Source: Bacteroidales bacterium (GTDB lineage: Bacteria; Bacteroidota; Bacteroidia; Bacteroidales; FEN-979). From it: 64,000 nucleotides of DNA. Each line of letters opens with the position of its first letter. Within the stretch, counting starts at the first letter, position 1. The notes below the pieces were generated by a model, which saw nothing but the letters and a program-made list of their open reading frames with translations, made no database searches and was not told the DNA's origin. The DNA is taken from positions 1,813,670 through 1,877,669 of the forward strand of contig OY759717.1 of assembly GCA_963662525.1 (NCBI GenBank), read 5' to 3'. Below, piece by piece: positions 1 to 64,000 of the stretch. Position numbers and translations under genes: made by a program.

Positions 1-1
1 G

Positions 2-250
2 AACCGTACCTTCAACCTTTTCATTTTCGATATCAACATCCCTTATCCCTGGAACGGGGTGATATTATTGCAGGAGATCCGCAAGCGCTGGGATGCATAC
101 CGTCATTTTCCGGTCATTGCCGAAACCGCCTATGCCCTTCCCAACGACCGGGAATACATCCTTTCCAACGGCTTCAACGCCTACCTCTCCAAGCCGCTCA
201 ATCGCGATGAAATGACCAACCTGGTGAAGGAATACCTTGGAAGGCGATAA
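2..250 (+). CDS. Response-regulator receiver (REC) domain protein, C-terminal part; the 5' end lies outside the window
   Basis: Frame 2 is open from the window edge. The translation FIFDINIPYPWNGVILLQEIRK...VIAETAYALPNDREYILSNGFNAYLSKPL carries the D..MP..G / T-A / K-P hallmarks of CheY-like receivers. It resembles the REC of 46899..47726. Confidence 0.8.
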   Translation, partial: NRTFNLFIFDINIPYPWNGVILLQEIRKRWDAYRHFPVIAETAYALPNDREYILSNGFNAYLSKPLNRDEMTNLVKEYLGRR

Positions 251-285
251 GCGATAGGCGCCTTGTCACCTTGTTACTTTGTTAC
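243..285. repeat. Composite short tandem repeat: GCGATAA/GCGATAG heptamers followed by TTGT(C/T)AC octamers
   Basis: Sequence ggcgataagcgataggcgcc-ttgtcaccttgttactttgttac. The same two repeat families recur in the same order at 1502..1594. The stop codon of 274..1446 lies inside the array. Confidence 0.85.
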
Positions 286-1446
286 GTCCTCAAGGTCTTG
301 TTCATTTCGGATAATCTTCCTTGTTTTGGCCGGGCAGGTGTTGAAGAGTTTTTCCTGGGCAGGGGAAAGCGGCTCATGATGGTATTTTACTTCAATGAGA
401 ATTTTATCCGTGAGGAAAAAGTCGATTTCGGTTTTATTTTCATATATATACGTGGGATCGTATTTTCTTAAACGCAGGTAAACATAATTTTCAAACAGGC
501 TGCCTTTATCCCTGAATCCGGTAAACAGGCAACGAATGCCGGTATCCGCCGCATAGATCTTTTTGGGAGAAAGAAGACGCTCATTTGTTTTTCCATGCCG
601 GCTTACCAGATGAATTAAAAAGGTATCTGCAAAGAGATCAAGATACCTGCGCGCGGTGTCGGGAGAAAGCTGAAGGATATTGGCAATTTTATTGATGCTG
701 AATTGTTTTCCCGCCCTCTCCATAAGGAGCATGAAAAACTCTTTGAGGATACGCATATCTCTCACCTGCTGTATGGCCGCTATATCCTTGTAAAGGATAT
801 CATCAACCAGTTCGCGTAAATAATCAGCATTTCCTGAAAGCACATAGGCGGGAATTCCACCGGTTTTAAGAAAATCATCAAAATAGGGTTCCATTAAGCC
901 CTCATCCCCCGGTAAAATGGAAATCTTTTTAAAATCAAGGTATTCCCGGAAGGTCAACGGATTTACCTCAATATCGAAATGACGCCCGGTAAGGTATGCC
1001 TTCTGGCTTTTAAGCAAAGAAGCGCTTGATGCAGATGCAATAATCTTTACATTCCCCGCATCATGCAGGTTTTTTAACTGGATCTCATAATCTTCCTGAT
1101 GGGTAATCTCGTCAAGAAAAAGAAAAACAGATTCCTTAAATGATAACCTGTTGATTTTTCTGAATGACTCAATTACTTCTAGGATTGAATGTTTCTGAAG
1201 CTGATAATCATCCAGGCTGACGTATAATATATGGTTCCCGTCTGTAATAGCTTCACTGATCAGGCGGTGAATGGTCATTTTCATCAGGGTTGTTTTCCCA
1301 ATCCTTCTCAGACCGGTGATAAAAATGATTTGTTCGTTAGATAAGTACTGCCAGATCAATGTTTCAACCGATGGCCGTGGAATTCCGGGTAAGGGATCAA
1401 CGGCTCCTGTCCACCATGGATTATACCGATGCAGGATAGTATCCAT
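274..1446 (-). CDS. AAA+ ATPase of the AAA_14 / DUF4143 type (COG1373-like)
   Basis: 390-aa ORF. N-terminal HRYNPWW motif, Walker A GLRRIGKTT, Walker B LFLDEI, and a C-terminal DUF4143-like region. A CAAATATA box (reverse complement TATATTTG) at 1461..1468 lies 15 nt upstream of the start. Confidence 0.8.
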   Translation of the reverse strand: MDTILHRYNPWWTGAVDPLPGIPRPSVETLIWQYLSNEQIIFITGLRRIGKTTLMKMTIHRLISEAITDGNHILYVSLDDYQLQKHSILEVIESFRKINRLSFKESVFLFLDEITHQEDYEIQLKNLHDAGNVKIIASASSASLLKSQKAYLTGRHFDIEVNPLTFREYLDFKKISILPGDEGLMEPYFDDFLKTGGIPAYVLSGNADYLRELVDDILYKDIAAIQQVRDMRILKEFFMLLMERAGKQFSINKIANILQLSPDTARRYLDLFADTFLIHLVSRHGKTNERLLSPKKIYAADTGIRCLFTGFRDKGSLFENYVYLRLRKYDPTYIYENKTEIDFFLTDKILIEVKYHHEPLSPAQEKLFNTCPAKTRKIIRNEQDLEDVTK

Positions 1447-1460
1447 TATGATTTTTCAGA

Positions 1461-1468
1461 CAAATATA
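1461..1468 (-). promoter_or_regulatory. Bacteroidota-type -7 promoter box (TATATTTG on the minus strand) for the AAA+ ATPase gene
   Basis: Exact match to TAnnTTTG, 15 nt upstream of the ATG at 1446. Confidence 0.55.
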
Positions 1469-1501
1469 CGATACAATCGTATAAAACGCAAGTAAGTTAT
1501 A

Positions 1502-1594
1502 CGATAGGCGCCTGCCGGTAGGCAGGATCTGCGATAAGCGATCTGCGATAGGCGATAGTAACTTTGTTACTTTGTCACTTTGTTACTCTGTCAC
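1502..1594. repeat. Composite short tandem repeat (GCGATAG-type heptamers, a CCTGCC-GGTA-GGCAGG hairpin, TTTGT(T/C)AC octamers)
   Basis: Sequence cgataggcgcc tgccggtaggcagg atct gcgataa gcgatct gcgatag gcgatag taac tttgttac tttgtcac tttgttac tctgtcac. It is a direct-orientation counterpart of 243..285. The stop codon of 1583..1831 lies inside the octamer array. Confidence 0.85.
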
Positions 1595-1831
1595 TTCTTC
1601 TTTCTCTTTCCTTGCATGGTAGAGTTTTTTAGCCCCATAGCCGGCTCCGAGGGCCAGGAGGATTCCCAGTCCGCCATCAATGGGAGCGCCGGCAGGACCC
1701 TGGTTGCCGGTTGAACCATGATCACCCGGCGGGGGCGGTGGGCCGGGAGGATCGGCATGCAAAGGTTGGGTAATAAAGATCGTGCAAACGATGAACGAGA
1801 GGATTGCCAGGGATTTGATTATATTTTTCAT
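1583..1831 (-). CDS. 82-aa secreted or anchored mini-protein: signal peptide, poly-Pro/Gly linker, PIDGG motif with a transmembrane helix and a basic tail (C-terminal sorting-signal-like)
   Basis: MKNIIK... signal peptide, PPGPPPPPG, then PIDGGLGILLALGAGYGAKKLYHARKEK. Paralog at 35114..35362 has an identical 14-aa core encoded with 8 synonymous differences. It starts 33 nt downstream of the giant gene 1865..5275. Confidence 0.75.
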   Translation of the reverse strand: MKNIIKSLAILSFIVCTIFITQPLHADPPGPPPPPGDHGSTGNQGPAGAPIDGGLGILLALGAGYGAKKLYHARKEKEEVTE

Positions 1832-1864
1832 AATGATAAGTGTTTTCAGGGTGATATGATATTA

Positions 1865-4800
1865 TTACTGCACGAATACTTTACCCGAATAGGCCTTCTG
1901 GTTGGTTATGACCTTCACTAGGTAATAGCCGGTAACAGCATCCAGACTGATTTTTGTTAGCGCTCCCTCGTTTAATTTCTGCTGCATCATCTGCTGTCCC
2001 ATGAGGTTGTAAACAAAAACATCGCCTTTAACAATGGTCCCGGTATTATTTGAAATATAAAGGGTGTTGCCGGCAGAATAGATGGTAACGTCATTATCCT
2101 TTTTCGGGTCATTAATCCCCAGTGTTCCGCCGAAATGAAGGTTAAAACGTCCGGGAGAATCATTTACGGAAGCAGCGAACGAATAGGACGGCTCGTTTTG
2201 CAAATTAATTGTTTTTGAAGCCTGGATATCTTCCAGTAAAATGGTAACCGTGGGGAAGAACGTATTTTCCTTCACGCTGATGGTATAATTTTCATCTTTA
2301 CCCACTTTTAACTCAAGCGGGACTACCACTTCGGAGTTGGAATACGGGAGCACATCAATTGAAAGTTCTTCGTCGGAAGCCCGGCAATAAAGCTGGGGCG
2401 CAGCGGCATCGCCATACATCTTGCGAACATCAAAACGACCATCATAAGCGGCTGTTGCTTCATTGTTGAAGTTCACCACGATACCATCCTTATATCCGTT
2501 TCCTTCAACATTAAGCAGAAGAACATCCTGAACTGATTCTGTGGATTTGTAATAAAATTGGGCGTTGTGAGTCCGGGCCGTATTTGGTATGGTAAGGGAA
2601 GCCGCTCCTTCGGCGCTTACCTTGACCCAGAATCCCTGCATGGCAGGAATGATTCCACCAGTCAAAGACCCGATGCTCCCATTCCATGTCAGATATTCGC
2701 CATTATAATACACCCAGATAGAGTTATCGACATTGGTTTTGGTCCAGGTATCTATGCTCCCGTTCAGGGCCGAGGGATAAGGATTTCCTAAGAGATTATA
2801 TCCGGAGCCCTTACCGGTTGTGTAGGATAAAGCAGGAACCGTTCCTGTCCCCGTGGGATAGTCGCCGCTGTTGAGTGTTCCGGCAAAGTCCTTGCTTGCT
2901 CCAGCCGCCCAGGATACAAGATAACCTTTTCCCGGCAGGTAAGAAGCATCGGGGAAGCTTCCACCATTGTCATTCAGCCAGAGGTTGTTTGTTTCATCCC
3001 AGGCATACATATCGGTATATCCGGCGAAAATACTTTGTGAAGAAACCGGCGCCGACATCAGATGCCAGGCCGGACCGGATATCATGCGCGTTATCGTAGC
3101 GCCTCCGCTAACCGTTCCGTTGGTGATCAGGGACCCGCCTTCGTTGATAACAAGGGCGGTATTGTCGCCGGAGTTGGTAAGGGTGCCGGTGACGGTAAGG
3201 GCTGCATCAGAATTAATTGTCAGGCTTCCTGTCGCATTGATGTTCACCGTACCGCCACTGATTGTTTTATTGGAAGTTATATTTACGGCGGAACCACTGT
3301 TAATAACAAGTCCGTTTACTCCCAATGACAAAGTTCCGGCACCACCAATTTCTGCAGTTGCCCCGGAAATAATCCATTGCCCATTAGAAGATTGAGACAT
3401 TGTACCAGTGCCAATAATTCCATTCCGGAATGTTTTAGTACCAGTGCCATTCCATGTGAATGATGAATTAGCCTCAATTTTTCCGTTGATGACTGTTGCA
3501 TTGCTACCTCCCGGTGAGCTAGTCAAAGCTGTTATTCTAAAGATTGGGATTGTATTTACGTCTACATTAGGAAAATAAGTTACTCCAGAGGAGGAAAATG
3601 TCGATGTTGATGTATATTCCAGAATCGAGCCAGTTCCATAGATAAAATTTGCCAAGTTGACACCTGTTCCGTTTCCTGTCATGCCTGTAGTAGAAACCCT
3701 TAAAATTCCATTTGTATTAATAGAACAAGTTGCACTGGAGCTATAAGATGGTGTTGTTGCTGCCAGATTAAATACTCCACCATCATTTATTATAATGTCA
3801 TCTCCGGCTCCATTGTTCACAGTCAGGGTCCCTCCGCTATGTGTTAGCACACCACCTGATTGAATAATAACCTGATCTACTGTAACATTTGCTGTTATAC
3901 TCACAGTATGATCATTTAGGATTGTAATAGAGTTCGCATTGTAGTCAGGAGTTAAAGTGGCATTAATCCAAGGATCATTTCCGTCGGGTGATGATTCCCA
4001 GGTTCCGGTCGAAGCCCAATTTCCAGTTGCTTTGCTTCTGAAATAATCTGTAGCTGATGAGCTGGTTGCAGGAGTTGCGTTTGCTGTAACCCCAGTACTC
4101 CAATTTGTCCCCTTACGGGTAAAAAACGTGTAATAATATTCCGTTCCATTTGTGAGACCTGTTACCGTTTGTGGGGATGTTGTTCCTTTGTAAACCACGT
4201 ATCCACCATCAAAACTAGTGCCCTGAGTGTAAATCAGATCAGCAGTATAAGCCAAGCCATCTCCACTGGGAGTAGCAGTTACAGCGCTACCAGCTTTTGC
4301 AACAATCATGATTTCATCAACGCATCCTGTAGGATTAGCCCACGAAAGAGAAGAAGATCCAGAGATAATACTAGCAGCCTGGCCAGAAACATTGTTTGCT
4401 CCATTAGCAATTTCAAAAACCGAACTGGAAGACCCTGTAATCACAGGAGAATCACAATCAATACGTATTTTGTAACCCGTACCAGATGAAGTGCCTGCCG
4501 GAATTGTAACATCTATGCTGCCGGACGGGTCTGTGCCAGAAACAGATGTTGTACCGATATTTGTTGGTGAGGAAAAATCACCGCTGGCATTGGAAAGATA
4601 TGCCGTAAAAGTTGCCGAAGAATATGTGCCAGTAGTTGTGTATGCTACTGTTCCTGCCGAAGTATTAGTTAAATCAATACAAAAAGGAGGAGAAGAGACT
4701 ATCCCTGTTGTTATAGCATTACCACCAGAAGTAGTTACAGTCCCAGTTAAATTCAGGGTATTATCATTAATTCTCCAAGTGCCGCTTGTGGCCTCAGCCG

Positions 4801-5275
4801 AATAACCGTACCATCTTATCTTTAAAGTTTGTCCTTCCACAACATCAATATCAAGCCCTGTTATATTTCCAGTTCTTTCTTCAGTATTATCAGGGACACT
4901 GACAGTTGCTATTGTATTCGAATTAGAAAAATTATCAATTGACCACCTTACCTGATAATTCCTGATTCCCGTACTAGATCTTCTTTCTCCAAAATTTACA
5001 GCAGAAATTTTAATTATATAACCAGAATTTGGTGTTACAGAAATTTCAAAATATTTCCCAGTATTAATTGCTCCTGTAGACCAATTATCTGCATATGCTC
5101 CGGATGCTCCAAATGTTAGAGTTCCAACCCCTATTGCTGTGAATGCTGTAGCTGTAATATTTTCATTAACCCCCGAGGGATTACCGTTGCTCGTTAATAC
5201 CCAATTAGCAATCTGTCCCCACCCCGTGAAATTCAATGAAAACAATAAAACCAAAAGTAAAAACCACTTTTTCAT
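1865..5275 (-). CDS. Giant secreted adhesin-like protein with a T9SS type-A C-terminal sorting domain (1136 aa)
   Basis: N-terminal signal peptide MKKWFLLLVLLFSLNFTGWGQ. Ser/Thr/Gly-rich Ig/FN3-like segments. C-terminus ...VTIYSAGNTLYISNN...VFVYNLMGQQMMQQKL...GYYLVKVITNQKAYSGKVFVQ is typical of the Por secretion tail. The C-terminal ~480 aa are paralogous to 7617..10907 and 35375..39367. Confidence 0.85.
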   Translation of the reverse strand: MKKWFLLLVLLFSLNFTGWGQIANWVLTSNGNPSGVNENITATAFTAIGVGTLTFGASGAYADNWSTGAINTGKYFEISVTPNSGYIIKISAVNFGERRSSTGIRNYQVRWSIDNFSNSNTIATVSVPDNTEERTGNITGLDIDVVEGQTLKIRWYGYSAEATSGTWRINDNTLNLTGTVTTSGGNAITTGIVSSPPFCIDLTNTSAGTVAYTTTGTYSSATFTAYLSNASGDFSSPTNIGTTSVSGTDPSGSIDVTIPAGTSSGTGYKIRIDCDSPVITGSSSSVFEIANGANNVSGQAASIISGSSSLSWANPTGCVDEIMIVAKAGSAVTATPSGDGLAYTADLIYTQGTSFDGGYVVYKGTTSPQTVTGLTNGTEYYYTFFTRKGTNWSTGVTANATPATSSSATDYFRSKATGNWASTGTWESSPDGNDPWINATLTPDYNANSITILNDHTVSITANVTVDQVIIQSGGVLTHSGGTLTVNNGAGDDIIINDGGVFNLAATTPSYSSSATCSINTNGILRVSTTGMTGNGTGVNLANFIYGTGSILEYTSTSTFSSSGVTYFPNVDVNTIPIFRITALTSSPGGSNATVINGKIEANSSFTWNGTGTKTFRNGIIGTGTMSQSSNGQWIISGATAEIGGAGTLSLGVNGLVINSGSAVNITSNKTISGGTVNINATGSLTINSDAALTVTGTLTNSGDNTALVINEGGSLITNGTVSGGATITRMISGPAWHLMSAPVSSQSIFAGYTDMYAWDETNNLWLNDNGGSFPDASYLPGKGYLVSWAAGASKDFAGTLNSGDYPTGTGTVPALSYTTGKGSGYNLLGNPYPSALNGSIDTWTKTNVDNSIWVYYNGEYLTWNGSIGSLTGGIIPAMQGFWVKVSAEGAASLTIPNTARTHNAQFYYKSTESVQDVLLLNVEGNGYKDGIVVNFNNEATAAYDGRFDVRKMYGDAAAPQLYCRASDEELSIDVLPYSNSEVVVPLELKVGKDENYTISVKENTFFPTVTILLEDIQASKTINLQNEPSYSFAASVNDSPGRFNLHFGGTLGINDPKKDNDVTIYSAGNTLYISNNTGTIVKGDVFVYNLMGQQMMQQKLNEGALTKISLDAVTGYYLVKVITNQKAYSGKVFVQ

Positions 5276-5370
5276 ATATAATATTTTAAAATGTGACGAG
5301 ATATAATTTCTGGAGCGATAAAAATAGGAAGATATTTTGAAATAACGTATTTATTATTTTTGCGTTTGTT

Positions 5371-5890
5371 ACCCACCCCCCGACCCTCCCGGGAAACCGG
5401 GACAAGCTCTCCCTACGAGTAGGGAGGGGGAGTGCCAGGTTCATCCTTAAGCTTTTTCCTGTTTTTAGGGAGGTGTTTTTTTCTGTTGCACTGGCTTTTT
5501 CCATTGGTATAATGTTGGTAAAAGTATGAGTAAATATTTTTTGATATGTTAATGGTGAGTTAAGTTTTTGGTACCCACCCCCCGGCCCTCCCGGGAAACC
5601 GGGACAAGCTCTCCCTACGAGTAGGGAGGGGGAGTGCCAGGTTCATCCCTAAGCTTTTTCCTGTTTTTAGGGAGGTGTTTTTTTCTGTTGCACTGGCTTT
5701 TTCCATTGGTATAATGTTGGTAAAAGTATGAGTAAATATTTTTTGATATGTTAATGGTGAGTTAAGTTTTTGGTACCCACCCCCCGGCCCCCTCCCTACG
5801 AGTAGGGAGGGGGAGTGCCAGGTTCATCCCTAAGCCCCTCCCTATTTATAGGGAGGGGTTTGGGTGGGCACCGAAGGCTTGGGGTGGGTA
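5371..5890 (+). repeat. 202-bp tandem direct repeat: two full units (5371..5572, 5573..5774) plus a diverged third copy that runs into the 3' end of DUF559 gene A
   Basis: Units 1 and 2 differ at only 2 of 202 positions. Each starts with the GC-rich box ACCCACCCCCCG(A/G)CCCTCCCGGGAAACCGGGACAAGCTCTCCCTACGAGTAGGGAGGGGG followed by ~130 bp of AT-rich sequence. Unit 3 (from 5775) lacks the CCGGGAAACCGGG hairpin and diverges after ...catccctaagc. Confidence 0.95.
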
Positions 5891-6245
5891 ACATCCCCCT
5901 GATCTTACCCAGCACCTTTTCCATCTCTCCGATCTCATCATTTTTAAACCGGATAATTTTTATCCCCAATGCCCTGATGTTTCCCTCCCGCCATTGATCA
6001 TAAGTTTTGGCATTATCATGATAAGAGCCGTCGACTTCAACAACAAGTTTTGCTTTCGGGCAATAGAAGTCAGGTACAAAAAAGTTCAGGTCGTTTCCCT
6101 GCCTGTCGTATAGCAGCGGATGCTGACGGAGAAATTTATAACCCTCCAGTTGCCGGTCTTTTAGTTTTGCCCACAATAACTTTTCATACCCGGTTTGCCG
6201 CCGCCGGAGTTTCCGGGATAGTCTTTTTATTTCGACGTATTTCAT
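5796..6245 (-). CDS. DUF559 (Vsr/PD-(D/E)XK-like) endonuclease-domain protein, copy A, with a repeat-encoded C-terminal extension
   Basis: Motifs LWAKLKDRQLEGYKFLRQHP...FFVPDFYCPKAKLVVEVDGSYH...IRFKNDEI are typical of DUF559. The last ~30 aa (PTPSLRCPPKPLPINREGLRDEPGTPPPYS) are read from the GC-rich hairpin repeat. Confidence 0.8.
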   Translation of the reverse strand: MKYVEIKRLSRKLRRRQTGYEKLLWAKLKDRQLEGYKFLRQHPLLYDRQGNDLNFFVPDFYCPKAKLVVEVDGSYHDNAKTYDQWREGNIRALGIKIIRFKNDEIGEMEKVLGKIRGMLPTPSLRCPPKPLPINREGLRDEPGTPPPYS

Positions 6246-6254
6246 TTTGTCCCA

Positions 6255-6304
6255 TTTTCTGCTTAATCCGGGAAAACGGAAAAGGTAATACGTTTGTTGA
6301 AAAG
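6255..6304. repeat. 50-bp dispersed box, copy 1 (TTTTCTGCTTAATCCGGGAAAACGGAAAAGGTAATACGTTTGTTGAAAAG)
   Basis: Near-identical copies at 6848..6902 and 7386..7439. It lies 10 nt upstream (minus-strand sense) of the start of DUF559 gene A. Confidence 0.9.
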
Positions 6305-6352
6305 TTTTTACCTCAGGTCTTTGTAGAATGGTTTTGCCGCGTACTTTGCTTT

Positions 6353-6757
6353 TCAGGCATTTTTCAGGTGGTTTTTGACTGCGTCGCTAATTTTTTTTGA
6401 TACTTTTCTTTCGTTTTTTAATATTTCTTCATTTCTGAAACGGATTACCGTTAATCCGAAATTTTCAAGTTCTGTGGTTCTGTTCAAGTCCTTTTCCTTT
6501 TGTTCTTCCGAATCATGAACAGAGCCGTCAACCTCGATAACCAGCCTGAGTTCATGACAATAAAAATCAACGATAAATTGACTGATTGGGTGTTGTCTGC
6601 GGAAAATAAATCTGTTCAATCTTTTTTTTCTCAATTCCTGCCATAGAATTTTTTCACATAAAGTTGTTCTGTTGCGCAACTCCCTTGCCCTTGCAATTAT
6701 TTCGGGGCTTGCTCCGAAAAAAAACGCCTTTTCAACCGATTTGCCTAAGTATGCCAT
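6353..6757 (-). CDS. DUF559 endonuclease-domain protein, copy B
   Basis: Motifs ILWQELRKKRLNRFIFRRQHPISQFIVDFYCHELRLVIEVDGSVHD...VIRFRNEEI. Paralog of 5796..6245. Confidence 0.8.
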   Translation of the reverse strand: MAYLGKSVEKAFFFGASPEIIARARELRNRTTLCEKILWQELRKKRLNRFIFRRQHPISQFIVDFYCHELRLVIEVDGSVHDSEEQKEKDLNRTTELENFGLTVIRFRNEEILKNERKVSKKISDAVKNHLKNA

Positions 6758-6780
6758 ATATCCTTTATTAGCACATCAAA

Positions 6781-6846
6781 CCTCCTCCCTCCCCCTTGGG
6801 GGAAGCCTGTCCCGGTTTTCCGGGAGGTCGGGGTGGGGTAATCCTC
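6781..6846 (-). repeat. GC-rich double-hairpin box, inverted relative to the copies at 5371, 5573 and 5775
   Basis: The reverse complement (attaccccaccccgacctcccggaaaaccgggacaggcttcccccaagggggagggagg) aligns with ACCCACCCCCCGACCCTCCCGGGAAACCGGGACAAGCTCTCCCTACGAGTAGGGAGGG. Both hairpins are retained: TCCCGG-TTTT-CCGGGA at 6810..6825 and TCCCCC-TT-GGGGGA at 6790..6803. Confidence 0.85.
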
Positions 6847-6847
6847 C

Positions 6848-6902
6848 TTTTTCTGCTTAATCCGGGAAAACGGAAAAGGTAATACGGTTGTTGAAAAAAA
6901 AG
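6848..6902. repeat. 50-bp dispersed box, copy 2
   Basis: tttttctgcttaatccgggaaaacggaaaaggtaatacggttgttgaaaaaaa. It directly abuts the inverted GC-rich box. Confidence 0.9.
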
Positions 6903-6908
6903 TGGCGA

Positions 6909-7052
6909 TCAGCGATAGGTGATAAACGAAACTCCTGACGTTTCAGGGAAATTCTCAATTTGAATAATAATTCGTTTTAGGCTCCTCAAGACGGTAGTAT
7001 CATGGACTTTGTTCAAGGATTTATCAAACGATTTATCAAACTCAACAATCAT
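6909..7052 (-). pseudogene. Truncated RelE/ParE-family toxin (47 codons, C-terminal half missing)
   Basis: Hand translation gives MIVEFDKSFDKSLNKVHDTTVLRSLKRIIIQIENFPETSGVSFITYR*. The ATG overlaps the upstream stop as ATGA. The N-terminal ~38 aa fit RelE/ParE toxins, which are usually 85-95 aa. The reading frame runs into the GATAGGTGAT/GCGATAG repeat and stops. It is below the 60-aa ORF-track cutoff. Confidence 0.6.
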
Positions 7053-7246
7053 TTGCTTTCTAATTTATTCATAATGGACTCACGACTAACACTGTCTCCG
7101 GTCTTAACCTTATCCATAATAATCCCCAAGGCAAGATTCTCGAATTGATCTTCATTAATATTTAAAACATCAGCTCCAAGCTTTTTTGCCAACTCTTTGA
7201 GGATTTTTGTATTTTGATTATCAGCTTTAATAACGATTGCACTCAT
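7049..7246 (-). CDS. Small antitoxin-like protein (65 aa) paired with the truncated RelE/ParE gene
   Basis: MSAIVIKADNQNTKILKELAKKLGADVLNINEDQFENLALGIIMDK... resembles the small Bacteroidota antitoxin-type proteins found upstream of RelE/ParE toxins. It has a 4-nt ATGA overlap with the toxin remnant and its own TACCTTTG box at 7262..7269. Confidence 0.55.
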   Translation of the reverse strand: MSAIVIKADNQNTKILKELAKKLGADVLNINEDQFENLALGIIMDKVKTGDSVSRESIMNKLESK

Positions 7247-7261
7247 GATTGTGTTTTTTTA

Positions 7262-7269
7262 CAAAGGTA
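7262..7269 (-). promoter_or_regulatory. -7 promoter box (TACCTTTG on the minus strand) for the antitoxin/toxin remnant
   Basis: Exact TAnnTTTG match, 16 nt upstream of the ATG at 7246. Confidence 0.55.
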
Positions 7270-7385
7270 CAAATATTCTGAGGGCCATTAATTTTAACTT
7301 TCTGAAGCCAGCGGCTGCAGTTTTGGGAAATCGACTGATTTCAGCGCAGCATACTGAGCGTCGTGCATCCTCTGCTTTCATCATC

Positions 7386-7439
7386 CTTTTTCTGCTTCAT
7401 CCGGGAAAACGGAAAAGGTAATACGGTTGTTGAAAAAAA
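7386..7439. repeat. 50-bp dispersed box, copy 3 (orphan, no DUF559 gene attached)
   Basis: tttttctgcttcatccgggaaaacggaaaaggtaatacggttgttgaaaaaaag. One substitution relative to copy 2. Confidence 0.9.
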
Positions 7440-7474
7440 GCGGGTATCAGCTCCCGGCTTATTTGCCAATTCTT

Positions 7475-7621
7475 GGGAGAAGATGGGAGAACCCAGGGAG
7501 AAGATGGGAGAACTCAGGGAGAACCCAGGGAGAAGATGGGAGCCGGCAGGGAGAATCCAGCGTCACTAATGGGACTTTAATGGGAGGATAATGGGAGGAT
7601 AATTATTCCCTATCGCCTATC
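7475..7621. repeat. Cluster of short tandem arrays: GGGAGAA-based (7475..7556), AATGGGAGGAT-based (7568..7604) and CCTATCG (7609..7621)
   Basis: gggagaa gat gggagaa ccca gggagaa gat gggagaa ctca gggagaa ccca gggagaa gat gggagcc ggca gggagaa; then aatgggacttt aatgggaggat aatgggaggat. The cctatcgcctatc part contains the stop codon of 7617..10907. Confidence 0.9.
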
Positions 7622-10600
7622 TGACCATCACCTTCCCCGAATATGTCTTTTCCGGGGTGATCACCTTTACCAGATAGCACCCGGGGCGGGCATTCAGTTC
7701 GATCTTTGTCAGCTCACTGCCGCTCAAAGGCTGATGAAGGATTTGCTGGCCGAGGAGGGAGTATACCGATAGAGAACCGTTTGATAGAGAAACATTATCT
7801 GTTTGGATAAAAATCTGTTTCCCATCAGAATAGATTACAAGATCGTTCTTATCGGGGGTTTCGGTAATTCCGATAGCACCTCCGAAGTGCAGATAAAACC
7901 TATCCGGATCATCGCTAGTATTGGCAGGAAATGAATAGGATGATTGAAGCATTAAATCCTGGTTCAGATCGTTTTTTTTATCTTCCAGGATAATACTGGT
8001 ACCGGAAGGAAAACTGTTCAGAAAATCAGCAGTCAGGGTATAAGTCGCATCAACACCCGCACTCAGACTAAGAGGAATAGTCTGAGGAGAAGGGATTCCC
8101 CGAAAATCAATAGCGTATTTCTGATCAATTTTTGGCACATACAATCCTGGGGAATAATCATACAGACTGAACCATTTTTCAGCCCCTCCTTGTGAAGTCT
8201 CATGTCCGAACTCAATAATCACTTCATCGGAATAAGGATTAACAGAATTTGTAACCTTCATTTTCAGGACATTGCTTAGTCCTGTAACAGATTTCAAGTA
8301 GGTGGGATTTTGATGTACCCTTACGCTGTTAGTCATTGAAAGAGAACCTTCAGCAGAAGCCTGAACAAAGAATCCTTGTCCGACAGGAACATATCGTGTA
8401 ACACTATTGGTTCCACTTGAAGAAGCGCTGTTAAAGGTACCATAGTTTCCTGCTGCTTCGTTCCAGATCCACATATTGTAACCACCTCCGCTCAAATTCA
8501 GACTTGTTCTTGTCCAACCCGAAGCTGCTTTCCAGTCGATTGCCGAAGGATAAGGATTCCCGATCAGGTTAGAACCTTTATAAGCGTCAGTACCACTGTA
8601 TGATAAATCAAAATCAATCGGTCCATTATTAAGAAGTCCAGTGAATGATTTATTCTGGCTTGTTGCTTCATAAGCAACAAGGTAACCGCGACCGGGAATA
8701 AACTCACTGCCATTGGCAGTGCTAAAAGTGGGTTCAATGGTTGTATTTTTAAAATTTACCCATTGTGAAGTTAGTTCATCCCAACAATAAAAATCATAAT
8801 TGGAACCTCCCGGAACAAACTCAGAACCTGCAATGGCCATTGATACCGGAGAAGAAATCAGATGCCAGGCATTACTTACCCCAGGGATATATCTGTTCAC
8901 TGTGGCTGGAACATAGTCGGAATTGTGAATCAGGGAACCGCTTCCCGTGGCGTCCGAAGCAATGACCAATCCTCCGTTACCAACATTGTTGGTTAAGTTT
9001 CCGTTGACGGTCAGCTGTTTGCCTACCGGAATGTTTAAAGTCTCTCCGGCACCAATGGTGAGGTTCTGAACGGTGGCGTTCTGGCTAATTGTGGTTGTGT
9101 TCGCCAATGAGAAACTCCATGAGGGAGTGGCCAGAATGCTGCTGCTCGTTGTCCAGTTTACAGGATTTGCAATGAATGAACCAAGGGAGTTTATGGAACC
9201 CCCTGAAATTAAATTATAATTACAATTTTGACCAGTGATATTAAGTGCATTAACATTGTCCGTGAGAACAGAAGGCAAATATGATGTATTTGAGGTTGCT
9301 GCACCCGAAGTCAACCAGGATGCATTCCCAAAATTGACGCCAAATAGTAATATCTGGTTAGAATTCCAAGTGCCCTGAAAGGCAAAAAGCTGGTCTCCGC
9401 TGACAGAAAATTGAAATGATCCGGAAACAGCAACCCAATCTCCTGATGCAGAACCGCTTATCCAGGAAATGACTGTTCCCGCGGAGATTGTGGTCGGAGC
9501 AGTATAGGAAATTACTCCTTCCCCAATCCTGCAAGTTGTTGCATTTAAAAACCCATTATCCGTAAAATTAATAACAGTATTGGGGCTTAGTTGTTTTAAT
9601 GTAATAAATGAAAATTTATCAGGATCAGTAGCTCCAGCCTCGATAATTGCGATATCTCCAGCCTGAAGAGAACTCGTTCCAGCTGTCGTTGCCAGTGAAG
9701 TAGTTTGTATGTTGCCATCCGTTTTATAATTGATAGCAGTTCCAGAGTTGGTGTAGGAGTATATTTTAAAGTAATAGGTGGTACTTGCCGATAAGCCAGT
9801 AAAGGTATAGGCTTGTGAACCATAGGGTATGTTTTTATTTAACCCTCCGTCAGTAACTGCAGTGCCATCTGCCGGATCAGTTATTGCTGCAAAACCGCTG
9901 GTACTCCCTTTGATCAGGTAGCCATCCGGGAGCACAGCCCCGGTTGCATCCGTCCAGGTAAGGGCGATGGCATTGTAAGATGGATTCCCTGCACCGGAGG
10001 TATAAGCCGATGGATGGTTGCTGGGTTCTGCCTTTATTCCGCCGGGAGCCCAAACCTCGGTAACGTATTCCTCGTGGTCAATGTATGGATTGCGGTTGTG
10101 TTGTATGGCATACACGGCATTGTTGCGGTCGATTTCCTTGGCCGAAACCGGATCGGATGCATTCCATTCAATAAGCATATTTTTGAACCAGGTTTCAAAA
10201 GCCGGGTAAGAAGTCCCATTGAGGATGGCATCTGCATAAGGATCATTCGCAGGCCAGGAAGCAATCAGGTCCTGGTATCGCGTTGCCATATAAAAGTAAG
10301 CCCGTGCAAAATCGCCTTTGTATTCATCGAGTGGTTCAAATACGGTGCCAGTATAACCAGGATATGAGCAAGTCCCTCGTTTACTGCCATTTTGTGAAGT
10401 ATAAGCTGGGGCAGATACGGTTCCGTAAGGGTAATTGTTATGCCCGGTGCCGTTTACGTACTGGTCAACCGGAAAAAGATGGTGAAGGTCGGTGTACATG
10501 GGGGGTGCACTGTTGAAGTAGCTTTTCGGAAAAGAATGTTCCCTGCTGTAACAGTCACCTTCCTGATAACTGGTTCCACACTGGCTGGTCCCAAGGGTGT

Positions 10601-10907
10601 ATTCATAGGATGGTGTTCCGCCGGGCACATCGGAATACATATCCCATACCTTCCCATTGGGTTTTACATCGGTAGTAAAAAAAGCATTCCATACACCAGG
10701 GGTATAACTTACCGGGGTATGATTGGTTTTGATGATGTTATAGAGCGCCATCTGTAGCTCAGCCCCCGTTTTTCCAATGGCTGCATCATAATATCCCGGC
10801 GGTATCTGTGCAGGTAAGGAATGAAAGAAAAAAAGAAGAAAAATGGCGAGTGACAGGGACCGCGATAAACGCGGAAGAGAAGGGTTGTTAGGGGGAGAAA
10901 TGTTCAA
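7617..10907 (-). CDS. Secreted Endonuclease I-family nuclease fused to FN3/adhesin-like modules and a T9SS type-A sorting domain (1096 aa)
   Basis: Signal peptide. N-terminal region ...CYSREHSFPKSYF...MYTDLHHLFPVDQYVNGTGHNNYPYG...FEPLDEYKGDFARAYFYMATRY matches the Endonuclease I (EndA/Vvn/Bsn-type) active-site blocks. C-terminus LVIYSDGKQIFIQ...LSVYSLLGQQILHQPL...GCYLVKVITPEKTYSGKVMVR is a Por tail. Confidence 0.85.
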   Translation of the reverse strand: MNISPPNNPSLPRLSRSLSLAIFLLFFFHSLPAQIPPGYYDAAIGKTGAELQMALYNIIKTNHTPVSYTPGVWNAFFTTDVKPNGKVWDMYSDVPGGTPSYEYTLGTSQCGTSYQEGDCYSREHSFPKSYFNSAPPMYTDLHHLFPVDQYVNGTGHNNYPYGTVSAPAYTSQNGSKRGTCSYPGYTGTVFEPLDEYKGDFARAYFYMATRYQDLIASWPANDPYADAILNGTSYPAFETWFKNMLIEWNASDPVSAKEIDRNNAVYAIQHNRNPYIDHEEYVTEVWAPGGIKAEPSNHPSAYTSGAGNPSYNAIALTWTDATGAVLPDGYLIKGSTSGFAAITDPADGTAVTDGGLNKNIPYGSQAYTFTGLSASTTYYFKIYSYTNSGTAINYKTDGNIQTTSLATTAGTSSLQAGDIAIIEAGATDPDKFSFITLKQLSPNTVINFTDNGFLNATTCRIGEGVISYTAPTTISAGTVISWISGSASGDWVAVSGSFQFSVSGDQLFAFQGTWNSNQILLFGVNFGNASWLTSGAATSNTSYLPSVLTDNVNALNITGQNCNYNLISGGSINSLGSFIANPVNWTTSSSILATPSWSFSLANTTTISQNATVQNLTIGAGETLNIPVGKQLTVNGNLTNNVGNGGLVIASDATGSGSLIHNSDYVPATVNRYIPGVSNAWHLISSPVSMAIAGSEFVPGGSNYDFYCWDELTSQWVNFKNTTIEPTFSTANGSEFIPGRGYLVAYEATSQNKSFTGLLNNGPIDFDLSYSGTDAYKGSNLIGNPYPSAIDWKAASGWTRTSLNLSGGGYNMWIWNEAAGNYGTFNSASSSGTNSVTRYVPVGQGFFVQASAEGSLSMTNSVRVHQNPTYLKSVTGLSNVLKMKVTNSVNPYSDEVIIEFGHETSQGGAEKWFSLYDYSPGLYVPKIDQKYAIDFRGIPSPQTIPLSLSAGVDATYTLTADFLNSFPSGTSIILEDKKNDLNQDLMLQSSYSFPANTSDDPDRFYLHFGGAIGITETPDKNDLVIYSDGKQIFIQTDNVSLSNGSLSVYSLLGQQILHQPLSGSELTKIELNARPGCYLVKVITPEKTYSGKVMVR

Positions 10908-10948
10908 GTTTTCAGTGTTTTATATTTCGCAAGACCAATACAGGGCTA

Positions 10949-10956
10949 CAAATATA
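10949..10956 (-). promoter_or_regulatory. -7 promoter box (TATATTTG on the minus strand) for the nuclease gene
   Basis: Exact TAnnTTTG match, 42 nt upstream of the ATG at 10907. Confidence 0.5.
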
Positions 10957-11058
10957 ATAAAGATCATCCATTCATATGTTAGGGCAGGAATAAAAACTAA
11001 TGAAAAATCGTATTTTTACCGAAAAATCTGCTGTATGTTATTCAATCAACTGTATACT

Positions 11059-11118
11059 GCGATAGGCGATAGGCGATATGCGATATGCGATATGCGATGG
11101 GCGATAGGCGACAGGCGG
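11059..11118 (+). repeat. Heptanucleotide tandem array (GCGATAG)x8 with variants GCGATAT, GCGATGG and GCGACAG
   Basis: Units at 11059, 11066, 11073, 11080, 11087, 11094, 11101 and 11108. The GCGATAT-G junctions create ATGs at 11078, 11085 and 11092, one in each reading frame. The array overlaps the 5' end of the M28 peptidase ORF. Confidence 0.95.
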
Positions 11119-12525
11119 TCAAATATCTGTCATCTGACAACTGTTATTTGTCTCATACTTCTTTTTTTTCTTCCTGCAGCGGCTATCTGTCATCCGCCAG
11201 CCGATCCCGACTCCCTCGTTATTCGCGGGATCTACACCGAGGCTTTGTCAAATCCGGTGGCATACCACAACCTGGAACAACTCTGCACTAAGATCGGTGG
11301 CCGGCTATGCGGTTCACCCCAGGCGGAAAAAGCAGTGAAATGGGCGGAAAAAGTATTGAATGGCATGGGGCTTGACACGGTTTATCTCCAGCCGGTAATG
11401 GTGCCCCGCTGGGAAAGAGGAACGAAAGAAATCGCCTCCCTCACTTCTGCCAAAGCGGGCAAACATACCCTCAGTGTTTGTGCCCTGGGAGGCTCCATCG
11501 CCACCCCAAAGGAAGGCCTGAACAGGAAGGTTGTGGAAGTCCATAATTTCAAAGAGCTGAAAGAGCTGGGACGGGAAAAAATAGAAGGGAAGATCGTATT
11601 CTTCAACCGCCCTGCCGACCCTTCGCCCATTTATACCTTCGCCGCTTACGGGGGGGCTGTCGATCAGCGGGCCTATGGCGCCATGCAGGCCGCCCGCTTC
11701 GGTGCAGCAGCCGTGATGGTGCGCTCTGTCACCCTGGCCCACGACAATTTTCCGCATACCGGCATACAGCATTATGCCGACAGCGTAAAAGCCATCCCGG
11801 CCCTTTCGGTCAGCACAAACGATGCCGACCACCTTTCTGCCTGGCTGAAAACAGACCCGGATCTCAGATTATTTATACGCACATCCTGCATCTTGCATCC
11901 TGAATCGGAAAGTTTTAACGTCATCGCCGAAATCAAAGGCAGCGAACATCCCGACGAAATCATCGCTTTCGGTGGCCATATCGATTCCTGGGATATCGGG
12001 CAGGGAGCCCATGACGACGGGGCCGGCGTGGTACAGACCATGGAAGTGCTGCGCTTGTTCAAGACCCTGGGAATAAAACCGAAACATACCCTCAGGGTCG
12101 TGGTGTTCATGGATGAGGAATATGCCCAAAGTGGAGCCGCCGCCTATGCCGCTTCATCTACCGAGTCGCTCGACAAACTTGGAGGTACCCGGCAGATTGC
12201 CGCCATCGAATCCGACCGCGGAGGGTTTACTCCATCAGGATTTTCCATCGATGCCCCCGACAGTATCGTGAAAAAGATACAGGCCTGGAAACCCTTGTTG
12301 CTTCCCTACGGACTCTGGTCGGTAGAAAAAGGCGGGAGCGGGGTTGATATCCGAAACCTGAAATCACTCGGAGTGCCGCTTGTGGCGCTGGTTACCGACT
12401 CACAACGCTATTTCGACTATCAGCATGCCGCCAGCGATACCTTCGATAAGGTCCACCCCCGGGAACTTCAACTGGGCAGTGCAGCCATTGCAGCCCTGGT
12501 CTACCTCATCGATTCAAACTGGTAA
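11092..12525 (+). CDS. M28-family metallopeptidase (aminopeptidase-like), secreted
   Basis: HIDSWDIGQGAHDDGAGVVQTMEVLRLF and VVVFMDEEYAQSG zinc-ligand blocks are typical of M28. The start is uncertain. The ATG at 11092 gives a good signal peptide (MRWAIGDRRSNICHLTTVICLILLFFLPAAAI). The in-frame ATG at 11035 is an alternative. The track start at 10843 overlaps the upstream gene and is rejected. Confidence 0.8.
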   Translation: MRWAIGDRRSNICHLTTVICLILLFFLPAAAICHPPADPDSLVIRGIYTEALSNPVAYHNLEQLCTKIGGRLCGSPQAEKAVKWAEKVLNGMGLDTVYLQPVMVPRWERGTKEIASLTSAKAGKHTLSVCALGGSIATPKEGLNRKVVEVHNFKELKELGREKIEGKIVFFNRPADPSPIYTFAAYGGAVDQRAYGAMQAARFGAAAVMVRSVTLAHDNFPHTGIQHYADSVKAIPALSVSTNDADHLSAWLKTDPDLRLFIRTSCILHPESESFNVIAEIKGSEHPDEIIAFGGHIDSWDIGQGAHDDGAGVVQTMEVLRLFKTLGIKPKHTLRVVVFMDEEYAQSGAAAYAASSTESLDKLGGTRQIAAIESDRGGFTPSGFSIDAPDSIVKKIQAWKPLLLPYGLWSVEKGGSGVDIRNLKSLGVPLVALVTDSQRYFDYQHAASDTFDKVHPRELQLGSAAIAALVYLIDSNW

Positions 12526-12545
12526 AACAGCTTTAAAAAATCTTT

Positions 12546-12568
12546 CCCCGGCATCATTCCATGCGGGG
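12546..12568. terminator. Stem-loop between convergent genes (CCCCGGCA ... TGCGGGG), a possible bidirectional terminator
   Basis: Imperfect inverted repeat in the 66-bp gap between the stop at 12525 (+) and the stop at 12592 (-). The flanking T/A runs are weak. Confidence 0.35.
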
Positions 12569-12591
12569 ATGAACACGGAAAGCATCAGCAA

Positions 12592-14985
12592 TCAGAAATC
12601 AACCATGATCCCGATGGCCGGGAGAATGGTTCCTGCTTTATTCGGAATGGTCCGGAGTTCGTAGCGTTCCTGCCCCGTCTCATCCACATATTTGATCACC
12701 GAGCCGTCTTCCTGGGTGTTGACGAGGAGGTCGGGCTGCTGGGCTTTGAAGTTGAGAACATTCTGTATGTCGAGGTAGAACATCAGCGACCATTTTTTAA
12801 AATAAAAGCCTTTGTCGATGCGCAGATCGAGTTGGTTGAAAGATCTTAATCTCAAGGTGTTGAAGGCGGAATAATCAAGATAACCCCGGCCGATGGCATC
12901 CCAGGCCACCACCAGACTGGATTTGTTCATATCCCAGGGAGTGTAAGGTTGTCCGCCGGCAAATCTCCACTTGGCCCCGACCTCCCAGTTGTATTTGAAT
13001 TTTCGCCCGATGGTTACATTGATCAGATGACGGTTGTCCCAGGCGGAGGGAATATATTGACCGGAATAATTGGTGAACTCACTTCTGACGAAGGTATAGG
13101 TCATGATGATGTTGAACTTGTAGAAATTGGCATCCCTGACCAGGATCTCGAATCCATAAGCCCGGCCTTTCGAAATTGACAATAAAGGCTCGTCGCCCAC
13201 GGCGCCGAAATTGGTTCCTTTACTGGCGAGAGCCACAGAATCCTCGATGGAAAATGGATAATTCCGGTATCTCTTGTAAAATCCTTCCAGGGAGATCTTG
13301 GCATTTTGTTTGGGCTGATATTCCAACCCAAGCACAAGGTGATCGGCAGAAATATATTTGATGCCGAGAGAATCATTGACCAGGGTTCCACGGTTGCTCC
13401 TGAAGCCAAGAGAAGTGTAGGCGGGAAGCTGGTAATACCTTCCGATGTTGAAGTTGAGGAAAAATTTATCAGGAACGAAGGCCCAGGAAGCGGCAAAGCG
13501 CGGGGATATCTGGTTCAGCATGTTATTCATGCGGTTTGAATAGTTGTTGGCGTCCATTCTGAGTCCGAGCGAAAGGCTGAGGCGTTCATTAAAATAAGTC
13601 CGGGTGACATTCCCGAAAAGGCCCCATTTCCACATTTCAATGAGGGAGCTGTAATCGAGGGTACGCAACTGATTTCCCAGGTATATTTTCTGATAGGTTT
13701 TATTGGTATACCGGGCATATTCCAGGCCGGCGCCATAGGTGATTTTCCACTTCCCCAGGTCGGTGAGTCCTTCATAACGGAGCTTGTTCTCGGTTTCTTC
13801 TGAATTGTATTTCAGCAACAGGCTGTCGGGAACCTCCACGTTATTGGTGTACTTGATCTGTTCGTTGTTGAGCATATTCCGGCTGAGCACCCAGGTATCG
13901 TACCCTTTTTTACGGAAATGCCGGTAAACCAGTCCGAAAACATAACTCCACTGGTTGTTGACCGGCAGCGACTGAAGGACATAACGCTGGAAGGCATCCG
14001 GATTGGAGATCCCGGTGTTAAGCTTGTTCTTATCCAGGGCGCCGATAGAGATCACCGAAAGCTGGTCGCGCTTCCCGAGATCGATCTTGTACTTCAGCTG
14101 ATAATCATTGTAAGTAGGCAGAAACGGTAACTTCAGCGCACTGAAGAGGAGCTGAAGATAGGAACGGCGAATGGAGAAAATCAGGGAAGAGTTTTTAGTG
14201 ATAGGACCGTTTAATGTCAGTCCAAGGTCGCTGGATCCCAGGGTAAACCGGCCGCCAAACTTTTCCCTGTTGCCATCAATTTGTTTTAATTCCATTACGG
14301 AACTCAGGGCGTTTCCATCGTTTACCGGGAAAGCGCTGGAATAGAGTTGCACTTCCCTGATAAAGTCGACATTGATGATCCCTACCGGTCCACCCGATGC
14401 ACCCTGGGTGGAAAAATGGTTCAGGTAAGGTATTTCAACACCATCCAGGTAAAAACGGTTTTCGCCTGGCCCGCCACCCCTGACGATGATATCGTTCCGG
14501 AAAGAAGGAGAGGAGGCCACGCCGGGAAGGCTTTGGATCACTTTTGAAATATCGCGGTTGGAACCCGGGCTGCGTTCAATTTCCTGTATCGTTAAAATCT
14601 GCAGCGAAGCCGGGGCTTCATCATTTCTTGCGACAACGGAAGGCTTGATTTCCACCTGATCCAGGGTCGTTATCTGCTCATCCATGGCAATATCCATATC
14701 GGTTGTCTTCGAATTGGTGACCAGGAAATCCAGGGAAATAAATTTTTTATATCCGACAGATGACGCTACCAGTCGTGTATAACCGGGCTCAACCCGGCTG
14801 ATGGTGTACCTGCCGTCAATATCGCTTGTAGCGCCCTGGCCGGGATTCCCGTCAATGATAATGTTGACAAAGGGAATGGGCTCATTGTTTTTTTGATTAT
14901 AAACCCGGCCTTTGATGACCCCGGTTTGTGAGAAACCGATATTCAATAAGAGGATGAAAAATATGGTGAATGTAAGCTGTTTCAT
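12592..14985 (-). CDS. TonB-dependent outer-membrane receptor with an N-terminal carboxypeptidase-regulatory-like domain
   Basis: Signal peptide. GVIKGRVYNQKNNEPIPFVNIIIDG...DGRYTISRVEPGY (CarboxypepD_reg-like). Plug-region motifs (SLPGVAS, IVRGG). C-terminal beta-barrel ending in ...AIGIMVDF with a terminal aromatic residue. Confidence 0.85.
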   Translation of the reverse strand: MKQLTFTIFFILLLNIGFSQTGVIKGRVYNQKNNEPIPFVNIIIDGNPGQGATSDIDGRYTISRVEPGYTRLVASSVGYKKFISLDFLVTNSKTTDMDIAMDEQITTLDQVEIKPSVVARNDEAPASLQILTIQEIERSPGSNRDISKVIQSLPGVASSPSFRNDIIVRGGGPGENRFYLDGVEIPYLNHFSTQGASGGPVGIINVDFIREVQLYSSAFPVNDGNALSSVMELKQIDGNREKFGGRFTLGSSDLGLTLNGPITKNSSLIFSIRRSYLQLLFSALKLPFLPTYNDYQLKYKIDLGKRDQLSVISIGALDKNKLNTGISNPDAFQRYVLQSLPVNNQWSYVFGLVYRHFRKKGYDTWVLSRNMLNNEQIKYTNNVEVPDSLLLKYNSEETENKLRYEGLTDLGKWKITYGAGLEYARYTNKTYQKIYLGNQLRTLDYSSLIEMWKWGLFGNVTRTYFNERLSLSLGLRMDANNYSNRMNNMLNQISPRFAASWAFVPDKFFLNFNIGRYYQLPAYTSLGFRSNRGTLVNDSLGIKYISADHLVLGLEYQPKQNAKISLEGFYKRYRNYPFSIEDSVALASKGTNFGAVGDEPLLSISKGRAYGFEILVRDANFYKFNIIMTYTFVRSEFTNYSGQYIPSAWDNRHLINVTIGRKFKYNWEVGAKWRFAGGQPYTPWDMNKSSLVVAWDAIGRGYLDYSAFNTLRLRSFNQLDLRIDKGFYFKKWSLMFYLDIQNVLNFKAQQPDLLVNTQEDGSVIKYVDETGQERYELRTIPNKAGTILPAIGIMVDF

Positions 14986-15002
14986 ATGAATTAAATAGCG
15001 TA

Positions 15003-15010
15003 CAAAGGTA
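15003..15010 (-). promoter_or_regulatory. -7 promoter box (TACCTTTG on the minus strand) for the TonB-dependent receptor
   Basis: Exact TAnnTTTG match, 18 nt upstream of the ATG at 14985. Confidence 0.55.
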
Positions 15011-15096
15011 CGAAAAGAACAAACGCTAATTTAGACTAATTATAATTAATTGCCGGAAAGACGATTTTCGGGAGGGAATATTACGGCAAGGATGAT

Positions 15097-16299
15097 TTAT
15101 TTTCCGGGTTTTGCCGGGATTCTGACACCCTCGGCGTATCGGGCAATGAAAACACCTTTGAAACCGCGGGCTTTGAGTTTTTTAAGTAAAACCTCGGCGG
15201 ATTTCCAGCTATTAAATGGTCCGATGGTAAAGCGATACCATTCCTCTGAAAATTCTTTATCGACCGGGAAAGTGAGTTTAAGATTTTTCTGAATGCTTTC
15301 GGCAGTATGGTTTGGATCACGGGAAGCAAAAACCTGCACCCGGTAAGTGGTGCCTTTGTCGGAGAGCCCTGTACCCCGGCCCTTCTCCGCATCTTTGGTT
15401 ACCGGAGGTTCTACAATATTCGTGTTTGATGCTGATTCATCCGGCGTGATTTCCTTCATTGGCGGAGGCTGGAGGGCTTGTTTTTCGGCATCAGTTTTTT
15501 GCTGCACTGCCGGGGGAGTTTCGGAAACAGGAGGTTTTGGAAGCATTATTCCCGGGGGTGTTGAATACTGGGCCGGTTTCAGTTTTCCGGAATTCCGCTT
15601 ATTGAAATTAAAAGTAACATTCAGGGCTAAAAATGAATACATATCATAGGGAAATCCGCCCGGAGTAGCATCAAGTTTATCGGAATTGAGTCCGCGAAGG
15701 GTCCATTCCAGGCCAAGGTTAACCTTATCAGCAATGCTGTAATATGCTCCTAAACCGGCAGGAATAACAACTTCAGTAGTCCAGTTTGATGGAGAACCAC
15801 TGCCTCCGATGGTGGCATGGGTGATCAGGTCTTTCTTTTTTGTAATCCAGTTGGATAATCCGGCGCCCACAGTACCATAAACAAAGAACCTGCGTTCCGG
15901 TTTATATTTAAAAAACAAGTTGCTGAAGTTAATGGTTGCATTCAGGTTATACTCCAGGATATTTCCTTCAAAATACAGGTTGGCAGGAGCGCCGTCCTTA
16001 TAATTTCTTTTTGTGCCGGATATTTCGCCATAAAGCACCTGTCCGCGAATGGCAAATACATGACTTAACTGGCGGATCAGCGAAAAACTACCGGCATATC
16101 TCCATTCATTCATATTGGTATTGGCAGGGAAGAAACGGTTGACTTTCAGATCGCCGAAAAATATATTCGGCCCGCCGCTGACACTTACCGACCAGTTGCT
16201 GAAAAATCGTTTTCCAAGAACTCCCTGGGTTTGAGCTGATGAATGAAAGGGTAGGGTGAAAAATATAAATAGTGTTAAGAGGAAAAATAATTTTCTCAT
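15097..16299 (-). CDS. Outer-membrane beta-barrel protein with a Pro-rich linker and a C-terminal SPOR (peptidoglycan-binding) domain
   Basis: The internal ATG at 16299 gives the signal peptide MRKLFFLLTLFIFFTLPFHSSAQ. Alternating beta-strand pattern. C-terminus TTYRVQVFASRDPNHTAESI...WYRFTIGPFNSWKSAEVLLKKLKARGFKGVFIARY is SPOR-like. The 37 codons upstream in the track ORF are probably not translated. Confidence 0.7.
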   Translation of the reverse strand: MRKLFFLLTLFIFFTLPFHSSAQTQGVLGKRFFSNWSVSVSGGPNIFFGDLKVNRFFPANTNMNEWRYAGSFSLIRQLSHVFAIRGQVLYGEISGTKRNYKDGAPANLYFEGNILEYNLNATINFSNLFFKYKPERRFFVYGTVGAGLSNWITKKKDLITHATIGGSGSPSNWTTEVVIPAGLGAYYSIADKVNLGLEWTLRGLNSDKLDATPGGFPYDMYSFLALNVTFNFNKRNSGKLKPAQYSTPPGIMLPKPPVSETPPAVQQKTDAEKQALQPPPMKEITPDESASNTNIVEPPVTKDAEKGRGTGLSDKGTTYRVQVFASRDPNHTAESIQKNLKLTFPVDKEFSEEWYRFTIGPFNSWKSAEVLLKKLKARGFKGVFIARYAEGVRIPAKPGK

Positions 16300-16481
16300 G
16301 AACCTTCGGTAACGATGAATTTCGCGTAAAGATAAATCTCCACCCCATGGGGTGAAACGACCACCTCGGTTCTTTATTAACAACGCATTGTTATTAGCGT
16401 GGGTTTGCAATGCCTGTGAAAGGATGAAGCCGGAATCTTTTCCGGAAAAGTGTCAGAAAAGATAAATTTTCTCTGAAATTA

Positions 16482-16511
16482 TTGGAAAATAGAAGACTTT
16501 GTGTAAATTTG
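16482..16511 (+). promoter_or_regulatory. Bacteroidota sigma-AB-type promoter for tRNA-Asn (TTG at 16482, TAAATTTG at 16504..16511)
   Basis: TTG, a 19-nt spacer, then TAAATTTG. The tRNA 5' end is 12 nt downstream of the -7 box. Confidence 0.65.
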
Positions 16512-16522
16512 CACTCCCAAAT

Positions 16523-16596
16523 TCCTCCTTAGCTCAGTTGGTTAGAGCATCTGACTGTTAATCAGAGGGTCGCTAGTTCAAGTCTAGCAGGGGGAG
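16523..16596 (+). tRNA. tRNA-Asn (anticodon GTT)
   Basis: A 74-nt cloverleaf folded by hand. Acceptor tcctcct/aggggga (one G-U pair), D stem gctc/gagc, anticodon stem tctga/tcaga with loop ctGTTaa (GTT at 16557..16559), T arm gctag-ttcaagt-ctagc. CCA is not encoded. Confidence 0.93.
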
Positions 16597-16607
16597 CCTC
16601 ACTGGAC

Positions 16608-16636
16608 AAGCCGGCAGAAATGTCGGCTTTTTCTTT
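16608..16636 (+). terminator. Rho-independent terminator after tRNA-Asn
   Basis: AAGCCGGCA-GAAA-TGTCGGCTT stem-loop (one mismatch) followed by TTTTTCTTT. Confidence 0.75.
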
Positions 16637-16714
16637 GATTCCCAGTTGACTCAACAGGTGCAACCCCTTATCTCTTTCCATTCAACTTTCCTTATTACTT
16701 TAGAAAAAATATCG

Positions 16715-16722
16715 TATTTTTG
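16715..16722 (+). promoter_or_regulatory. -7 promoter box (TATTTTTG) for the MntA/HepT remnant
   Basis: Exact TAnnTTTG match, 18 nt upstream of the ATG at 16741. Confidence 0.5.
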
Positions 16723-16740
16723 TTCAAACAGATTCAATAT

Positions 16741-17030
16741 ATGCTTGATCCTGAAAAAATAAAGTAATTATTGATTATCTCAAGGCCTACAATCCGGTAA
16801 AAATCGGGATTTTCGGTTCCTACGCCAGGAATGAATCCAGGCCGGATAGTGATCTTGATATCCTGATTAACCTTAATACGGCTATCTCGCTATTTCAGTT
16901 AGTCCGGATTGAGCGTGAATTATCTGAATTATTAGGCGTCAAAGTCGATCTCGTTTCTGAAGGCGCCATTAAAAATCAAAAATTACGAAACTATATTGAG
17001 GCTGATCTTAAAATCATTTTTCAGTCATGA
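16741..17030 (+). pseudogene. MntA-type nucleotidyltransferase antitoxin, frameshifted near codon 6
   Basis: The ATG at 16741 reads MLDPEKIK* and stops. The frame starting at 16755 reads KNKVIIDYLKAYNPVKIGIFGSYARNESRPDSDLDILINL...VDLVSEGAIKNQKLRNYIEADLKIIFQS*, which contains the GS-x(n)-DxD minimal nucleotidyltransferase motif. The two frames join with a 1-nt shift in the run gaaaaaataaag. Confidence 0.75.
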
Positions 17031-17143
17031 AGGATGACTCCATTTATCTTGAACACATTGAAACTAATCTGAATATTGTTTATCATACAGTTGCTGTTGA
17101 CATTCCCAACCTCCTGCCTGTAATTGAAAGGATCTTAGGATAA
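17027..17143 (+). pseudogene. HepT (DUF86/HEPN) toxin remnant with an internal deletion that removes the catalytic core
   Basis: ATGA overlap with the MntA stop. 38 codons: MKDDSIYLEHIETNLNIVYHTVAVDIPNLLPVIERILG*. This is DUF86-like N-terminal and C-terminal ends joined directly. No R-x4-6-H HEPN motif is present. Normal length is about 110-140 aa. Confidence 0.6.
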
Positions 17144-17620
17144 CCTATTAAAAAGACTATTCCAGTTGCAACTTTGTGCATTAAGGGGAGCCAACAAAGA
17201 CAAGGGTTTCAGAGTATATTTTCTAAGACCCTTTTTCTTTTTTTCCTACACAATTTCCAACATAAGTTTCCTCCCGTACCATCTCGAATCCTTTATCAGA
17301 CGCCATCTTTCGTATAATTCCTTCCATCTTTATATTAAATCTATTAATTTTTATTGATAGATATCCTGCTGTATATCAGCGACAAATATCATAAAATGCT
17401 GTTATTGAAAAAAGTAATTGATAGAATTGTGAATACCTTTTGAATTTAGTGTAAGAAATTTTATTGGCGGAGGAGACTCTGTTTGATAGATAAATATATG
17501 GAAATCAATAGAATAGTTAGATGGTTCTCTTTTTTGAAGAAAAATCCTGACGACCAAGGTCAACATAGAATTTCACAAGTGTATCTCCGGGAATTTGGGT
17601 CATCGGGTCAAATAAGCATT

Positions 17621-17869
17621 TTAAGGCTTTCCTATCTGAATAAATTCGATAGGTGCTCCATTTTCTTCTATAAAGGCAACGATGTTTCCTTCAGAGGGGC
17701 TGTTTGACTGAATGATCACATGTTTGTCCTTGATTGCCTCGTAGATATCATCAACCTCAAAAGCAACATGCGGGAGTGTCTTGTAATCTTTCAAATAGAC
17801 TTCACCTCCAATTGGTTTCGTTGTTGGAATACCAAGATGGTGGTATTTTAACTTTTGTGGTTTGCTCAT
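17621..17869 (-). CDS. Small VOC (glyoxalase/bleomycin-resistance fold) family protein, possibly shortened
   Basis: KYHHLGIPTTKP...LPHVAFEVDDIYEAIKDKHVIIQSNSPSEGNIVAFIEENGAPIEFIQ fits the VOC beta-alpha-beta-beta-beta pattern. At 82 aa it is short for the family. Confidence 0.55.
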   Translation of the reverse strand: MSKPQKLKYHHLGIPTTKPIGGEVYLKDYKTLPHVAFEVDDIYEAIKDKHVIIQSNSPSEGNIVAFIEENGAPIEFIQIGKP

Positions 17870-17883
17870 GGGGATGGTTATAA

Positions 17884-18615
17884 TTACCTGTGAGGTACTA
17901 CCAGATCACAATACCAAAATCCATTATTGAAAGGGCTATCATCCGTTGATTGGTCATCTGTGTCAGGTGCGGTATATTTTCTGTAGACTATTTCACCTTT
18001 TTCAAATTCAATGAGTTTTGAAAAGAATGGGGCATCAAACACAAAGCTGTGATATTCGCCATTCTCCCCACAAGGATCAACACCAGGAGGAAGATCATGT
18101 AAAAAGTCATCGTCAATTATTCTTCCAACAAAGCTCTTGTCCAAGTATTTATCGTTAACACAGGTTGTAATAGCCCTAAACCCAGAATCGATGAATTCCC
18201 GTATAAGTTTGTCAGTTGGAATCTTCCATAATGGAAAAAGACCTTTAAGATTCAACTCTGCCAGTTTATCTTCTCTGTATTTCCTCAGGTCTTCCAAGAA
18301 GATATCCCCAAACACCGAAGCGGTTACTCCTTTTTCTTTCAAATCTAATAACGCTGCCTCCATTGTATTATCGTAGACTTCCATGATTGGCATTTCGGGG
18401 ATTTGTATTTTTAGCAATGGTAACCCTATACGTTCTGCCTGAGCTTCTAGCAATTCAACCCGCACCCCATGCATCGAGATTCTTTGGTATGGTTGACTTA
18501 TCGTGGTCAATAAACACATAATCTCGTATCGCTGGTCTTGCAAAACTTTATTCAAACAGAAGGCGGAGTCTTTACCACCGCTCCAGTTAAATATGGCTTT
18601 TTCTTTTAAAAGCAT
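17884..18615 (-). CDS. Dph6-related / MJ0570-type ATP pyrophosphatase (adenine nucleotide alpha-hydrolase superfamily)
   Basis: N-terminal PP-loop NWSGGKDS and the overall COG2102-like pattern (...HGVRVELLEAQAERIGLPL..., ...GENGEYHSFVFDAP). Confidence 0.7.
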   Translation of the reverse strand: MLLKEKAIFNWSGGKDSAFCLNKVLQDQRYEIMCLLTTISQPYQRISMHGVRVELLEAQAERIGLPLLKIQIPEMPIMEVYDNTMEAALLDLKEKGVTASVFGDIFLEDLRKYREDKLAELNLKGLFPLWKIPTDKLIREFIDSGFRAITTCVNDKYLDKSFVGRIIDDDFLHDLPPGVDPCGENGEYHSFVFDAPFFSKLIEFEKGEIVYRKYTAPDTDDQSTDDSPFNNGFWYCDLVVPHR

Positions 18616-18642
18616 GGGGGATTATCTTACTGAGGATCAAAT

Positions 18643-19164
18643 TTATTTGGTCACCCCTCCAACTATTTTAGAGTATTCGGTATCAACAGGTTCCCAAAGT
18701 TCAATTTTATTTCCCTCGATATCAAGAACATGAATGAATTTCCCATACTCAAACGATTCAATTGTATCCAGAATAGTAACGCTATCTGCCTTTAGCAGTT
18801 GGACAAGTGCCTGAAGGTTATCCACCCGATAGTTGATCATGAAATCTTTGGTGGATGGTTCAAAGTACTTAGTAGTTTCTTTGAACGGGCTCCATTGGGT
18901 GAATCCTTTCTTTGTACTGTCAGCTCCAGTCCGCCATTCAAAGGTCGTTCCATACTTATCAGTTTGAAGTCCAAGGTTCTTCGCATACCATTCCTTCAGT
19001 TTCTTGGGGTCTTTGCATTTGAAAAAGATGCCACCAATACCTGTTACTTTTTTCATAGTTGGTTCTTCAGGGGTATTTGATACCATTCTAAGGGCAAACC
19101 CAGCTCCAAAGGTGGCAAGGAATGCTATTGTTATCAGGATTGGTTTCAGGATGTTATTTTTCAT
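18643..19164 (-). CDS. VOC family (glyoxalase-like) protein with an N-terminal signal or anchor
   Basis: N-terminal hydrophobic segment, then GIGGIFFKCKDPKKLKEWYAKNLGL...FMINYRVDNLQALVQLLK...GKFIHVLDIEGNKIELWEP. Confidence 0.65.
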   Translation of the reverse strand: MKNNILKPILITIAFLATFGAGFALRMVSNTPEEPTMKKVTGIGGIFFKCKDPKKLKEWYAKNLGLQTDKYGTTFEWRTGADSTKKGFTQWSPFKETTKYFEPSTKDFMINYRVDNLQALVQLLKADSVTILDTIESFEYGKFIHVLDIEGNKIELWEPVDTEYSKIVGGVTK

Positions 19165-19741
19165 GGTTCGTGGATTTTATTGTTGTCATAACTTTTTGAA
19201 TAAATTCAGATTTTCCAGCAGTATAAGCATCTCGGTCATTCTTGAATTTCATAGCCAACTCCAGTTTGAGAGCCTCATATTCTTTGGCAACTGCAGTATT
19301 GGCGATCAAATAATCTCGCAAATAAATCCGATCCCAAAGCCCAGCGTGGCTTAAAGGTGCCATGTGGATGTGATAGCACTGACCCTTAAACCCTTCTGGG
19401 GTATAACCCTTCATAAACATCATGTAAGAGGGCGGGCAATCGTGTCTGAGGGTGAAATGATAGCCATTATCTTTCATTTTCTGAATAATAATATGCTTGA
19501 TATCTTCACTATCAGGTATTGCCACCAAAATATCAACGGTGGGTTTGGCTGCCATATTTGGGATAGCAGTGCTCCCGAAGTGCTCGATCTTGAGCGAAAA
19601 GGGGGAGATTATTCTCTCGATCTCAGTTTTTTCCATCAGGAAGAGATCGTGCCATCGGGATTTGTAGGGAACGATCTCTATCGGGAAGAGTTGCCCAAGT
19701 TCTTCTGGGGATAATTCGTTCAGGTCTTTTAACATTGGCAT
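19154..19741 (-). CDS. GrpB-family protein (nucleotidyltransferase-fold, UPF0157)
   Basis: IEHFGSTAIPNMAAKPTVDILVAIPD...HIHMAPLSHAGLWDRIYLRDYLIANTAVAKEYEALKLEL matches GrpB signature blocks. It overlaps 18643..19164 by 11 nt. Confidence 0.75.
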   Translation of the reverse strand: MPMLKDLNELSPEELGQLFPIEIVPYKSRWHDLFLMEKTEIERIISPFSLKIEHFGSTAIPNMAAKPTVDILVAIPDSEDIKHIIIQKMKDNGYHFTLRHDCPPSYMMFMKGYTPEGFKGQCYHIHMAPLSHAGLWDRIYLRDYLIANTAVAKEYEALKLELAMKFKNDRDAYTAGKSEFIQKVMTTIKSTNHEK

Positions 19742-19747
19742 AATAGG

Positions 19748-20029
19748 CTATTTCGATCTTTTATCTTTCCAATTCCACCATTTCAGCAATTCAAGATCAA
19801 GAGCCTCTGGTGCTGTTGAAGCATAATAGACGGCACATCGGAAACTATACAACAAACACCGATCCTGAACCGCACCAGCATATCTATTTGAAAGGTCAAA
19901 GAGAACCTCTGGGTTTTTGTCCTTCAAGTCGTTCACTGATCTGATCTCAATATTCCAAAGATCATTGGCAATGGACTTACCAATTGAAGGGATTGTCATG
20001 AGTTCTTTGATGGACTGTTCTTTATTCAT
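19748..20029 (-). CDS. Helix-hairpin-helix domain protein (Cdd1 'pathogenicity locus'-like)
   Basis: The internal ATG at 20029 gives MNKEQSIKELMTIPSIGKSIANDLWNIEIRSVNDLKDKNPEVLFD..., an HhH motif (IPSIGKSIA). The upstream extension in the track ORF is unlikely to be translated. Confidence 0.55.
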   Translation of the reverse strand: MNKEQSIKELMTIPSIGKSIANDLWNIEIRSVNDLKDKNPEVLFDLSNRYAGAVQDRCLLYSFRCAVYYASTAPEALDLELLKWWNWKDKRSK

Positions 20030-20155
20030 TTGAAATTCGATGAAAGAATTGAAAACCAAAGGTAGAAAATCTGCATGAGTGGAAAAATCTGAGCTCCTGA
20101 CCACCCTCTGCCGATTTTGGCTGACCACCCTATTTGATTAGTAACCAATTCATCC

Positions 20156-21148
20156 CTACCTCAAAGCGTTTGGCCTGATCATCGACACCCCTATTCTTTC
20201 TCCTTCTCTGATCACCGTTTCATAACCCTTTAACGTATTGATCAATAAATCTTCATCGATGCGAATTTTGTTTTTTTCAAACAACAGCACCACCGTGGAA
20301 CCCCCGAATTTGAAATATCCTTTCTCCTCCCCTTTTTTTACAAAATTCCCGGTATAAGTCTGTACAATGCTTCCGACCATGGTTGCGCCTACTTCAGCCA
20401 TCATGACATCTCCATACAATGGGTTTGAAATGATGGTAAATTCCCGTTTGTTCAGGCAGAATATTTCGGTCATTTTGCGCAAAGCAAGGGGGTTTACTGA
20501 ATAATAGTCCCCATCAATCCGGGTGATAGGTGATACCCTTCCGCTCATGGGGAAATGGAAACGGTGGTAATCGAAAGGGGCAAGCCGGATGATCACCAGG
20601 GTGCCATCAAGGTAATTTTGAGCAAGGCGGGCATGATTCAAAAACGAAAAAATATCGAAACGGGTTCCTTTGATGATAAAATCGCTCTTGCTGATATTGG
20701 CATATGCCAGTATTTTGCCATCGGCAGGCGACACTGCAACCGTTGAGTTGGTATCCACCGGTCTGGCATCATACTTTAGTTTCCGGGTAAAGAAATCGTT
20801 GAAAGAATTGAACTCCTGTTTTTGGGCGATGCTCAGGTCGATATCAAATTCATCAACAAAGGCTTGTATTTTTTTGGTCGATGAAGGACGATCCATGCTG
20901 TTGCCATAAACAGACGAAACCACCTTTCTTTTGGCCAGCGCCCACAATGTTGCTTCGCCAACCGGGTTATTATACAGCCACACCAACCACTTTTGGCCAG
21001 CCACTTTTTCCGTTTTTAACAAACCGCTTTGCCTGTCGTAATAACGGATGGGAGCCTGTGGCGGCAATGGATATAAAGCCAGTATGGCAATGACAGCAAG
21101 CAATAGTAAAATGAGACCCCACCTCTTTTTAGGTTTTGAAATGTTCAT
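20156..21148 (-). CDS. psd: Phosphatidylserine decarboxylase proenzyme
   Basis: N-terminal membrane anchor. FFTRKLK...RP, PADGKI, RLAPFDYHRFHFP, and the self-cleavage site FKFGGSTVVLLF (G-S-T). Confidence 0.85.
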   Translation of the reverse strand: MNISKPKKRWGLILLLLAVIAILALYPLPPQAPIRYYDRQSGLLKTEKVAGQKWLVWLYNNPVGEATLWALAKRKVVSSVYGNSMDRPSSTKKIQAFVDEFDIDLSIAQKQEFNSFNDFFTRKLKYDARPVDTNSTVAVSPADGKILAYANISKSDFIIKGTRFDIFSFLNHARLAQNYLDGTLVIIRLAPFDYHRFHFPMSGRVSPITRIDGDYYSVNPLALRKMTEIFCLNKREFTIISNPLYGDVMMAEVGATMVGSIVQTYTGNFVKKGEEKGYFKFGGSTVVLLFEKNKIRIDEDLLINTLKGYETVIREGERIGVSMIRPNALR

Positions 21149-21213
21149 CTGTTATTCTCTGTTAATTTATGAGTCAGATAGAATGTCTTGTTTGCTTTCT
21201 TTGCCTTGAATAG

Positions 21214-21221
21214 CAAACATA
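21214..21221 (-). promoter_or_regulatory. -7 promoter box (TATGTTTG on the minus strand) upstream of psd
   Basis: Exact TAnnTTTG match, 66 nt upstream of the ATG at 21148. Confidence 0.4.
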
Positions 21222-21290
21222 ATGGAAATACGGCCCGGGGGGCGGGATCTCTCTTGCCAGTTTCATCGTGTTATTCATCGGATGGTCATA

Positions 21291-22613
21291 TCAATTTTTT
21301 ACCAGCGAAACATACAGTTTGTCCTGGGGAGTTACGCTTACCTTCATCCTGTCCCCGTTATGCTTGATCACAAAGGACAGGGTTTTAAGGTTTTTCTGAG
21401 CATAGGGTTGATACTTGAGGTTCGACATGATGAATAAATACCTCAATCCGTTGTTATTGCCATGCAGAAGGTTGCTCCATTGTGTCTGGCCGCCGTCAGA
21501 ATATCTTTCCGGGATCCTGGAATTGACTATGTTTATAATCTCGTCCCCCTTCCCGATCCCGGCGGTTGCTGCAGGTGAACCTGGAATAACATCGGCGACT
21601 GTCCTCATATCATTCAGATCATATATGATCCCGGTATAAGCGTAATGCAACAGCAAGTAATATTCCGAATTGGGGATCCACACGGCTGGGAACTGGTAAA
21701 GCAGGAGCGCAAACAGGTCACCGCTTTTGTCAACCAGGTTGCTTTTTGATTTCGAAGCCTGAGACACCGAGCCCGACCAGATCACCGGCGGGATCTTGCT
21801 TTGCCCGATTTTATGGGCATCAAGAAATTTCAAGGAGATGGAATAGAGATAAGTCACCTCGGTATAACCTCCTTGGGTGGTGGATTCTGTGATGGGTATG
21901 GGCACAAAGCCCCAATACCAGTCATAGGTAGTGCTGATCCGAGTGCTGATGATTTGCTGGGGAGGGTTGTAATGCTCTTTCGAGCCCGAGTAGGAACTCA
22001 TCACGATCAGGATATCCGGGTTGTTTTGTGATCTTCTCAATCCCCTTGTATTTAACTGGTCTGCAAGCTCCTTGAAAATTTCCTTTTCGAGCAGGGGATC
22101 CTGGGCTGAAGTGTAATCAAAATCATACGATTTGTAATCGAAAATATTGATTTCATCATCATCAAGGACTGCCATCGACGATTGCACCATCCGGGTCTTC
22201 TCGGAATAGTCATTTGTATAGATTCTTGTTGCTAACGCTCCTTCAGTAATATAGTTCCTTCCATCGAATAAAGAAACTGAAATCCGGGGGACATTTTTTT
22301 CAAGGGAGCCAGTCTTGCCATAACGGCTGACGGCAAGGTTAACGTAAGAACCGGGAGTGCCTTTTATATGGCTGATGGGATTTTTGATCTCCGCCACCCT
22401 TATCCCGTCTATGCCGATAATATGATCCCCTGCTTTTATTCCGGCAACATCTGCAGGAGAACCCTGGATAACGCTGTTAACCTTTATAAACTGTTTGTTG
22501 CTGCTCGCCTTGAGCATGCAACCGATACTGCCGGTGGAAGATCCTTCATCCTGAGAAACACAAACTGTAATATTAAGCAAATAGGCCAATATCAAAAGGA
22601 GTAAATTTTTCAT
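21291..22613 (-). CDS. Secreted protein with two PDZ domains
   Basis: Signal peptide MKNLLLLILAYLLNITVCVSQ. PDZ-like blocks VIQGSPADVAGIKAGDHIIGIDG and VIPGSPAATAGIGKGDEIINI. Confidence 0.65.
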   Translation of the reverse strand: MKNLLLLILAYLLNITVCVSQDEGSSTGSIGCMLKASSNKQFIKVNSVIQGSPADVAGIKAGDHIIGIDGIRVAEIKNPISHIKGTPGSYVNLAVSRYGKTGSLEKNVPRISVSLFDGRNYITEGALATRIYTNDYSEKTRMVQSSMAVLDDDEINIFDYKSYDFDYTSAQDPLLEKEIFKELADQLNTRGLRRSQNNPDILIVMSSYSGSKEHYNPPQQIISTRISTTYDWYWGFVPIPITESTTQGGYTEVTYLYSISLKFLDAHKIGQSKIPPVIWSGSVSQASKSKSNLVDKSGDLFALLLYQFPAVWIPNSEYYLLLHYAYTGIIYDLNDMRTVADVIPGSPAATAGIGKGDEIINIVNSRIPERYSDGGQTQWSNLLHGNNNGLRYLFIMSNLKYQPYAQKNLKTLSFVIKHNGDRMKVSVTPQDKLYVSLVKN

Positions 22614-22864
22614 ACTGCTCGTTTTAATATGAATAATAAAAAGACAGTGGTCAACTTCCCTGTTTTTCAGTTCATTAAAATTAGCAAATATTATAATTTA
22701 CGCGGCACTATCGAAATATATTTATCGTCATTTTGGGGTACAATAATTGTGCGCTGAGATTTCCGTCATAATGAAAATCCACAAAAACTAAAATTCACTA
22801 TTTCTTCACTTTCTTATACTTCAGGGTATTCCCCCTTGCCGTGTAAATTAATATATGCGTGGAT

Positions 22865-25486
22865 TCATTTTACCATGGATATCTTGATATTTCTTTGAAG
22901 ATGCGAATTTTCTTTGATTGTTACAAAATATATCCCGGAAGGAAATTCTGACAGGTTGATGCTGAAAGGATCAGAACCAAGCGCTGCATCCTTTTTATAA
23001 TATATTTCGGTTCCCACTATATTCCTGACGATGATCTCTGATGTTCTCGGAGCAGCCTCCTTATTGATGAGATAAATGATTCCGGTTGAAGGGTTTGGAT
23101 ATACGACCAGGGTGGAAGAGGGATCAGGTTCTTCAATTCCCAGCGGGTTTTTGCTGATGTTGATCTCCAGCTGGTACATTCCGGTTTGTTTAATAAAATT
23201 GGTATATACGCAGAAAGAGAGTTCTCCTCCTTTGGCGGATTCAAATTTTGCGGGGCCGGAATTGTTGCAGGGAAATTGCCATACGGTATCTTGTGGTCTC
23301 CAGTAATTCCAGAAACCGTTGAGTGAATGCGACCAGCTGGTATCGTATTCTGAATTTCGCAGATTGGCTTCTATATTATAAGAGAACCCTATGGGAAGCG
23401 CTATTTTATAAAAGTCAACATCTGTACCCACATGGCAATTGGCATTATCCAATAATATTTTCGCACTATTTCCTATAAAAGATAGCGGTAATACTGAACT
23501 TATCTGCACTGAGTCGTTGGGTTCGTAACGGTCGGCCACAAGCTGACTGGCATTGACCTGTAACCTGACCGGGTTTTGAAAACCTGAGGACCCGACCAAT
23601 TCGAATTCGGCATTAGCCGGACTTTTATACCACAAGGCGATCATGTAGCTTCCTGCCGAAACAGGGATCCTGTTCGTGCTGAAAGTGAGCTCACCGGAGG
23701 CAGATCCTGCCGCGAGGGTATAATTTTCCTTTTGTGCAATTGAATAGAGAAAATTACCGTCGGCATCATGAATTGCAAGGTTCAGCATTCCTGAATAATC
23801 TACACCTCCATTGTTTCTGATCGCCAGTTTCACGCTGGCAGCCTTGCCCTCAGTAAGTATATCTGGCAATACCGTCATTGCAGAAGCCATTTCGATGACA
23901 TCGGGATTGATGACCTCCGCCACGGGAAAGTTGACATATTGAAGAGTGTCGTTTACCTCCATCCAGTCGTCGCCAACGTAACTATACATAATACCGATCA
24001 TGTACTTACCGGGCAGCATTTCTGGCAGACCACTGTTTTTGAAGGTGATATATTCAGCGTTTTCCCCGGCCCAGATCGTAAAAGGATTGATGATCTCAAC
24101 AAAACCAATACGCAGCTGGTTGCTGTCGAAAATGGCTGCCCCAAGGCTGCCGGTAAAATCGGCTTGGCCGTTGTTACGGATGCTGGTGCTTATGGAGATA
24201 GAATCTTCGTATTGAATGATATCCGAAAGCAGGGTGACCGGAGCGCTGAGGTTGAGATTAAAATATTTTCCCTGGCCGGGCATGGGGCGGACTCCCTTTA
24301 TCATTTCGTGGCCACAGATATACCTGGAACCTGGAGGGTTGAGCGAGTTGATCTCAAAGTAGCCGTCATCGTCACCTCCCCATCCCCAGTTGATATGAAA
24401 CTTTCCATTATTATCATAACCATCGCATATAAATGCGTGGCCGCCACCTTTGGGGCTCGGATCCTGAGCTGCATAGAGCACAGGAAGTCTGGCATCCAGG
24501 TCTTCTTTTAAAAGATCGATCCACTCTGTATCTGTATAATTATGCCTGCTGAGGCCCCTCAGGGCAGGGTCGTAACCAAAATAATTTTTCAGGGCATTTT
24601 CAGTACACTTTCTTTTCGTCCCAAAATCGATCACAAAGGCAGAACTTCCTCCAACAGCGGCAATTCCATATTCCATTTCAACGGCAATCCCGCAATGATA
24701 CATAAGGGTTGCAACGGCATTAATAGCGGCCGTGTCGCTGTCGTTATCCAAACGGTCAGGCATTACACTCCAGGCATACTTTGTACCTCCAAAATTGGCT
24801 GAAAGTGTGCCATATTTCTCTGTTTTATTGGATGCGGAACCGGTTCCCTGCTTAGGATAATTGTGATATTTCATCACCATGGCCATGGCTGTCGCAACAC
24901 AACCTGTGACGGTAAGCTCTTTGGGTTTTTTATTTTCAGGACATAGCTTGTTATAATGAGGGGACTGATTCCAATATAATTTGATCAGGGGTTCAATGGC
25001 TTTCACTCCTTTGTCTGAATGGTTTGACCCACTTGATCTGTTTTGGTATTCCATCCAGGCCGATTCAATTTCAGGAGTAGCCCGGATTTTTTGGGCTACC
25101 GCACTTTTTATCTGTTCTTTATAACTCCATAAAAATGATGCTGCTGCCGGAGCTATGTTGGACATCGAGAAATCTCCTTCCATTGAGTAACCCAATATGG
25201 GGGTTACGATATCATCGCCGGCAACGATGACAAACCCGGGGCTTCCTGTAAAATTGTAAACATAAAAGGCCGGGAATGCGTTTGTTCCGGCATCCTGATT
25301 TGTTTGCAGATCGTTTGAAGTACAGACCAATACCGGTATTGGCAAGGCCTTGAGTTGGTTCATGCCGATCCGGCTTGCGAAGAAATTACCGGCGACTTTT
25401 CCGGCAGTACGCTCTTCAACCTGTTTTGCGCTGGTTATCCAGGAAAATGCGGTTAAGAATAATACGATCGTTAAAATTCTTTTCAT
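22865..25486 (-). CDS. C10-family (streptopain/SpeB-like) cysteine peptidase with an N-terminal Spi-type propeptide, Ig-like repeats and a T9SS sorting domain
   Basis: Propeptide-like AFYVYNFTGSPGFVIVAGDDIVTPILGYS. Catalytic Cys block WNQSPHYNKLCP...TGCVATAMAMVMKYHNYP. His block GGHAFICDGYDNNGKFHINWGWGG. C-terminus LVVYPNPSTGIIYLIN...GIYFVTIKENSHLQRNIKISMVK. Confidence 0.88.
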   Translation of the reverse strand: MKRILTIVLFLTAFSWITSAKQVEERTAGKVAGNFFASRIGMNQLKALPIPVLVCTSNDLQTNQDAGTNAFPAFYVYNFTGSPGFVIVAGDDIVTPILGYSMEGDFSMSNIAPAAASFLWSYKEQIKSAVAQKIRATPEIESAWMEYQNRSSGSNHSDKGVKAIEPLIKLYWNQSPHYNKLCPENKKPKELTVTGCVATAMAMVMKYHNYPKQGTGSASNKTEKYGTLSANFGGTKYAWSVMPDRLDNDSDTAAINAVATLMYHCGIAVEMEYGIAAVGGSSAFVIDFGTKRKCTENALKNYFGYDPALRGLSRHNYTDTEWIDLLKEDLDARLPVLYAAQDPSPKGGGHAFICDGYDNNGKFHINWGWGGDDDGYFEINSLNPPGSRYICGHEMIKGVRPMPGQGKYFNLNLSAPVTLLSDIIQYEDSISISTSIRNNGQADFTGSLGAAIFDSNQLRIGFVEIINPFTIWAGENAEYITFKNSGLPEMLPGKYMIGIMYSYVGDDWMEVNDTLQYVNFPVAEVINPDVIEMASAMTVLPDILTEGKAASVKLAIRNNGGVDYSGMLNLAIHDADGNFLYSIAQKENYTLAAGSASGELTFSTNRIPVSAGSYMIALWYKSPANAEFELVGSSGFQNPVRLQVNASQLVADRYEPNDSVQISSVLPLSFIGNSAKILLDNANCHVGTDVDFYKIALPIGFSYNIEANLRNSEYDTSWSHSLNGFWNYWRPQDTVWQFPCNNSGPAKFESAKGGELSFCVYTNFIKQTGMYQLEINISKNPLGIEEPDPSSTLVVYPNPSTGIIYLINKEAAPRTSEIIVRNIVGTEIYYKKDAALGSDPFSINLSEFPSGIYFVTIKENSHLQRNIKISMVK

Positions 25487-25496
25487 ATTCTTGGGG

Positions 25497-28439
25497 TTAT
25501 TTAGTTAATATAAGTGAATAGGAAACTTTTTCACCGGATTTAAAATATAAAGTAAGAAGATAGTTGCCGGACGAGAAGAAGGAGAGGTCGACAGATAGTT
25601 TATCCCCCTCGGGTTTTATCGATGAACGGTATACCGTTTTACCCATCTGGCTTGTCACGGATATGTTTTGCAGATCCGCCTGCATTCCTTCATCCATCCT
25701 GATTTCAACCTGCCCTTTGGTGGGATTGGGGAACAGGTGGATTTTGGTTTTCAGCTTGTTCTCTATATTGGTCGGATTCCCAAATCTGGCTTCAAGATTA
25801 CGGTTTCCCTGGGCAATGAATGTCAAGTTGGCGGAATCACTAATCTTCGTTCCGTTTTCGAACCAACCCGTGAATGAGAAGGATTTCAGGGGTGTGGCCG
25901 CCATGGCGACTGTATCTCCGATCTTGTAAAGTCCGCCGCCGCTGGCATCTCCGCCATTTCTCGGCACTTCAGTTTCATTCACCTTGATCTTTCCCGAGGG
26001 TACATACATATCCGATTCCCATATTCCTCTTCCATAAGTGGCGGCGCGGATGGTTCCTGCCATATAACAAATGTCCAGGTCTGTTACCATCACATTGGGA
26101 AGTTGGTTGTTGAACGGAATCCAGTTAGAAAGGGTTGAGTCACGGTAAAAAACACCAAGATCGGTCCCGATGTAGAGCGCATCATTGGAGAAATCCTCAT
26201 AAACAATGCAATTCACCGGCACTTTTGGCAAGTTGGTACCCGAAATGTCTTTCCAGCTTTCGCCTCCGTCAATGGTACTGAATACCTTTAAGGAGTCATA
26301 CCCGGAGAAGGCGACAAACACCTTTTTTGGATCTGTTGGATGAATTGCTATTCCCGTGATCATGTTTTTGTTCTTGCCCAGGGCAGTCAGCTTAAGCGTG
26401 TCAATGGCTTTCATATTTCCCCCCCCGTTGGTGGTCATGTAGAGGCTTTTCGCGGTACCCGCCCAGATCACTTTCGGATCATATTGGGAAATGGCCATGG
26501 TCCTGAACTGGAAATCGCCCGGAACTTTGTGATCCATCCTGGTGATACTGTCCCACTTGTTACCCCGGTTGGTTGTTTTCCAGATATCCCGGTATCCTGC
26601 ATAAAGAATTTCAGGATTGATCGGGTCGATGGCAATGGGAGTGATCCAGGAACCTCTGTTTTTGCTTTTGATACTGTCGGAAATCAACGTACAGTCCTCT
26701 TTCCAGGTACCGTTAAGGGTTCTTTTGATGACTCCATCAGAATAGCAGGCATACCTGATATTCGGATCAAGCCAGTCGATCAGGCAGTCCATCCCGTCGC
26801 CCCCGATGGCATCAGGAGTCAGCCACTCACCCGGAGCGGTGCGCACCTGTGAACCATTGTCCTGGAATCCGGCAATGATCAGATCTTTCTCCTCCCAGGA
26901 GCCTCCGATACGGTAAATCTGCCCGATCTGCATTCCTCCGGAGATATCAATCCACTTTTTCCCCCCATCCTGTGTATAATAAACTCCTCCGTCGTTACAG
27001 TCGAAGAATGTCCCTTTTTTCAGTGGATGAAAGGCAAAGGCATGCTTATCAGCATGGACCTGTTCCAGATTTATCGGTTCAACACTTTTTTCCCAATAAC
27101 TGGCAAGGTTGAATTCCCTTCCTCCGTCGGTGCTTTTCCAGGTGTTGATACCGCCCAGCCAGCGGATGTTGAGAGAATCGGGGTCGATCATATAGCACAG
27201 GTCATACCAGCCTTGTCCGCTACATGCATCATTGTACATTTCGGGATCGACGTAACTGTGCAGATAATTGTTGCTACAGTTTTTATACACTTTTACAACA
27301 GTATCCCCAAAGGAGGCTCCGTCACTTATTGACCTGAATATCCCGGCCAATCCACCATACACGGAATCCAGTACGCACAGCGCTTCGACCATGCCGGGTT
27401 TTTTAGGTGTCACTGCCAGCTTGATCCTATTGATGTTGGTGAATTTTGTCACCGAATCCCAGCTTTTTCCCCAGTCGACTGACCGGTAGATCTGGGCTGA
27501 TCTTTTATAGGATGATTTTGTTGCAGCATACATAGTTTTAGTTGTGCCTGGCTTGTAAACTATGTCGCAGAAGTTTAATGTAGGCCCCACCGAAACAGTA
27601 TCCTGCCCTCCATTCATCAGCTTGTAAATGCCGCATGACGTCGTTGCAAACAGCATGCTGCTGGTGTCGGGATTCATGATCAGCCTGCTTACCTGATACT
27701 CTTTATCCTTGCCGGTTTCAAAGCTCAGACCTGTCTTTTTCCAGGTCAATCCGCCATCAATCGATTTCAGGATGCCGAGGCTTTTCGTGTCACCTGAACC
27801 TGTCCCGTTAAATTTGTTATCTCCTCCGTCGTAATCTCCTGTAGCGAGGTACATGGTATTTGAATTTTTCGGATCGATAACGATCTCGCTGATGCCAAGA
27901 ATGGGCTGGCGGTCAAAATTTGTAGTCCAGGTTTTACCGAAGTCGGTGGTTTTCCACAACCCTCCCGCAGGGGTTCCTGCCCAAAAAGTGTTGATATCGT
28001 TTGGATGAAAGGCGATACAGTTAACCCGGCCTACCCCAAAGTAACGGTTCTCAGGTTTGTCGGGACCCAGGGACTTCCAGTTACCCGCTGCATCTGAATT
28101 ATCCGTTGTATGTTCGGCGGAATACTTTTCCCACTCCTTAACAACCACATTGTTCGGGGGGAATGTCCCGTCATGATTGATGCGGGCTTCCCAGTACCAC
28201 TCCCAGCGTTTGAAAGGTTTATAGCCTGATCCTCTGGTAACCTCCCGTCCTTTCCAGTAATCATTGAAATTTTTTTGTATCTGGTAGAAATTCGCTTTAG
28301 CCGGCGTTGTTGCGGCACCGGAAGGGGCCTGGGCAGAAGCTGATTGCCGTGCTGTGATCAGGGCAAAAAACAAGCTGATTGCGGGAAGGAGCAGCCATGT
28401 CTTGCCCGTTAAACATTTTGTGGTATATTTTGTTTTCAT
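25497..28439 (-). CDS. BNR/Asp-box repeat beta-propeller protein (sortilin/VPS10- or GH74-like) with a T9SS sorting domain
   Basis: Multiple Asp-boxes (TTDFGKTW, SIDGGLTW, RSVDWGKSW, STDGGREF, TQDGGKKW, TTNRGNKW, TIDGGESW). C-terminus IHLFPNPTKGQVEIRM...GNYLLTLYFKSGEKVSYSLILTK. It starts 2 nt after the stop of 28442..28876, and its stop is 10 nt upstream of the start of the C10 gene. Confidence 0.8.
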   Translation of the reverse strand: MKTKYTTKCLTGKTWLLLPAISLFFALITARQSASAQAPSGAATTPAKANFYQIQKNFNDYWKGREVTRGSGYKPFKRWEWYWEARINHDGTFPPNNVVVKEWEKYSAEHTTDNSDAAGNWKSLGPDKPENRYFGVGRVNCIAFHPNDINTFWAGTPAGGLWKTTDFGKTWTTNFDRQPILGISEIVIDPKNSNTMYLATGDYDGGDNKFNGTGSGDTKSLGILKSIDGGLTWKKTGLSFETGKDKEYQVSRLIMNPDTSSMLFATTSCGIYKLMNGGQDTVSVGPTLNFCDIVYKPGTTKTMYAATKSSYKRSAQIYRSVDWGKSWDSVTKFTNINRIKLAVTPKKPGMVEALCVLDSVYGGLAGIFRSISDGASFGDTVVKVYKNCSNNYLHSYVDPEMYNDACSGQGWYDLCYMIDPDSLNIRWLGGINTWKSTDGGREFNLASYWEKSVEPINLEQVHADKHAFAFHPLKKGTFFDCNDGGVYYTQDGGKKWIDISGGMQIGQIYRIGGSWEEKDLIIAGFQDNGSQVRTAPGEWLTPDAIGGDGMDCLIDWLDPNIRYACYSDGVIKRTLNGTWKEDCTLISDSIKSKNRGSWITPIAIDPINPEILYAGYRDIWKTTNRGNKWDSITRMDHKVPGDFQFRTMAISQYDPKVIWAGTAKSLYMTTNGGGNMKAIDTLKLTALGKNKNMITGIAIHPTDPKKVFVAFSGYDSLKVFSTIDGGESWKDISGTNLPKVPVNCIVYEDFSNDALYIGTDLGVFYRDSTLSNWIPFNNQLPNVMVTDLDICYMAGTIRAATYGRGIWESDMYVPSGKIKVNETEVPRNGGDASGGGLYKIGDTVAMAATPLKSFSFTGWFENGTKISDSANLTFIAQGNRNLEARFGNPTNIENKLKTKIHLFPNPTKGQVEIRMDEGMQADLQNISVTSQMGKTVYRSSIKPEGDKLSVDLSFFSSGNYLLTLYFKSGEKVSYSLILTK

Positions 28440-28441
28440 TT

Positions 28442-28876
28442 TTACTTTGTATTTGATTTAATATTAAACGACGGGTCAATTTTCTTTATGGGGAAATACT
28501 TTTCTCCATGGATTAAGCTTTTGATGGCTTTTTCGAGTTCCTGTTTCCCGGAAGTCTTCATTACAAAACCCATGGCACCTGAATTTATCATTTCATTATC
28601 ATATTCCTGATCGTAATACATGCTGAACATCAGGATTTTTAAACCCGGGGTGATTTCCAATCCCAGCCTTGTGGCTTCCAGTCCGTTCATAACTGGCATT
28701 TCAATATCCATCAGAACCAGATCGGGATTATGAGTTTTGAGCAGGCTCAGAAATGCCTGGCCATTTTCGGCTTCAGCAATTATCTCTCCCATCTCTTCTT
28801 TTTCGATGAGGAGTTTTATTCCTTCACGAAACAGCGGATGGTTGTCGACAATAATAATCTTTGGGCGGGATGGCAT
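28442..28876 (-). CDS. Stand-alone REC-domain response regulator (no output domain)
   Basis: KIIIVDNHPLFREGIKLLIE...PDLVLMDIEMPVMNGLEAT...KILMFSMY.... It is highly similar to the REC of 29005..29664 but ends after the receiver. Confidence 0.85.
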   Translation of the reverse strand: MPSRPKIIIVDNHPLFREGIKLLIEKEEMGEIIAEAENGQAFLSLLKTHNPDLVLMDIEMPVMNGLEATRLGLEITPGLKILMFSMYYDQEYDNEMINSGAMGFVMKTSGKQELEKAIKSLIHGEKYFPIKKIDPSFNIKSNTK

Positions 28877-28901
28877 CTGACAAAACGTTTTTCACAGGCA
28901 A

Positions 28902-28909
28902 CAAATATA
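28902..28909 (-). promoter_or_regulatory. -7 promoter box (TATATTTG on the minus strand) ahead of the REC / BNR / C10 gene string
   Basis: Exact TAnnTTTG match, 26 nt upstream of the ATG at 28876. Confidence 0.5.
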
Positions 28910-29004
28910 GCTCCGGAAATTTCGAATTACTATGGGATAAATGCTGAAAATGCTGCCAGGAATCCTAAAAATGAATTAGGGTAAACCCTATAGCAGGGAG
29001 GATA

Positions 29005-29664
29005 TTATATTTCTACGATTTTGTTTTTAATAGCAAACAATATCAGGTTAACCGTATTTCGGGTTTCGGTTTTCTGCAGCAATTTTGCCCGGTGTGCTTC
29101 AACGGTTTTAATGGACCTATGGATTTTATCTGCAATTTCAATGGGGGAGAGCCCCCCGCAGAGAAGTTTCAATACTTCAAGTTCACGTTCCGTGAAATTG
29201 TTTTCATGAGATACAGTAAGATTCGATGCTGAATTTTTCTGGCTTAAATCAAGGATGATTTTGCGGAGAAGCTCATTCGAAAAATAGCTTTGTCCATGAA
29301 TGACGGTTTTAATGGCGTTTTCAAGTTCTATCTTTCCGGCTGATTTGAGTACACAGCCCATGGCCCCAATGTTGATCAGTTTTGCATAGTCGTTGAGCAT
29401 GTCAAGCATTGTGACCAGTAAAATTTTCAGGCCCGGCTTTCTGGAAATTGCTATTTCCGTTGCTTCAATACCTCCCATGACGGGCATTTCTATGTCCATT
29501 AATACGATGTCCGGATCCTGGGTTTCGAGCAGGTCAAGAAACGCCTGCCCGTTCGAGGCCTCGGAAATAACCATACCCATGCCTTCTGTTTCGATGAGGA
29601 GTTTTATCCCTTCGCGGAATAAAAGATGATCATCGACCAGGATTATTTTTGTTGTGGATGTCAT
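29005..29664 (-). CDS. NarL/FixJ (LuxR-type HTH) family response regulator
   Basis: REC domain (ILVDDHLLFREGI...DIVLMDIEMPVMGGIEAT) plus C-terminal TERELEVLKLLCGGLSPIEIADKIHRSIKTVEAHRAKLLQK. Confidence 0.9.
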   Translation of the reverse strand: MTSTTKIILVDDHLLFREGIKLLIETEGMGMVISEASNGQAFLDLLETQDPDIVLMDIEMPVMGGIEATEIAISRKPGLKILLVTMLDMLNDYAKLINIGAMGCVLKSAGKIELENAIKTVIHGQSYFSNELLRKIILDLSQKNSASNLTVSHENNFTERELEVLKLLCGGLSPIEIADKIHRSIKTVEAHRAKLLQKTETRNTVNLILFAIKNKIVEI

Positions 29665-29703
29665 GGAAACTATATTGTATTTCCGTTGCGTTACAGGAAA
29701 AAT

Positions 29704-31197
29704 TTAGTCAAGGGGTATTTCAATATAAATTTCAAACCCTTTCCCTGCTGCGGTTTTAATTATAATTACTCCCCGGATAAGCATTATTCTTTGCTGAATA
29801 TTCAACAGCCCCAAGCCTTCTTGGCTTTTTTCAACGAGGCCCAGATCGAACCCAATTCCATTATCAGTATAGGTAAAGTTGATCCTGTTTTTTTCTTGTG
29901 CATAAAAATAGGAAATATTTACCTGGGTTGCCTTGGCATATTTTAAAGTATTGTTGATTAATTCAGTGGTAATTCGATAAAGCGTGGTTTCCCTCAAAAG
30001 ACTGAACCTCGCTTTTGTGTTGAAGTTAAAGTTGATGGATAGCTTCTGCAGATCGTTAATGCTATTGATAAAGTTCAGAACCGCATCAACATAGCCATGT
30101 TTGGAAAGAATAGCAGAACTAAGGCCCATGGCGACTTCGCGGATTGTCTGTATCGCTTTTTCGATGTTGTTGTTGCCTTTTTCTGTAATTAATTTTTTCT
30201 TTTCCGGATCATCGGTTTCTGCAAGCCACTGGAAATAGAGCTTGATGGTTGAAAGAAGAGGGCCGAGACCATCGTGCAGTTCTCTGGCAAACCGGTTCCT
30301 TTCCTGTTCTTCCACCTCGACAGTCAAATTAAAGAGCGCACCTTCAATGGCGACTTTCTCAGTGATGTCGCGGTTTGAGGCCCTAATGCCAAGGTATTTG
30401 CCGTTGTTGTAAATCCTTCTGCAAACATGGTCAATCCAGCGAATTTTACCGCCTTTGGTCACGATCCGGAAATTGATCTCCAGGGCGGTCTCCCCGGGCC
30501 GGTCACAACCTTCTTCTTTTTTGTGCGACTCCCAGAGTTCTTTGTCTTCATGGAAAACAATATTGTCAATTAAGGCCGGATCCTGAATAAACTCTTCTAT
30601 TGAATAACCCGTGATCTTTTCAGCAATGGGTGACATATAGATGACCTGTGCGTCAACACCAGTCCAGTATTCCCAGTCGTAGGTATAATCGGCAATTGTC
30701 TTGTATTTTTCCTCGCTTTTTTTCAATGCTGTATTGGACTGGGCTAACTCCAACGATGATTGTTTCAGCAGCGCTGCATCAAGGATAATTTTTTGTTTAT
30801 AGTTGAATAAGTCAAGAAAGATATTGATTTTGTTGACCAGGATACGATCGTTGAATGGTTTAAGGATATAGTCGATGGCGCCGTTATCATATCCTCTGGA
30901 AATATCAGTTTCGGAAAGGTATTTAGCGGTCAGAAAAATAATGGGAACCTTGTCATTGATCCTGGATTCATTGATTTTTAAGGCGAGTTCATATCCGTTC
31001 ATGCCAGGCATTTCTACATCGAGTATGGCAAGCGCCAGGTCGATTTTATGGCTCATCTCAATTGCCAAATGTCCTGAAAGCGCTCGTATTACATTGACTT
31101 TTATCTTCTTGATGCGGATAATAGCCTCAAGGAGATCCAGATTATCGACAGAATCATCAACGATGAGAACGTTTGGTAAATTTGGCTTTGACATCAA
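29704..31197 (-). CDS. Hybrid sensor histidine kinase: N-terminal REC, PAS, HisKA_3 and HATPase_c
   Basis: REC (VLIVDDSVDNLDLL...LDVEMPGMNGYEL...FLTAK), a PAS-like segment, ERNRFARELHDGLGPLL (HisKA_3 H-box), and an ATPase region with DNGIGFD and GLGLLNIQQR blocks. Confidence 0.88.
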   Translation of the reverse strand: MMSKPNLPNVLIVDDSVDNLDLLEAIIRIKKIKVNVIRALSGHLAIEMSHKIDLALAILDVEMPGMNGYELALKINESRINDKVPIIFLTAKYLSETDISRGYDNGAIDYILKPFNDRILVNKINIFLDLFNYKQKIILDAALLKQSSLELAQSNTALKKSEEKYKTIADYTYDWEYWTGVDAQVIYMSPIAEKITGYSIEEFIQDPALIDNIVFHEDKELWESHKKEEGCDRPGETALEINFRIVTKGGKIRWIDHVCRRIYNNGKYLGIRASNRDITEKVAIEGALFNLTVEVEEQERNRFARELHDGLGPLLSTIKLYFQWLAETDDPEKKKLITEKGNNNIEKAIQTIREVAMGLSSAILSKHGYVDAVLNFINSINDLQKLSINFNFNTKARFSLLRETTLYRITTELINNTLKYAKATQVNISYFYAQEKNRINFTYTDNGIGFDLGLVEKSQEGLGLLNIQQRIMLIRGVIIIKTAAGKGFEIYIEIPLD

Positions 31198-31327
31198 GCA
31201 AATCTAATCCAATTTTCCCAAATTATAACTAAGGGTCAGGTTTTTCATGGATATGTCAGCTTTGATCCTTTTTAACCGCTTCTCCCGGTTTGCATTCCGG
31301 ACCAGCCCGGGCAGTAGTCTGCCGGCC

Positions 31328-32641
31328 TCAGAAGGCGTCTTTCAGACATCGCACGGAAAACCCCTGGCTCCTCAAGGTTTTTAACCGGTAAACCCCGGTA
31401 TCAGCACTATTCATGGATCGAAACCAGGAGATGGTATCGGATTGGGTGCCGGTCCAGAAAAGCCCATAGTTGCCTGCCCGGATAAAGCCTCCATGGGTAT
31501 TTCTATAGCCCCCCGGCAACGCGGTGAAACCGCTTGCATTGCTGCCGTTGCCTTCATAGTTCCATCCGGTGGAAGACTTCAATAACTTCCCTATCCCTCC
31601 GGAATTCCGAAGGTAGACAGAATCTGCCTCGTACCAGCTCATCCCGAGGTTGGTTTCTAAAACTTTCCATTCTTCATCATATGGAATGTGCCAGCCGGAA
31701 GGACAAACGCCACGGTATCGGTCTTTGACGCCTTTTTCTTTTTCTGGTTCAAGGATGGCAGCCGGCCAGTTGTATAGCGCACCATATAAGGTATAATTCA
31801 GTGTGGCTTTGGCTGCTGATACGATGGTATCTTCATAACCATAAACATAAAAATGCCTGAGAGAATCGGAACCTGTCGTCGATGCACTTACTTTTGGCAA
31901 CCAGGCAAGATTTTCTGCCATCCAGGTCTGATTTCCGATATGGACGATGGCATAATTTCTGCCATCGGGATCCTGGCAAAGCTCGAAATCAACTGTATAA
32001 TTTTTTGAAACCGTAGGAGAATCTGTGACTATGGTTGTGTAGATATCACCCCTGCAGCGATACAGGATGATGTCGCCCGCTGTATATCCCAATGTGTAAA
32101 GCGCAGTTCCTTTCAACAGAGGTGATTGTTCAGACCCCGTTGAAGTTCCATTGAAGCGGATTGTATTTCCATTGCCGGATGTTTCCATACAGATGACTTT
32201 ATGGCTTTCCGTGCCGTGTAACGTACTGATGCTGACAAGATACACCCCTGTTTTGGAAACGGTGATTGAAAATGTTTGGAAACCGGCATTGACCGTGGTC
32301 CGGGTACTTGCCAGCAATTGCCCGGTAAGATTTCGCATCTCCAACGAAACCTGCTGAGCCTCCGGAATGCTGACGGCAAGGTTGGTTATTTCCTGGAAGG
32401 GATTCGGGAAAACGATTCCCTGCTGATTAAGGTTTTTATGGTCATAGATTCCTGTATTTTTTGATAGAACCAGGGTGTCATTGCCTGGCAGGGTGATACT
32501 TTCATTGGTCCGGAGGTTGGTGGCTTTTATGGAATCCACCTTACTGGCGGCCCCGATAGCAGAAAAGGTCATATTCAGATTTTGTCCGTAAAGGATCACG
32601 GGACTCAATACCCATAGCATAAGTATGTATATTTTTGACAT
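31328..32641 (-). CDS. FISUMP (Fibrobacter succinogenes major paralogous) domain protein with an internal Por-tail-like Ig domain
   Basis: C-terminal half IGNQTWMAENLAW...YGALYNW...CPSGWHIPYDEEWKVLE...GFTALPGGYR...GFSVRCLKD is FISUMP-like. Residues ~76-152 (VFPNPFQEITNLAVSIP...VSLEMRNLTGQLL...GVYLVSISTLHGTESHKVI) resemble a T9SS type-A domain but are not C-terminal. Confidence 0.75.
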   Translation of the reverse strand: MSKIYILMLWVLSPVILYGQNLNMTFSAIGAASKVDSIKATNLRTNESITLPGNDTLVLSKNTGIYDHKNLNQQGIVFPNPFQEITNLAVSIPEAQQVSLEMRNLTGQLLASTRTTVNAGFQTFSITVSKTGVYLVSISTLHGTESHKVICMETSGNGNTIRFNGTSTGSEQSPLLKGTALYTLGYTAGDIILYRCRGDIYTTIVTDSPTVSKNYTVDFELCQDPDGRNYAIVHIGNQTWMAENLAWLPKVSASTTGSDSLRHFYVYGYEDTIVSAAKATLNYTLYGALYNWPAAILEPEKEKGVKDRYRGVCPSGWHIPYDEEWKVLETNLGMSWYEADSVYLRNSGGIGKLLKSSTGWNYEGNGSNASGFTALPGGYRNTHGGFIRAGNYGLFWTGTQSDTISWFRSMNSADTGVYRLKTLRSQGFSVRCLKDAF

Positions 32642-32702
32642 TCTTATTTGTATTAATTGGTTCCTATTATCATGAATTTTTTACACATTATTCCATTCTG
32701 TT

Positions 32703-34142
32703 TCAGAATCCATTTGGATTATAATTGACACTTCCAGTGTCCGGGTCAATAGCCTGGACCTCATTTGTGGTATCGATCTGGGCATATGGATTCATCACTT
32801 TGTAGGTATGTGCGTCATCGCCCCATTTCCAATAAAGCGGATCTTTGACAGGGGGGGTGGGAAACGACGGAATGGGGTAAAATGCATAGGGAGAAACGAC
32901 AGCACGGCGCTGAAGGATACGGGTCGGGGAGACGTTGATCACCAACAGGTCAGCTGCAAAAGCGACATCTCCGACAGGATAATGGTTGCGCACGCTCTGC
33001 ATCGCAGATTCAATGGTGTCGTCGGCAGCCTGGAAATGGGTGGCCAGTGCGAGCCTGGGCGGTGGCGACATCTGGCTCAAAAGAAAACCGAAGGCGCCCT
33101 GCGGGGTGTGGGAACTGTTTTGCACCTGGAGGGCATAATTATAAGCCTCTTCATAATATGGTTCTCCCGGGAGGAGTCCTGAATTTTTTTCTGCCCAGAT
33201 CTGCGCTGGTACGACCATCTCATGGATCAGCAGGTCAACCCCCGATGCCTGGCTGATCATGTGTTTATTGGGTTTTGTATCCCCGCTGAAAATCATCGAC
33301 ATGCCGTTCCATTCCAGCTTATAGCTTACCGATCCGAACCGGGTATGGATGGCAGGAAAATGGGTTATCCTGACCTTTGTTGTCGGATTGTCATAGGCCA
33401 CATTGTCACCGGCATGATATCCATATTTTGTAAAGTCCAGTTCGATGGGATAGATGCAATATCCGTCGCCGGGATCATCATCGCCCACCTTGACCAGCGG
33501 TTTAAGAAGACCCCAGTCCTGCTGGGTTGGCAGGGTATAGCCGGAATACCCGGTAGAGCCGAAACTGAAACTTTCCGTGTGCCAGCGCATTAAATTCCTG
33601 AAATTCTGGCAAAACGCCATGGTGCCGTCTTCGTAGGGACCGCGGATATTGTTCAGGGGATCAACATAGGTGAACCCTGAGTTTTGCGGGCCCCAGATAA
33701 ACAGCGGCGACTTCCGGTCCTCGGCAGGTCCGAAACAGTATATATGCGTGAGATCGCTGGTGTGATCGGCATGAAGATGGGTGAAGAAAATCTTGTCCAT
33801 TTTGCTCATGGGGATTCCCATCGCGTTGTACTTGGCGGCAACCCCGGTTCCGCAGTCAAAAACAAACTGGTCTCCGCTACCGACCTCCACAAAAACGCTG
33901 TTGCATTCCTGCGACAAACGCGGGATACAGGATGATCCTAGGATCGTAATTCGCATCTCATCTGAGGCTAGTGGCTCGCCAAGAGGAAATACAGGTAAGG
34001 AGTCAAAAAACGAATTCTTCTGTGAAGGATCGGTCACGTTCGCGCCGGCAGGTTTACCATAGCCGCTCAGCGGCCCTCCCAGGGCAAGCCCTCCCAGTGA
34101 GGCACCTGAAAGTTTTAACATTTGTCTTCTTGTCAGTTTCAT
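32703..34142 (-). CDS. Tat-exported MBL-fold metallo-hydrolase
   Basis: Twin-arginine leader MKLTRRQMLKLSGASLGGLALGG. Metallo-beta-lactamase motif THLHADHTSD. Confidence 0.75.
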   Translation of the reverse strand: MKLTRRQMLKLSGASLGGLALGGPLSGYGKPAGANVTDPSQKNSFFDSLPVFPLGEPLASDEMRITILGSSCIPRLSQECNSVFVEVGSGDQFVFDCGTGVAAKYNAMGIPMSKMDKIFFTHLHADHTSDLTHIYCFGPAEDRKSPLFIWGPQNSGFTYVDPLNNIRGPYEDGTMAFCQNFRNLMRWHTESFSFGSTGYSGYTLPTQQDWGLLKPLVKVGDDDPGDGYCIYPIELDFTKYGYHAGDNVAYDNPTTKVRITHFPAIHTRFGSVSYKLEWNGMSMIFSGDTKPNKHMISQASGVDLLIHEMVVPAQIWAEKNSGLLPGEPYYEEAYNYALQVQNSSHTPQGAFGFLLSQMSPPPRLALATHFQAADDTIESAMQSVRNHYPVGDVAFAADLLVINVSPTRILQRRAVVSPYAFYPIPSFPTPPVKDPLYWKWGDDAHTYKVMNPYAQIDTTNEVQAIDPDTGSVNYNPNGF

Positions 34143-34241
34143 TTTACTCCAGCCTCCTGCCAGAATTTTTTAAAATATTTGTTTAACTTTTTTTTATAAT
34201 ATATTCTAAGTTATGATAAGTTGTCCGGGTTTATTGTCAGT

Positions 34242-35117
34242 TCAGAACCTTACCCTGATGTTTCCGGCCGCCCATATCAGCAGCAATGCAATAGCGACTG
34301 ACAAAATCCGGATACGGCTGGTGAAGATCTGCTTATCCGACTTCCTTATCCTGGGTTGAAACCGGATTACCGGATCGTCAACCAGGATGATGGCCATATA
34401 CCCCAGACTGATTAAAAAAGCAGGCCAGAACAAGTTCGTAAACGGCCAATTGAAAGCCATAAGTATAACCACACCCAGGATCCAGGGTCTGAGGAAAACG
34501 GCAAGGAAATATGACCGCTGTGCTTCCGGGCTCTTAAAAAATGCCAGCGTAAAAACTGTTTTAAGAAATTGGAAGTACCAGAAGCGGCTGGTGATGACCA
34601 GCACGACCAGGACCAGCAACGCCAATATTCCCCTGGAAACAAGGGAATTCAGCATCCACATATAGGCCACGCCGAAACCATCATAAAGCATAGTCCCTGC
34701 CAGGATGCTACAAGGGAAGGCATTCACCATCAAAAAACACATCCAGGTCAGAACAAGTTTGGTTTTCCAACCAGTCATGCTAAGATTTTTCATAATAAGT
34801 AAAAGGGCCACTCCTCCTATAGACATCAGCAAGGGGCCTGAACCAAAAACCAGCATGATCATTTCTTCAGACCATTTGGCGCCGCTTTCCGAGAAAAAAG
34901 AAAGATGGAAAAGGCCGTAGCTGAAGTGGATGTCAAAATAATTAAGGAGGATCATCAACCAGGCACATAGCAGGAATTGCATGAGCAGGGCTGAAAAAAT
35001 GAATATCACCGACGAGAACAGACTCAGTTCACGCAGGGAATGCTTTGACAGGGGCCCTTCAGCGGGTCTGCGTTTGCGTCGTTGGGGATAGAACATCCAG
35101 ACAAAGAGCGGTTTCAC
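34242..35117 (-). CDS. Uncharacterised polytopic (about 7 TM) membrane protein, overlapping the stop of the upstream mini-protein gene
   Basis: About seven hydrophobic helices. No recognisable family motif. The GTG start at 35117 overlaps the TGA stop of 35114..35362 (GTGA). An alternative ATG lies at 35096. Confidence 0.6.
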   Translation of the reverse strand: MKPLFVWMFYPQRRKRRPAEGPLSKHSLRELSLFSSVIFIFSALLMQFLLCAWLMILLNYFDIHFSYGLFHLSFFSESGAKWSEEMIMLVFGSGPLLMSIGGVALLLIMKNLSMTGWKTKLVLTWMCFLMVNAFPCSILAGTMLYDGFGVAYMWMLNSLVSRGILALLVLVVLVITSRFWYFQFLKTVFTLAFFKSPEAQRSYFLAVFLRPWILGVVILMAFNWPFTNLFWPAFLISLGYMAIILVDDPVIRFQPRIRKSDKQIFTSRIRILSVAIALLLIWAAGNIRVRF

Positions 35118-35362
35118 TTTTCCCTTGCTTCAGGTTTTCCTTTTGTTTTTTTTCTGGACTTGAAGAGTTTCTTACCGCCATAGGCAGCGCCCAGGGCAAG
35201 CAGAATGCCGAGTCCGCCATCGATGGGCCCGCCAACCGGACCATCGCTGCCCCCACCTCCGGTACGCGCATTACCAGGAGGAGGAGGAGGAGCCTGAGCC
35301 AATGCCGAAATACCAACACTTATTAAAACAGCAATAAACAGGATTTTGATGATGTTTTTCAT
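35114..35362 (-). CDS. 82-aa mini-protein, paralog of 1583..1831 (signal peptide, PPPPPG, PIDGG-TM-basic tail)
   Basis: MKNIIKILFIAVLISVGISALAQAPPPPPGNARTGGGGSDGPVGGPIDGGLGILLALGAAYGGKKLFKSRKKTKGK.... It starts 12 nt downstream of the stop of the giant gene 35375..39367. Confidence 0.75.
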   Translation of the reverse strand: MKNIIKILFIAVLISVGISALAQAPPPPPGNARTGGGGSDGPVGGPIDGGLGILLALGAAYGGKKLFKSRKKTKGKPEAREK

Positions 35363-35374
35363 AGTAGGTATGTT

Positions 35375-38300
35375 TTATTTGTTGATGACCTTTGCAACAA
35401 AATTCCGTCCCTCGGAAGAAACGGTTAAAATGTAAATGCCTTGTGCAATTGGAGCTTCCATGCTGATGATCCCTTCCATTTTATTTACCTGGCTACGGAT
35501 GATTTTTCCCAGTACATCATACAGGGTAATATTGACCGTATGACCCTGCATTGAGGGTACGTCCATGTAGATTTTGCCGTTGCTGATGAAGGCCTTTCCG
35601 TCGCTGGCATTGACGGAATTGATCCCATCAGGATAACCGAAAATCAGGCTGTACCTTTTTTCACTGTTGGAGGTGTCATGGGCAAACACATAGCTGCTGT
35701 TGTGCCGCAGGTCGGTCATCGACCCGTTGAGATGGTCCTGAAGCCGGATGGGCAGCATGGGATCAAAGCTTTCAATACCCGAGAACTGCAGACTGACCTC
35801 TCCGGCATGGCTCGTTTTAAAGTCCAGGGGAACGATCAGCGAACCTGAAGGGGGAGGCAGCTGGTTGATGCTCAGATGGAATTCTCCTTTTTCGGTCCAC
35901 AACTGAGGCGCATCTTCCAGACCCCAGAGTTTGAAACCGTCAAGCTGAGGGTCGAAGTCTGAACCTGCTGAACTGTTGAAACCCACAAAGGTCTCGTCGT
36001 AGTAATTGTTGGATTGGGCCGTAATTTTAAGCTGGTTCGAAGGAGCCGATTTATAGAACGACTGGGTATTGTGAACACAGGCACTGTTGTTGACCGTAAG
36101 CGTAGGGGAACCGCTGGTCATGACAATGAAGGACTGACCGACAGGTATGTTATAGTTGCTGCTTGCAGTTATTGTCGTATAGTTCCCTGCACCCGCAGGC
36201 CATATATAAGCTGTAGCCCCGATATTGTTTTTTACCCACCCTCCCGATGAACCCCAGTTGATGGCCGAGGGGTAGGGGTTGGGCACCAAGTTAAATGTGT
36301 ATGTTCCACCGTAAGATACTGAAAGCGGGAATGAACCTGTATTCAGGGAGCCGTTGAATGTATAGGTGTGAGAGGCCTCGGGGTAATAGATCATGTAACC
36401 TGTATTGCACAACAATGGTGTTGTGGTGGAGGTTCCGAGGTTGACCCATTTCCCATAATAGTTGCTATTCTCAGGATCAGCCTGTGTTGCATCCAGTTTG
36501 TACAGATAAGAGCCCAGGAAGAGGTTGGAGGTCGGACTGCCATAGTAAACCGGGATGGATACGAAATGGTACATGTTGGCTTCCAGATTTGAACTTCCGC
36601 TGATGTACCGATTTACTGTAGCCCCTACAGATGAGGAGCTTTGGATTAGAGATCCTGTACCCGTTGCATCGCTGCTGATCACCAGTCCGGAGTTGCCGGC
36701 GCTGTTGGTGAGAGCCCCATTGACCGTCAGGGCTTTACCGGGATCAATTGTCAATACAGCTCCTGACTGGATGGTCATGTTGTTGCATGCAGCCGGATTG
36801 GCGACCGCCTGTGTTACATGGGGCTGATTGGAAGGAGCAGAAGGAATGGTTACGTTGGAGGAGGCAATGGGTGCTGAACCAAGGTCCCAGTTGGATGTCA
36901 CGGACCAATCAGTGGACGTTGTGCCCATCCAAATTAGCGCGGTATTCTTTTCCCAGGCTCCCATCTCCGGAGAATCTGATCGGGTTGACCCGCCGTAGTC
37001 GGTGGTGACTCCTGTCCCCGATGCTGCTGGCAATAATGTCGAAGGAATATAATCTATGGCATTGATACCCCCAGCAGAGGCGAAGGATGGATCGAGGTCC
37101 TGACTATGAGAATCCTGTCCAGTCGCAGTTCTCCAGTCCGCCAGAGTTGTTTTATCACTACTATAAAATCCCAGTACTCCATCTGTCCCTGTTACGTAAT
37201 AATCATTGTAATCGATTGCCGAAACTGCACCGGAAAGGTAAATGGCATAATGTTTACCGGTGGCCCCGCTATTGGAGCGAGCATTGAACAGAATATTATT
37301 TTTGTAATTTCTTGTGCCTCCGCTACCAGCATCATGATATAAACAGGCGCTTTTCAAAGAACCTGATATAGGTGATCCGTTCAGGTAAACAGAATTAAAA
37401 TAAATACTGCTGGTATACCCCGGTGTATTTGCGTCATAGATTCCGTAAAGATTTGAAATTGTATTGCCTCCAAGGATTATAATGTTGTTTGAATAGGTCG
37501 TAGTGCCCTGGCCGATCTTGATTCCATGAAGGCTTGCTGAACTACTGCTTGAACTGACGCTCAGCCCATAAATGATATTGCCGTTCACAGAACTACCAGA
37601 GGATTGTCCATAATGGTAAATCCCTGCCACATGTCCGGTAAAATCGGAACGTGAATTGGATATATTATACACGGTGTTGCCAGAAATGGTCTGGTTGTTG
37701 CCGTTATAGATAGGCGCAACAATTCCGCCTGCAGAAAGCGAGGTGGAGGGGTAGCCGGTTGAAATGACAGGACCTGTTCCATTATTCGCATTCGCGATGG
37801 TTAAATCGTGTATCGTGTTTCCGGTTATAGTGTTTACTGCCTGAAAAGGATAGATCCCATAAATATACCCCTGCGAGGCGGTTGTTGCATTCGTTGTTCC
37901 GTTGGTCAGATTGGCTATTGTGTTATTTGAGATATTCATCGTAGAACTGCCCTGAATTTTGATTCCCACAACTGTCTGAGCGTTAGAGGTGGAAGCAGAA
38001 GTTGCGTTGATGCTGTTTGAGGTGGTCGTGCTGCCCACCAGGTTATTGCTGGTGGAACCTGAACCGCAAGTCGACGTAACCAAGATACCCAAAAAATTTG
38101 TCGCATTAGCCGCATTGCTGTTTGCAACAGTAATGGCACCAATGGTATTATTGTTTACGGTCGAGGAACAATAAACTCCTTGTATGATTCCCCTAAACCC
38201 TCCATCGGATGAGCCTGTTGTAAAAATTATGGAACCAGTACCGGTAGATGAACCGATACTATTGTTCGAGACATTATTGTCGCCAGCGTTAAAGTTAATT

Positions 38301-39367
38301 CCATCCCAGCCATAATTTCCCGAGTTGGTATAACTGAAATTTTTGATGGTATTCCCCTGGATATAATTCGTTGCTCCTGCCTGCTTGGCGTTAAGAAAAA
38401 TTGCTGTGAAACCGATATTACCAGTTGTTTTGGTCCATGTTCCGCTGCAAAGTGGCGCATTACCTCCGATATAATTATTGGAAATGGTAAAACCGCTGCC
38501 ATGATCGGCCCATACATAGATAGCACTTGCACTTCCTGAAATAGAGGAGGTGAAGTTCTGGGTATCGTAAAAGCTGTTTCCGCTGATTGTCCAGCCCGTA
38601 CTATAACTGTTGTTAGGGTGTGCATCATCTTGTGCGGAAAGAACTATAGCTCTGGTCCAATTTTGGTTGAGATTTAATACATCATAAAAATTGTTATTGG
38701 TCACGGTGTTTGAACTGTTCATTACCGCTTCACTAAATCCGCATGAAAACAGTGCATTTCGTGGCCTGTTTCCACCCGCATTGGTGATTTCATTATGGTC
38801 GATAGTATTATTGCTGTTTCCGGTGGTAGTTGCTACATTTTTAAAGGTTAGTATTCCATTGTATTGAGTTGTCGTAGAACCCTGAAGTTTACAATATTTT
38901 ATAATGTTATAGGTAGCATCATTTGTGAGTCTGATTGTGGAAGTATTACTGCCGTTGGATGTGCTTGCATTGGAAATTACAAGACTGACTGTGAATCCCG
39001 TTGCATTTACTTGACCATCAACAGTCACATGATCGGCGCCGTTGAGATCAATAATTGGACTTCCCAGGTTCCCGCTGATCGACAAACCAGTGGTGGTGGG
39101 ATAAATGTTCACCGAGGTGTAATTGGCGCTTCCCGAACTGCTGGCATTCAGGACGGCGGAAGAGGTTTCGGTTGTACTACCGATGATCTGTAGGGTGATG
39201 GCCCCGGTTAATGTTCCATCGTTGATTTTATCGAAGGCCGCCTTCAGGGTTGCATAATCACCACCGGATCCAATGGTCTTTGAAACATCAACAGGGGCAT
39301 TCTGGGCGTTTAACGCCAGGTTCGTGCTTATGAAAATAAGCAGAGCGAGTAAAATTCTATGTTTCAT
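35375..39367 (-). CDS. Giant secreted protein with parallel beta-helix-type repeats, the shared adhesin-like C-terminal module and a T9SS sorting domain
   Basis: The ATG at 39367 gives the signal peptide MKHRILLALLIFISTNLALNAQ. Periodic NNxI/GNxI turns (SNNTIANLTNGT, GNTIHDLTIAN, GNTVYNISNS, GNIIYGLSVS) are typical of right-handed beta-helices. C-terminus ISNGKIYMDVP...ITLYDVLGKIIRSQ...GIYILTVSSEGRNFVAKVINK. Confidence 0.85.
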   Translation of the reverse strand: MKHRILLALLIFISTNLALNAQNAPVDVSKTIGSGGDYATLKAAFDKINDGTLTGAITLQIIGSTTETSSAVLNASSSGSANYTSVNIYPTTTGLSISGNLGSPIIDLNGADHVTVDGQVNATGFTVSLVISNASTSNGSNTSTIRLTNDATYNIIKYCKLQGSTTTQYNGILTFKNVATTTGNSNNTIDHNEITNAGGNRPRNALFSCGFSEAVMNSSNTVTNNNFYDVLNLNQNWTRAIVLSAQDDAHPNNSYSTGWTISGNSFYDTQNFTSSISGSASAIYVWADHGSGFTISNNYIGGNAPLCSGTWTKTTGNIGFTAIFLNAKQAGATNYIQGNTIKNFSYTNSGNYGWDGINFNAGDNNVSNNSIGSSTGTGSIIFTTGSSDGGFRGIIQGVYCSSTVNNNTIGAITVANSNAANATNFLGILVTSTCGSGSTSNNLVGSTTTSNSINATSASTSNAQTVVGIKIQGSSTMNISNNTIANLTNGTTNATTASQGYIYGIYPFQAVNTITGNTIHDLTIANANNGTGPVISTGYPSTSLSAGGIVAPIYNGNNQTISGNTVYNISNSRSDFTGHVAGIYHYGQSSGSSVNGNIIYGLSVSSSSSSASLHGIKIGQGTTTYSNNIIILGGNTISNLYGIYDANTPGYTSSIYFNSVYLNGSPISGSLKSACLYHDAGSGGTRNYKNNILFNARSNSGATGKHYAIYLSGAVSAIDYNDYYVTGTDGVLGFYSSDKTTLADWRTATGQDSHSQDLDPSFASAGGINAIDYIPSTLLPAASGTGVTTDYGGSTRSDSPEMGAWEKNTALIWMGTTSTDWSVTSNWDLGSAPIASSNVTIPSAPSNQPHVTQAVANPAACNNMTIQSGAVLTIDPGKALTVNGALTNSAGNSGLVISSDATGTGSLIQSSSSVGATVNRYISGSSNLEANMYHFVSIPVYYGSPTSNLFLGSYLYKLDATQADPENSNYYGKWVNLGTSTTTPLLCNTGYMIYYPEASHTYTFNGSLNTGSFPLSVSYGGTYTFNLVPNPYPSAINWGSSGGWVKNNIGATAYIWPAGAGNYTTITASSNYNIPVGQSFIVMTSGSPTLTVNNSACVHNTQSFYKSAPSNQLKITAQSNNYYDETFVGFNSSAGSDFDPQLDGFKLWGLEDAPQLWTEKGEFHLSINQLPPPSGSLIVPLDFKTSHAGEVSLQFSGIESFDPMLPIRLQDHLNGSMTDLRHNSSYVFAHDTSNSEKRYSLIFGYPDGINSVNASDGKAFISNGKIYMDVPSMQGHTVNITLYDVLGKIIRSQVNKMEGIISMEAPIAQGIYILTVSSEGRNFVAKVINK

Positions 39368-39503
39368 GGTTGCTGGATTTTGATGCCCGAAGGGCGGGGT
39401 GGGAACCATTGGTTAGTTTTTATTATTGAAGATTAAAAGTATAATAATTCTTTTAATTGTTAATTGTTTATCAATATGTTTTTTGTGATCGGGGACTGAA
39501 CCC

Positions 39504-39971
39504 TCACCTGGATCCTGACTGCTGTTTGATCCATTCGGGAGTGTACTGAAAGTACCTTTGTTTAACCGCTGCAGGCAGTTCAACGTATTTTCCGATCGTC
39601 TTCCTGCACAGGTCCGATCCGCACTGACACTCCATCACCCAGGCATCTGCAATGATCGTGGAATAATCAAAAGTAACTTCCTCGCCGGCTTTAATATTTC
39701 TCATCGCGACAAGAAATACATCCTTAACAATTCCTGCATTGGGGTCGCAGGAATGATTGGTTCGCACCGCGGGTTCCCTCGCCATAATGTATTTGTCAAC
39801 CCCGATATTGAACAGATGATCTATAACCTCATCAGGAATACCGTCGAATTCGGGTATCGTGACCACGGGTCCCGAAAATTCAGTGATAATCTCATCTTTT
39901 TTAATGTCCCTGATCGCAAAAATTCCCAGGCCTTTGCTACTTGTTCTTTGAACGCTTACGAGATCTTTCAT
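39504..39971 (-). CDS. SET-domain protein (putative lysine methyltransferase)
   Basis: GLGIFAIRDIKKDEIITEFSG, NHSCDPNAG, EEVTFDYS, and post-SET Cys cluster ECQCGSDLCRKTIG. Confidence 0.85.
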   Translation of the reverse strand: MKDLVSVQRTSSKGLGIFAIRDIKKDEIITEFSGPVVTIPEFDGIPDEVIDHLFNIGVDKYIMAREPAVRTNHSCDPNAGIVKDVFLVAMRNIKAGEEVTFDYSTIIADAWVMECQCGSDLCRKTIGKYVELPAAVKQRYFQYTPEWIKQQSGSR

Positions 39972-40020
39972 TTTTAATGAATTAAATGAATACAGGATAA
40001 AAGTTTCTTATGCAATCTCT

Positions 40021-40028
40021 CAAAGATA
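40021..40028 (-). promoter_or_regulatory. -7 promoter box (TATCTTTG on the minus strand) upstream of the SET gene
   Basis: Exact TAnnTTTG match, 50 nt upstream of the ATG at 39971. Confidence 0.4.
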
Positions 40029-40087
40029 TCAAATATTTTTTATTGCCGGCTTCACCTATTCCTTTACAACATTGCCAGAGGAAGAAC

Positions 40088-40135
40088 CATTGGAAAATAT
40101 ATTTTCCAATGATTATGGCAACGGCTTTTCCAATG
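40088..40135. promoter_or_regulatory. Perfect 24-bp palindrome CATTGGAAAATA|TATTTTCCAATG plus a third half-site; candidate operator
   Basis: Positions 40088..40111 are exactly self-complementary (12+12). TTTTCCAATG recurs at 40126..40135. The site lies in the divergent intergenic region between the SET gene (-) and 40225..40935 (+). Confidence 0.5.
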
Positions 40136-40224
40136 AAACGCAATAGTTGTTATCTTCTTTAAGGTTAAATGGATGCCGGCCGTACTTGGATATTAAAAAT
40201 TGTTATTTTTATAACCATAAATTT

Positions 40225-40935
40225 ATGGTGTTAATTCAGAATGAAATGACCTCTAAATCAGTTGCGTTTTCTATAAACCTGATCTTATTACTCATCATGC
40301 TGCCGATTGCTCTGGGGCAAAAAATGCTGCTTAATACCAGGGAAATAGATCAGAAATTCTCACAGGTTTGGAAAGAAAGCAAAGTGTCGAGAAAAAATTA
40401 TGCCTGGAAGTCCAGAATTGAAGTCGCAAGAGACAATAAAGTAATGCAGGTACTGGTCGAAGAAATTTCATTCGATCCAAGGGGAAGGCAGATCCGGAAA
40501 GTAATCAGCAATCAGGAAACTCCGCTTCCTTCGACTTTTTTAATCCGCCAGATAGCTGAAGGCCAGAAAGCGAAAATCGTTGCTTTCATGAGCGATCTCA
40601 GTGTTTTCCTTGAGCAATATGCCCTTGATAATGACAGCCTGAGACATGCTTTTTTTTCGAAGGCAAGCATCAGCAGCCCGGATACAAGAGGGCAATTGTT
40701 GATTTCGGGGTCCAATGTGCTCACCCGGGGGGACCAACTAAAATGGTGGATTGATACCCGGTCTTATACCATCACCTATGCGACTATTTCAACAACATTT
40801 AAAGGGATAAGCGCTGAATTTTCAGCCACCTACTACCTGTTGCCAGGCTTGAATTACATGTCACAGGCAAAGATCAGGGTACCTTCAAAAAATATGGTAA
40901 TTACCCTGAAGTTCTTCGATTTTGTGAAGCGATGA
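40225..40935 (+). CDS. Hypothetical secreted protein
   Basis: ATG at 40225 or 40246, followed by the signal-like sequence TSKSVAFSINLILLLIMLPIALGQ. No family motif recognised. The TTG start at 40147 in the track is less likely. Confidence 0.5.
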   Translation: MVLIQNEMTSKSVAFSINLILLLIMLPIALGQKMLLNTREIDQKFSQVWKESKVSRKNYAWKSRIEVARDNKVMQVLVEEISFDPRGRQIRKVISNQETPLPSTFLIRQIAEGQKAKIVAFMSDLSVFLEQYALDNDSLRHAFFSKASISSPDTRGQLLISGSNVLTRGDQLKWWIDTRSYTITYATISTTFKGISAEFSATYYLLPGLNYMSQAKIRVPSKNMVITLKFFDFVKR

Positions 40936-40987
40936 TCGCGGCTTGCAAGCGTGTGCTTTTATGCTTTTATACCAGGGTTCATGTTTG

Positions 40988-41040
40988 CGATTTGATCCAT
41001 TCGGGCGTCTGCAATGAATGTGGAATAATCAAAAGTAACC
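40988..41040 (-). pseudogene. Decayed fragment of a SET-domain gene 3' end
   Basis: tttgatccattcggg + cgtctgcaatgaatgtggaataatcaaaagtaac matches 39526..39540 and 39643..39677 of the intact SET gene, with the intervening ~100 bp missing. The minus strand reads VTFDYSTFIADA and then goes out of frame. Confidence 0.6.
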
Positions 41041-41046
41041 TATGGG

Positions 41047-42120
41047 TCAATACCTTGCAGGTAACTGGTAATTTCGGGCCGCCAGCATGGAGATCAGCAT
41101 TCCCGGATCATCAGTGATGATGCCATCCACTCCCCAGTTAATAAGCGTTGACACCAGGGAGGGATTAAATACAGTACCGCTATGTTCCGGCCAGGTCCAG
41201 ACTACAACTTTTAATCCAAGTGCATGGGCCTCATCCAGTTTTGCCTTGGTAAGCACCACATCTTCCGGCTCCCAGCAGGTTCCGCCCAGGTCTTTGACCA
41301 TCTGGGGAATTGAATTTTTATGATCCTTCACCAAAACCCCGCCGGTCCATAATCCTGCTATGGCCGGATCGGGATCAAAGAAACTGTAAGGAGTTCCCGG
41401 TTCATTGTCCCATTCGGTGAGGTAGGCTGTCTTCACCCGGGCATTCAGTTTCTGAAGTTCATAGAGGCATCTCCAATCGAACGATTGGATCTCGCATATG
41501 TCAACGATATCCTCTTCAACCAAAATGGTATAAAGCGCCGCGGCAAACTCAGCCGGGGTAAAAGTCCAGTCGGTATGTTCGGGATCGGTTTTAAATTCGA
41601 TCTGGAAGCCAACTTTTCTCTTTGTTTTACCATTCACATAGTGAATCACTTCACGCAGGGTGGGCATATGTATGCCATCCATGCCCATCTGGGCCGGGAA
41701 AAATTTGCTGTAGGCGCTGGCTGTATCCATCCGCCCGACATCATATTTCTGAACCTCTGCCAGGGATAGCGATTTTACAATTTTTCGCTCTGTGATGAAT
41801 TTTCCATCAATATCCCGTACAATGTCAGGATTCAGCCTGATATCGTGTGATACGACGACTTCTCCTTCTTTCGACATCACGATGTCCATGTCCACCCAGT
41901 GGGTGCCGATGGCCAGACCTGCGGTATAACCAGGAATGGTATTCTCAGGAGCATAGCTTCTTGCTCCCCGGTGTGCATAAACTTCTAATTTTTTGCGCGT
42001 ATCAGGTGTAACAGGTTCACTGGTTTGTTTTTTACAACCTGGATGTATCAGAGTAACCAATGTGCCCAGAATCAGAAGAAATACGCGGATTGCTTTTAAC
42101 TTTTTCATGGGATTCAGCAT
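41047..42120 (-). CDS. Glycerophosphodiester phosphodiesterase (GDPD family), lipoprotein-like leader
   Basis: EVYAHRGARSYAPENTIPGY...WVDMDIVMSKEGEVVVSHD are typical GDPD catalytic blocks. Leader ...LVTLIHPGC. The start may be the ATG at 42120 or at 42108. Confidence 0.85.
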   Translation of the reverse strand: MLNPMKKLKAIRVFLLILGTLVTLIHPGCKKQTSEPVTPDTRKKLEVYAHRGARSYAPENTIPGYTAGLAIGTHWVDMDIVMSKEGEVVVSHDIRLNPDIVRDIDGKFITERKIVKSLSLAEVQKYDVGRMDTASAYSKFFPAQMGMDGIHMPTLREVIHYVNGKTKRKVGFQIEFKTDPEHTDWTFTPAEFAAALYTILVEEDIVDICEIQSFDWRCLYELQKLNARVKTAYLTEWDNEPGTPYSFFDPDPAIAGLWTGGVLVKDHKNSIPQMVKDLGGTCWEPEDVVLTKAKLDEAHALGLKVVVWTWPEHSGTVFNPSLVSTLINWGVDGIITDDPGMLISMLAARNYQLPARY

Positions 42121-42309
42121 TTACAATACATTCAAAGATAACACACAGCAGGAAATACTTATGAAAGTATAAATATACAAAATAGACCGGATATTCAGAA
42201 AATAGAACCAGACGAGATAGAAACATTTTGCATTAAAATAAACTCGCCTCCCCACAATTATTTGACATACGGTGAGTTTATAAAACTGAAATCCAATATA
42301 CCGGGCGCA

Positions 42310-43548
42310 ATGAAAGAACAAATCATTCAAAGCATCAACGACCCTGAAATGCTTGAAATCTTATTCAGGAAGGATAAAACCGCCTTTATACGTGATTTTG
42401 ATGAAGCCACCGGGGGGATTGATACCAGCCTTGTAAAATTCTGGCAGATCAGACTCAAAAATACAGAGCGGATCCGGCAACATCCGTCGCTGAAAACCGG
42501 ATTCGTGGTTATGGCAGGTATTTCCATCATGATTGCTTTGCTGGTAAGACTGCCGTTGTTCCTGATAAGCATGGCCCCGGAGGAGTTTTACCTCCGGAAC
42601 CTTTGCATCCTGATTTTTTCAGGGCTTACAGCCTGGTTTATTATCAGAAACAAGATCGCAGACCGGAAGAGAATACTCCTTCTTGCTCTTCTTACCCTGA
42701 CGTTGATCATCTTTATGAATCTTTTACCCGAAAAACAGACCGATATATCCATCCTGGCCTTTATGCACATTCCCCTCTTCATGGGATTTATTTTTGCAAT
42801 GGCCTATATTTCTTTCAACATCAGTAATACCGCGAAAGTCTCCGGATTCATACGCTATTGCGGAGAACTGGCCATCATGATCGGGCTGCTGGCCATAGCC
42901 GGAGCGATTTTGTCGGGCATGACCATTGGCATGTTTGAAATTATCGGGATGAAAATAGAGCAATTTTACATGGAAAATGTAGGGATCATCGGCTTGGCAG
43001 TTCTCCCGGTGATTGCTGCCTGGCTGATTGACCTTTACCCGGGAATTACAGACAGGATCGCACCGGTCATTGCAAGGATCTTCACCCCTCTGGTTCTCAT
43101 CGCCGCCAGTAGTTACCTCGTGGCCCTCTCCATTTCCGGGATCAGCCTGTCAGGAAACCGCGAATTCCTGCTGATCTTTAATGTCATGTTGCTGTTCATT
43201 ATGGTAATTATCGTCTTCTCCCTTTCCGAGCTGGACAAATCAGATGTCCGGAAACTGAACCTGATCCTGTTGTTTATCCTTGTGGTGGTTGCCTTGCTGA
43301 TCGATCTGTTTGCACTTTCTGCCATCATTACCAGGCTTTCGGAAGGGTTTACCCCAAACAGGACCGTCGTATTGATTTCCAACATCCTGATCCTGATCAA
43401 TCTGCTGCTTGTTTTGCCAGATCTTTTCTTAGCAGGTTTCAGGGGGAGGCGGCTGGACCGCATGGAAAGGATCATCAACCGGTACCTGCCGGTCTATTTC
43501 ATTTACAGTATCGTGGTGATTTTTATATTTCAACAACTATTTTCCTGA
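42310..43548 (+). CDS. Polytopic membrane protein (possibly DUF4153-like)
   Basis: The ATG at 42310 gives MKEQIIQSINDPEMLEILFRKDKTAFIRDF..., followed by about 10 hydrophobic helices. The family call is from memory only. Confidence 0.5.
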   Translation: MKEQIIQSINDPEMLEILFRKDKTAFIRDFDEATGGIDTSLVKFWQIRLKNTERIRQHPSLKTGFVVMAGISIMIALLVRLPLFLISMAPEEFYLRNLCILIFSGLTAWFIIRNKIADRKRILLLALLTLTLIIFMNLLPEKQTDISILAFMHIPLFMGFIFAMAYISFNISNTAKVSGFIRYCGELAIMIGLLAIAGAILSGMTIGMFEIIGMKIEQFYMENVGIIGLAVLPVIAAWLIDLYPGITDRIAPVIARIFTPLVLIAASSYLVALSISGISLSGNREFLLIFNVMLLFIMVIIVFSLSELDKSDVRKLNLILLFILVVVALLIDLFALSAIITRLSEGFTPNRTVVLISNILILINLLLVLPDLFLAGFRGRRLDRMERIINRYLPVYFIYSIVVIFIFQQLFS

Positions 43549-43574
43549 TTTAAATTTCCGTTGTTAACTGACCG

Positions 43575-44255
43575 CTACTGACAGGTTTCTATCATAAAAT
43601 TATTAAACAGTAAAACAACCTGTCCACCGAGACTGTTCCCGTTGATTGAATATTGTTTACCGGAAGGCAGGCTACCTGTGTCAGTAGTACCTACGGTTGC
43701 GCCGGAGCCTGTGATTACGTCGGTCAGGCTGGCAGTGAGATTTCCATTATCGCAGGTAAATGAGATTTTGTACGTATGGTTAAACGCTAATGCGTAGGTC
43801 TGGGTGGCGAGGGCTGTCATTACACCATCTTCTATTTTATAGATACCGATGACATCGTTCATGGCGATTGCAAAGTAGCCTGATTGTGTCGTGGTGCCGG
43901 CATAAATTAATTTACCACCCACCGCAAATGCGCAGCTTCCACCCGAGAGGGGTGTAGTACATTCAACACTCACCCTGGATTTGCTGTTTTCCACTTCATG
44001 AGTACAAACCACTGCCCAGAAAACACTGTCGGAGGAAATCCTGAGACTGTTATTGAAAATATCGGCAAAACCATGTCCGCCATATTGCGTCGGCTGAATG
44101 ATGACCTGGAAATCACTGCCAATGATGGTGTCGGACCGATGAAAACTATCCGAAAACACGGTCCCCCAGGTGCAATTGTTGTTGTTTGTTTTTTTTGAAC
44201 ATCCGGCAGCAAAGAGTACCAGAAGAACGACGATCGAAAAGCTTGATATTTTCAT
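43575..44255 (-). CDS. Hypothetical lipoprotein
   Basis: Lipobox LFAAGCSKK. All-beta composition. No recognisable motif. Confidence 0.5.
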   Translation of the reverse strand: MKISSFSIVVLLVLFAAGCSKKTNNNNCTWGTVFSDSFHRSDTIIGSDFQVIIQPTQYGGHGFADIFNNSLRISSDSVFWAVVCTHEVENSKSRVSVECTTPLSGGSCAFAVGGKLIYAGTTTQSGYFAIAMNDVIGIYKIEDGVMTALATQTYALAFNHTYKISFTCDNGNLTASLTDVITGSGATVGTTDTGSLPSGKQYSINGNSLGGQVVLLFNNFMIETCQ

Positions 44256-44430
44256 ACGAATGATGATTTGAAATACGTGTAAAGGTAGGTAATAAATTAC
44301 TGAAAGTCAAGGATTCTCAGTATAAATATTCAATATTTGTTGGGGCGAGAAGTGAGTTGAGTGTACTTTTCACAATTTTCTTTATTCCCTTTTTCATTGA
44401 AGCCATGATAACATTTCAGATCAGGTAAAC

Positions 44431-44461
44431 TTGCTTTCAGGATTTTCTTTGTATATATTTG
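44431..44461 (+). promoter_or_regulatory. Candidate promoter (TTG, 20-nt spacer, TATATTTG)
   Basis: TTG at 44431..44433 and TATATTTG at 44454..44461, 124 nt upstream of the ATG at 44585. Confidence 0.4.
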
Positions 44462-44584
44462 CAATTAGCATTCATTACCAAACAAATACTCATACAATGC
44501 ATACCGTCTGCAAGATCTGTACGGATTCCCGACCAATAAATAAATGATTTCCTGAGCACCTTTGAAAACTTAAAACCTGAACTT

Positions 44585-45283
44585 ATGAAAAAAGCAAAAA
44601 CTGGAATTTTTTTGGTGGCTACTTTATTGCTGGTTGCCTTTACATCGTCCTATGAGGGTCCCGATCCTGCCTATTTTAAAGCTTTCGGTTACGGATCAAT
44701 TGCTGCCTCAATCGGGGGGCGCCCTTCCTTTGATCACTATAATCCTGCTCAATTCGACTATCAGAACGGTATTTTTTATATCAATGCTGATGCAGAACGG
44801 CTCGACCTGAGGGCCCTTTTACCCCAGGGCCAGACCTATGGATCGATGATGAGTGCTTTGTTTAAAGCCAAGGCCGGTTTGCTGAAAGACAAAAAGAAAG
44901 AGGCCATTTATTGGTATGCCTGGAGTTCCCATGAATATGACGGTACCAGGAAATATCCCGAATGGAAGAAAGGATCCCCGCATCCGGATTACCATGATAA
45001 AACAGTATGGAGGGAATCCATAAACTTTGAACCTGCAAAAACCTGGATCTCCTCAGCCGCTTATTTTGAAGACGAGGACACCGACTTCAGAACGGATGTG
45101 GTAAATACCTGGTTGAGAATGGCAAAACCCGGAATGCAATTATACATTCTCAATACAGTCGGGTTTGAAAGGTGGGTGAAAGAGGCTGCTTACTGGGATT
45201 ACGGACAAGGAAAAACGGTGACCCCGCTGGAGTTTGTTATGTCTGATGATCACTATGCCTATTGCATACTCCAGATCAAATAA
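44585..45283 (+). CDS. Hypothetical secreted protein
   Basis: Signal peptide MKKAKTGIFLVATLLLVAFTSS. No family recognised. Confidence 0.5.
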   Translation: MKKAKTGIFLVATLLLVAFTSSYEGPDPAYFKAFGYGSIAASIGGRPSFDHYNPAQFDYQNGIFYINADAERLDLRALLPQGQTYGSMMSALFKAKAGLLKDKKKEAIYWYAWSSHEYDGTRKYPEWKKGSPHPDYHDKTVWRESINFEPAKTWISSAAYFEDEDTDFRTDVVNTWLRMAKPGMQLYILNTVGFERWVKEAAYWDYGQGKTVTPLEFVMSDDHYAYCILQIK

Positions 45284-45474
45284 GCGCCTACATCCTGATA
45301 AATTTTTTCGAACCATCAAATGTTCGGATATCCCCTGGCTATTTCATTGGCAGACGGGGAGTAGATGGTGTTTGTGGTATTTAACAGAAGAAATATTTCC
45401 AATTTGTTGATACATGCATTCTATTTATATGTATCTTGCAAGGCATTTAAATTTGAAAACAAGAATCCTGTCCC

Positions 45475-46896
45475 ATGAAAACCAGAACCATCCTCTTGCT
45501 GATCTGCTTGTTCGTCGTGATCAGACTTTTTGCGCAAACGATTCCCGAAGACCAGGCCAGAATTGCGGCCAGCACATCCATTGCTATTTATTCTCCTGAA
45601 GAAGAAAGGACTCCTACTGTCAATGCGGTCAATTTATTCCTGGCGGCAGACAATACCCCCTTATTTTATGTTTATCGTCTGCTGCCCAGGGGATATGTTA
45701 TTATCTCTGCTTTATACGACCTTCCCCCTGTCATTGCTTATTCTTTCAGCGGTATTACAGATCCTGAAGGCCGGTTTCTTGATTTTGTAAGATGGGATCT
45801 TACCCTAAGGATGAAAAACATCCCGGAAATTCCAGTGAAGATGCTGGAAAAGCGGCACAATCAATGGAACCTTCTTTTAACCGGAAGTGATCACAAACGG
45901 GTTTTTCAACAATGGCCGGAGCGGGGAAAAACCCCCGCGGAAGGCTGGATAGAAACCAACTGGACACAGGACGAACCCTATAATTCTTTTTGCCCGATGG
46001 ATCCGGTCACCTCCAGCCGTAGCCTGGCAGGCTGCCCCGCCGTGGCCATGGCCCAGATCATCAATTTTCATTCAACCACAAGCAATGCGCATTTTTCCGA
46101 TGAGGATGATTACTACCATAATTATGCAGGGCGTAAATACTGGATCGATAATGATTACCTGGAAGAAGATTTTCCATCGTTTCTCCAGTTGAACGATTAC
46201 CTTCTGACCCTGAAAACGCATTATCAGCAAGAACTTCCATTGACGGATGCGGATATGGCGGCCCTGGTTTTTGCCTGCGGGGTGGCAGCGAAACAGGTTT
46301 TTGCCTCTAATGGTTCAGGAACATTCGGGGTGGATCAGGCTTATGATGCCTACCTGAAATTCAATGTTTCTACTGTTGAGTTATTGGATGACACCGATAC
46401 CAATCTCTATACACGGATGGCTCAGAATGTCATCGATACGCTTCCGGTTCACCTGGCCGTTGTTAACCCGGGATGGACCATGGGACATAATGTTGTGGTG
46501 GATGGATACAATACAGACAAATATTTTCATCTTAATTTCGGCTGGGGAGGCCCCTATAACGGCTGGTATCTGCTCCCTGATGAGATCCCTTACGGGCTCA
46601 CGGTGATTGAGGGCGCCGTGGTTGACATCATTCCCCAGGAAGTAACCGGAATCAGAGAGCCCGGAGATCAAGCCTTCAGGCTGTTCCCGAATCCTGTCAG
46701 GGAACAACTGACCATTAATTCAGTAAACCCTATTACTAAAGTTGAAGTATATTCGGTTTCCGGACAGCTTCTGGCCGTGAAATTTTCGGATGATACCCGG
46801 GTCTGCCTTGATTTATCGAAATTGGATCGCGGGATTTATCTTGTTAAAATCGTTACCCCTGAGGGTGAAGCCTGGAAACGAGCGGTGAAAGAATAA
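45475..46896 (+). CDS. C10-family cysteine peptidase with a T9SS sorting domain (second copy in the window)
   Basis: WTQDEPYNSFCP...AGCPAVAMAQIINFH (Cys block), MGHNVVVDGYNTDKYFHLNFGWGG (His block), C-terminus FRLFPNPVREQLTIN...VEVYSVSGQLL...GIYLVKIVTPEGEAWKRAVKE. Confidence 0.88.
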   Translation: MKTRTILLLICLFVVIRLFAQTIPEDQARIAASTSIAIYSPEEERTPTVNAVNLFLAADNTPLFYVYRLLPRGYVIISALYDLPPVIAYSFSGITDPEGRFLDFVRWDLTLRMKNIPEIPVKMLEKRHNQWNLLLTGSDHKRVFQQWPERGKTPAEGWIETNWTQDEPYNSFCPMDPVTSSRSLAGCPAVAMAQIINFHSTTSNAHFSDEDDYYHNYAGRKYWIDNDYLEEDFPSFLQLNDYLLTLKTHYQQELPLTDADMAALVFACGVAAKQVFASNGSGTFGVDQAYDAYLKFNVSTVELLDDTDTNLYTRMAQNVIDTLPVHLAVVNPGWTMGHNVVVDGYNTDKYFHLNFGWGGPYNGWYLLPDEIPYGLTVIEGAVVDIIPQEVTGIREPGDQAFRLFPNPVREQLTINSVNPITKVEVYSVSGQLLAVKFSDDTRVCLDLSKLDRGIYLVKIVTPEGEAWKRAVKE

Positions 46897-46898
46897 GT

Positions 46899-47726
46899 TT
46901 ATAATGCAGTTTTGAAAAGCCTTTCCATCACCGATTTAATTTCTTCCCGCTTGATTGGTTTGCTGATATATTCATTAAAACCTTCCAATAGAAACTTCTC
47001 CCGGTCTCCCATCGCTGCATAGGCAGTTACCGCGATGATAGGAATTTTCTCATAACCAGGCTGTTTGCGGATTTCATGCATGGCCTGGGTACCATCCATC
47101 CCCTGTCCGAGGTTGATGTCCATGAGAATAGCATCAAATTTTTCACGATGGGTCATTTCAATGGCCGACAATGCGGTTTTAGTGGAAAAAATATTGCAGT
47201 ATCTCCGGATATAGATCATCAGGAGATTGATGTTGACCATATTATCTTCCACGATCAGCACATTGGGCAGTTTCTTGCCGGCCGACTTGGGGCGTATTCG
47301 CCCTCCGGATTCCTTCCTGACGTTCATCACCGGTGAGGGATCCGGAATGCTGTCCTCGGGAATCACCTCCCCGGCTTCGAAGGCAAAGCGTTGAATGGTG
47401 TTATCCAGGACACTTTTCATTTTTTTTGCAGAAAAAACAATCTGCTCTGTTTTCCAACGGGCTTCTTCGTCGACCAGTTCTTCCATAAGGATTTCCGAAA
47501 AACCAAGGATTCCGCACATCGGACTGCGCAGGCTATGGTCGACTTCCGCCCATAATTTCAACAGATCTTTTTTTTCAATAAGGTCAGCATCACCCTGGTT
47601 ATGCATTAATTCGGAGATAATGCCATGAATGGTTTCGAACATGGAATTCAGGTCCTTTTTCCCATGAACCAGTTCCAGGATACGGAATACGGCATGATTT
47701 ACCTGTTCGTTCTGAGATTCTTTCAT
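46899..47726 (-). CDS. HisKA-like phosphoacceptor domain fused to REC, with no ATPase domain
   Basis: LWAEVDHSLRSPMCGILGFSEILMEEL (H-box) then NVLIVEDNMVNINLL...DAILMDINLGQGMDGTQ...IIAVTAYA...YISKPI. No N/G1/G2 ATP-binding boxes. Confidence 0.75.
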   Translation of the reverse strand: MKESQNEQVNHAVFRILELVHGKKDLNSMFETIHGIISELMHNQGDADLIEKKDLLKLWAEVDHSLRSPMCGILGFSEILMEELVDEEARWKTEQIVFSAKKMKSVLDNTIQRFAFEAGEVIPEDSIPDPSPVMNVRKESGGRIRPKSAGKKLPNVLIVEDNMVNINLLMIYIRRYCNIFSTKTALSAIEMTHREKFDAILMDINLGQGMDGTQAMHEIRKQPGYEKIPIIAVTAYAAMGDREKFLLEGFNEYISKPIKREEIKSVMERLFKTAL

Positions 47727-47745
47727 TGAAAGCCAAAGTATCTGT

Positions 47746-47753
47746 CAAAGATA
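47746..47753 (-). promoter_or_regulatory. -7 promoter box (TATCTTTG on the minus strand) for 46899..47726
   Basis: Exact TAnnTTTG match, 20 nt upstream of the ATG at 47726. Confidence 0.5.
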
Positions 47754-47763
47754 CGGCTGAAAA

Positions 47764-49839
47764 CTATTTTTCCAAACGTTTCTTTTCTTCGATTTTCTTA
47801 ATGATTTCTTCCTGAAGAAGTTTTGGCAGGGGGGTGTATTTATAAAACTCCATGGAATAGTTGGCCCGTCCGCTGGAAATATTCCGCAACTGGGTGGCAT
47901 AGCCAAACATTTCCATCAGGGGAACAAAGGCATTGACCTTTTGGGAGCCTTTACGGTAACGGCGCATGGCTTCGATCTTGCCGCGACGGCGGTTCAGATT
48001 TCCCACCACATCTCCGATATATTCATCCGGGGTATTTACTTCCACTTTCATCATGGGTTCCAGCAAGATCGGATCAGCTTTCATAAAGCCCTGCTTAAAG
48101 CCGATAGAACCACAGGTCTGAAAAGCCATATCAGAACTGTCCACCGGATGGAAACTGCCGTCCAGCAGCACTACTTTCACGTCAACAATCGGGAATCCTG
48201 CCAGTACTCCTCGTTCCAGGGTTTTTTGAATGCCTTTGTTAACCGAAGGAATGTATTCGGCAGGGATGTTTCCGCCTTTGATTTTTTCGATGAATTCATA
48301 ACCTTTGCCTTCATTGGGCTCGATGCGCATCACTGTATGGGCAAATTGTCCCTTTCCACCGGTTTGCTTGGAGTGTTTGTAATTCGACTCCACTTCCGCG
48401 GTGATGGTTTCACGGAAGGCTACGGAGGGTTCTCCCACTTCGGCTTCCACTTTAAATTCATGTTTCAGGCGGTCGATGATGATCTCCAGGTGAAGTTCGC
48501 CCATGCCGGCGATCACGGTTTCTTCTGTTTCATCATCAAATCGTACATTGAATGAGGGATCTTCCATGGCCAGTTTATGCAGGGCTTCGCCCAGTTTCTG
48601 CTGGTCGGCACGTTTGACCGGACTGATTTTAAGCTCAATGACACTGGGCGGGATATGAATATTTTCGAGCATCAGCCGATGGCTGTCATCGCAAAGGGTA
48701 TCTCCTGTCTTGGTGACTTTCATTCCGATCAGGGCGACAATATCGCCCGGACCTGCTTCGGAGATCTCTTCCCGGTCTTTGGCGTGAATCCTGAAAATCC
48801 GGCCTACGCGCTCATGTTTGCCCTTGGTGGCGTTATATACCTGCATGCCGTTTCTCAGTGTTCCGGAGAAAATCCGCGTAAAAGTCTGTTGTCCAACAAA
48901 TGGATCATGGATCAGTTTAAAGGCCAGAGCTGAAAATGGTTCTTTGGGAGAGGGATGAATCGTATGCAGTTTCTCGGGATCATCAAGGTCGGTACCTGTG
49001 ACGGCACCGACATCTATCGGGGAAGGCAGATAGTCAATAACGGCATCCAGCAGCATCTGAACTCCTTTGTTTTTATATGCGGCGCCACAAAATACCGGGG
49101 TGATCAGGAGCTTCAGGGTGGTATCCCGCAAAGCTTTTTTCATCAGCTCTGCTGAAACTTCTTTGTCTTCCATGAACAATTCCATGACCTCATCGTTGAA
49201 TTCTGCCAGTTTTTCGACTGCCCAGGCACGTGCTTCCTCGGTTTTTTGTTGGTACTCTTCCGGGATGGGAATTTCAATCTGCTCCAGTTCCTGGAAAGCA
49301 TAGGCTTTCCGGTGTATGATGTCGATGATCCCTTCAAAATGTTCTTCAGCTCCGATGGGGATCTGAAAAGGAACGGCATTGGCGTCAAGGTACTTATTCA
49401 TCTGCGACACGACGGCCGGGAAATCAGCGCCGGTGCGGTCCATCTTGTTGATAAAGGCAAAGCGGGGAACCCGGTAACGATCGGCCTGGTTCCATACTGT
49501 TTCGCTTTGTGGCTCTACCCCGCCGACTGCACAAAATACAGCCACCATGCCGTCAATGACCCTGAGTGAGCGTTCAACCTCAACGGTAAAATCAACGTGG
49601 CCGGGAGTATCGATAAGGTTGATCTGATGATCTTTCCAGATACACGAAATGGCGGCAGAGGCAATAGTAATTCCGCGCTCCTGTTCCTGTTTCATGAAGT
49701 CCATGGTGGCTTGTCCGTCGTGGACTTCCCCCATTTTCCGGTTGGTACCGGTAAAAAATAAAATACGTTCAGTGACGGTTGTTTTGCCGGCATCAATATG
49801 TGCCGCAATCCCGATATTTCTTAATCTGTTCAATGGCAT
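47764..49839 (-). CDS. fusA: Elongation factor G (canonical GTPase motifs)
   Basis: The ATG at 49839 gives [31 protein letters not shown]. Switch [18 protein letters not shown]3 [13 protein letters not shown], and all five EF-G domains by length (691 aa). Confidence 0.9.
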
Positions 49840-49863
49840 AATAAGGGTGTTTTTTTGGGGGTG

Positions 49864-49871
49864 CAAAGGTA
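49864..49871 (-). promoter_or_regulatory. -7 promoter box (TACCTTTG on the minus strand) for EF-G
   Basis: Exact TAnnTTTG match, 25 nt upstream of the ATG at 49839. Confidence 0.5.
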
Positions 49872-49907
49872 CATTAATTTTCTGATTTACAGATCAAAAT
49901 ATAGTAT

Positions 49908-49915
49908 TAAATTTG
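49908..49915 (+). promoter_or_regulatory. -7 promoter box (TAAATTTG) for 49937..50599
   Basis: Exact TAnnTTTG match, 22 nt upstream of the ATG at 49937. Confidence 0.5.
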
Positions 49916-49936
49916 TGTTAACATTAAAAGTTAGAT

Positions 49937-50599
49937 ATGAAAACAGTTATTACCGGAGCCAGTGGACTGATCGGAGGTTATCTTCTTAAACATTTGTTAA
50001 GCGACGAATTTTATTCGGAAATTATTGTCCTGGCAAGGAAGCCCCTGGGATTTTCTCACCCCCGGCTTAAGGAATTAATACTGGATTTTTCCGGGATTCA
50101 TAAGATTGAAAAAATAGATGCAGCACATTTTTTCTGCTGTCTGGGAACGACCATTAGAAAAGCAGGAACCCGTGAACGTTTCCGGGAAGTCGATTTTTCT
50201 TATGTGGCAGCGTTTGCCAAGCTTGCAGAAAGATCAGGCGCCAGGGTCTTTCAGGTCGTTTCTTCGATCGGGGCCGATCCTCTGTCCCGGAATTTCTACC
50301 TCCAGGTCAAGGGGGAAATGGAAGAATCCGTCAGGTCCGCCAGTATCCCGTCCATCGTTATTTTCCGTCCTTCGATGTTGATGGGTGAAAGGAAGGAATT
50401 CCGGTTTGGGGAAGAAGCCGGAAAATTCCTGATGAAAGGCTTGAATTTACTGCTGGTAGGGAAATGGAAAAAGTACCGGGGGATCGAAGGATCAGCTGTG
50501 GCAGAAGCAATGTTTTTACTGGCAAAAGAAGGGAAGAATGGAATCATGATCCTGGAATCCGATAAAATTCAGGAACTGGCCGACAAGGCAAACAGTTAA
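49937..50599 (+). CDS. NAD(P)H-binding atypical SDR-like oxidoreductase
   Basis: Rossmann motif MKTVITGASGLIGGYLLKHLL. About 220 aa, similar in layout to NmrA/HTATIP2-like proteins. Confidence 0.7.
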   Translation: MKTVITGASGLIGGYLLKHLLSDEFYSEIIVLARKPLGFSHPRLKELILDFSGIHKIEKIDAAHFFCCLGTTIRKAGTRERFREVDFSYVAAFAKLAERSGARVFQVVSSIGADPLSRNFYLQVKGEMEESVRSASIPSIVIFRPSMLMGERKEFRFGEEAGKFLMKGLNLLLVGKWKKYRGIEGSAVAEAMFLLAKEGKNGIMILESDKIQELADKANS

Positions 50600-50602
50600 T
50601 CT

Positions 50603-51667
50603 TTATTTATTCAGTGTTTCCTGGCTTCTTTTCAGCTCTATGGCTTGTGTGAAGTCGATCACTGAACCCTGAATATCGCCTTTTGCTTTGCGTGCAAATC
50701 CGCGATAATAATAAGCATCACCAAAATCAGGCTGGAATTGTATAGCAGTGGTAAAATCACGGATAGCCCGGTCGAACCGCTGCATTTTCAGATAAACGAT
50801 TCCCCGGTTACAGTAGGCTGGCAGTAAACGGTTGTTTTTCTTGAGCGCCTTGTTCAGATCACTGATGGATTTGTCGTATTTTTCCATGAAACCATAAAGG
50901 CATCCCCGGTTATTAAAGGCCCGGGCATCATTGCCATTCCCGGCCAGCAGCATATCATAGGCTTTCTGCGATTGAACCAGGTCGGCCGACAGGCGGTAAA
51001 AATACCCCATGCCAAGCAATAAAATGGAGTCTTCTGATTTGTCAAGCTCTCTGGCTTTTAAAAACAGGTCAACAGCTTTTTTATAACGGCCAATGGTAAA
51101 GCAATAATTGGCATAATTAAAATGCGCTTCGTAGAATTTGGTTTCCTTGGTGGAAAACCCGAACATGGCATCAATCAGGGCGGTATCAATGGATTGATGC
51201 AGCACCTCATTGGTACCAAGCAAAAAAGAAAAAAAGACACGATCTTTGGCAAAGGGCAGGTTTTCCCAGTACTCCGGTTTCTTTAACTCGGTTACAGGAG
51301 CCTCAAGGGCATAACTGCAGATGCTGTAAATGCTGTCGGGCATATCCAGCTGCATGAAAGCCATACCCAGATAAAAGTTGCAGACAGGTTTGGAAAGGGT
51401 TGAATCCCGGCGGGCAATTTTAAAATCCTGAATGGCTTCAATAAAATTCCGTTCATCCATATAACTGATGCCCCTGTAAAAATGAACGGCTCCGGTCGTA
51501 GTACTCCTGGGAAAAAGGTCCTCTTTGGTGGAGTCGGCCAGGGAGGAAATATCGGTTCTATAGGAAACCGGGTAAATTTCTTTCAGTTCAAGTGCCTGCC
51601 CCCATCCCTGAATACAGACCAGGGCGAATAACAGCAAATGAGTCAAAAACAAATGTTTCCTATTCAT
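50603..51667 (-). CDS. Tetratricopeptide-repeat protein, secreted
   Basis: Signal peptide. Several 34-aa TPR-like units (e.g. AYCNRGIVYLKMQRFDRAIRDFTTAIQFQPDFGDAYYYRGFA). Confidence 0.75.
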   Translation of the reverse strand: MNRKHLFLTHLLLFALVCIQGWGQALELKEIYPVSYRTDISSLADSTKEDLFPRSTTTGAVHFYRGISYMDERNFIEAIQDFKIARRDSTLSKPVCNFYLGMAFMQLDMPDSIYSICSYALEAPVTELKKPEYWENLPFAKDRVFFSFLLGTNEVLHQSIDTALIDAMFGFSTKETKFYEAHFNYANYCFTIGRYKKAVDLFLKARELDKSEDSILLLGMGYFYRLSADLVQSQKAYDMLLAGNGNDARAFNNRGCLYGFMEKYDKSISDLNKALKKNNRLLPAYCNRGIVYLKMQRFDRAIRDFTTAIQFQPDFGDAYYYRGFARKAKGDIQGSVIDFTQAIELKRSQETLNK

Positions 51668-51757
51668 TTTTAAAAATTTAATTCAAAAATACTCTTTTTT
51701 ACCAAATGAAAATATTCAGTTTTTAGGTATTTTTACAGAATAAAGTAACAAATAAGC

Positions 51758-51781
51758 TCACCAATTCACCAACTCACCAAC
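51758..51781 (+). repeat. Octamer tandem array (TCACCAAN)x3 abutting the start codon of the channel gene
   Basis: tcaccaat tcaccaac tcaccaac, ending 4 nt before the ATG at 51786. Confidence 0.85.
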
Positions 51782-51785
51782 TTCC

Positions 51786-52607
51786 ATGAATTTCCGGCTT
51801 AAGACAAAAGAGGTTTTCGTTTTTATCCTGCTTGCACTAGGAATTTATCTGTTGTTTATCTTCGGGTTTGCTTACCTCTATTTTGTTACCCGGAGCATTG
51901 AAATGACGCCGTATTCCAAACCATTTACTGACCATCTGACCTTCGAGAAGGCCGTTTATTTCAGTATCGTCTCGTTTCACACAATTGGTTTTGGTGATAT
52001 CCACCCGATCACCCAAACCGGCCGGCAGATCGTGATGGTACAGTCGACTATTTCCCTTTTCTTCACCTCTATTTTTTCTGGATTCCTTGTTTATTTTGTA
52101 ATCAAGCGTCCCCAGGATGTTTTTACAACCAGGAAAATCTATATCCGTTACCGGAAAGATCATTATTTTCTATCCCTGAGAATTGGAAATAAAGGTCGCG
52201 ACATCATCGATGTGAAAAGCAAATTTGAAGTCTGGAACATTGTTAATAATACCCGTGTTAGGATATTTCATTTCGAAGAAGAGCTGCCCGACCTGGAGAA
52301 GATACTCTATTACGATCTTGATCTGGGGGCTCCGGAAAATCTTGCCCTTCATGACGCCATTCACCATGCCATGGAAAACGGAAGTCTGCTGCATATGAAA
52401 TTTTCTTTCATCGGCAATGATATTAAAACCGGGGAGCAGGTGGCTTTTGCCAAATATTATGATTCACACAGTCTGAGCTTCGGAAAAATGTTCCTGAATG
52501 TATATTCCTGGAATACGAACGGTCGGCGAAGAAACTTCCGCTGGGCCAATTTTGAGCGGATTGAAGAAATGGAAACTGAAAGGATCAATATCTTTCTGAA
52601 CCGCTAA
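51786..52607 (+). CDS. Two-TM potassium channel family protein with a cytoplasmic C-terminal domain (Kir-like architecture)
   Basis: Two TM helices flank the pore signature SFHTIGFGDIHP (TxGxGD selectivity-filter type). The ~170-aa soluble tail is beta-rich. Confidence 0.7.
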   Translation: MNFRLKTKEVFVFILLALGIYLLFIFGFAYLYFVTRSIEMTPYSKPFTDHLTFEKAVYFSIVSFHTIGFGDIHPITQTGRQIVMVQSTISLFFTSIFSGFLVYFVIKRPQDVFTTRKIYIRYRKDHYFLSLRIGNKGRDIIDVKSKFEVWNIVNNTRVRIFHFEEELPDLEKILYYDLDLGAPENLALHDAIHHAMENGSLLHMKFSFIGNDIKTGEQVAFAKYYDSHSLSFGKMFLNVYSWNTNGRRRNFRWANFERIEEMETERINIFLNR

Positions 52608-52746
52608 AAATCAGCATTCAGCGTTTGTTTTACCACCTTTACCGATTTCCGGCTGCAAGCATATAAAAAAATTGCGATTTTGCCGTTTCATTGTAACGTT
52701 TTCAATGTGATGCAGTCTAATTGGCTGCTCAGCAAATTTCAATTCA

Positions 52747-53421
52747 ATGATACAAATCCGGAATATTCATAAATCATACACAACCGGACAGAATAGTCTC
52801 CACGTCTTAAAGGGAATCGATCTGGATATCCAGGCCGGTGAGATGATCTCCATTATGGGCGCTTCAGGCAGCGGCAAATCAACCCTGCTGAATATTCTGG
52901 GGATACTGGATAATTACGACCAGGGGGAATATTTGTTAGATGGTTTGAAGATAAAAAAACTCAGTGAACGCAAAGCCGCCCAGCTCAGGAATAAAATGCT
53001 TGGTTTTGTCTTTCAATCCTTCAACCTGATCTCATTTAAAAATGCCATGGAAAATGTTGCCATGCCGCTTTATTACCAGAATGTCAGCCGGAAAAAACGC
53101 AACATGATTGCACTCGATTACCTTGAACGAATGGGAATTAAGGAATGGGCCCATCATCTGCCCAATGAATTGTCGGGCGGACAAAAACAAAGGGTGGCCA
53201 TCGCCCGGGCGATGATCACTAACCCGAAAGTGATCCTGGCTGATGAGCCTACCGGGGCGCTGGACTCAAAGACCTCTCTGGAGGTGATGGATCAATTGCA
53301 GGAGATCAACAAGACCGGGATAACCCTGATTATCGTAACCCATGAACATGATATAGCTGCCCGTACCCAGAAAACGATCAGGATTACGGACGGACTGATA
53401 ACGGATATCGTCAACAATTAA
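52747..53421 (+). CDS. ABC transporter ATP-binding protein (MacB/LolD-type)
   Basis: Walker [13 protein letters not shown], signature [14 protein letters not shown], Walker [12 protein letters not shown]. Confidence 0.92.
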
Positions 53422-53432
53422 ATGCGAAAAGA

Positions 53433-53481
53433 GATAGGTGATGCGCGATCTGCGCCCATCGCCTATCGCCTATCGCCAATC
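53433..53481. repeat. GATAGG/CCTATC-type repeat forming a strong hairpin in the ATPase-permease intergenic gap
   Basis: GATAGGTGATGCGC-gatct-GCGC(C)CATCGCCTATC, then cgcctatcgccaatc. It belongs to the same sequence family as the GCGATAG arrays. Confidence 0.8.
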
Positions 53482-53486
53482 TCAAA

Positions 53487-54725
53487 ATGTTTGAACTGGA
53501 TAAATGGCAGGAAATCTATAGTACGGTAAAAAAGAATAAGCTCCGTACCTTTCTCACCGGCTTCAGTGTGGCCTGGGGTATTTTTATGCTTATTGTACTC
53601 CTGGGTTCGGGCAACGGACTGGAAAACGGGGTGAAGGAAAATTTCAAGGGTGGTGCCATTAACGGGGTTTGGATCAGCAGCGGGATGACCAACATGCAGT
53701 ACAAAGGAATGAAAACCGGCCGTCAGATCCGGTTCACCAACGAGGATTTTAAATTGCTCAAGCAAACCGTACCTGGTTATGATCTGATGTCGGCCCGCCT
53801 TTTTTTAGGGAACCAGCTGACTTCCTACAAAAACAATTATGGCAGTTTTTTCCTTTCTCCCTGTCACCCGGATTATGGAGCGATCAAAGAACTGGTCATG
53901 ATTGAAGGACGGTTTCTGAACTCCATCGACATCCATGAATTCAGGAAAGTCGCGGTGATCGGTGAAAAAGTCAAAGCCGCTTTATTTAAAGGAAACGACA
54001 GTCTTGCAATAGGAAAGTATATCAACATCAGCGGGGTACTTTTTAAGGTAGTGGGTATTTTCAGGGATTACAGCAGGAATGACCATGAACAGCAACGGAT
54101 CTATATTCCCATTTCCACGGCACAAAGGGTGTTCAACGGCAATACGGTCATCAACCAGATCTCCTTCACCACCGGAAAAGCCACCCAGGAGGAATCGGAT
54201 GCCATGATACAGGTGGCCCGGACCATGCTTTCGACCAAGCATACCGTCGATCCCAAAGATGACCGGGCGATAGAGATCTGGAATAAAAGCGAAGATGTCA
54301 GGAGGTTCAATGCCCTGTTTAACGGGATCCGTTTATTTATCTGGATCATTGGCATAGGAACTATCATTGCCGGTGTGGTGGGCGTGAGCAACATCATGAT
54401 GATCTCGGTGAAGGAAAGAACCAAGGAAATCGGAATCCGTAAAGCCCTGGGCGCTACGCCTCTGTCCATTGTCATGCTGATCCTACAGGAATCTATCGTG
54501 ATCACTGCTTTTGCCGGGTATATCGGGCTTGTTCTGGGAATCGGCCTGCTCGAGCTGGTTTCAAAAAACCTGCCACCCTCCGATTTTTTCCGGAATCCCG
54601 AAGCCAACTTCGCCATCGCCATCAGCGCCACTGTTTTGCTGATCGTTGCCGGCACCATAGCGGGTCTGATTCCCGGGATGAAAGCGGCAAAAATCAAACC
54701 CATTGAAGCATTAAGAGACGAATAA
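53487..54725 (+). CDS. ABC transporter permease (MacB periplasmic core domain plus FtsX)
   Basis: N-terminal TM, large periplasmic domain, C-terminal FtsX block VKERTKEIGIRKALGATP with 3 TM helices. Confidence 0.9.
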   Translation: MFELDKWQEIYSTVKKNKLRTFLTGFSVAWGIFMLIVLLGSGNGLENGVKENFKGGAINGVWISSGMTNMQYKGMKTGRQIRFTNEDFKLLKQTVPGYDLMSARLFLGNQLTSYKNNYGSFFLSPCHPDYGAIKELVMIEGRFLNSIDIHEFRKVAVIGEKVKAALFKGNDSLAIGKYINISGVLFKVVGIFRDYSRNDHEQQRIYIPISTAQRVFNGNTVINQISFTTGKATQEESDAMIQVARTMLSTKHTVDPKDDRAIEIWNKSEDVRRFNALFNGIRLFIWIIGIGTIIAGVVGVSNIMMISVKERTKEIGIRKALGATPLSIVMLILQESIVITAFAGYIGLVLGIGLLELVSKNLPPSDFFRNPEANFAIAISATVLLIVAGTIAGLIPGMKAAKIKPIEALRDE

Positions 54726-54726
54726 T

Positions 54727-55989
54727 ATGTTCGATTTAGACCGCTGGCTTGAAATCTATCATGTGTTGCGTTCGAATAAACTCCGGACCTTCCTGACGGC
54801 TTTTGGCGTATTCTGGGGGATTTTCATGCTGGTCATCATGCTGGGATCGGGCAGGGGACTGGAAAACGGGGTTACCCAGAATTTCGGGGATATGGCCACA
54901 AATTCAGTGTTCATCTGGGCGCAGCAGACTACCATCCCCTATAAGGGTTTTACCCGGGGAAGATCGTTCGATTATGAAAACAGCGATACCCGTGCCCTGA
55001 GTGATGGCATCCCCGAAATCAAGTACCTGGCGCCCCGTACCAATGTTGGCGGATACAATGGCAGCAGTAACGTGGTCAGGTTCCTGAAATCCGGTCAGTT
55101 TCAGATCTTCGGCGATTATCCAGTGTTCAATAAAATTGATCCTGTCAATATGGTGTCAGGAAGATTTTTAAATGAATTCGACCTGAAAGAAAAACGTAAG
55201 GTTGTGGTGGTTGGTCAACGTGTGGTTGACATTCTTTTTGAAAAGGGAGAGAACCCCATCAACCAGTATATCCGGATCAACGGGGTATATTTCAATGTGA
55301 TCGGGGTGTTCCAGTCAAAGCGCAACGGAGAGGCGGCCGCCAACGACAACCAGCGCATCCATATGCCCTTCACTACCCTGCAGCAGACATTTAACCTGGG
55401 CAATTCGGTAGGTTTCTTTAACATCACTTCCCGGGATGGGATCCCGGTGGCGATAGTAGAAAAGAAAGCCATTGATATCCTGAAAAAAAGACATGCCGTG
55501 GCGCCTGAGGACGACCGGGCCATCGGGCATTTTAACCTGGATGTGGAATACAAAAAAATGCGTGGTTTATTTTTCGGCATCAGTATGCTGGTCTGGATCG
55601 TGGGTATAGGAACTTTGTTAGCCGGGATCATTGGCGTGAGCAACATCATGCTGGTTGTGGTGAAGGAAAGAACCAGGGAGATCGGCATTCAGCGTGCGCT
55701 GGGCGCAACACCCCGCAACGTGATCACCCAGATCATCACCGAAGCGGTGGTACTCACTACCTTTGCAGGATACTTCGGACTGGTTATGGGCGTCGGTTTG
55801 CTGGAACTGATCAACTATCTGCTCGACAGTTCCGGGGCCAATACCCAGATGTTCGTGCATCCCGGAGTGGATTTCAAAGTGGCTGTCACGGCCCTGACGA
55901 TCCTGGTCTTTTCGGGCGCCCTGGCGGGACTGATACCTGCGAAAAGAGCAGTATCGATCAAGCCGATTGATGCATTGAGGTATGAGTGA
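54727..55989 (+). CDS. ABC transporter permease (MacB_PCD plus FtsX), paralog of the preceding gene
   Basis: Same architecture. VKERTREIGIQRALGATP. It starts 2 nt after the previous stop. Confidence 0.9.
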   Translation: MFDLDRWLEIYHVLRSNKLRTFLTAFGVFWGIFMLVIMLGSGRGLENGVTQNFGDMATNSVFIWAQQTTIPYKGFTRGRSFDYENSDTRALSDGIPEIKYLAPRTNVGGYNGSSNVVRFLKSGQFQIFGDYPVFNKIDPVNMVSGRFLNEFDLKEKRKVVVVGQRVVDILFEKGENPINQYIRINGVYFNVIGVFQSKRNGEAAANDNQRIHMPFTTLQQTFNLGNSVGFFNITSRDGIPVAIVEKKAIDILKKRHAVAPEDDRAIGHFNLDVEYKKMRGLFFGISMLVWIVGIGTLLAGIIGVSNIMLVVVKERTREIGIQRALGATPRNVITQIITEAVVLTTFAGYFGLVMGVGLLELINYLLDSSGANTQMFVHPGVDFKVAVTALTILVFSGALAGLIPAKRAVSIKPIDALRYE

Positions 55990-56017
55990 GAATTAGGAAT
56001 TAAGAATTAGGAATTAG
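55990..56017 (+). repeat. Heptamer tandem array (GAATTAG/GAATTAA)x4 immediately after a stop codon
   Basis: gaattag gaattaa gaattag gaattag begins 1 nt after the TGA at 55987..55989. Confidence 0.9.
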
Positions 56018-56037
56018 TTCAAGGAAATAGTAAGTTT

Positions 56038-57135
56038 ATGAAGAAGATTTTGAAAATTTCGTTGCTGGTGATTATTCTGGCGGTTTTTGTGATCACCATT
56101 GTTTACCTGTATAATAAGTCGAAGGAGAAGCCGGTGGTCTTTCAGACCGAGACTCCGTTCAAGACGAATATCATTAAAAAAACCGTGGCAACAGGTTCGG
56201 TGATCCCGCGCAAGGAAATTGAGATCAAGCCCCAGGTTTCGGGCATCGTGGAGGAGATCTACGTGGAAGCCGGCAAGAACATCAGATCAGGGGAGGTGAT
56301 TGCCAAGGTGCGCATCATTCCCGACCTGGTGAACCTGAACAATGCCGAAGGCAGGGTGGAAAGGGCAAAAATTGCCTTTGATGATGCAAAGCTCAATTTC
56401 GACCGTCAGGAAAAGCTGTTCAAACAGGGTGTTATTGCCGAAGCCGAATACCAGAAAACTCAGCTTACTTATCGAAATGATATGCAGGAAGTGGAAGCTG
56501 CCGAGGCCAACCTGGAACTGATCCGTGAAGGAGTGAATAAAAGATCGGGTAAAACCACCAATACACTCATCCGTTCCACCATTACCGGAATGATTTTAGA
56601 CATCCCGATCAAGGTGGGAAGTTCCGTGATCGAAGCCAATAATTTCAATGCCGGGACGACCATTGCCAGTGTGGCAGACATCGGCGACATGATCTTCCAG
56701 GGAAAGGTGGACGAGACCGAAGTCGGGAAGATCAAACCCGGCATGAACCTGCTGTTGACGGTTGGAGCCATCGAAAACGATACTTTTCATGCTACCCTCA
56801 AGTACATTTCCCCCAAGGGAGTATTGGAAAACGGAGCCGTTCAGTTCGAGATCAAAGCCGATGTGAACCTCAAGGCCGATCAGTTTGTGAGGGCGGGTTA
56901 CAGCGCCAATGCCGACATCGTCCTGCAAAGGGTTGACAGCGTGCTGGCAATTAAAGAAAGCCTGCTGCAGTTTGAAAAAGATTCGGCTTACGTGGAAGTT
57001 GAAACAGGTCCTCAGAAATTCGAGAAACGCTTCATTAAAACCGGATTATCCGACGGACTGAATATCCAGGTTATTTCGGGTCTTACCGCCAAGGAAAAAA
57101 TCAAGGTGCCCCAGAACCTGACTACACCCAAGTGA
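56038..57135 (+). CDS. Efflux periplasmic adaptor subunit (HlyD/MacA family)
   Basis: N-terminal TM anchor, a coiled-coil hairpin region (AEGRVERAKIAFDDAKLNFDRQEKLFKQGVIAEAEYQK...) and beta-barrel segments. Confidence 0.85.
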   Translation: MKKILKISLLVIILAVFVITIVYLYNKSKEKPVVFQTETPFKTNIIKKTVATGSVIPRKEIEIKPQVSGIVEEIYVEAGKNIRSGEVIAKVRIIPDLVNLNNAEGRVERAKIAFDDAKLNFDRQEKLFKQGVIAEAEYQKTQLTYRNDMQEVEAAEANLELIREGVNKRSGKTTNTLIRSTITGMILDIPIKVGSSVIEANNFNAGTTIASVADIGDMIFQGKVDETEVGKIKPGMNLLLTVGAIENDTFHATLKYISPKGVLENGAVQFEIKADVNLKADQFVRAGYSANADIVLQRVDSVLAIKESLLQFEKDSAYVEVETGPQKFEKRFIKTGLSDGLNIQVISGLTAKEKIKVPQNLTTPK

Positions 57136-57147
57136 CAGGATTCAGCA

Positions 57148-58098
57148 TCAGAAACGTTTGACATAGCCATGGCAGTAAGGCGTACTGCCCTTGTGATCGT
57201 AGTAATCCTGGTGGTAATCCTCGGCTTTCCAGAATGTTGATGCCGGCCGGAGTTCGGTGACTACCTTAAAGCCTTTGTCTTTCAGCAGGGCGATCAGTTT
57301 TTCTGCCGTTTTTTTCTGTTCCTCATTCCGGTAAAACACGGCCGAACGGTATTGTTCCCCGAAATCCGGTCCCTGGTGATTCCACTGGGTAGGATCATGG
57401 GTTTCGAAAAACATTCTGGCCACTTCCTCATAGGAGGTCTGTACCGGATCAAACACCACCTCAATGGCTTCCAGGTGGCCGGTCGTTCCCGCACAGACCT
57501 CTTTGTAGGTGGGATTGTTCTTATGCCCCCCGGTATAGCCGACTTCCGTGGAGATCACCCCTTTGATTTTCTGCATATAAAACTCCACGCCCCAGAAGCA
57601 TCCGCCGGCAAAGATGGCCGTATCTGTTACTACTTTTCCCGCGGGAATAAAATCAAGGGAGATGGAATTGACGCAATGCCGGGTATCTTTCGTGGTGAAC
57701 CCTTCTCCTGAAAATACATGCCCCAGGTGAGCGCCGCATTTGGCGCATTGGATTTCGGTGCGCATGCCATCGGCATCGGGTATTCTTTTTACGGCTCCTT
57801 TTATCTCATCGTCGAAGGAAGGCCAGCCGCAATGGGCATCGAATTTATCGGAAGAACGGTAAAGCGGTGCTCCGCAACGCTTGCACACATAGGTTCCGGG
57901 GTCGTTGAAGTTCTCGTACTTCCCGGTGAACGGGTGTTCAGTTCCTTTTTGCTCGATTACTCTGGCTTCTTCAGGGGTTAAGGTTTTATGGTTCATCTTG
58001 TTTTGTTTTTTATTGGAAGGCATGGAGGAATTCTGAGTGCAGGCTCCACCCGCAAGCACGAAAAAGATCAGAAAGCTGAAAAATGCCCTGTTGCACAT
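57148..58098 (-). CDS. msrAB: Bifunctional methionine sulfoxide reductase MsrB-MsrA with an export/lipoprotein-like leader
   Basis: MsrB block with CxxC...CxxC zinc site and RHCVNS. MsrA block GGCFWGVE. The ATG at 58098 gives MCNRAFFSFLIFFVLAGGAC. The TTG start at 58149 in the track is less likely. Confidence 0.88.
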   Translation of the reverse strand: MCNRAFFSFLIFFVLAGGACTQNSSMPSNKKQNKMNHKTLTPEEARVIEQKGTEHPFTGKYENFNDPGTYVCKRCGAPLYRSSDKFDAHCGWPSFDDEIKGAVKRIPDADGMRTEIQCAKCGAHLGHVFSGEGFTTKDTRHCVNSISLDFIPAGKVVTDTAIFAGGCFWGVEFYMQKIKGVISTEVGYTGGHKNNPTYKEVCAGTTGHLEAIEVVFDPVQTSYEEVARMFFETHDPTQWNHQGPDFGEQYRSAVFYRNEEQKKTAEKLIALLKDKGFKVVTELRPASTFWKAEDYHQDYYDHKGSTPYCHGYVKRF

Positions 58099-58399
58099 TT
58101 TATTCAAACACAATCTTCCCCGAATAGTTCTTTTTACCGTTGAAGGCAAACGCTTATCTCACTGCTTCCTACTGCATTACTTGATACCTCAGCAGGCTCC
58201 AGGTGGTATCGGTTGCCGGATATTTTCTTTTGATTTGAATCAAGCCAATATTTTTTGCCAGAAAGATATTTTGTTTAATTGTATCTGTAGTTGAATTACC
58301 TATTATTGGGTTCTCTTCCCTTGTTTGAATCACTTGATATTGTACGCTAATAATGAATTTCAGACTATCGCAGGAAGCTACATACGGATTCCTTAACGG

Positions 58400-59026
58400 T
58401 TATCGCACAACATGAGATCTCACCAAATTCCATGTAGAGTCTTGCCCATTGGTATGGTAAGTATATTTGATTAAACCATGAGATTTATCGAAGAAATATG
58501 TACACTTGACAGAATCGTGGTTTTGAAATGGAAAGGAAACATATTGAGTAACAAGGACATTTACATAAATATTTGAATCAATTCGCAAGGTATCACTGGT
58601 ACTTAAAACCTCAAAGGAATAATTGGAATACGTACTATGCCGATAGTAACCCTTATAAATATTACCTGAAATAATGCTGATACTGCCTGACGCTCCTTTA
58701 AAGGAATGACATAAAACATATCCTGAATCCTCGGAGTCCGGTCTTCCGGGGACAGATGTAAGGAAGTTGCCCCCATAGTGACTAAATAGCCATTCTTCTT
58801 TAGGTCCTGTTTCCCCGATATAGACAAACGATAAAACAGGAGGACTCAATAAATAGGTGCTATCCTCCTTCCCGATTATATCATTTTTATAGATCCAGTA
58901 ACTTCCCATCCCAAATAATGCATAGGGTTTCAATTCGTCAGGAAAATAGGATACTGACCTTTCTGTTTTTTTGCAACCGATTAAGGTAATTAATAAAAGC
59001 AGAAATGCAAGTAAAGGTTTATTCAT
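58400..59026 (-). CDS. Hypothetical lipoprotein
   Basis: Leader MNKPLLAFLLLLITLIGCKK. No family recognised. TATCTTTG box (minus strand) at 59052..59059. Confidence 0.5.
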   Translation of the reverse strand: MNKPLLAFLLLLITLIGCKKTERSVSYFPDELKPYALFGMGSYWIYKNDIIGKEDSTYLLSPPVLSFVYIGETGPKEEWLFSHYGGNFLTSVPGRPDSEDSGYVLCHSFKGASGSISIISGNIYKGYYRHSTYSNYSFEVLSTSDTLRIDSNIYVNVLVTQYVSFPFQNHDSVKCTYFFDKSHGLIKYTYHTNGQDSTWNLVRSHVVR

Positions 59027-59240
59027 GCATCCAGGATCAGTTTGCCTGTAACAAAGATATTTATTTTTCAGGAAAAATTATGAAAAACTGATTTCGCTGT
59101 ATCTGATTCCCTGACAACCCTGAACTTACCATAACCGATAATTCCCCTGCCTTGAATGTATAAATATTGGTTTGGGGAAAAGGATCAGAAGTATCAAAAC
59201 ATTACGAGGCTGTTCAAGTTTATAAAATGGATTAAAATTT

Positions 59241-59323
59241 AACCACAATGGCACAAAGGATGCACAAAGTACACAAAGCAACTCATTGTGAACTTTGTGT
59301 AAATTTTTGTGGACTTTGTGGTT
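59241..59323. repeat. 83-bp imperfect palindrome built from CACAAAG / CTTTGTG heptads
   Basis: AACCACAAtggCACAAAGgatgCACAAAGtaCACAAAGcaactcattgtgaaCTTTGTGtaaatttttgtggaCTTTGTGGTT. The outer 8 bp AACCACAA/TTGTGGTT are perfectly complementary. Confidence 0.85.
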
Positions 59324-59470
59324 GAAGAAAAGCAGTGATAGTGCGTATAGGATTCTACAGAAAACTTCTAAAATTTTAAACAGACACTAAACTGCTTACA
59401 TCGGATGGATATTTTACAAGGGGAATGATCGTTTGCGAAACTAGGCTAATGGGTCTGAATATTAATATAA

Positions 59471-61102
59471 TTAATGATTGATAACGCTGAATTTTCCATA
59501 CCCTGAAAACTCCCCAGCGCTGAATGAATAAAGATAGGTTCCCGGGCTGAGATCAGAAACATCGGCTTTGAAGGTATTGTTCCCGGCCGGAAAGTTCTGA
59601 TTGCAAAGGAATTCAAGGTTCTTTCCTGAAAGATCATAAAGCCTGATCGTTACTTTTTCTGATTTTTCCAGTTCAAAAGCAATGTTCAGATACTGATCGC
59701 ATGGGTTAGGGTAAGCTCCCAATAGCCTTTCACCTTCTCCATGGTCTATTTCCGAAACAGATGTATAAGTGCTGTATTCGGCATCGAACAGGGCTATCCC
59801 GTTTCCACCTGTTCCTTCTGACGTCCATACATTGATCCCTTTCTGTTCGGAAAAGTTCAGTCTGACTTTGGGATCAGGATCCTCAAGATTTGGAGCATCA
59901 TTAAAACCGGCAGAAACAATTGTCCAGTTATCGGGTTGTTGGAAATTCAGGTTGTTGGTAATAAAGGGCAGTTTCTGTTCCGTGGCATCGTACCAGGTGG
60001 CCATGAAATTTGAAGTGTAAGGATTGAATGCGATATCGGGCTGGAGGTTCTCATGCCCGGGATTGGTGAAGGATAAGGGTTTGAAACAGGAAGTGAGGGT
60101 GGATTGGAGGTTATACACTCCTTTGACATCAAAGCGGTCGTTCAGGGGATCGTACTGTTCGTAGAGAATAACCGTAGTCAGGTTGGCGCTGTCGTTGTCG
60201 GTATCGCTATACTGGCAGGCAATGACCGGGTTACGGCAAAGATTGATGGCCGAAGGATCCAGGCTGTCGATGCATACCGGTCTGGTATAATGACTGTCGA
60301 AGTTCGGTTCTGTATGTGCAGTATAGATATGACCGGTAGGAGAATTGATATTGTCTGCCTGTTCCCACACAGCAAAATACCTCCCACTGCTCCATGAGGG
60401 GCTTCTGCCATAGGCCAGACTGAGATTCAGAAAGGGTTTATCTGAAGCACCAATGGTGTCCCATACAAGGGATTCACCACCATCAGCGGAAGAAATATAA
60501 TAAAGGTTTTCTGTGTTCGAATATTTGTTTTGCGAATATAAAATTCCAAGGCTATATGGATCAGCGGCTGCCGCCGGATACATTAAATCTGAAGCAAAAA
60601 AAATGTCACGGATACCTTCATCAATAAGTAGTGTTTTTTCATATTCAGTGGTCACAGCATTATACCTGAAAACCTGACCAAGGCTATAACCCAATGAAGT
60701 ACTTGAGCCAACATAGGAAAAGTATAATTTCAAATTTGCCTCGCTATTTCCAACAACCATTAAATCTAATGATTTAAGGGAGCAATAGTCACATGGAAGA
60801 GCCCCGCCCAGGATATTTTCCCAATGCAGACCATTATCTGTAGATTTTAATATGGTGAGCCATGGATATATCGTAGAATCATATCCATAAACAGCATAAA
60901 GCCAACCATTATATGCAGATCCAATAGCAATTTTCCTCTGGTCACGATCAGGTTGGTCGTGGATTACAATATCTTTCCCGAACAGGGGCGATCTGTTTGT
61001 CTGAACCGGAAGCAAGGGTTTATCCCTGGGAATCTGAGCGTTCAGGTCGCGGGCGAAGACCAGGGAAAACATGACAATGGCAAGCATTGAAGATAATTTC
61101 AT
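59471..61102 (-). CDS. Secreted BNR/sialidase-like propeller protein with a T9SS sorting domain
   Basis: The ATG at 61102 gives MKLSSMLAIVMFSLVFARDLNAQ. Asp-box-like STDNGLHW and SADGGESL. C-terminus LLGAYPNPCDQYLNIAFE...IRLYDLSGKNL...GTYLYSFSAGEFSGYGKFSVINH. Confidence 0.7.
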   Translation of the reverse strand: MKLSSMLAIVMFSLVFARDLNAQIPRDKPLLPVQTNRSPLFGKDIVIHDQPDRDQRKIAIGSAYNGWLYAVYGYDSTIYPWLTILKSTDNGLHWENILGGALPCDYCSLKSLDLMVVGNSEANLKLYFSYVGSSTSLGYSLGQVFRYNAVTTEYEKTLLIDEGIRDIFFASDLMYPAAAADPYSLGILYSQNKYSNTENLYYISSADGGESLVWDTIGASDKPFLNLSLAYGRSPSWSSGRYFAVWEQADNINSPTGHIYTAHTEPNFDSHYTRPVCIDSLDPSAINLCRNPVIACQYSDTDNDSANLTTVILYEQYDPLNDRFDVKGVYNLQSTLTSCFKPLSFTNPGHENLQPDIAFNPYTSNFMATWYDATEQKLPFITNNLNFQQPDNWTIVSAGFNDAPNLEDPDPKVRLNFSEQKGINVWTSEGTGGNGIALFDAEYSTYTSVSEIDHGEGERLLGAYPNPCDQYLNIAFELEKSEKVTIRLYDLSGKNLEFLCNQNFPAGNNTFKADVSDLSPGTYLYSFSAGEFSGYGKFSVINH

Positions 61103-61449
61103 GATGATATTTTTAAGTTCCAAACAGGAAATATTTTCTCGGTTATCAGGGTAGAAAACTCGTTAATCAATTTTTGCAATTAAATTCCGGGGAAATAAAA
61201 TCGCTTGAAATAACAAAGATAACGCGGGATTAAGCGGATATCAAATTTATGAATGTGAATAGTTTAGGCGGTTTTTGCTGTTTTTTCGGCATAACAAAAA
61301 TCACGCCAAAACTTAATCACATGTCGTTCAGCAAAATATAAAAATGAATAATTTTCGAAGTGTCAAAAAATTAGACAGTTGATGGTTAATCAATTGTTAA
61401 TAAATTTTTTGAAAGGTGTGGTATGTTTTTCCAGTAGCTATTACCGGAA

Positions 61450-61947
61450 TTATTGTTTGAACATTTTTTCCACGATGAGCACCTGCCCGTTATTGCTTAC
61501 CCTGACGTAAGCGATGCCCGGGCGTATCTTGTTATACACGTCGAAGGAACGGACCTTCAGTCCGTCTTCCTGGTACTCCTGCATGAGGGTTCTGAGTACA
61601 GCACCGGAGCAATCGAGGATCTCGATCTTGACGTTGCCTGGTTCAGCAGTGGTATAGATTACATTGAGGGTTTGATCGACGGGGTTCGGCATGATGCGGA
61701 ACTGTAGGTTTTCTTTGGGGCGCATCATTCCGCCAGCGCACATGTTCGGATCAGGCACTTCGAATCCTTTTGGGAACAACTGGTAGGTTTTGTATTGTTT
61801 CACAGGTGCGGGAATGACCTTCACCACTGGTTTTTCGATAATTATTTTTACTTTTTTCCTGCAGGGACAGTCATCGTCGGCGGCAAAGCCAGCCATGTAA
61901 AAAGTGGCAAACAAAATGGCCAGAACTATGTTTAACCGGGTTTTCAT
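61450..61947 (-). CDS. Small secreted protein consisting mainly of a T9SS sorting domain
   Basis: The ATG at 61947 gives MKTRLNIVLAILFATFYMAGFA. C-terminus FRIMPNPVDQTLNVIY...IEILDCSGAVLRTL...GIAYVRVSNNGQVLIVEKMFKQ. Confidence 0.65.
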   Translation of the reverse strand: MKTRLNIVLAILFATFYMAGFAADDDCPCRKKVKIIIEKPVVKVIPAPVKQYKTYQLFPKGFEVPDPNMCAGGMMRPKENLQFRIMPNPVDQTLNVIYTTAEPGNVKIEILDCSGAVLRTLMQEYQEDGLKVRSFDVYNKIRPGIAYVRVSNNGQVLIVEKMFKQ

Positions 61948-62096
61948 GGGCTTCGTTTTCTGTCTTGTACGGTTAACAGCCTGAATGGTTGCATTTTCAT
62001 GGTGAGAATAAGTAACTGTAGCATTTTTCGAGTTATATGTGTGCGTCAAAGGACAATGCTGTTTTTATTACCTTTGCCGTTCAATACGACATGACG

Positions 62097-63089
62097 ATGA
62101 AAAAAATACTGGGTATGGGCAATGCCCTGGTTGATGTGATGATCCCCCTGGAAAGCGACGGGATCCTTGAAATATTGGGTCTTCCCAAGGGCAGTATGCA
62201 ACTGGTTGATAAAGAAAGGAGCAATACCGTATTGCTGGCATTAAAAGATTATCAAAAGAGCCAGTCGGCAGGAGGATCAGCAGCCAATACCATTCATGGC
62301 TTAGCCATGCTGGGAGCTCCGGCCGGATATATTGGCGTGATCGGGGAAGATGAACTCGGTGGTTTTTTCGTTCGCGACCTGATCCAGGCCGGGGTGGAGC
62401 CGCATATGATCCACAGTACTCAGGAAACAGGCCGGGCAATAGCGCTGGTGACTCCCGATTCGGAGCGTACTTTTGCCACCTTTTTAGGCGCAGCCATTGA
62501 GCTTTCGGCCGGGAACCTGAGACCTGAGATGTTCAGGGGATATTCCTATTTTCACATAGAAGGCTACCTGGTCCAGAACCATGAGCTGATCCGCAGGGCA
62601 GTAGCCCTGGCCAAGGAAAACGGGCTCATCGTTTCCCTCGACCTGGCCAGCTATAATGTAGTGGAATCCAACAGGGAATTCCTGCAGCAAATAATCAATG
62701 AATACGTGGATATCTTGTTTGCCAACGAAGATGAAGCCAAAGCGCTGACCGGTCATGAACCGGAAAACGCCCTGACAGAAATCGGGAAATTCGTGGAAAT
62801 CGCCATTGTGAAAACCGGGGGCAAGGGCTCTCTGGTAAAAACCACCTCAGAATATTGTGAAATCGGGATCATCCCGGTTACACCCATCGATACCACCGGT
62901 GCCGGCGATCTGTATGCAGCCGGTTTCCTGTTCGGACATGCCTCCGGGCTAAGCCTTCAGAAATGCGGTGAACTTGGCGCCCTGCTCGCGGGGAACGTCA
63001 TCGAATTCATGGGCTCCAAAATGTCAGCCGAAAGATGGACTTTCCTGAAAGGTTTGTTGAATTCCTCATTCCTCATTCCTCAATCTTAA
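62097..63089 (+). CDS. PfkB-family carbohydrate/nucleoside kinase (adenosine kinase-like)
   Basis: MKKILGMGNALVDV..., SAGGSAANT, and C-terminal DTTGAGDLYAAGFLFG. The start is the ATG at 62097 or 62091. The last 9 codons (NSSFLIPQS) are read from a heptamer array. Confidence 0.85.
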   Translation: MKKILGMGNALVDVMIPLESDGILEILGLPKGSMQLVDKERSNTVLLALKDYQKSQSAGGSAANTIHGLAMLGAPAGYIGVIGEDELGGFFVRDLIQAGVEPHMIHSTQETGRAIALVTPDSERTFATFLGAAIELSAGNLRPEMFRGYSYFHIEGYLVQNHELIRRAVALAKENGLIVSLDLASYNVVESNREFLQQIINEYVDILFANEDEAKALTGHEPENALTEIGKFVEIAIVKTGGKGSLVKTTSEYCEIGIIPVTPIDTTGAGDLYAAGFLFGHASGLSLQKCGELGALLAGNVIEFMGSKMSAERWTFLKGLLNSSFLIPQS

Positions 63090-63093
63090 TTCC
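63061..63093 (+). repeat. Heptamer tandem array (ATTCCTC)x3 plus aatcttaattcc, overlapping the 3' end of the kinase gene
   Basis: attcctc attcctc attcctc aatcttaattcc. The reverse complement shares GGAATTAAG with the array at 55990..56017. Confidence 0.85.
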
Positions 63094-63124
63094 TTTGTTA
63101 TTTCCCTAACATTTAGTATTTTTG
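63094..63124 (+). promoter_or_regulatory. Promoter for the EF-G-like gene (TTTG, 19-nt spacer, TATTTTTG)
   Basis: TTTG at 63094..63097 and TATTTTTG at 63117..63124, 54 nt upstream of the ATG at 63178. Confidence 0.55.
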
Positions 63125-63177
63125 CGGTCCTTTTCAGGAAAAAATAACCATTTATTTACGTATAAGAATTGTTTATC

Positions 63178-64000
63178 ATGAAGGTATTCCAAACCAACGA
63201 AATCCGCAACATTGCCCTGATCGGCGGTGCAAAATCAGGAAAAACCACCCTTGCTGAAGCGATGCTGTTTGAAGGCGGTATAATCAGCAGAAGAGGATCC
63301 GTAGAAGATAAAAACAGCGTGTCAGACTATCGTCCGATTGAACTGGAGCGTCAGAACTCGGTATCTGCTTCCATCCTATATACCCTTTGCGACAATAAGA
63401 AAATAAACATCATTGACACACCGGGATTCGATGATTTTTGCGGCGAGGTGATTTCCGCCTTGCGTGTGGCAGATACTGCACTGATGGTTGTGAATGGTCA
63501 GAACGGCGTTGAAGTCGGAACCGAAATTACCTGGAGGCATACCAACAGAATGAATATTCCCGTGGTTTTCGTGGTGAACCATCTTGACCAGGAGCATGCC
63601 AATTTCGATGAAACACTTCGCCAGATGAAAGCACAGTTTGGTAAGAACATCACCCTGATGCAATACCCGGTTAATGCCGGTTCAGGATTTAATACCCTCA
63701 TCGACCTGCTGAAAATGAAGCAGTATAAATTCACTTCCGGCGGAGGGAAACCTGAAATTTCTGAAATTCCTGACAGCGAAAAGGGAAAAGCAGAAGAGAT
63801 GCATGCCGCCCTGGTGGAAGAGCTGGCATCCAAGGATGAATCCCTGATGGAAGTTTTCTTTGATAAGGGAACCCTTTCGGAAGAACAGATGCAGCAGGCG
63901 CTGAAGGCCGGTTTGATCAACCGTACGATTTTTCCCGTGATGTGTACCTGTGCCAAACAGGATATGGGTGTGGGCCGTTTACTGGAGTTCATCGCCGGCA
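63178..64000 (+). CDS. EF-G-like translational GTPase paralog with degenerate catalytic motifs (3' end outside the window)
   Basis: Not in the ORF track because no stop falls within the window. Hand translation: MKVFQTNEIRNIALIGGAKSGKTTLAEAML...INIIDTPGFDDFCGEVISALRVADTALMVV...VVNHLDQEHANF.... G1 is present, G3 is DTPGF instead of DTPGH, and switch I is ERQNSV instead of ERGITI. Confidence 0.8.
   Translation, partial: MKVFQTNEIRNIALIGGAKSGKTTLAEAMLFEGGIISRRGSVEDKNSVSDYRPIELERQNSVSASILYTLCDNKKINIIDTPGFDDFCGEVISALRVADTALMVVNGQNGVEVGTEITWRHTNRMNIPVVFVVNHLDQEHANFDETLRQMKAQFGKNITLMQYPVNAGSGFNTLIDLLKMKQYKFTSGGGKPEISEIPDSEKGKAEEMHAALVEELASKDESLMEVFFDKGTLSEEQMQQALKAGLINRTIFPVMCTCAKQDMGVGRLLEFIAG

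Follow-up and report, generated by a model that had tools for sequence, protein, structure and literature searches.

Type B CTD adhesins depend on a cognate SprF/PorP-like partner that is encoded immediately downstream (SprB-SprF; GhpA-GhpB/C), and in the known case this partner is required for secretion and anchoring (PMC12618676; bioRxiv 10.1101/2024.01.29.577165). For RemA and RemZ of Flavobacterium johnsoniae, which carry type A CTDs, cryo-EM resolved only the CTD (PMC10994853), and a function as a mobile gliding adhesin at the cell surface is known for RemA of F. johnsoniae only (PMC10994853, PMC12618676). A further point of comparison is provided by the PEP-CTERM/exosortase, GlyGly-CTERM/rhombosortase and PGF-CTERM/archaeosortase systems, whose signals have a tripartite architecture, go with a Sec signal peptide, occur in several copies per genome on many unrelated passengers, and co-occur with an identified polytopic enzyme.

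Here, we analyzed a window (the whole stretch of 64,000 nucleotides from a Bacteroidales contig) in which two genes for 82-aa proteins, designated mini 1 and mini 2, follow genes for giant T9SS adhesins. Mini-proteins of this kind are probably dedicated partners of RemA-like adhesins. They share with the PorP/SprF-like partners a position directly downstream of a giant T9SS adhesin gene and a ratio of about one per cargo, and those partners may be their nearest functional analogy. However, the PorP/SprF-like proteins are outer-membrane beta-barrels of ~300 aa that go with type B CTDs, whereas the minis are ~80-aa proteins with a single helix that go with type A CTDs, and there is no homology between the two. 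Over their last ~490 aa, which comprise stalk and type A CTD, the window giants are homologous to RemA and RemZ, whereas the N-terminal adhesive parts are unrelated. The minis also resemble the PEP-CTERM, GlyGly-CTERM and PGF-CTERM systems in tripartite architecture, Sec signal peptide and several copies per genome; unlike for these signals, no other passenger was found for the mini tail, and no enzyme was linked to it in the mini neighbourhoods. The motif, hydrophobic segment and C-terminal basic cluster of PID-CTERM (NF046080/PF28310) are likewise present in the window minis. Although PID-CTERM is labelled a "domain", here this domain, a signal peptide and a 25-aa linker make up the whole protein.

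The two loci in the window

Coordinates of the features at both loci are given in Table 1. A preliminary description of this DNA had reported the same gene pair in two places, and both 82-aa ORFs were confirmed, mini 1 lying 33 nt and mini 2 lying 12 nt downstream of its giant gene. Both minis start with MKNIIK and share PIDGGLGILLALGA, which is followed by xYGxKKL and a Lys/Arg/Glu tail. Over the 14 codons of PIDGGLGILLALGA the two genes have 9 differences, all of them at third positions and all synonymous (0 non-synonymous); it had been noted earlier that no amino acid is altered, and this stands, whereas the earlier count of 8 differences has to be corrected to 9. Inspection together with hydropathy and charge counts revealed a tripartite layout (motif, hydrophobic segment, C-terminal basic cluster) behind a signal peptide. 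Each mini has two hydrophobic segments, the C-terminal one being short (~15 residues) and moderately hydrophobic (mean Kyte-Doolittle ~1.5), and basic residues number 0-1 in the linker versus 5-10 in the tail. The basic cluster is followed by an acidic extension of 5-20 aa. The predicted cleavage site follows the -3/-1 rule, with D, Q, E or N at position +1; in mini 2 the signal peptide would end in SALA and the mature protein would begin with QAPPPPP. Promoter and terminator scans around both mini loci gave results at chance level.

Table 1. Features of the two mini-protein loci and related T9SS cargo genes in the window.
Feature	Residues	Position	Strand	Remarks
Mini 1, PID-CTERM mini-protein		1583..1831	minus	82 aa; NF046080 36.3 bits vs cut-off 26
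Mini 1 signal peptide	1-26	1754..1831	minus	By inspection
Mini 1 Pro/Gly linker	27-49	1685..1753	minus	
Mini 1 PIDGG + hydrophobic Gly-zipper segment + KKLY	50-71	1619..1684	minus	
Mini 1 charged tail	72-82	1586..1618	minus	
RemA-like T9SS adhesin 1		1865..5275	minus	1136 aa; TIGR04183 23.8 bits vs cut-off 23
Adhesin 1 stalk module	662-1059	2099..3292	minus	Conserved
Adhesin 1 type A CTD	1060-1136	1868..2098	minus	
Third RemA-like cargo		7617..10907	minus	Endonuclease_1, fn3, stalk module, CTD (Pfam matches)
CTD protein without module		25497..28439		Sortilin + Por_Secre_tail; without mini
Polytopic membrane protein		34242..35117	minus	291 aa; GTG start overlaps mini 2 stop (GTGA)
Mini 2, PID-CTERM mini-protein		35114..35362	minus	82 aa; NF046080 35.4 bits vs cut-off 26
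Mini 2 PIDGG..KKLF core	46-67	35162..35227	minus	
RemA-like T9SS adhesin 2		35375..39367	minus	TIGR04183 27.0 bits vs cut-off 23
Adhesin 2 stalk module		35615..36805	minus	Module HMM E 1.7e-138
Adhesin 2 type A CTD		35378..35614	minus	
CTD protein without module		45475..46896		Without mini

Both minis exceeded the curated cut-off of the NCBIfam model NF046080 (PID_CTERM, 25 positions), so that the PID-CTERM class, which had been named in the preliminary description, was recovered by search. In the precomputed annotation of the protein collection the minis carry the label PF28310:PID_CTERM; this entry is newer than the Pfam release used for our direct scan, and the minis were unmatched in that scan. 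PFE_CTERM gave weak, sub-threshold matches (E 0.2-0.6), and a mini profile had no match among PDB sequences. Nothing relevant on PID-CTERM, PF28310 or PIDGG (in this sense) was found in the literature searched. The 82-aa genes are ordinary members of the database-curated PID-CTERM family. In the source records the minis are named "hypothetical protein".

The proteins encoded upstream had been described as T9SS-tailed giants, which agrees with their TIGR04183 scores (Table 1). The N-terminal ~660 aa of adhesin 1 are variable. Translation of adhesin 2 probably begins with the ATG at 39367 (MKHRILL...), the ORF being open to 39409 (1330/1344 aa). The two adhesins are 31% identical over the C-terminal ~470 aa only (E 5e-44), and the rest is unrelated. 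An iterated search with this common C-terminal region revealed a module of ~400 aa directly N-terminal of the CTD, referred to here as the stalk. When a single stalk sequence was compared with PDB sequences, nothing was found, and the homology to RemA and RemZ emerges only with a profile. Residues 924-1435 of RemA (8gl6_D) matched the module plus CTD profile in a single stretch (E 9.6e-50, 172.8 bits), RemZ (8gl8_D) matched it over ~500 aa (E 6e-47), and the C-terminal part of P. gingivalis Mfa5 (6to1_A) matched the first half of the module (E 6.5e-25). The motifs GNPYPSA, QGFF, FYK and DRFxLxF are common to the module profile and RemA/RemZ. On this profile evidence, the window giants, which are T9SS type A cargo by their TIGR04183 scores, are homologous to RemA/RemZ over the C-terminal ~500 aa. 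AF2 structures were predicted from alignments of database homologues; that of the window module, with a pLDDT of 87.8, shows all-beta domains in a string that ends in the CTD, which superposes on the RemA CTD with a TM of 0.81, and Foldseek with the stalk model returned only generic Ig/FN3-like multi-domain matches and CTDs. The possibility that the stalk is an outer-membrane barrel was rejected, as the AF2 model consists of beta-helix-like and beta-sandwich domains. The window also encodes a third RemA-like cargo, with module (E 7.6e-111) and CTD (E 4.7e-23). No mini-like ORF was found behind it in 6700..7617, and it represents a rare exception.

Other neighbours were examined with regard to a sorting enzyme. 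The gene that overlaps the end of mini 2 encodes a 291-aa protein without a Pfam or NCBIfam match and with only 35 homologue clusters. It was found in about 3 of 80 loci, with the order adhesin, mini, membrane gene kept where it is present. Its AF2 model is helical (pLDDT 78.8), the best Foldseek hit in the PDB had an E of 0.44, which is no match, and the family has no invariant residues of catalytic type (Cys/His/Glu/Arg set). As a candidate general sorting enzyme this protein was rejected because it is rare and has neither an invariant catalytic-type set nor a family or fold match. Mini 1 is followed by a gene for an AAA_14/DUF4143 ATPase. In the vicinity of the two mini loci there was no sign of an exosortase-, rhomboid- or CPBP-like gene.

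Family, constraint and pairing across genomes

A profile built from the two window minis recovered 1949 clusters at 90% identity (E<=0.01), and a profile built from 36 members recovered 3348 representatives at 50% identity (E<=1e-3), 579 of which were below 1e-10. Homologues with the PIDGG-TM core thus exist. The best 150 of the 3348 representatives were 62-112 aa long and aligned end to end, with 3 exceptions (two tandem mini-mini fusions and one ORF that is probably over-extended N-terminally). Also, a scan of species-representative genomes with the pattern P[VAI]G[AG]PIDGG gave 78 loci, which hold 82 minis, every one of them 72-102 aa long. All but two or three of the 78 loci were labelled as Bacteroidota (Bacteroidales, Prolixibacteraceae and Draconibacterium MAGs), the others being two "bacterium" MAGs without further classification and a 1.7-kb contig that had been binned as Geobacteraceae. 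Several copies may be present in one genome, with at least 6 in two MAGs. When all ORFs of 40 aa or more in the window and the 1.22 Mb of loci were searched with a PID-TM HMM, only minis were detected, and the same tail was not found on different passengers (82 copies at 78 loci, 1.22 Mb, and the best 150 of 3348 representatives). In every case seen, the family consists of stand-alone mini-proteins of ~75-100 aa, which is not how a portable sorting tag would behave. The resemblance to sorting signals proposed in the preliminary description is therefore retained for the layout, as judged by inspection, but does not extend to a tail carried by many passengers.

The consensus begins with MKK and a hydrophobic signal peptide ending in small-x-(A/S), followed by D or Q and xPPPPPG; a Gly-rich stretch (HGxGGNQ or GGGGGG) leads to PxGAPIDGG; and the C-terminal part reads LGILLAxGAAYGG, KKLYxARKxK and an acidic tail. 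Invariance of the motif columns in the genome-scan set is by construction, since the pattern was used to collect it. Among hits found without the pattern PID was variable (PIG, PIS, PLG, PVG, PLD), and the earlier statement that the motif is invariant does not hold for distant partners with PIG, PLD, PVG or PIS, which retain the adhesin pairing. Several distant minis with degenerate motifs carry no PF28310 flag. Such relatives in the same pairing suggested that the natural family is wider than the model. The PPxPP run is conserved, with P31, P32, P34 and P35 at >=0.9. Nei-Gojobori estimates from 53 moderately diverged homologue pairs gave a dN/dS of 0.34 for the signal peptide, 0.13 for the linker, 0.05 for the PID-TM segment, 0.46 for the tail and 0.19 for the whole mini. 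For the PID-TM segment of the window pair alone, pS was 0.59 and pN 0.06. Synonymous sites are saturated, dS being ~1.5 in the PID-TM segment and 0.9 overall. The minis are real protein-coding genes under strong purifying selection, as the preliminary description had argued from the window pair, with dN/dS values that are not near 1.

A large same-strand ORF was located just upstream of 79 of the 82 minis, in most cases with a gap of 9-60 nt. When the C-terminal 110 residues of the upstream neighbours were scanned, TIGR04183 matched in 73 of 77 cases, versus 21 of 148 for controls drawn at random from the other ORFs of 250 aa or more at these loci. The stalk module was present in 74 of 78 upstream neighbours versus 8 of 365 other ORFs, and of these 8 module-bearing controls, two were frameshift fragments of the true neighbour and one precedes a divergent mini. 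When the comparison was made in the other direction, a mini was found after 77 of 83 stalk-bearing genes and after 0 of 18 other genes with a C-terminal CTD (Fisher p = 3.6e-15); the 6 stalk-bearing genes without a mini include the third RemA-like cargo of the window. For a reverse test, eight distant homologues of the stalk that lie on long contigs were taken as starting points, and 7 of 8 had a mini of 74-91 aa located 16-46 nt downstream. The link to neighbouring T9SS cargo genes that had been suggested earlier is thus retained, but its extension to cargo in general is not: the partner of the minis is cargo with a RemA/RemZ-like stalk and a type A CTD, rather than T9SS cargo generally. The coupling is almost one-to-one, and the gene order is fixed, with the adhesin first and the mini second.

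Among 70 minis, pairwise distances correlated with those of their stalks (Mantel r = 0.68, a value reached in 0 of 2000 permutations), and a similar correlation was observed among within-genome paralogues (r = 0.66, p = 1e-7). The within-genome correlation suggested that co-divergence reflects more than species phylogeny and that the pairs were inherited and duplicated as units. The idea that the mini is a detached C-terminus of the giant, produced by frameshift or read-through, was rejected because the mini begins with a conserved ATG and signal peptide of its own and because neither the length nor the frame of the spacers is constant. Although the family itself is already curated, neither its restriction to mini-proteins nor its tie to the RemA/RemZ-like stalk was found in the literature searched.

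Adaptor, sorting substrate and weaker readings

The two leading readings are an adhesin-dedicated, tail-anchored tether and a minimal sorting substrate. We rank highest, at close to an even chance, the reading in which the mini is a membrane-anchored adaptor or tether specific to RemA/RemZ-type cargo. Its gene would be co-transcribed with the adhesin gene, as a dedicated genetic partner. As predicted from the sequence, the precursor would be exported by Sec and cut by signal peptidase I before the conserved Asp or Gln, giving a mature protein of ~55 aa with a polyproline/glycine segment of ~25 residues in the periplasm. The short glycine-zipper helix GGLGILLAxGAAYGG would span the inner membrane, and by the positive-inside rule the KKLYxxRK cluster and acidic tail would be cytoplasmic. 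The near-invariant helix may dock to a membrane component common to all paralogues, and the more variable linker and tail would go with the mini's own adhesin, the linker serving its stalk. In this way the mini might handle the giant adhesin before or at T9SS export, possibly with cleavage of the tail. Several observations count against such an adaptor. Its strongest conservation lies in the motif and helix, not in the linker, which recognition by a shared enzyme would fit at least as well, and a short, moderately hydrophobic segment is typical of cleaved C-terminal sorting signals. Besides, a 25-residue tether in the inner membrane cannot reach the surface with the adhesin, so that it is hard to see what would be gained from having one mini per adhesin, and 6 of 83 stalk-bearing genes have no mini.

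The main rival, which we regard as rather unlikely but as a serious contender, is the reading that underlies the name chosen by the curators, in which the mini is a true C-terminal sorting substrate. A putative intramembrane enzyme (exosortase-, rhombosortase- or archaeosortase-like) would cut at or near P-I-D, and the Pro/Gly peptide of ~25 residues would be moved to lipid or glycan, the anchored peptide being the functional product. In its boldest version the free N-terminal amine of this peptide would be the acceptor for the PorU-linked adhesin after CTD removal, which may be likened to sortase A and the pentaglycine bridge. Gorasia et al. reportedly found in 2015 that, in the absence of A-LPS, peptide amines can receive the cargo that PorU transfers. 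The tripartite C-terminal layout behind a signal peptide and the scores above the cut-off of a curated sorting-domain model suit this reading, but the tail occurs on no other passenger in the 1.22 Mb or among the best 150 of 3348 representatives, and the acidic extension of 5-20 aa after the basic cluster is unusual for such signals. Many copies per genome with one near-invariant motif and helix would be expected for one enzyme, and the helix is suitably short; however, distant partners that keep the pairing have PIG, PVG, PIS or PLD in place of PID, and no enzyme candidate was found in the neighbourhoods, the linked 291-aa protein being confined to about 3 of 80 loci. Similarly, the Gly-rich linker and a +1 residue that is mostly Asp, leaving a free amine, are in favour of the acceptor version, yet the predicted mature N-terminus of the mini 2 subfamily is Gln, which in Bacteroidota would be expected to cyclise and block the amine. 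Also, no route is known by which a peptide anchored in the inner membrane could reach the cell surface.

That the mini serves T9SS cargo at large, or the T9SS machine, as a general accessory is highly improbable and already contradicted: a type A CTD in 73 of 77 upstream neighbours is in its favour, but at the same loci no other C-terminal-CTD gene (0 of 18) is followed by a mini as 77 of 83 stalk-bearing genes are, the two CTD proteins of the window that lack the module have none (Table 1), and a machine component would be single-copy instead of one per adhesin gene. A regulatory or chance ORF, whether a PPPPPG ribosome-stalling trailer that tunes expression or mRNA stability or a spurious 3' ORF, has only a very slight chance of being right, since in spite of the conserved PPxPP run and the tight coupling to the upstream gene selection is most stringent in the motif and helix (dN/dS 0.05) rather than in the Pro run, the encoded signal peptide, helix and charge distribution are kept while synonymous sites are saturated, and there is usually nothing downstream to regulate (about 3 of 80 loci have the 291-aa gene).

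Meaning for type A adhesins

The mini-proteins form thousands of clusters, occupy a fixed place behind RemA-like genes and co-evolve with the stalk, which makes the mini a concrete and cheap-to-test candidate partner for the retention or release of type A adhesins on the Bacteroidota surface. For RemA itself, anchoring as well as release has been described (PMC12618676). Caution is needed with the label "protein-sorting domain", as it rests on architecture alone and the "domain" is here essentially the whole protein. A broader proposal, which we hold to be unlikely in its full extent, is that the minis are a new T9SS accessory class with one cognate small anchor or adaptor per RemA-type adhesin, a type A counterpart of PorP/SprF; in its boldest form the tail would be processed and the Pro/Gly peptide would be the PorU acceptor. 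If true, the PID-CTERM family would widen to AP[ILV][DG][GS]G variants, and the acceptor form would explain the surface retention of type A adhesins in bacteria that do not use A-LPS. The genomic context of the minis offers a direct handle on how type A adhesins are handled and retained.

RemA-like genes and the mini-protein downstream

We found that the product of 7617..10907 carries an Endonuclease I domain on a RemA-like stalk, and it looks like a nuclease displayed at the surface on an adhesin stalk. No PID-CTERM mini-protein (mini) is encoded downstream of this gene, the only RemA-like gene in the window for which this is so. The region that follows it (5332-7548) has a high density of repeated intergenic elements. 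Since these repeats lie downstream of the RemA-like gene without a mini, an insertion there may have displaced or destroyed one formerly present behind the nuclease gene. Another T9SS product was unusual in that its sorting domain was away from the C-terminus (31328..32641); its start may be mis-called, or the gene may be a fusion.

Features of the window and of the loci with variant minis
Feature	Position	Strand	Details
Endonuclease I + fn3 fused to RemA-like stalk and type A CTD	7617..10907	-	
Tandem duplicate, 202 nt	5332-5735		copies 91% identical
70-nt element, 3 copies	5409, 5611, 5792		
60-nt element, 3 copies	6247, 6841, 7380		
GGGAGAA-type micro-repeats	7464-7548		10/11 nt
Two DUF559 endonuclease-like genes	5796..6245, 6353..6757		interleaved with repeats of 5332-7548
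Small overlapping gene pair, 65 aa / 47 aa	7049..7246, 6909..7052		interleaved with repeats of 5332-7548
Por_Secre_tail + Fib_succ_major	31328..32641	-	residues 77-150, near N-terminus; residues 233-434
Polytopic membrane protein, 291 aa	34242..35117	-	
Minis with variant motif	L086:4972-5208, L087:5131-5358, L090:4072-4305, L091:1582-1806, L091:4348-4575, L092:3953-4189		

The membrane protein coupled to the second mini

The gene for the 291-aa membrane protein overlaps the mini at 35114..35362 by GTGA and is translationally coupled to it. Its family comprises only 35 clusters and is described by no Pfam or NCBIfam model, and its position is always behind an adhesin-mini pair. The AF2 model was confident and helical, with no resemblance to any solved structure. 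At the locus of protein P0139, only 5 nt separate the end of a gene for a protein of 1851 aa from a homologue of the membrane gene, and no separate mini was called between the two; the mini could be fused to the giant protein, or a small gene could have been missed.

Variant and tandem forms of the mini

Behind distant RemA-like genes, at five loci reached from distant stalk homologues (L086, L087, L090, L092 and, with two minis, L091), PIDGG was replaced by APIGSG, APIGGG, APLDGG or APVGSG. Most of these minis lacked the PF28310 flag in precomputed annotation, and therefore the natural family is only partly covered by the curated model. Besides, two representatives from the profile search of the family, P0156 (155 aa) and P0187 (146 aa), were each a single ORF made of two complete minis head to tail, the first basic cluster running directly into the second signal peptide. 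If these ORFs are real, the first PID-type segment would lie inside the protein, at odds with a sorting signal confined to the C-terminus.

Follow-up and report, generated by a model that had tools for sequence, protein, structure and literature searches.

The locus examined here raises the question of why two paralogous nuclease genes (DUF559-A and DUF559-B) should lie between inverted GC-rich boxes, i.e. whether genes and boxes form a mobile cassette, belong together in another way, or are merely neighbours. The genes reside in an island of accessory genes, flanked by two T9SS cargo genes, in an uncultured Bacteroidota genome; the whole stretch of DNA analysed (64 kb) is referred to as the window. 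A sequence-only reading had proposed a possible mobile cassette at 5775-6902. The features concerned are the following (TM, for intrastrand triplex motif, denotes the BoxC/PIT/TM class of repeats):

5371..5430, plus strand: composite GC box copy 1, with C-tract TACCCACCCCCC, hairpin 1 CCTCCCGGGAAACCGGGA and hairpin 2 CTCCCTACGAGTAGGGAG
5573..5632, plus strand: composite GC box copy 2, within unit 2 of a 202-bp tandem repeat
5774..5890, no strand assigned: two TM-type units in inverted orientation, forming an element of their own that ends in the inverted repeats TACCCACCCC/GGGGTGGGTA
5796..6245, minus strand: DUF559-A, 149 aa, Vsr-fold nuclease with intact D..ExD..H motif
6247..6306, minus strand: 50-bp box A, ending ~10 nt before the DUF559-A ATG
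6353..6757, minus strand: DUF559-B, 134 aa, intact, with syntenic-site orthologues in L003, L005 and L024
6781..6848, minus strand: composite GC box before DUF559-B, with C-tract TACCCCACCCC, hairpin 1 and a differing hairpin 2
6841..6900, minus strand: 50-bp box B, joined without a spacer to a truncated TM hairpin (GGAGGATTACCCCACCCC)
6909..7246, minus strand: small gene pair (65 aa + 47 aa), probable toxin-antitoxin remnant, not DUF559
7380..7439, minus strand: 50-bp box C, the third copy, upstream of the non-DUF559 pair, with a heptamer array further upstream

Both DUF559 proteins match Pfam PF04480 above its gathering cut-off of 20.6 bits (E 3.5e-28 and 2.8e-36; 98.1 and 124.1 bits for A and B, respectively) and are ~41% identical to each other, which bears out the paralogy claimed in the sequence-only reading. 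D64, E75, D77 and H81 are invariant across 45 DUF559 sequences (both window proteins among them), and the profile match of DUF559-B is PDB 3HRL (E 1.3e-28). The dN/dS of DUF559-A is 0.08 (versus L005) and that of DUF559-B 0.06-0.08, at a dS of 0.4-0.67 (orthologues at the same site); strong purifying selection acts on both genes, and both are predicted to be functional nucleases. DUF559-A and -B have probably been inherited vertically. The C-terminal ~32 aa of DUF559-A (residues about 118-149, Pro/Gly) are, as had been noticed before, the translation of the GC element at 5796-5890. The absence of a transposase was likewise confirmed, in that no Y1, rve or ORF6N homologue was found within the 64-kb window (tblastn for Y1_Tnp), nor did the island show a linked cytosine methyltransferase. 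The small gene pair at 6909..7246 gave no Pfam match among the window ORFs, while L024 carries an intact HigB(Gp49)/HTH pair at the corresponding position, and the pair is probably a toxin-antitoxin remnant. ORF6N and toxin-antitoxin genes are also present in the DUF559 accessory island.

The GC boxes at 5371 and 5573 (plus) and at 6781-6848 (inverted) are ~84% alike across ~62 nt, copy 1 being located within unit 1 of the 202-bp tandem repeat, and these three are as the sequence-only reading had described them. The plus copy that it placed at 5775, however, is without hairpin 1 (a 22-nt gap) and aligns with the inverted copy over hairpin 2 only (22/28 nt); the innermost inverted repeat is a weak one. 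The best inverted-repeat partner of 6781-6848 is in fact 5573..5632 (38 nt, 82% complementary), and the good partners are the two copies in the tandem repeat, outside the proposed cassette. The 5774-5890 element comprises two hairpins (dG -76.4 kcal/mol, z -5.5 in a computed hairpin fold), overlaps DUF559-A in its final ~32 codons, and has a homologue behind the DUF559-A orthologue of L005 (L005 1537-1650). In relatives, the counterpart of the 6781..6848 box is the TM array on the 5' side of DUF559-B. An Rfam scan gave no family for the boxes at the gathering threshold, nor when E values up to 5 were admitted.

Among the related genomes, all four relatives have DUF559-B at the same site, while DUF559-A is variable. 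The syntenic locus L024 holds DUF559-B alone with inverted TM arrays on either side, L003 also has DUF559-B alone, and in L005 the order is A, A', ORF6N, B (i.e. opposite to that in the window, and with ORF6N in between); module order and number vary among the relatives, with tandem duplications. The comparison of orthologous loci, which the sequence-only reading had itself put forward as a check, thus went against a mobile cassette: the two-gene unit is in none of the relatives examined, the outer ends of 5775-6902 show no direct repeat (flanks TTTTTGG and TCCTCCT), no second copy of the cassette was found (each DUF559 protein being on one contig only), and the relatives' loci include no clean empty site for DUF559-A. 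A composite selfish element at 5775-6902, moving as a unit, would explain why both genes of this genome lie between inverted GC boxes, but with an innermost inverted repeat that is weak, no target duplication, second copy or transposase, and junctions that resemble deletions within an older array, we consider it very improbable. Judging from these alignments, the cassette bounded by inverted repeats is not a conserved unit, and the present layout fits local deletions and rearrangement. A joint 6246>7299 was observed in runs X4/X5, which is ambiguous because it has only 30 nt on one side, and was left out of the evidence.

The 50-bp box is indeed present before each DUF559 gene, as claimed earlier, with cores at 6259-6303 and 6853-6897 that differ by 0-1 mismatch/45 nt (chance expectation 0 matches). 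A third core is located at 7392-7436, however, and in related MAGs the box precedes ORF6N, 23S-IVS, PDDEXK_3, HigB, DUF2851, sigma-factor and adhesin genes; of the co-occurrence with DUF559 that had been put forward as a check for both kinds of box, that of the GC boxes is supported (seven lineages and ycjD, see below), while the 50-bp box is not specific to DUF559. An exact 22-mer of the box had 0 matches in 185,579 species genomes, and a degenerate pattern was needed to find it elsewhere. Several identities for the box were tried and rejected: an attC site or structured RNA (fold not above shuffles, z -0.09), an integron cassette array (no GTTRRRY core site and no integrase seen), a canonical Bacteroidetes -33/-7 promoter (spacing unsuitable; canonical TAnnTTTG boxes lie downstream of box C and of the L024 box), and a general housekeeping promoter (a 24-instance profile finds only 3 copies in 64 kb). 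The box appears to be a separate upstream module, promoter- or leader-like, that is common to many accessory genes.

Earlier work on BoxC/PIT/TM repeats is reportedly that of Bergler (1992) and of Hoyne and Maher (2000). The window GC boxes seem to belong by their build to this class of G/C-rich hairpins that have a mirror G-tract behind them, in a sequence family other than TMECO. The build scanned for (pyrimidine block, loop, complementary purine block, short loop, mirror purine block) is, with a G/C-rich pyrimidine block, also that of BoxC/PIT/TMECO (PMC4666352), which likewise occur as single units or inverted pairs, intergenic, at rearranged loci and with no known enzyme. It matched at window 5836-5869, compared to 0 matches in 20 window shuffles, and in 2-7 units each in L003, L005, L024, L035, L036, L038 and L116, while on visual inspection 5775-5812 also conforms to it. 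This is not so for the copies at 5371, 5573 and 6781, which are composite rather than canonical TMs and, unlike TMECO, carry an additional CCCGG hairpin. The window TM units read CCCCTCCCTA..TAGGGAGGGG..GGGTGGG and depart from the TMECO consensus CCCTCNCCC-N3-6-GGGNGAGGG-N3-GGGNGAGGG, the corresponding blocks being CCCTCNCCC/GGGNGAGGG in TMECO and CCCCTCCC../GGGGTGGG in the window. A further difference is that in the window and its relatives a DUF559 gene is flanked by the units, which is not remarked on in PMC4666352.

In seven independent Bacteroidota lineages and genomic contexts, TM-type units lie no more than 300 nt from a DUF559 homologue. They are absent from the window's other ~60 kb, from ~100 kb of DUF559-free loci (other Bacteroidales-type MAGs), from loci that carry ORF6N or 23S-IVS genes and no DUF559, and from the other intergenic regions of the TM-DUF559 loci. 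In E. coli K-12, a TM is located 168 nt downstream of ycjD (chance about 0.004), which is TMECO no. 9 (PMC4666352, Table 1), one of 23 TMECO loci. In four unrelated cases (window A, L005 A, L116 and ycjD) the 3' unit reaches the final codons of the gene, touching or overlapping its stop codon. L024, L036 and L039 each have a lone DUF559 gene with TM arms inverted around it (19/21 nt matching), while arm polarity varies, L035, L038 and L116 being different. A non-random link between GC boxes and DUF559 genes is supported by these sequence comparisons.

The proximity in seven lineages and at ycjD, the TM-free intergenic regions and ORF6N or 23S-IVS loci, and the position of the 3' unit all speak against the alternative that there is no functional link, i.e. 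that TM/BoxC are generic REP-like elements (terminator- or instability-linked) which accumulate in permissive, recombination-prone islands, where DUF559 proteins, as ordinary nucleases of repair (Vsr-like, acting on T:G mismatches) or of defence, are tolerated. This alternative is nevertheless possible, although not probable. Units exist in many DUF559-free contexts, directly after stop codons as well as in frame inside phage ORFs, and 0/80 unit-carrying phage-contig loci hold a DUF559 gene; conversely, DUF559 is found without TM at 69 phage loci and, as a 63%-identical homologue, in a LexA-controlled imuB-dnaE2 operon. (The phage DUF559 loci were rejected as an added sample, being too distant at 28-64% identity, mostly 30-47%, and having no TMs.) In addition, Caulobacter VsrA (DUF559) behaves as an SOS-induced Vsr-like enzyme (PMC12907096), Holder et al. 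(2015) found no mobility genes near TMECO, which they link only to local instability (PMC4666352), and the island's ORF6N and toxin-antitoxin genes are also in keeping with a permissive site.

Work on a comparable system, that of REPtrons and RAYTs, is reportedly due to Nunvar (2010) and to Bertels and Rainey (2011). In a REPtron, a RAYT (Y1 HUH transposase) gene lies between inverted REP sequences (Di Nocera et al. 2013, PMC3733652). The likeness consists of a single-copy, vertically kept, selected nuclease gene between inverted short structured repeats, with the repeat also being found elsewhere without the gene. For the genome examined here, few TM copies lie away from the locus, which speaks against the DUF559-TM reading: the rest of the 64 kb has none, and hairpin modules were seen on 2-3 further contigs of the same depth (source metagenome, run X1). 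The differences are that DUF559 has a PD-(D/E)XK Vsr fold whereas RAYT is a HUH tyrosine transposase, that the window repeats are without the GTAG tag, and that two genes are enclosed in the window as opposed to the single genes of L024, L036 and L039. A direct link to RAYTs was rejected, the Y1_Tnp in L004 being an IS200-like insertion with different hairpins and that in L036 not being TM-flanked. Overall, a functional DUF559-TM partnership resembling the REPtron is suggested by the arrangement of genes and repeats.

The explanation that is preferred, and which we hold to be probable, is that of vertically kept DUF559-TM modules in an accessory island, the two-gene bracket being secondary and the 50-bp box independent. 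TM repeats recurrently frame DUF559 genes, and each gene would therefore represent one DUF559-TM module, REPtron-like but with a different nuclease. The 3' TM array of module B would have been deleted, leaving the remnant junction CAAAGAC-CTGA-GGTAAAAAC (the box B junction was compared with L005 and L024), and the ORF6N gene would be missing behind each 50-bp box. Box A and module A would now adjoin B, so that the outermost arms enclose both genes. The window would in this way illustrate the remodelling of an island via deletion and duplication between repeats.

A different origin of the arrangement would be homing. A single DUF559 gene would then have been inserted at the centre of a palindromic TM pair; its nuclease would cleave pairs that are still uninterrupted, and these would receive a copy of the gene during repair. 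Gene-less inverted TM pairs do adjoin the genes (window 5774-5890; L005 640-690 and 1537-1650), a TM pair in L010 retains ~12 nt of a B-type 5' leader without any gene, and there is weak similarity to I-Bth0305I (3R3P, 7.8e-6) as well as to a PADLOC homing-endonuclease model. With such EDxHD homing endonucleases (I-Bth0305I, PDB 3R3P) and with Caulobacter VsrA (PMC12907096), DUF559 has the catalytic fold and motif in common, and the genes are likewise small and free-standing; unlike for homing endonucleases, no intron, intein, conserved target gene or homing polymorphism was seen here. DUF559-B is, moreover, fixed at one syntenic site (dS 0.4-0.67, dN/dS about 0.07) and single-copy as far as seen, with no second copy on the 1.78-Mb contig among the best 120 homologues listed. 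The loci compared include no pair of an occupied and an empty site with precise ends, and both arms of DUF559-A are 3' of the gene. Homing is consequently regarded as improbable. Insertion of repeats into genes is familiar from Rickettsia palindromic elements and other intragenic MITEs, which the TM-family units resemble in that GC-rich palindromic units occur in frame in low-GC phage-contig ORFs and that a unit adds the Pro/Gly tail to DUF559-A, while sequence family and host phylum differ. We know of no mobilising enzyme for either Rickettsia palindromic elements or TM-family units.

Returning to the DUF559-TM modules, the nuclease may act on the structured TM DNA; this activity would cause TM units to be gained and lost, would promote recombination at the locus, and would hold gene and repeats together. 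In its widest form, this would make small DUF559 nucleases the missing partner of BoxC/PIT/TM, REPtron-like and ranging from Bacteroidota to E. coli (ycjD), and the cause of repeat spread, turnover, instability and in-frame insertions, a tentative proposal that we rate as possible rather than likely. If true, a Vsr-fold nuclease would replace the Y1 transposase in a gene-plus-repeat system. The DUF559 family is very common and has hardly any function assigned to it, BoxC/triplex repeats have been without an enzyme or a role for about thirty years, and the reproducible pairing of gene and repeat offers a concrete, inexpensive test of both in E. coli K-12. In E. coli, ycjD is present in groups A, B1 and C (PMC12817139). 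The median number of TM places is 13 in genomes with ycjD (n=37) versus 3 in those without it (n=23), a correlation that follows the E. coli phylogroups. O157:H7 was rejected as an empty site for ycjD, having eefRABC-type genes in its place, which indicates region replacement and not precise excision; without ycjD, it still has ~12 TM places.

The window belongs to the 1.78-Mb contig ctg45473l of a metagenome-assembled genome (ENA ERZ21878447), which is placed in Bacteroidota by its gene content (T9SS cargo and PID_CTERM genes). Every gene of the region lies on the minus strand, and the features are given here in transcription order.

Features around the two DUF559 genes (window positions)
7617-10907, minus: endonuclease-I/T9SS gene, first in transcription order
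between this gene and box C: short tandem arrays
7380-7439, minus: 50-bp box C
7246-6909, minus: gene pair (65 aa and 47 aa), after box C
6900-6841, minus: 50-bp box B
6848-6781: inverted GC box, before DUF559-B
6757-6353, minus: DUF559-B
6306-6247, minus: 50-bp box A
6245-5796, minus: DUF559-A
5890-5774: closed GC element, after DUF559-A
beyond the closed element: two 202-bp tandem units, one GC box apiece
minus: T9SS gene (1136 aa), last in transcription order

Both ORFs match DUF559 (E 3.5e-28 and 2.8e-36), as the sequence-only reading had held, and their catalytic residues are intact. The closest solved structure is 3HRL (1.3e-28), with the homing endonuclease I-Bth0305I (3R3P, 7.8e-6) as a weak second match. 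DUF559-B homologues on related contigs share 90-95% protein identity; among DUF559-B orthologues dS is 0.12-0.67 and dN/dS 0.06-0.08 (0.22 for the closest pair), while DUF559-A and its orthologue in L005 give a dN/dS of 0.08 (L numbers denote loci fetched from related MAGs, phage contigs or other genomes). The evidence that both genes are under selection is good; to judge by these sequences, they are working and retained at a fixed site, and are no decaying passengers. Four biofloc and biofilm metagenome runs (X4-X7) contain window 5240-7765 at 95-99% identity, the flanking adhesin genes not being found at ≥85%; each of the four holds two alleles of DUF559-A (window 5940-6231), ~99% and ~89% identical to the window and of similar depth. 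A DUF559 homologue with 63% identity to DUF559-B lies in an SOS mutagenesis operon without TM (intrastrand triplex motif) repeats in L110-L115 (L110 gene 2501-2938), 4 nt past an imuB-like gene and 27 nt ahead of dnaE2; a LexA-like repressor gene adjoins, and the operon is LexA-controlled.

Matches to the GC box and to the 50-bp box occur well beyond chance expectation. The GC boxes had been described as inverted copies enclosing the two genes, and indeed 6781-6848 and the boxes at 5371 and 5573 align at ~84%; the innermost copy (5775), however, has no hairpin 1 and aligns with 6781-6848 over hairpin 2 alone. The segment 5774-5890 is an independent closed element whose ends are inverted repeats and which contains two hairpins (dG -76.4 kcal/mol, z -5.5); its translation forms the Pro/Gly tail of DUF559-A, as had been proposed. 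No Rfam family was matched here. Holder et al. (PMC4666352) define a TM as a C-rich block followed, across a loop, by two G-rich blocks that a 3-nt loop separates. A scanner built on this definition, in which the second G-block had to mirror the first, matched window 5836-5869 and found 2-7 units per locus in L003, L005, L024, L035, L036, L038 and L116, against 0 matches in 20 window shuffles. Compared with TMECO, the GC-unit sequence departs from the consensus, and three window copies are composites bearing an additional CCCGG hairpin. In the source metagenome, the window hairpin modules were present on just 2-3 further contigs of equal depth.

Related loci bear on whether 5775-6902 is a single mobile, inverted-repeat-bounded two-gene unit. 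In the syntenic L024, the endonuclease-I gene (3' end) is followed by tandem arrays, a single box and an intact HigB/HTH pair, and then by four GC units (built as ACCCCACCCC-NN-CCCTCCCCC-loop-GGGGGAGGG), DUF559-B, three oppositely oriented GC units and an adhesin gene; DUF559-A and the inner boxes are absent. In L003 an ORF6N remnant precedes DUF559-B, which has GC units on both sides, and an adhesin gene comes last; L005 reads box-ORF6N-A-GC pair, a partial A duplicate with its own GC pair, and box-ORF6N-GC-B-GC. The two genes are therefore no conserved pair and their order is variable, and with content and order differing in this way the single mobile unit is not upheld. The window junction past the DUF559-B stop reads CAAAGAC|CTGA|GGTAAAAACTTTTCAACAA, the L005 counterpart GGTAAAAACTTTT consisting of a GC-unit end and a box start; upstream of DUF559-B a truncated hairpin is fused to box B (GGAGGATTACCCCACCCC), and downstream of both box A and box B the window lacks precisely the ORF6N gene. 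These junctions look like deletions within an array of the L005/L024 kind, and an origin of the window layout by local deletion and rearrangement is well supported. As a separate observation, an IS200-like Y1_Tnp gene in L004 (650-1170), which has GCGGGG-type hairpins of its own, is inserted in the ORF6N remnant immediately upstream of a DUF559-B orthologue.

The 50-bp box does precede each DUF559 gene, as claimed, but its third copy lies upstream of a non-DUF559 gene pair. A degenerate pattern (CAACAA-N8-CCTTTT-N10/11-GGATTAAG) matched species genomes at 8 true loci (Draconibacterium, Prolixibacteraceae, Bacteroidales, unclassified MAGs) plus one by chance (Shewanella), and JGI metagenomes at 16 loci, among which L030 is apparently another chance match. 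A profile from 24 instances found the three window copies and no others in the window; related biofloc/biofilm metagenomes have the box in at least 6-8 contexts per run. Its orientation is constant, with the ATG mostly 11-21 nt (at times ~40-280 nt) downstream, and the genes that follow encode ORF6N, 23S_rRNA_IVP, PDDEXK_3, Gp49/HigB, DUF2851, a PolB-type exonuclease, a sigma factor and T9SS adhesins. No RNA fold was found for the box. There is good support for a separate, generic upstream module, which, in our reading, may act like a promoter or leader for accessory genes. Tandem arrays of 7-11-nt units (GGGAGAA, GCGATAG, GGGACGC, GTGACGC and others; window 7464-7610 and 6904-6925) lie between the stop codon of the preceding gene and a T-run with the box, a layout seen again in L014, L015, L018, L019, L024 and L027 (Bacteroidales-type MAGs).

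Seven independent lineages and contexts have TM-type GC units no more than 300 nt from a DUF559 homologue: the B group, the A group, L035 (adjoining antiporter-like Proton_antipo genes), L036 (flanked by PID_CTERM and C25 peptidase), L038, L039 (AMP-binding and haem-binding genes to either side; arms matching at 19/21 nt) and L116 (Algoriphagus, DUF559 in two identical tandem copies). Elsewhere in these loci, and in the remaining ~60 kb of the window, there were none, nor in ~100 kb of DUF559-free loci fetched via the 50-bp box, except for a gene-less pair in L010. The proposed link between GC boxes and DUF559 genes is thus non-random, and the evidence supports well that BoxC/TM-type repeats are tied to these genes. 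The inverted L010 pair (5040-5200) retains ~12 nt (GTGCTAATAAG) of the DUF559-B leader and may be an internal-deletion derivative. In L116 (Algoriphagus aquaeductus, 1838-3800) a ~620-bp tandem duplication holds the two genes amid repeated nested hairpins, the tail LAPPRPSPRGEGA being a translated TM unit. L038 has a ~250-bp direct repeat (3560-3810, 4535-4790) around the DUF559 module including box and TM units, and L035 (1-480) a long inverted repeat (~240 nt) with several TM units, upstream of the DUF559 gene.

In E. coli K-12, ycjD (DUF559) terminates in a TM-like hairpin, and TMECO no. 9 (Table 1 of Holder et al.; 1,351,204-1,351,239) lies 168 nt downstream; given a total of 23 TMECOs over 4.64 Mb, one would fall this near by chance with a probability of ~0.004. 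The ycjD-fabI gap (L233, 3810-3870) contains a degenerate second copy of the final ~55 nt of ycjD, ahead of this TMECO. Of 5426 complete E. coli genomes, 3378 have ycjD, as a single copy. The median number of TM places, obtained with a chimeric query, is 13 in genomes with ycjD (n=37) versus 3 in those without (n=23; Mann-Whitney p 1.5e-6). This contrast tracks phylogroups, A, B1 and C having ycjD in place of eefRABCD (PMC12817139), and therefore few independent events lie behind it; O157:H7 lacks ycjD, yet retains ~12 TM places.

The most interesting reading, a functional partnership (REPtron-like or homing-like) between DUF559 and the TM repeats, seems possible to us, though less likely than not; the literature search found no report of one in the papers searched. 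The association of the repeats with DUF559 has limits: viral contigs yielded >116 loci with CCCCACCCCRRCCCTCYCC and a DUF559 gene in 0 of the 80 fetched, 69 phage loci carry DUF559 without TM, and arm polarity deviates in L035, L038 and L116. On low-GC contigs, a long ORF spans 9 of 16 TM units and 5 end 0-5 nt past a stop codon (L172 counts in both groups, 3 of the 16 in neither). In low-GC phage contigs (L154, L161, L171, L178, L185), single TM-type units lie in frame within 339-540-aa ORFs, much like Rickettsia palindromic elements.
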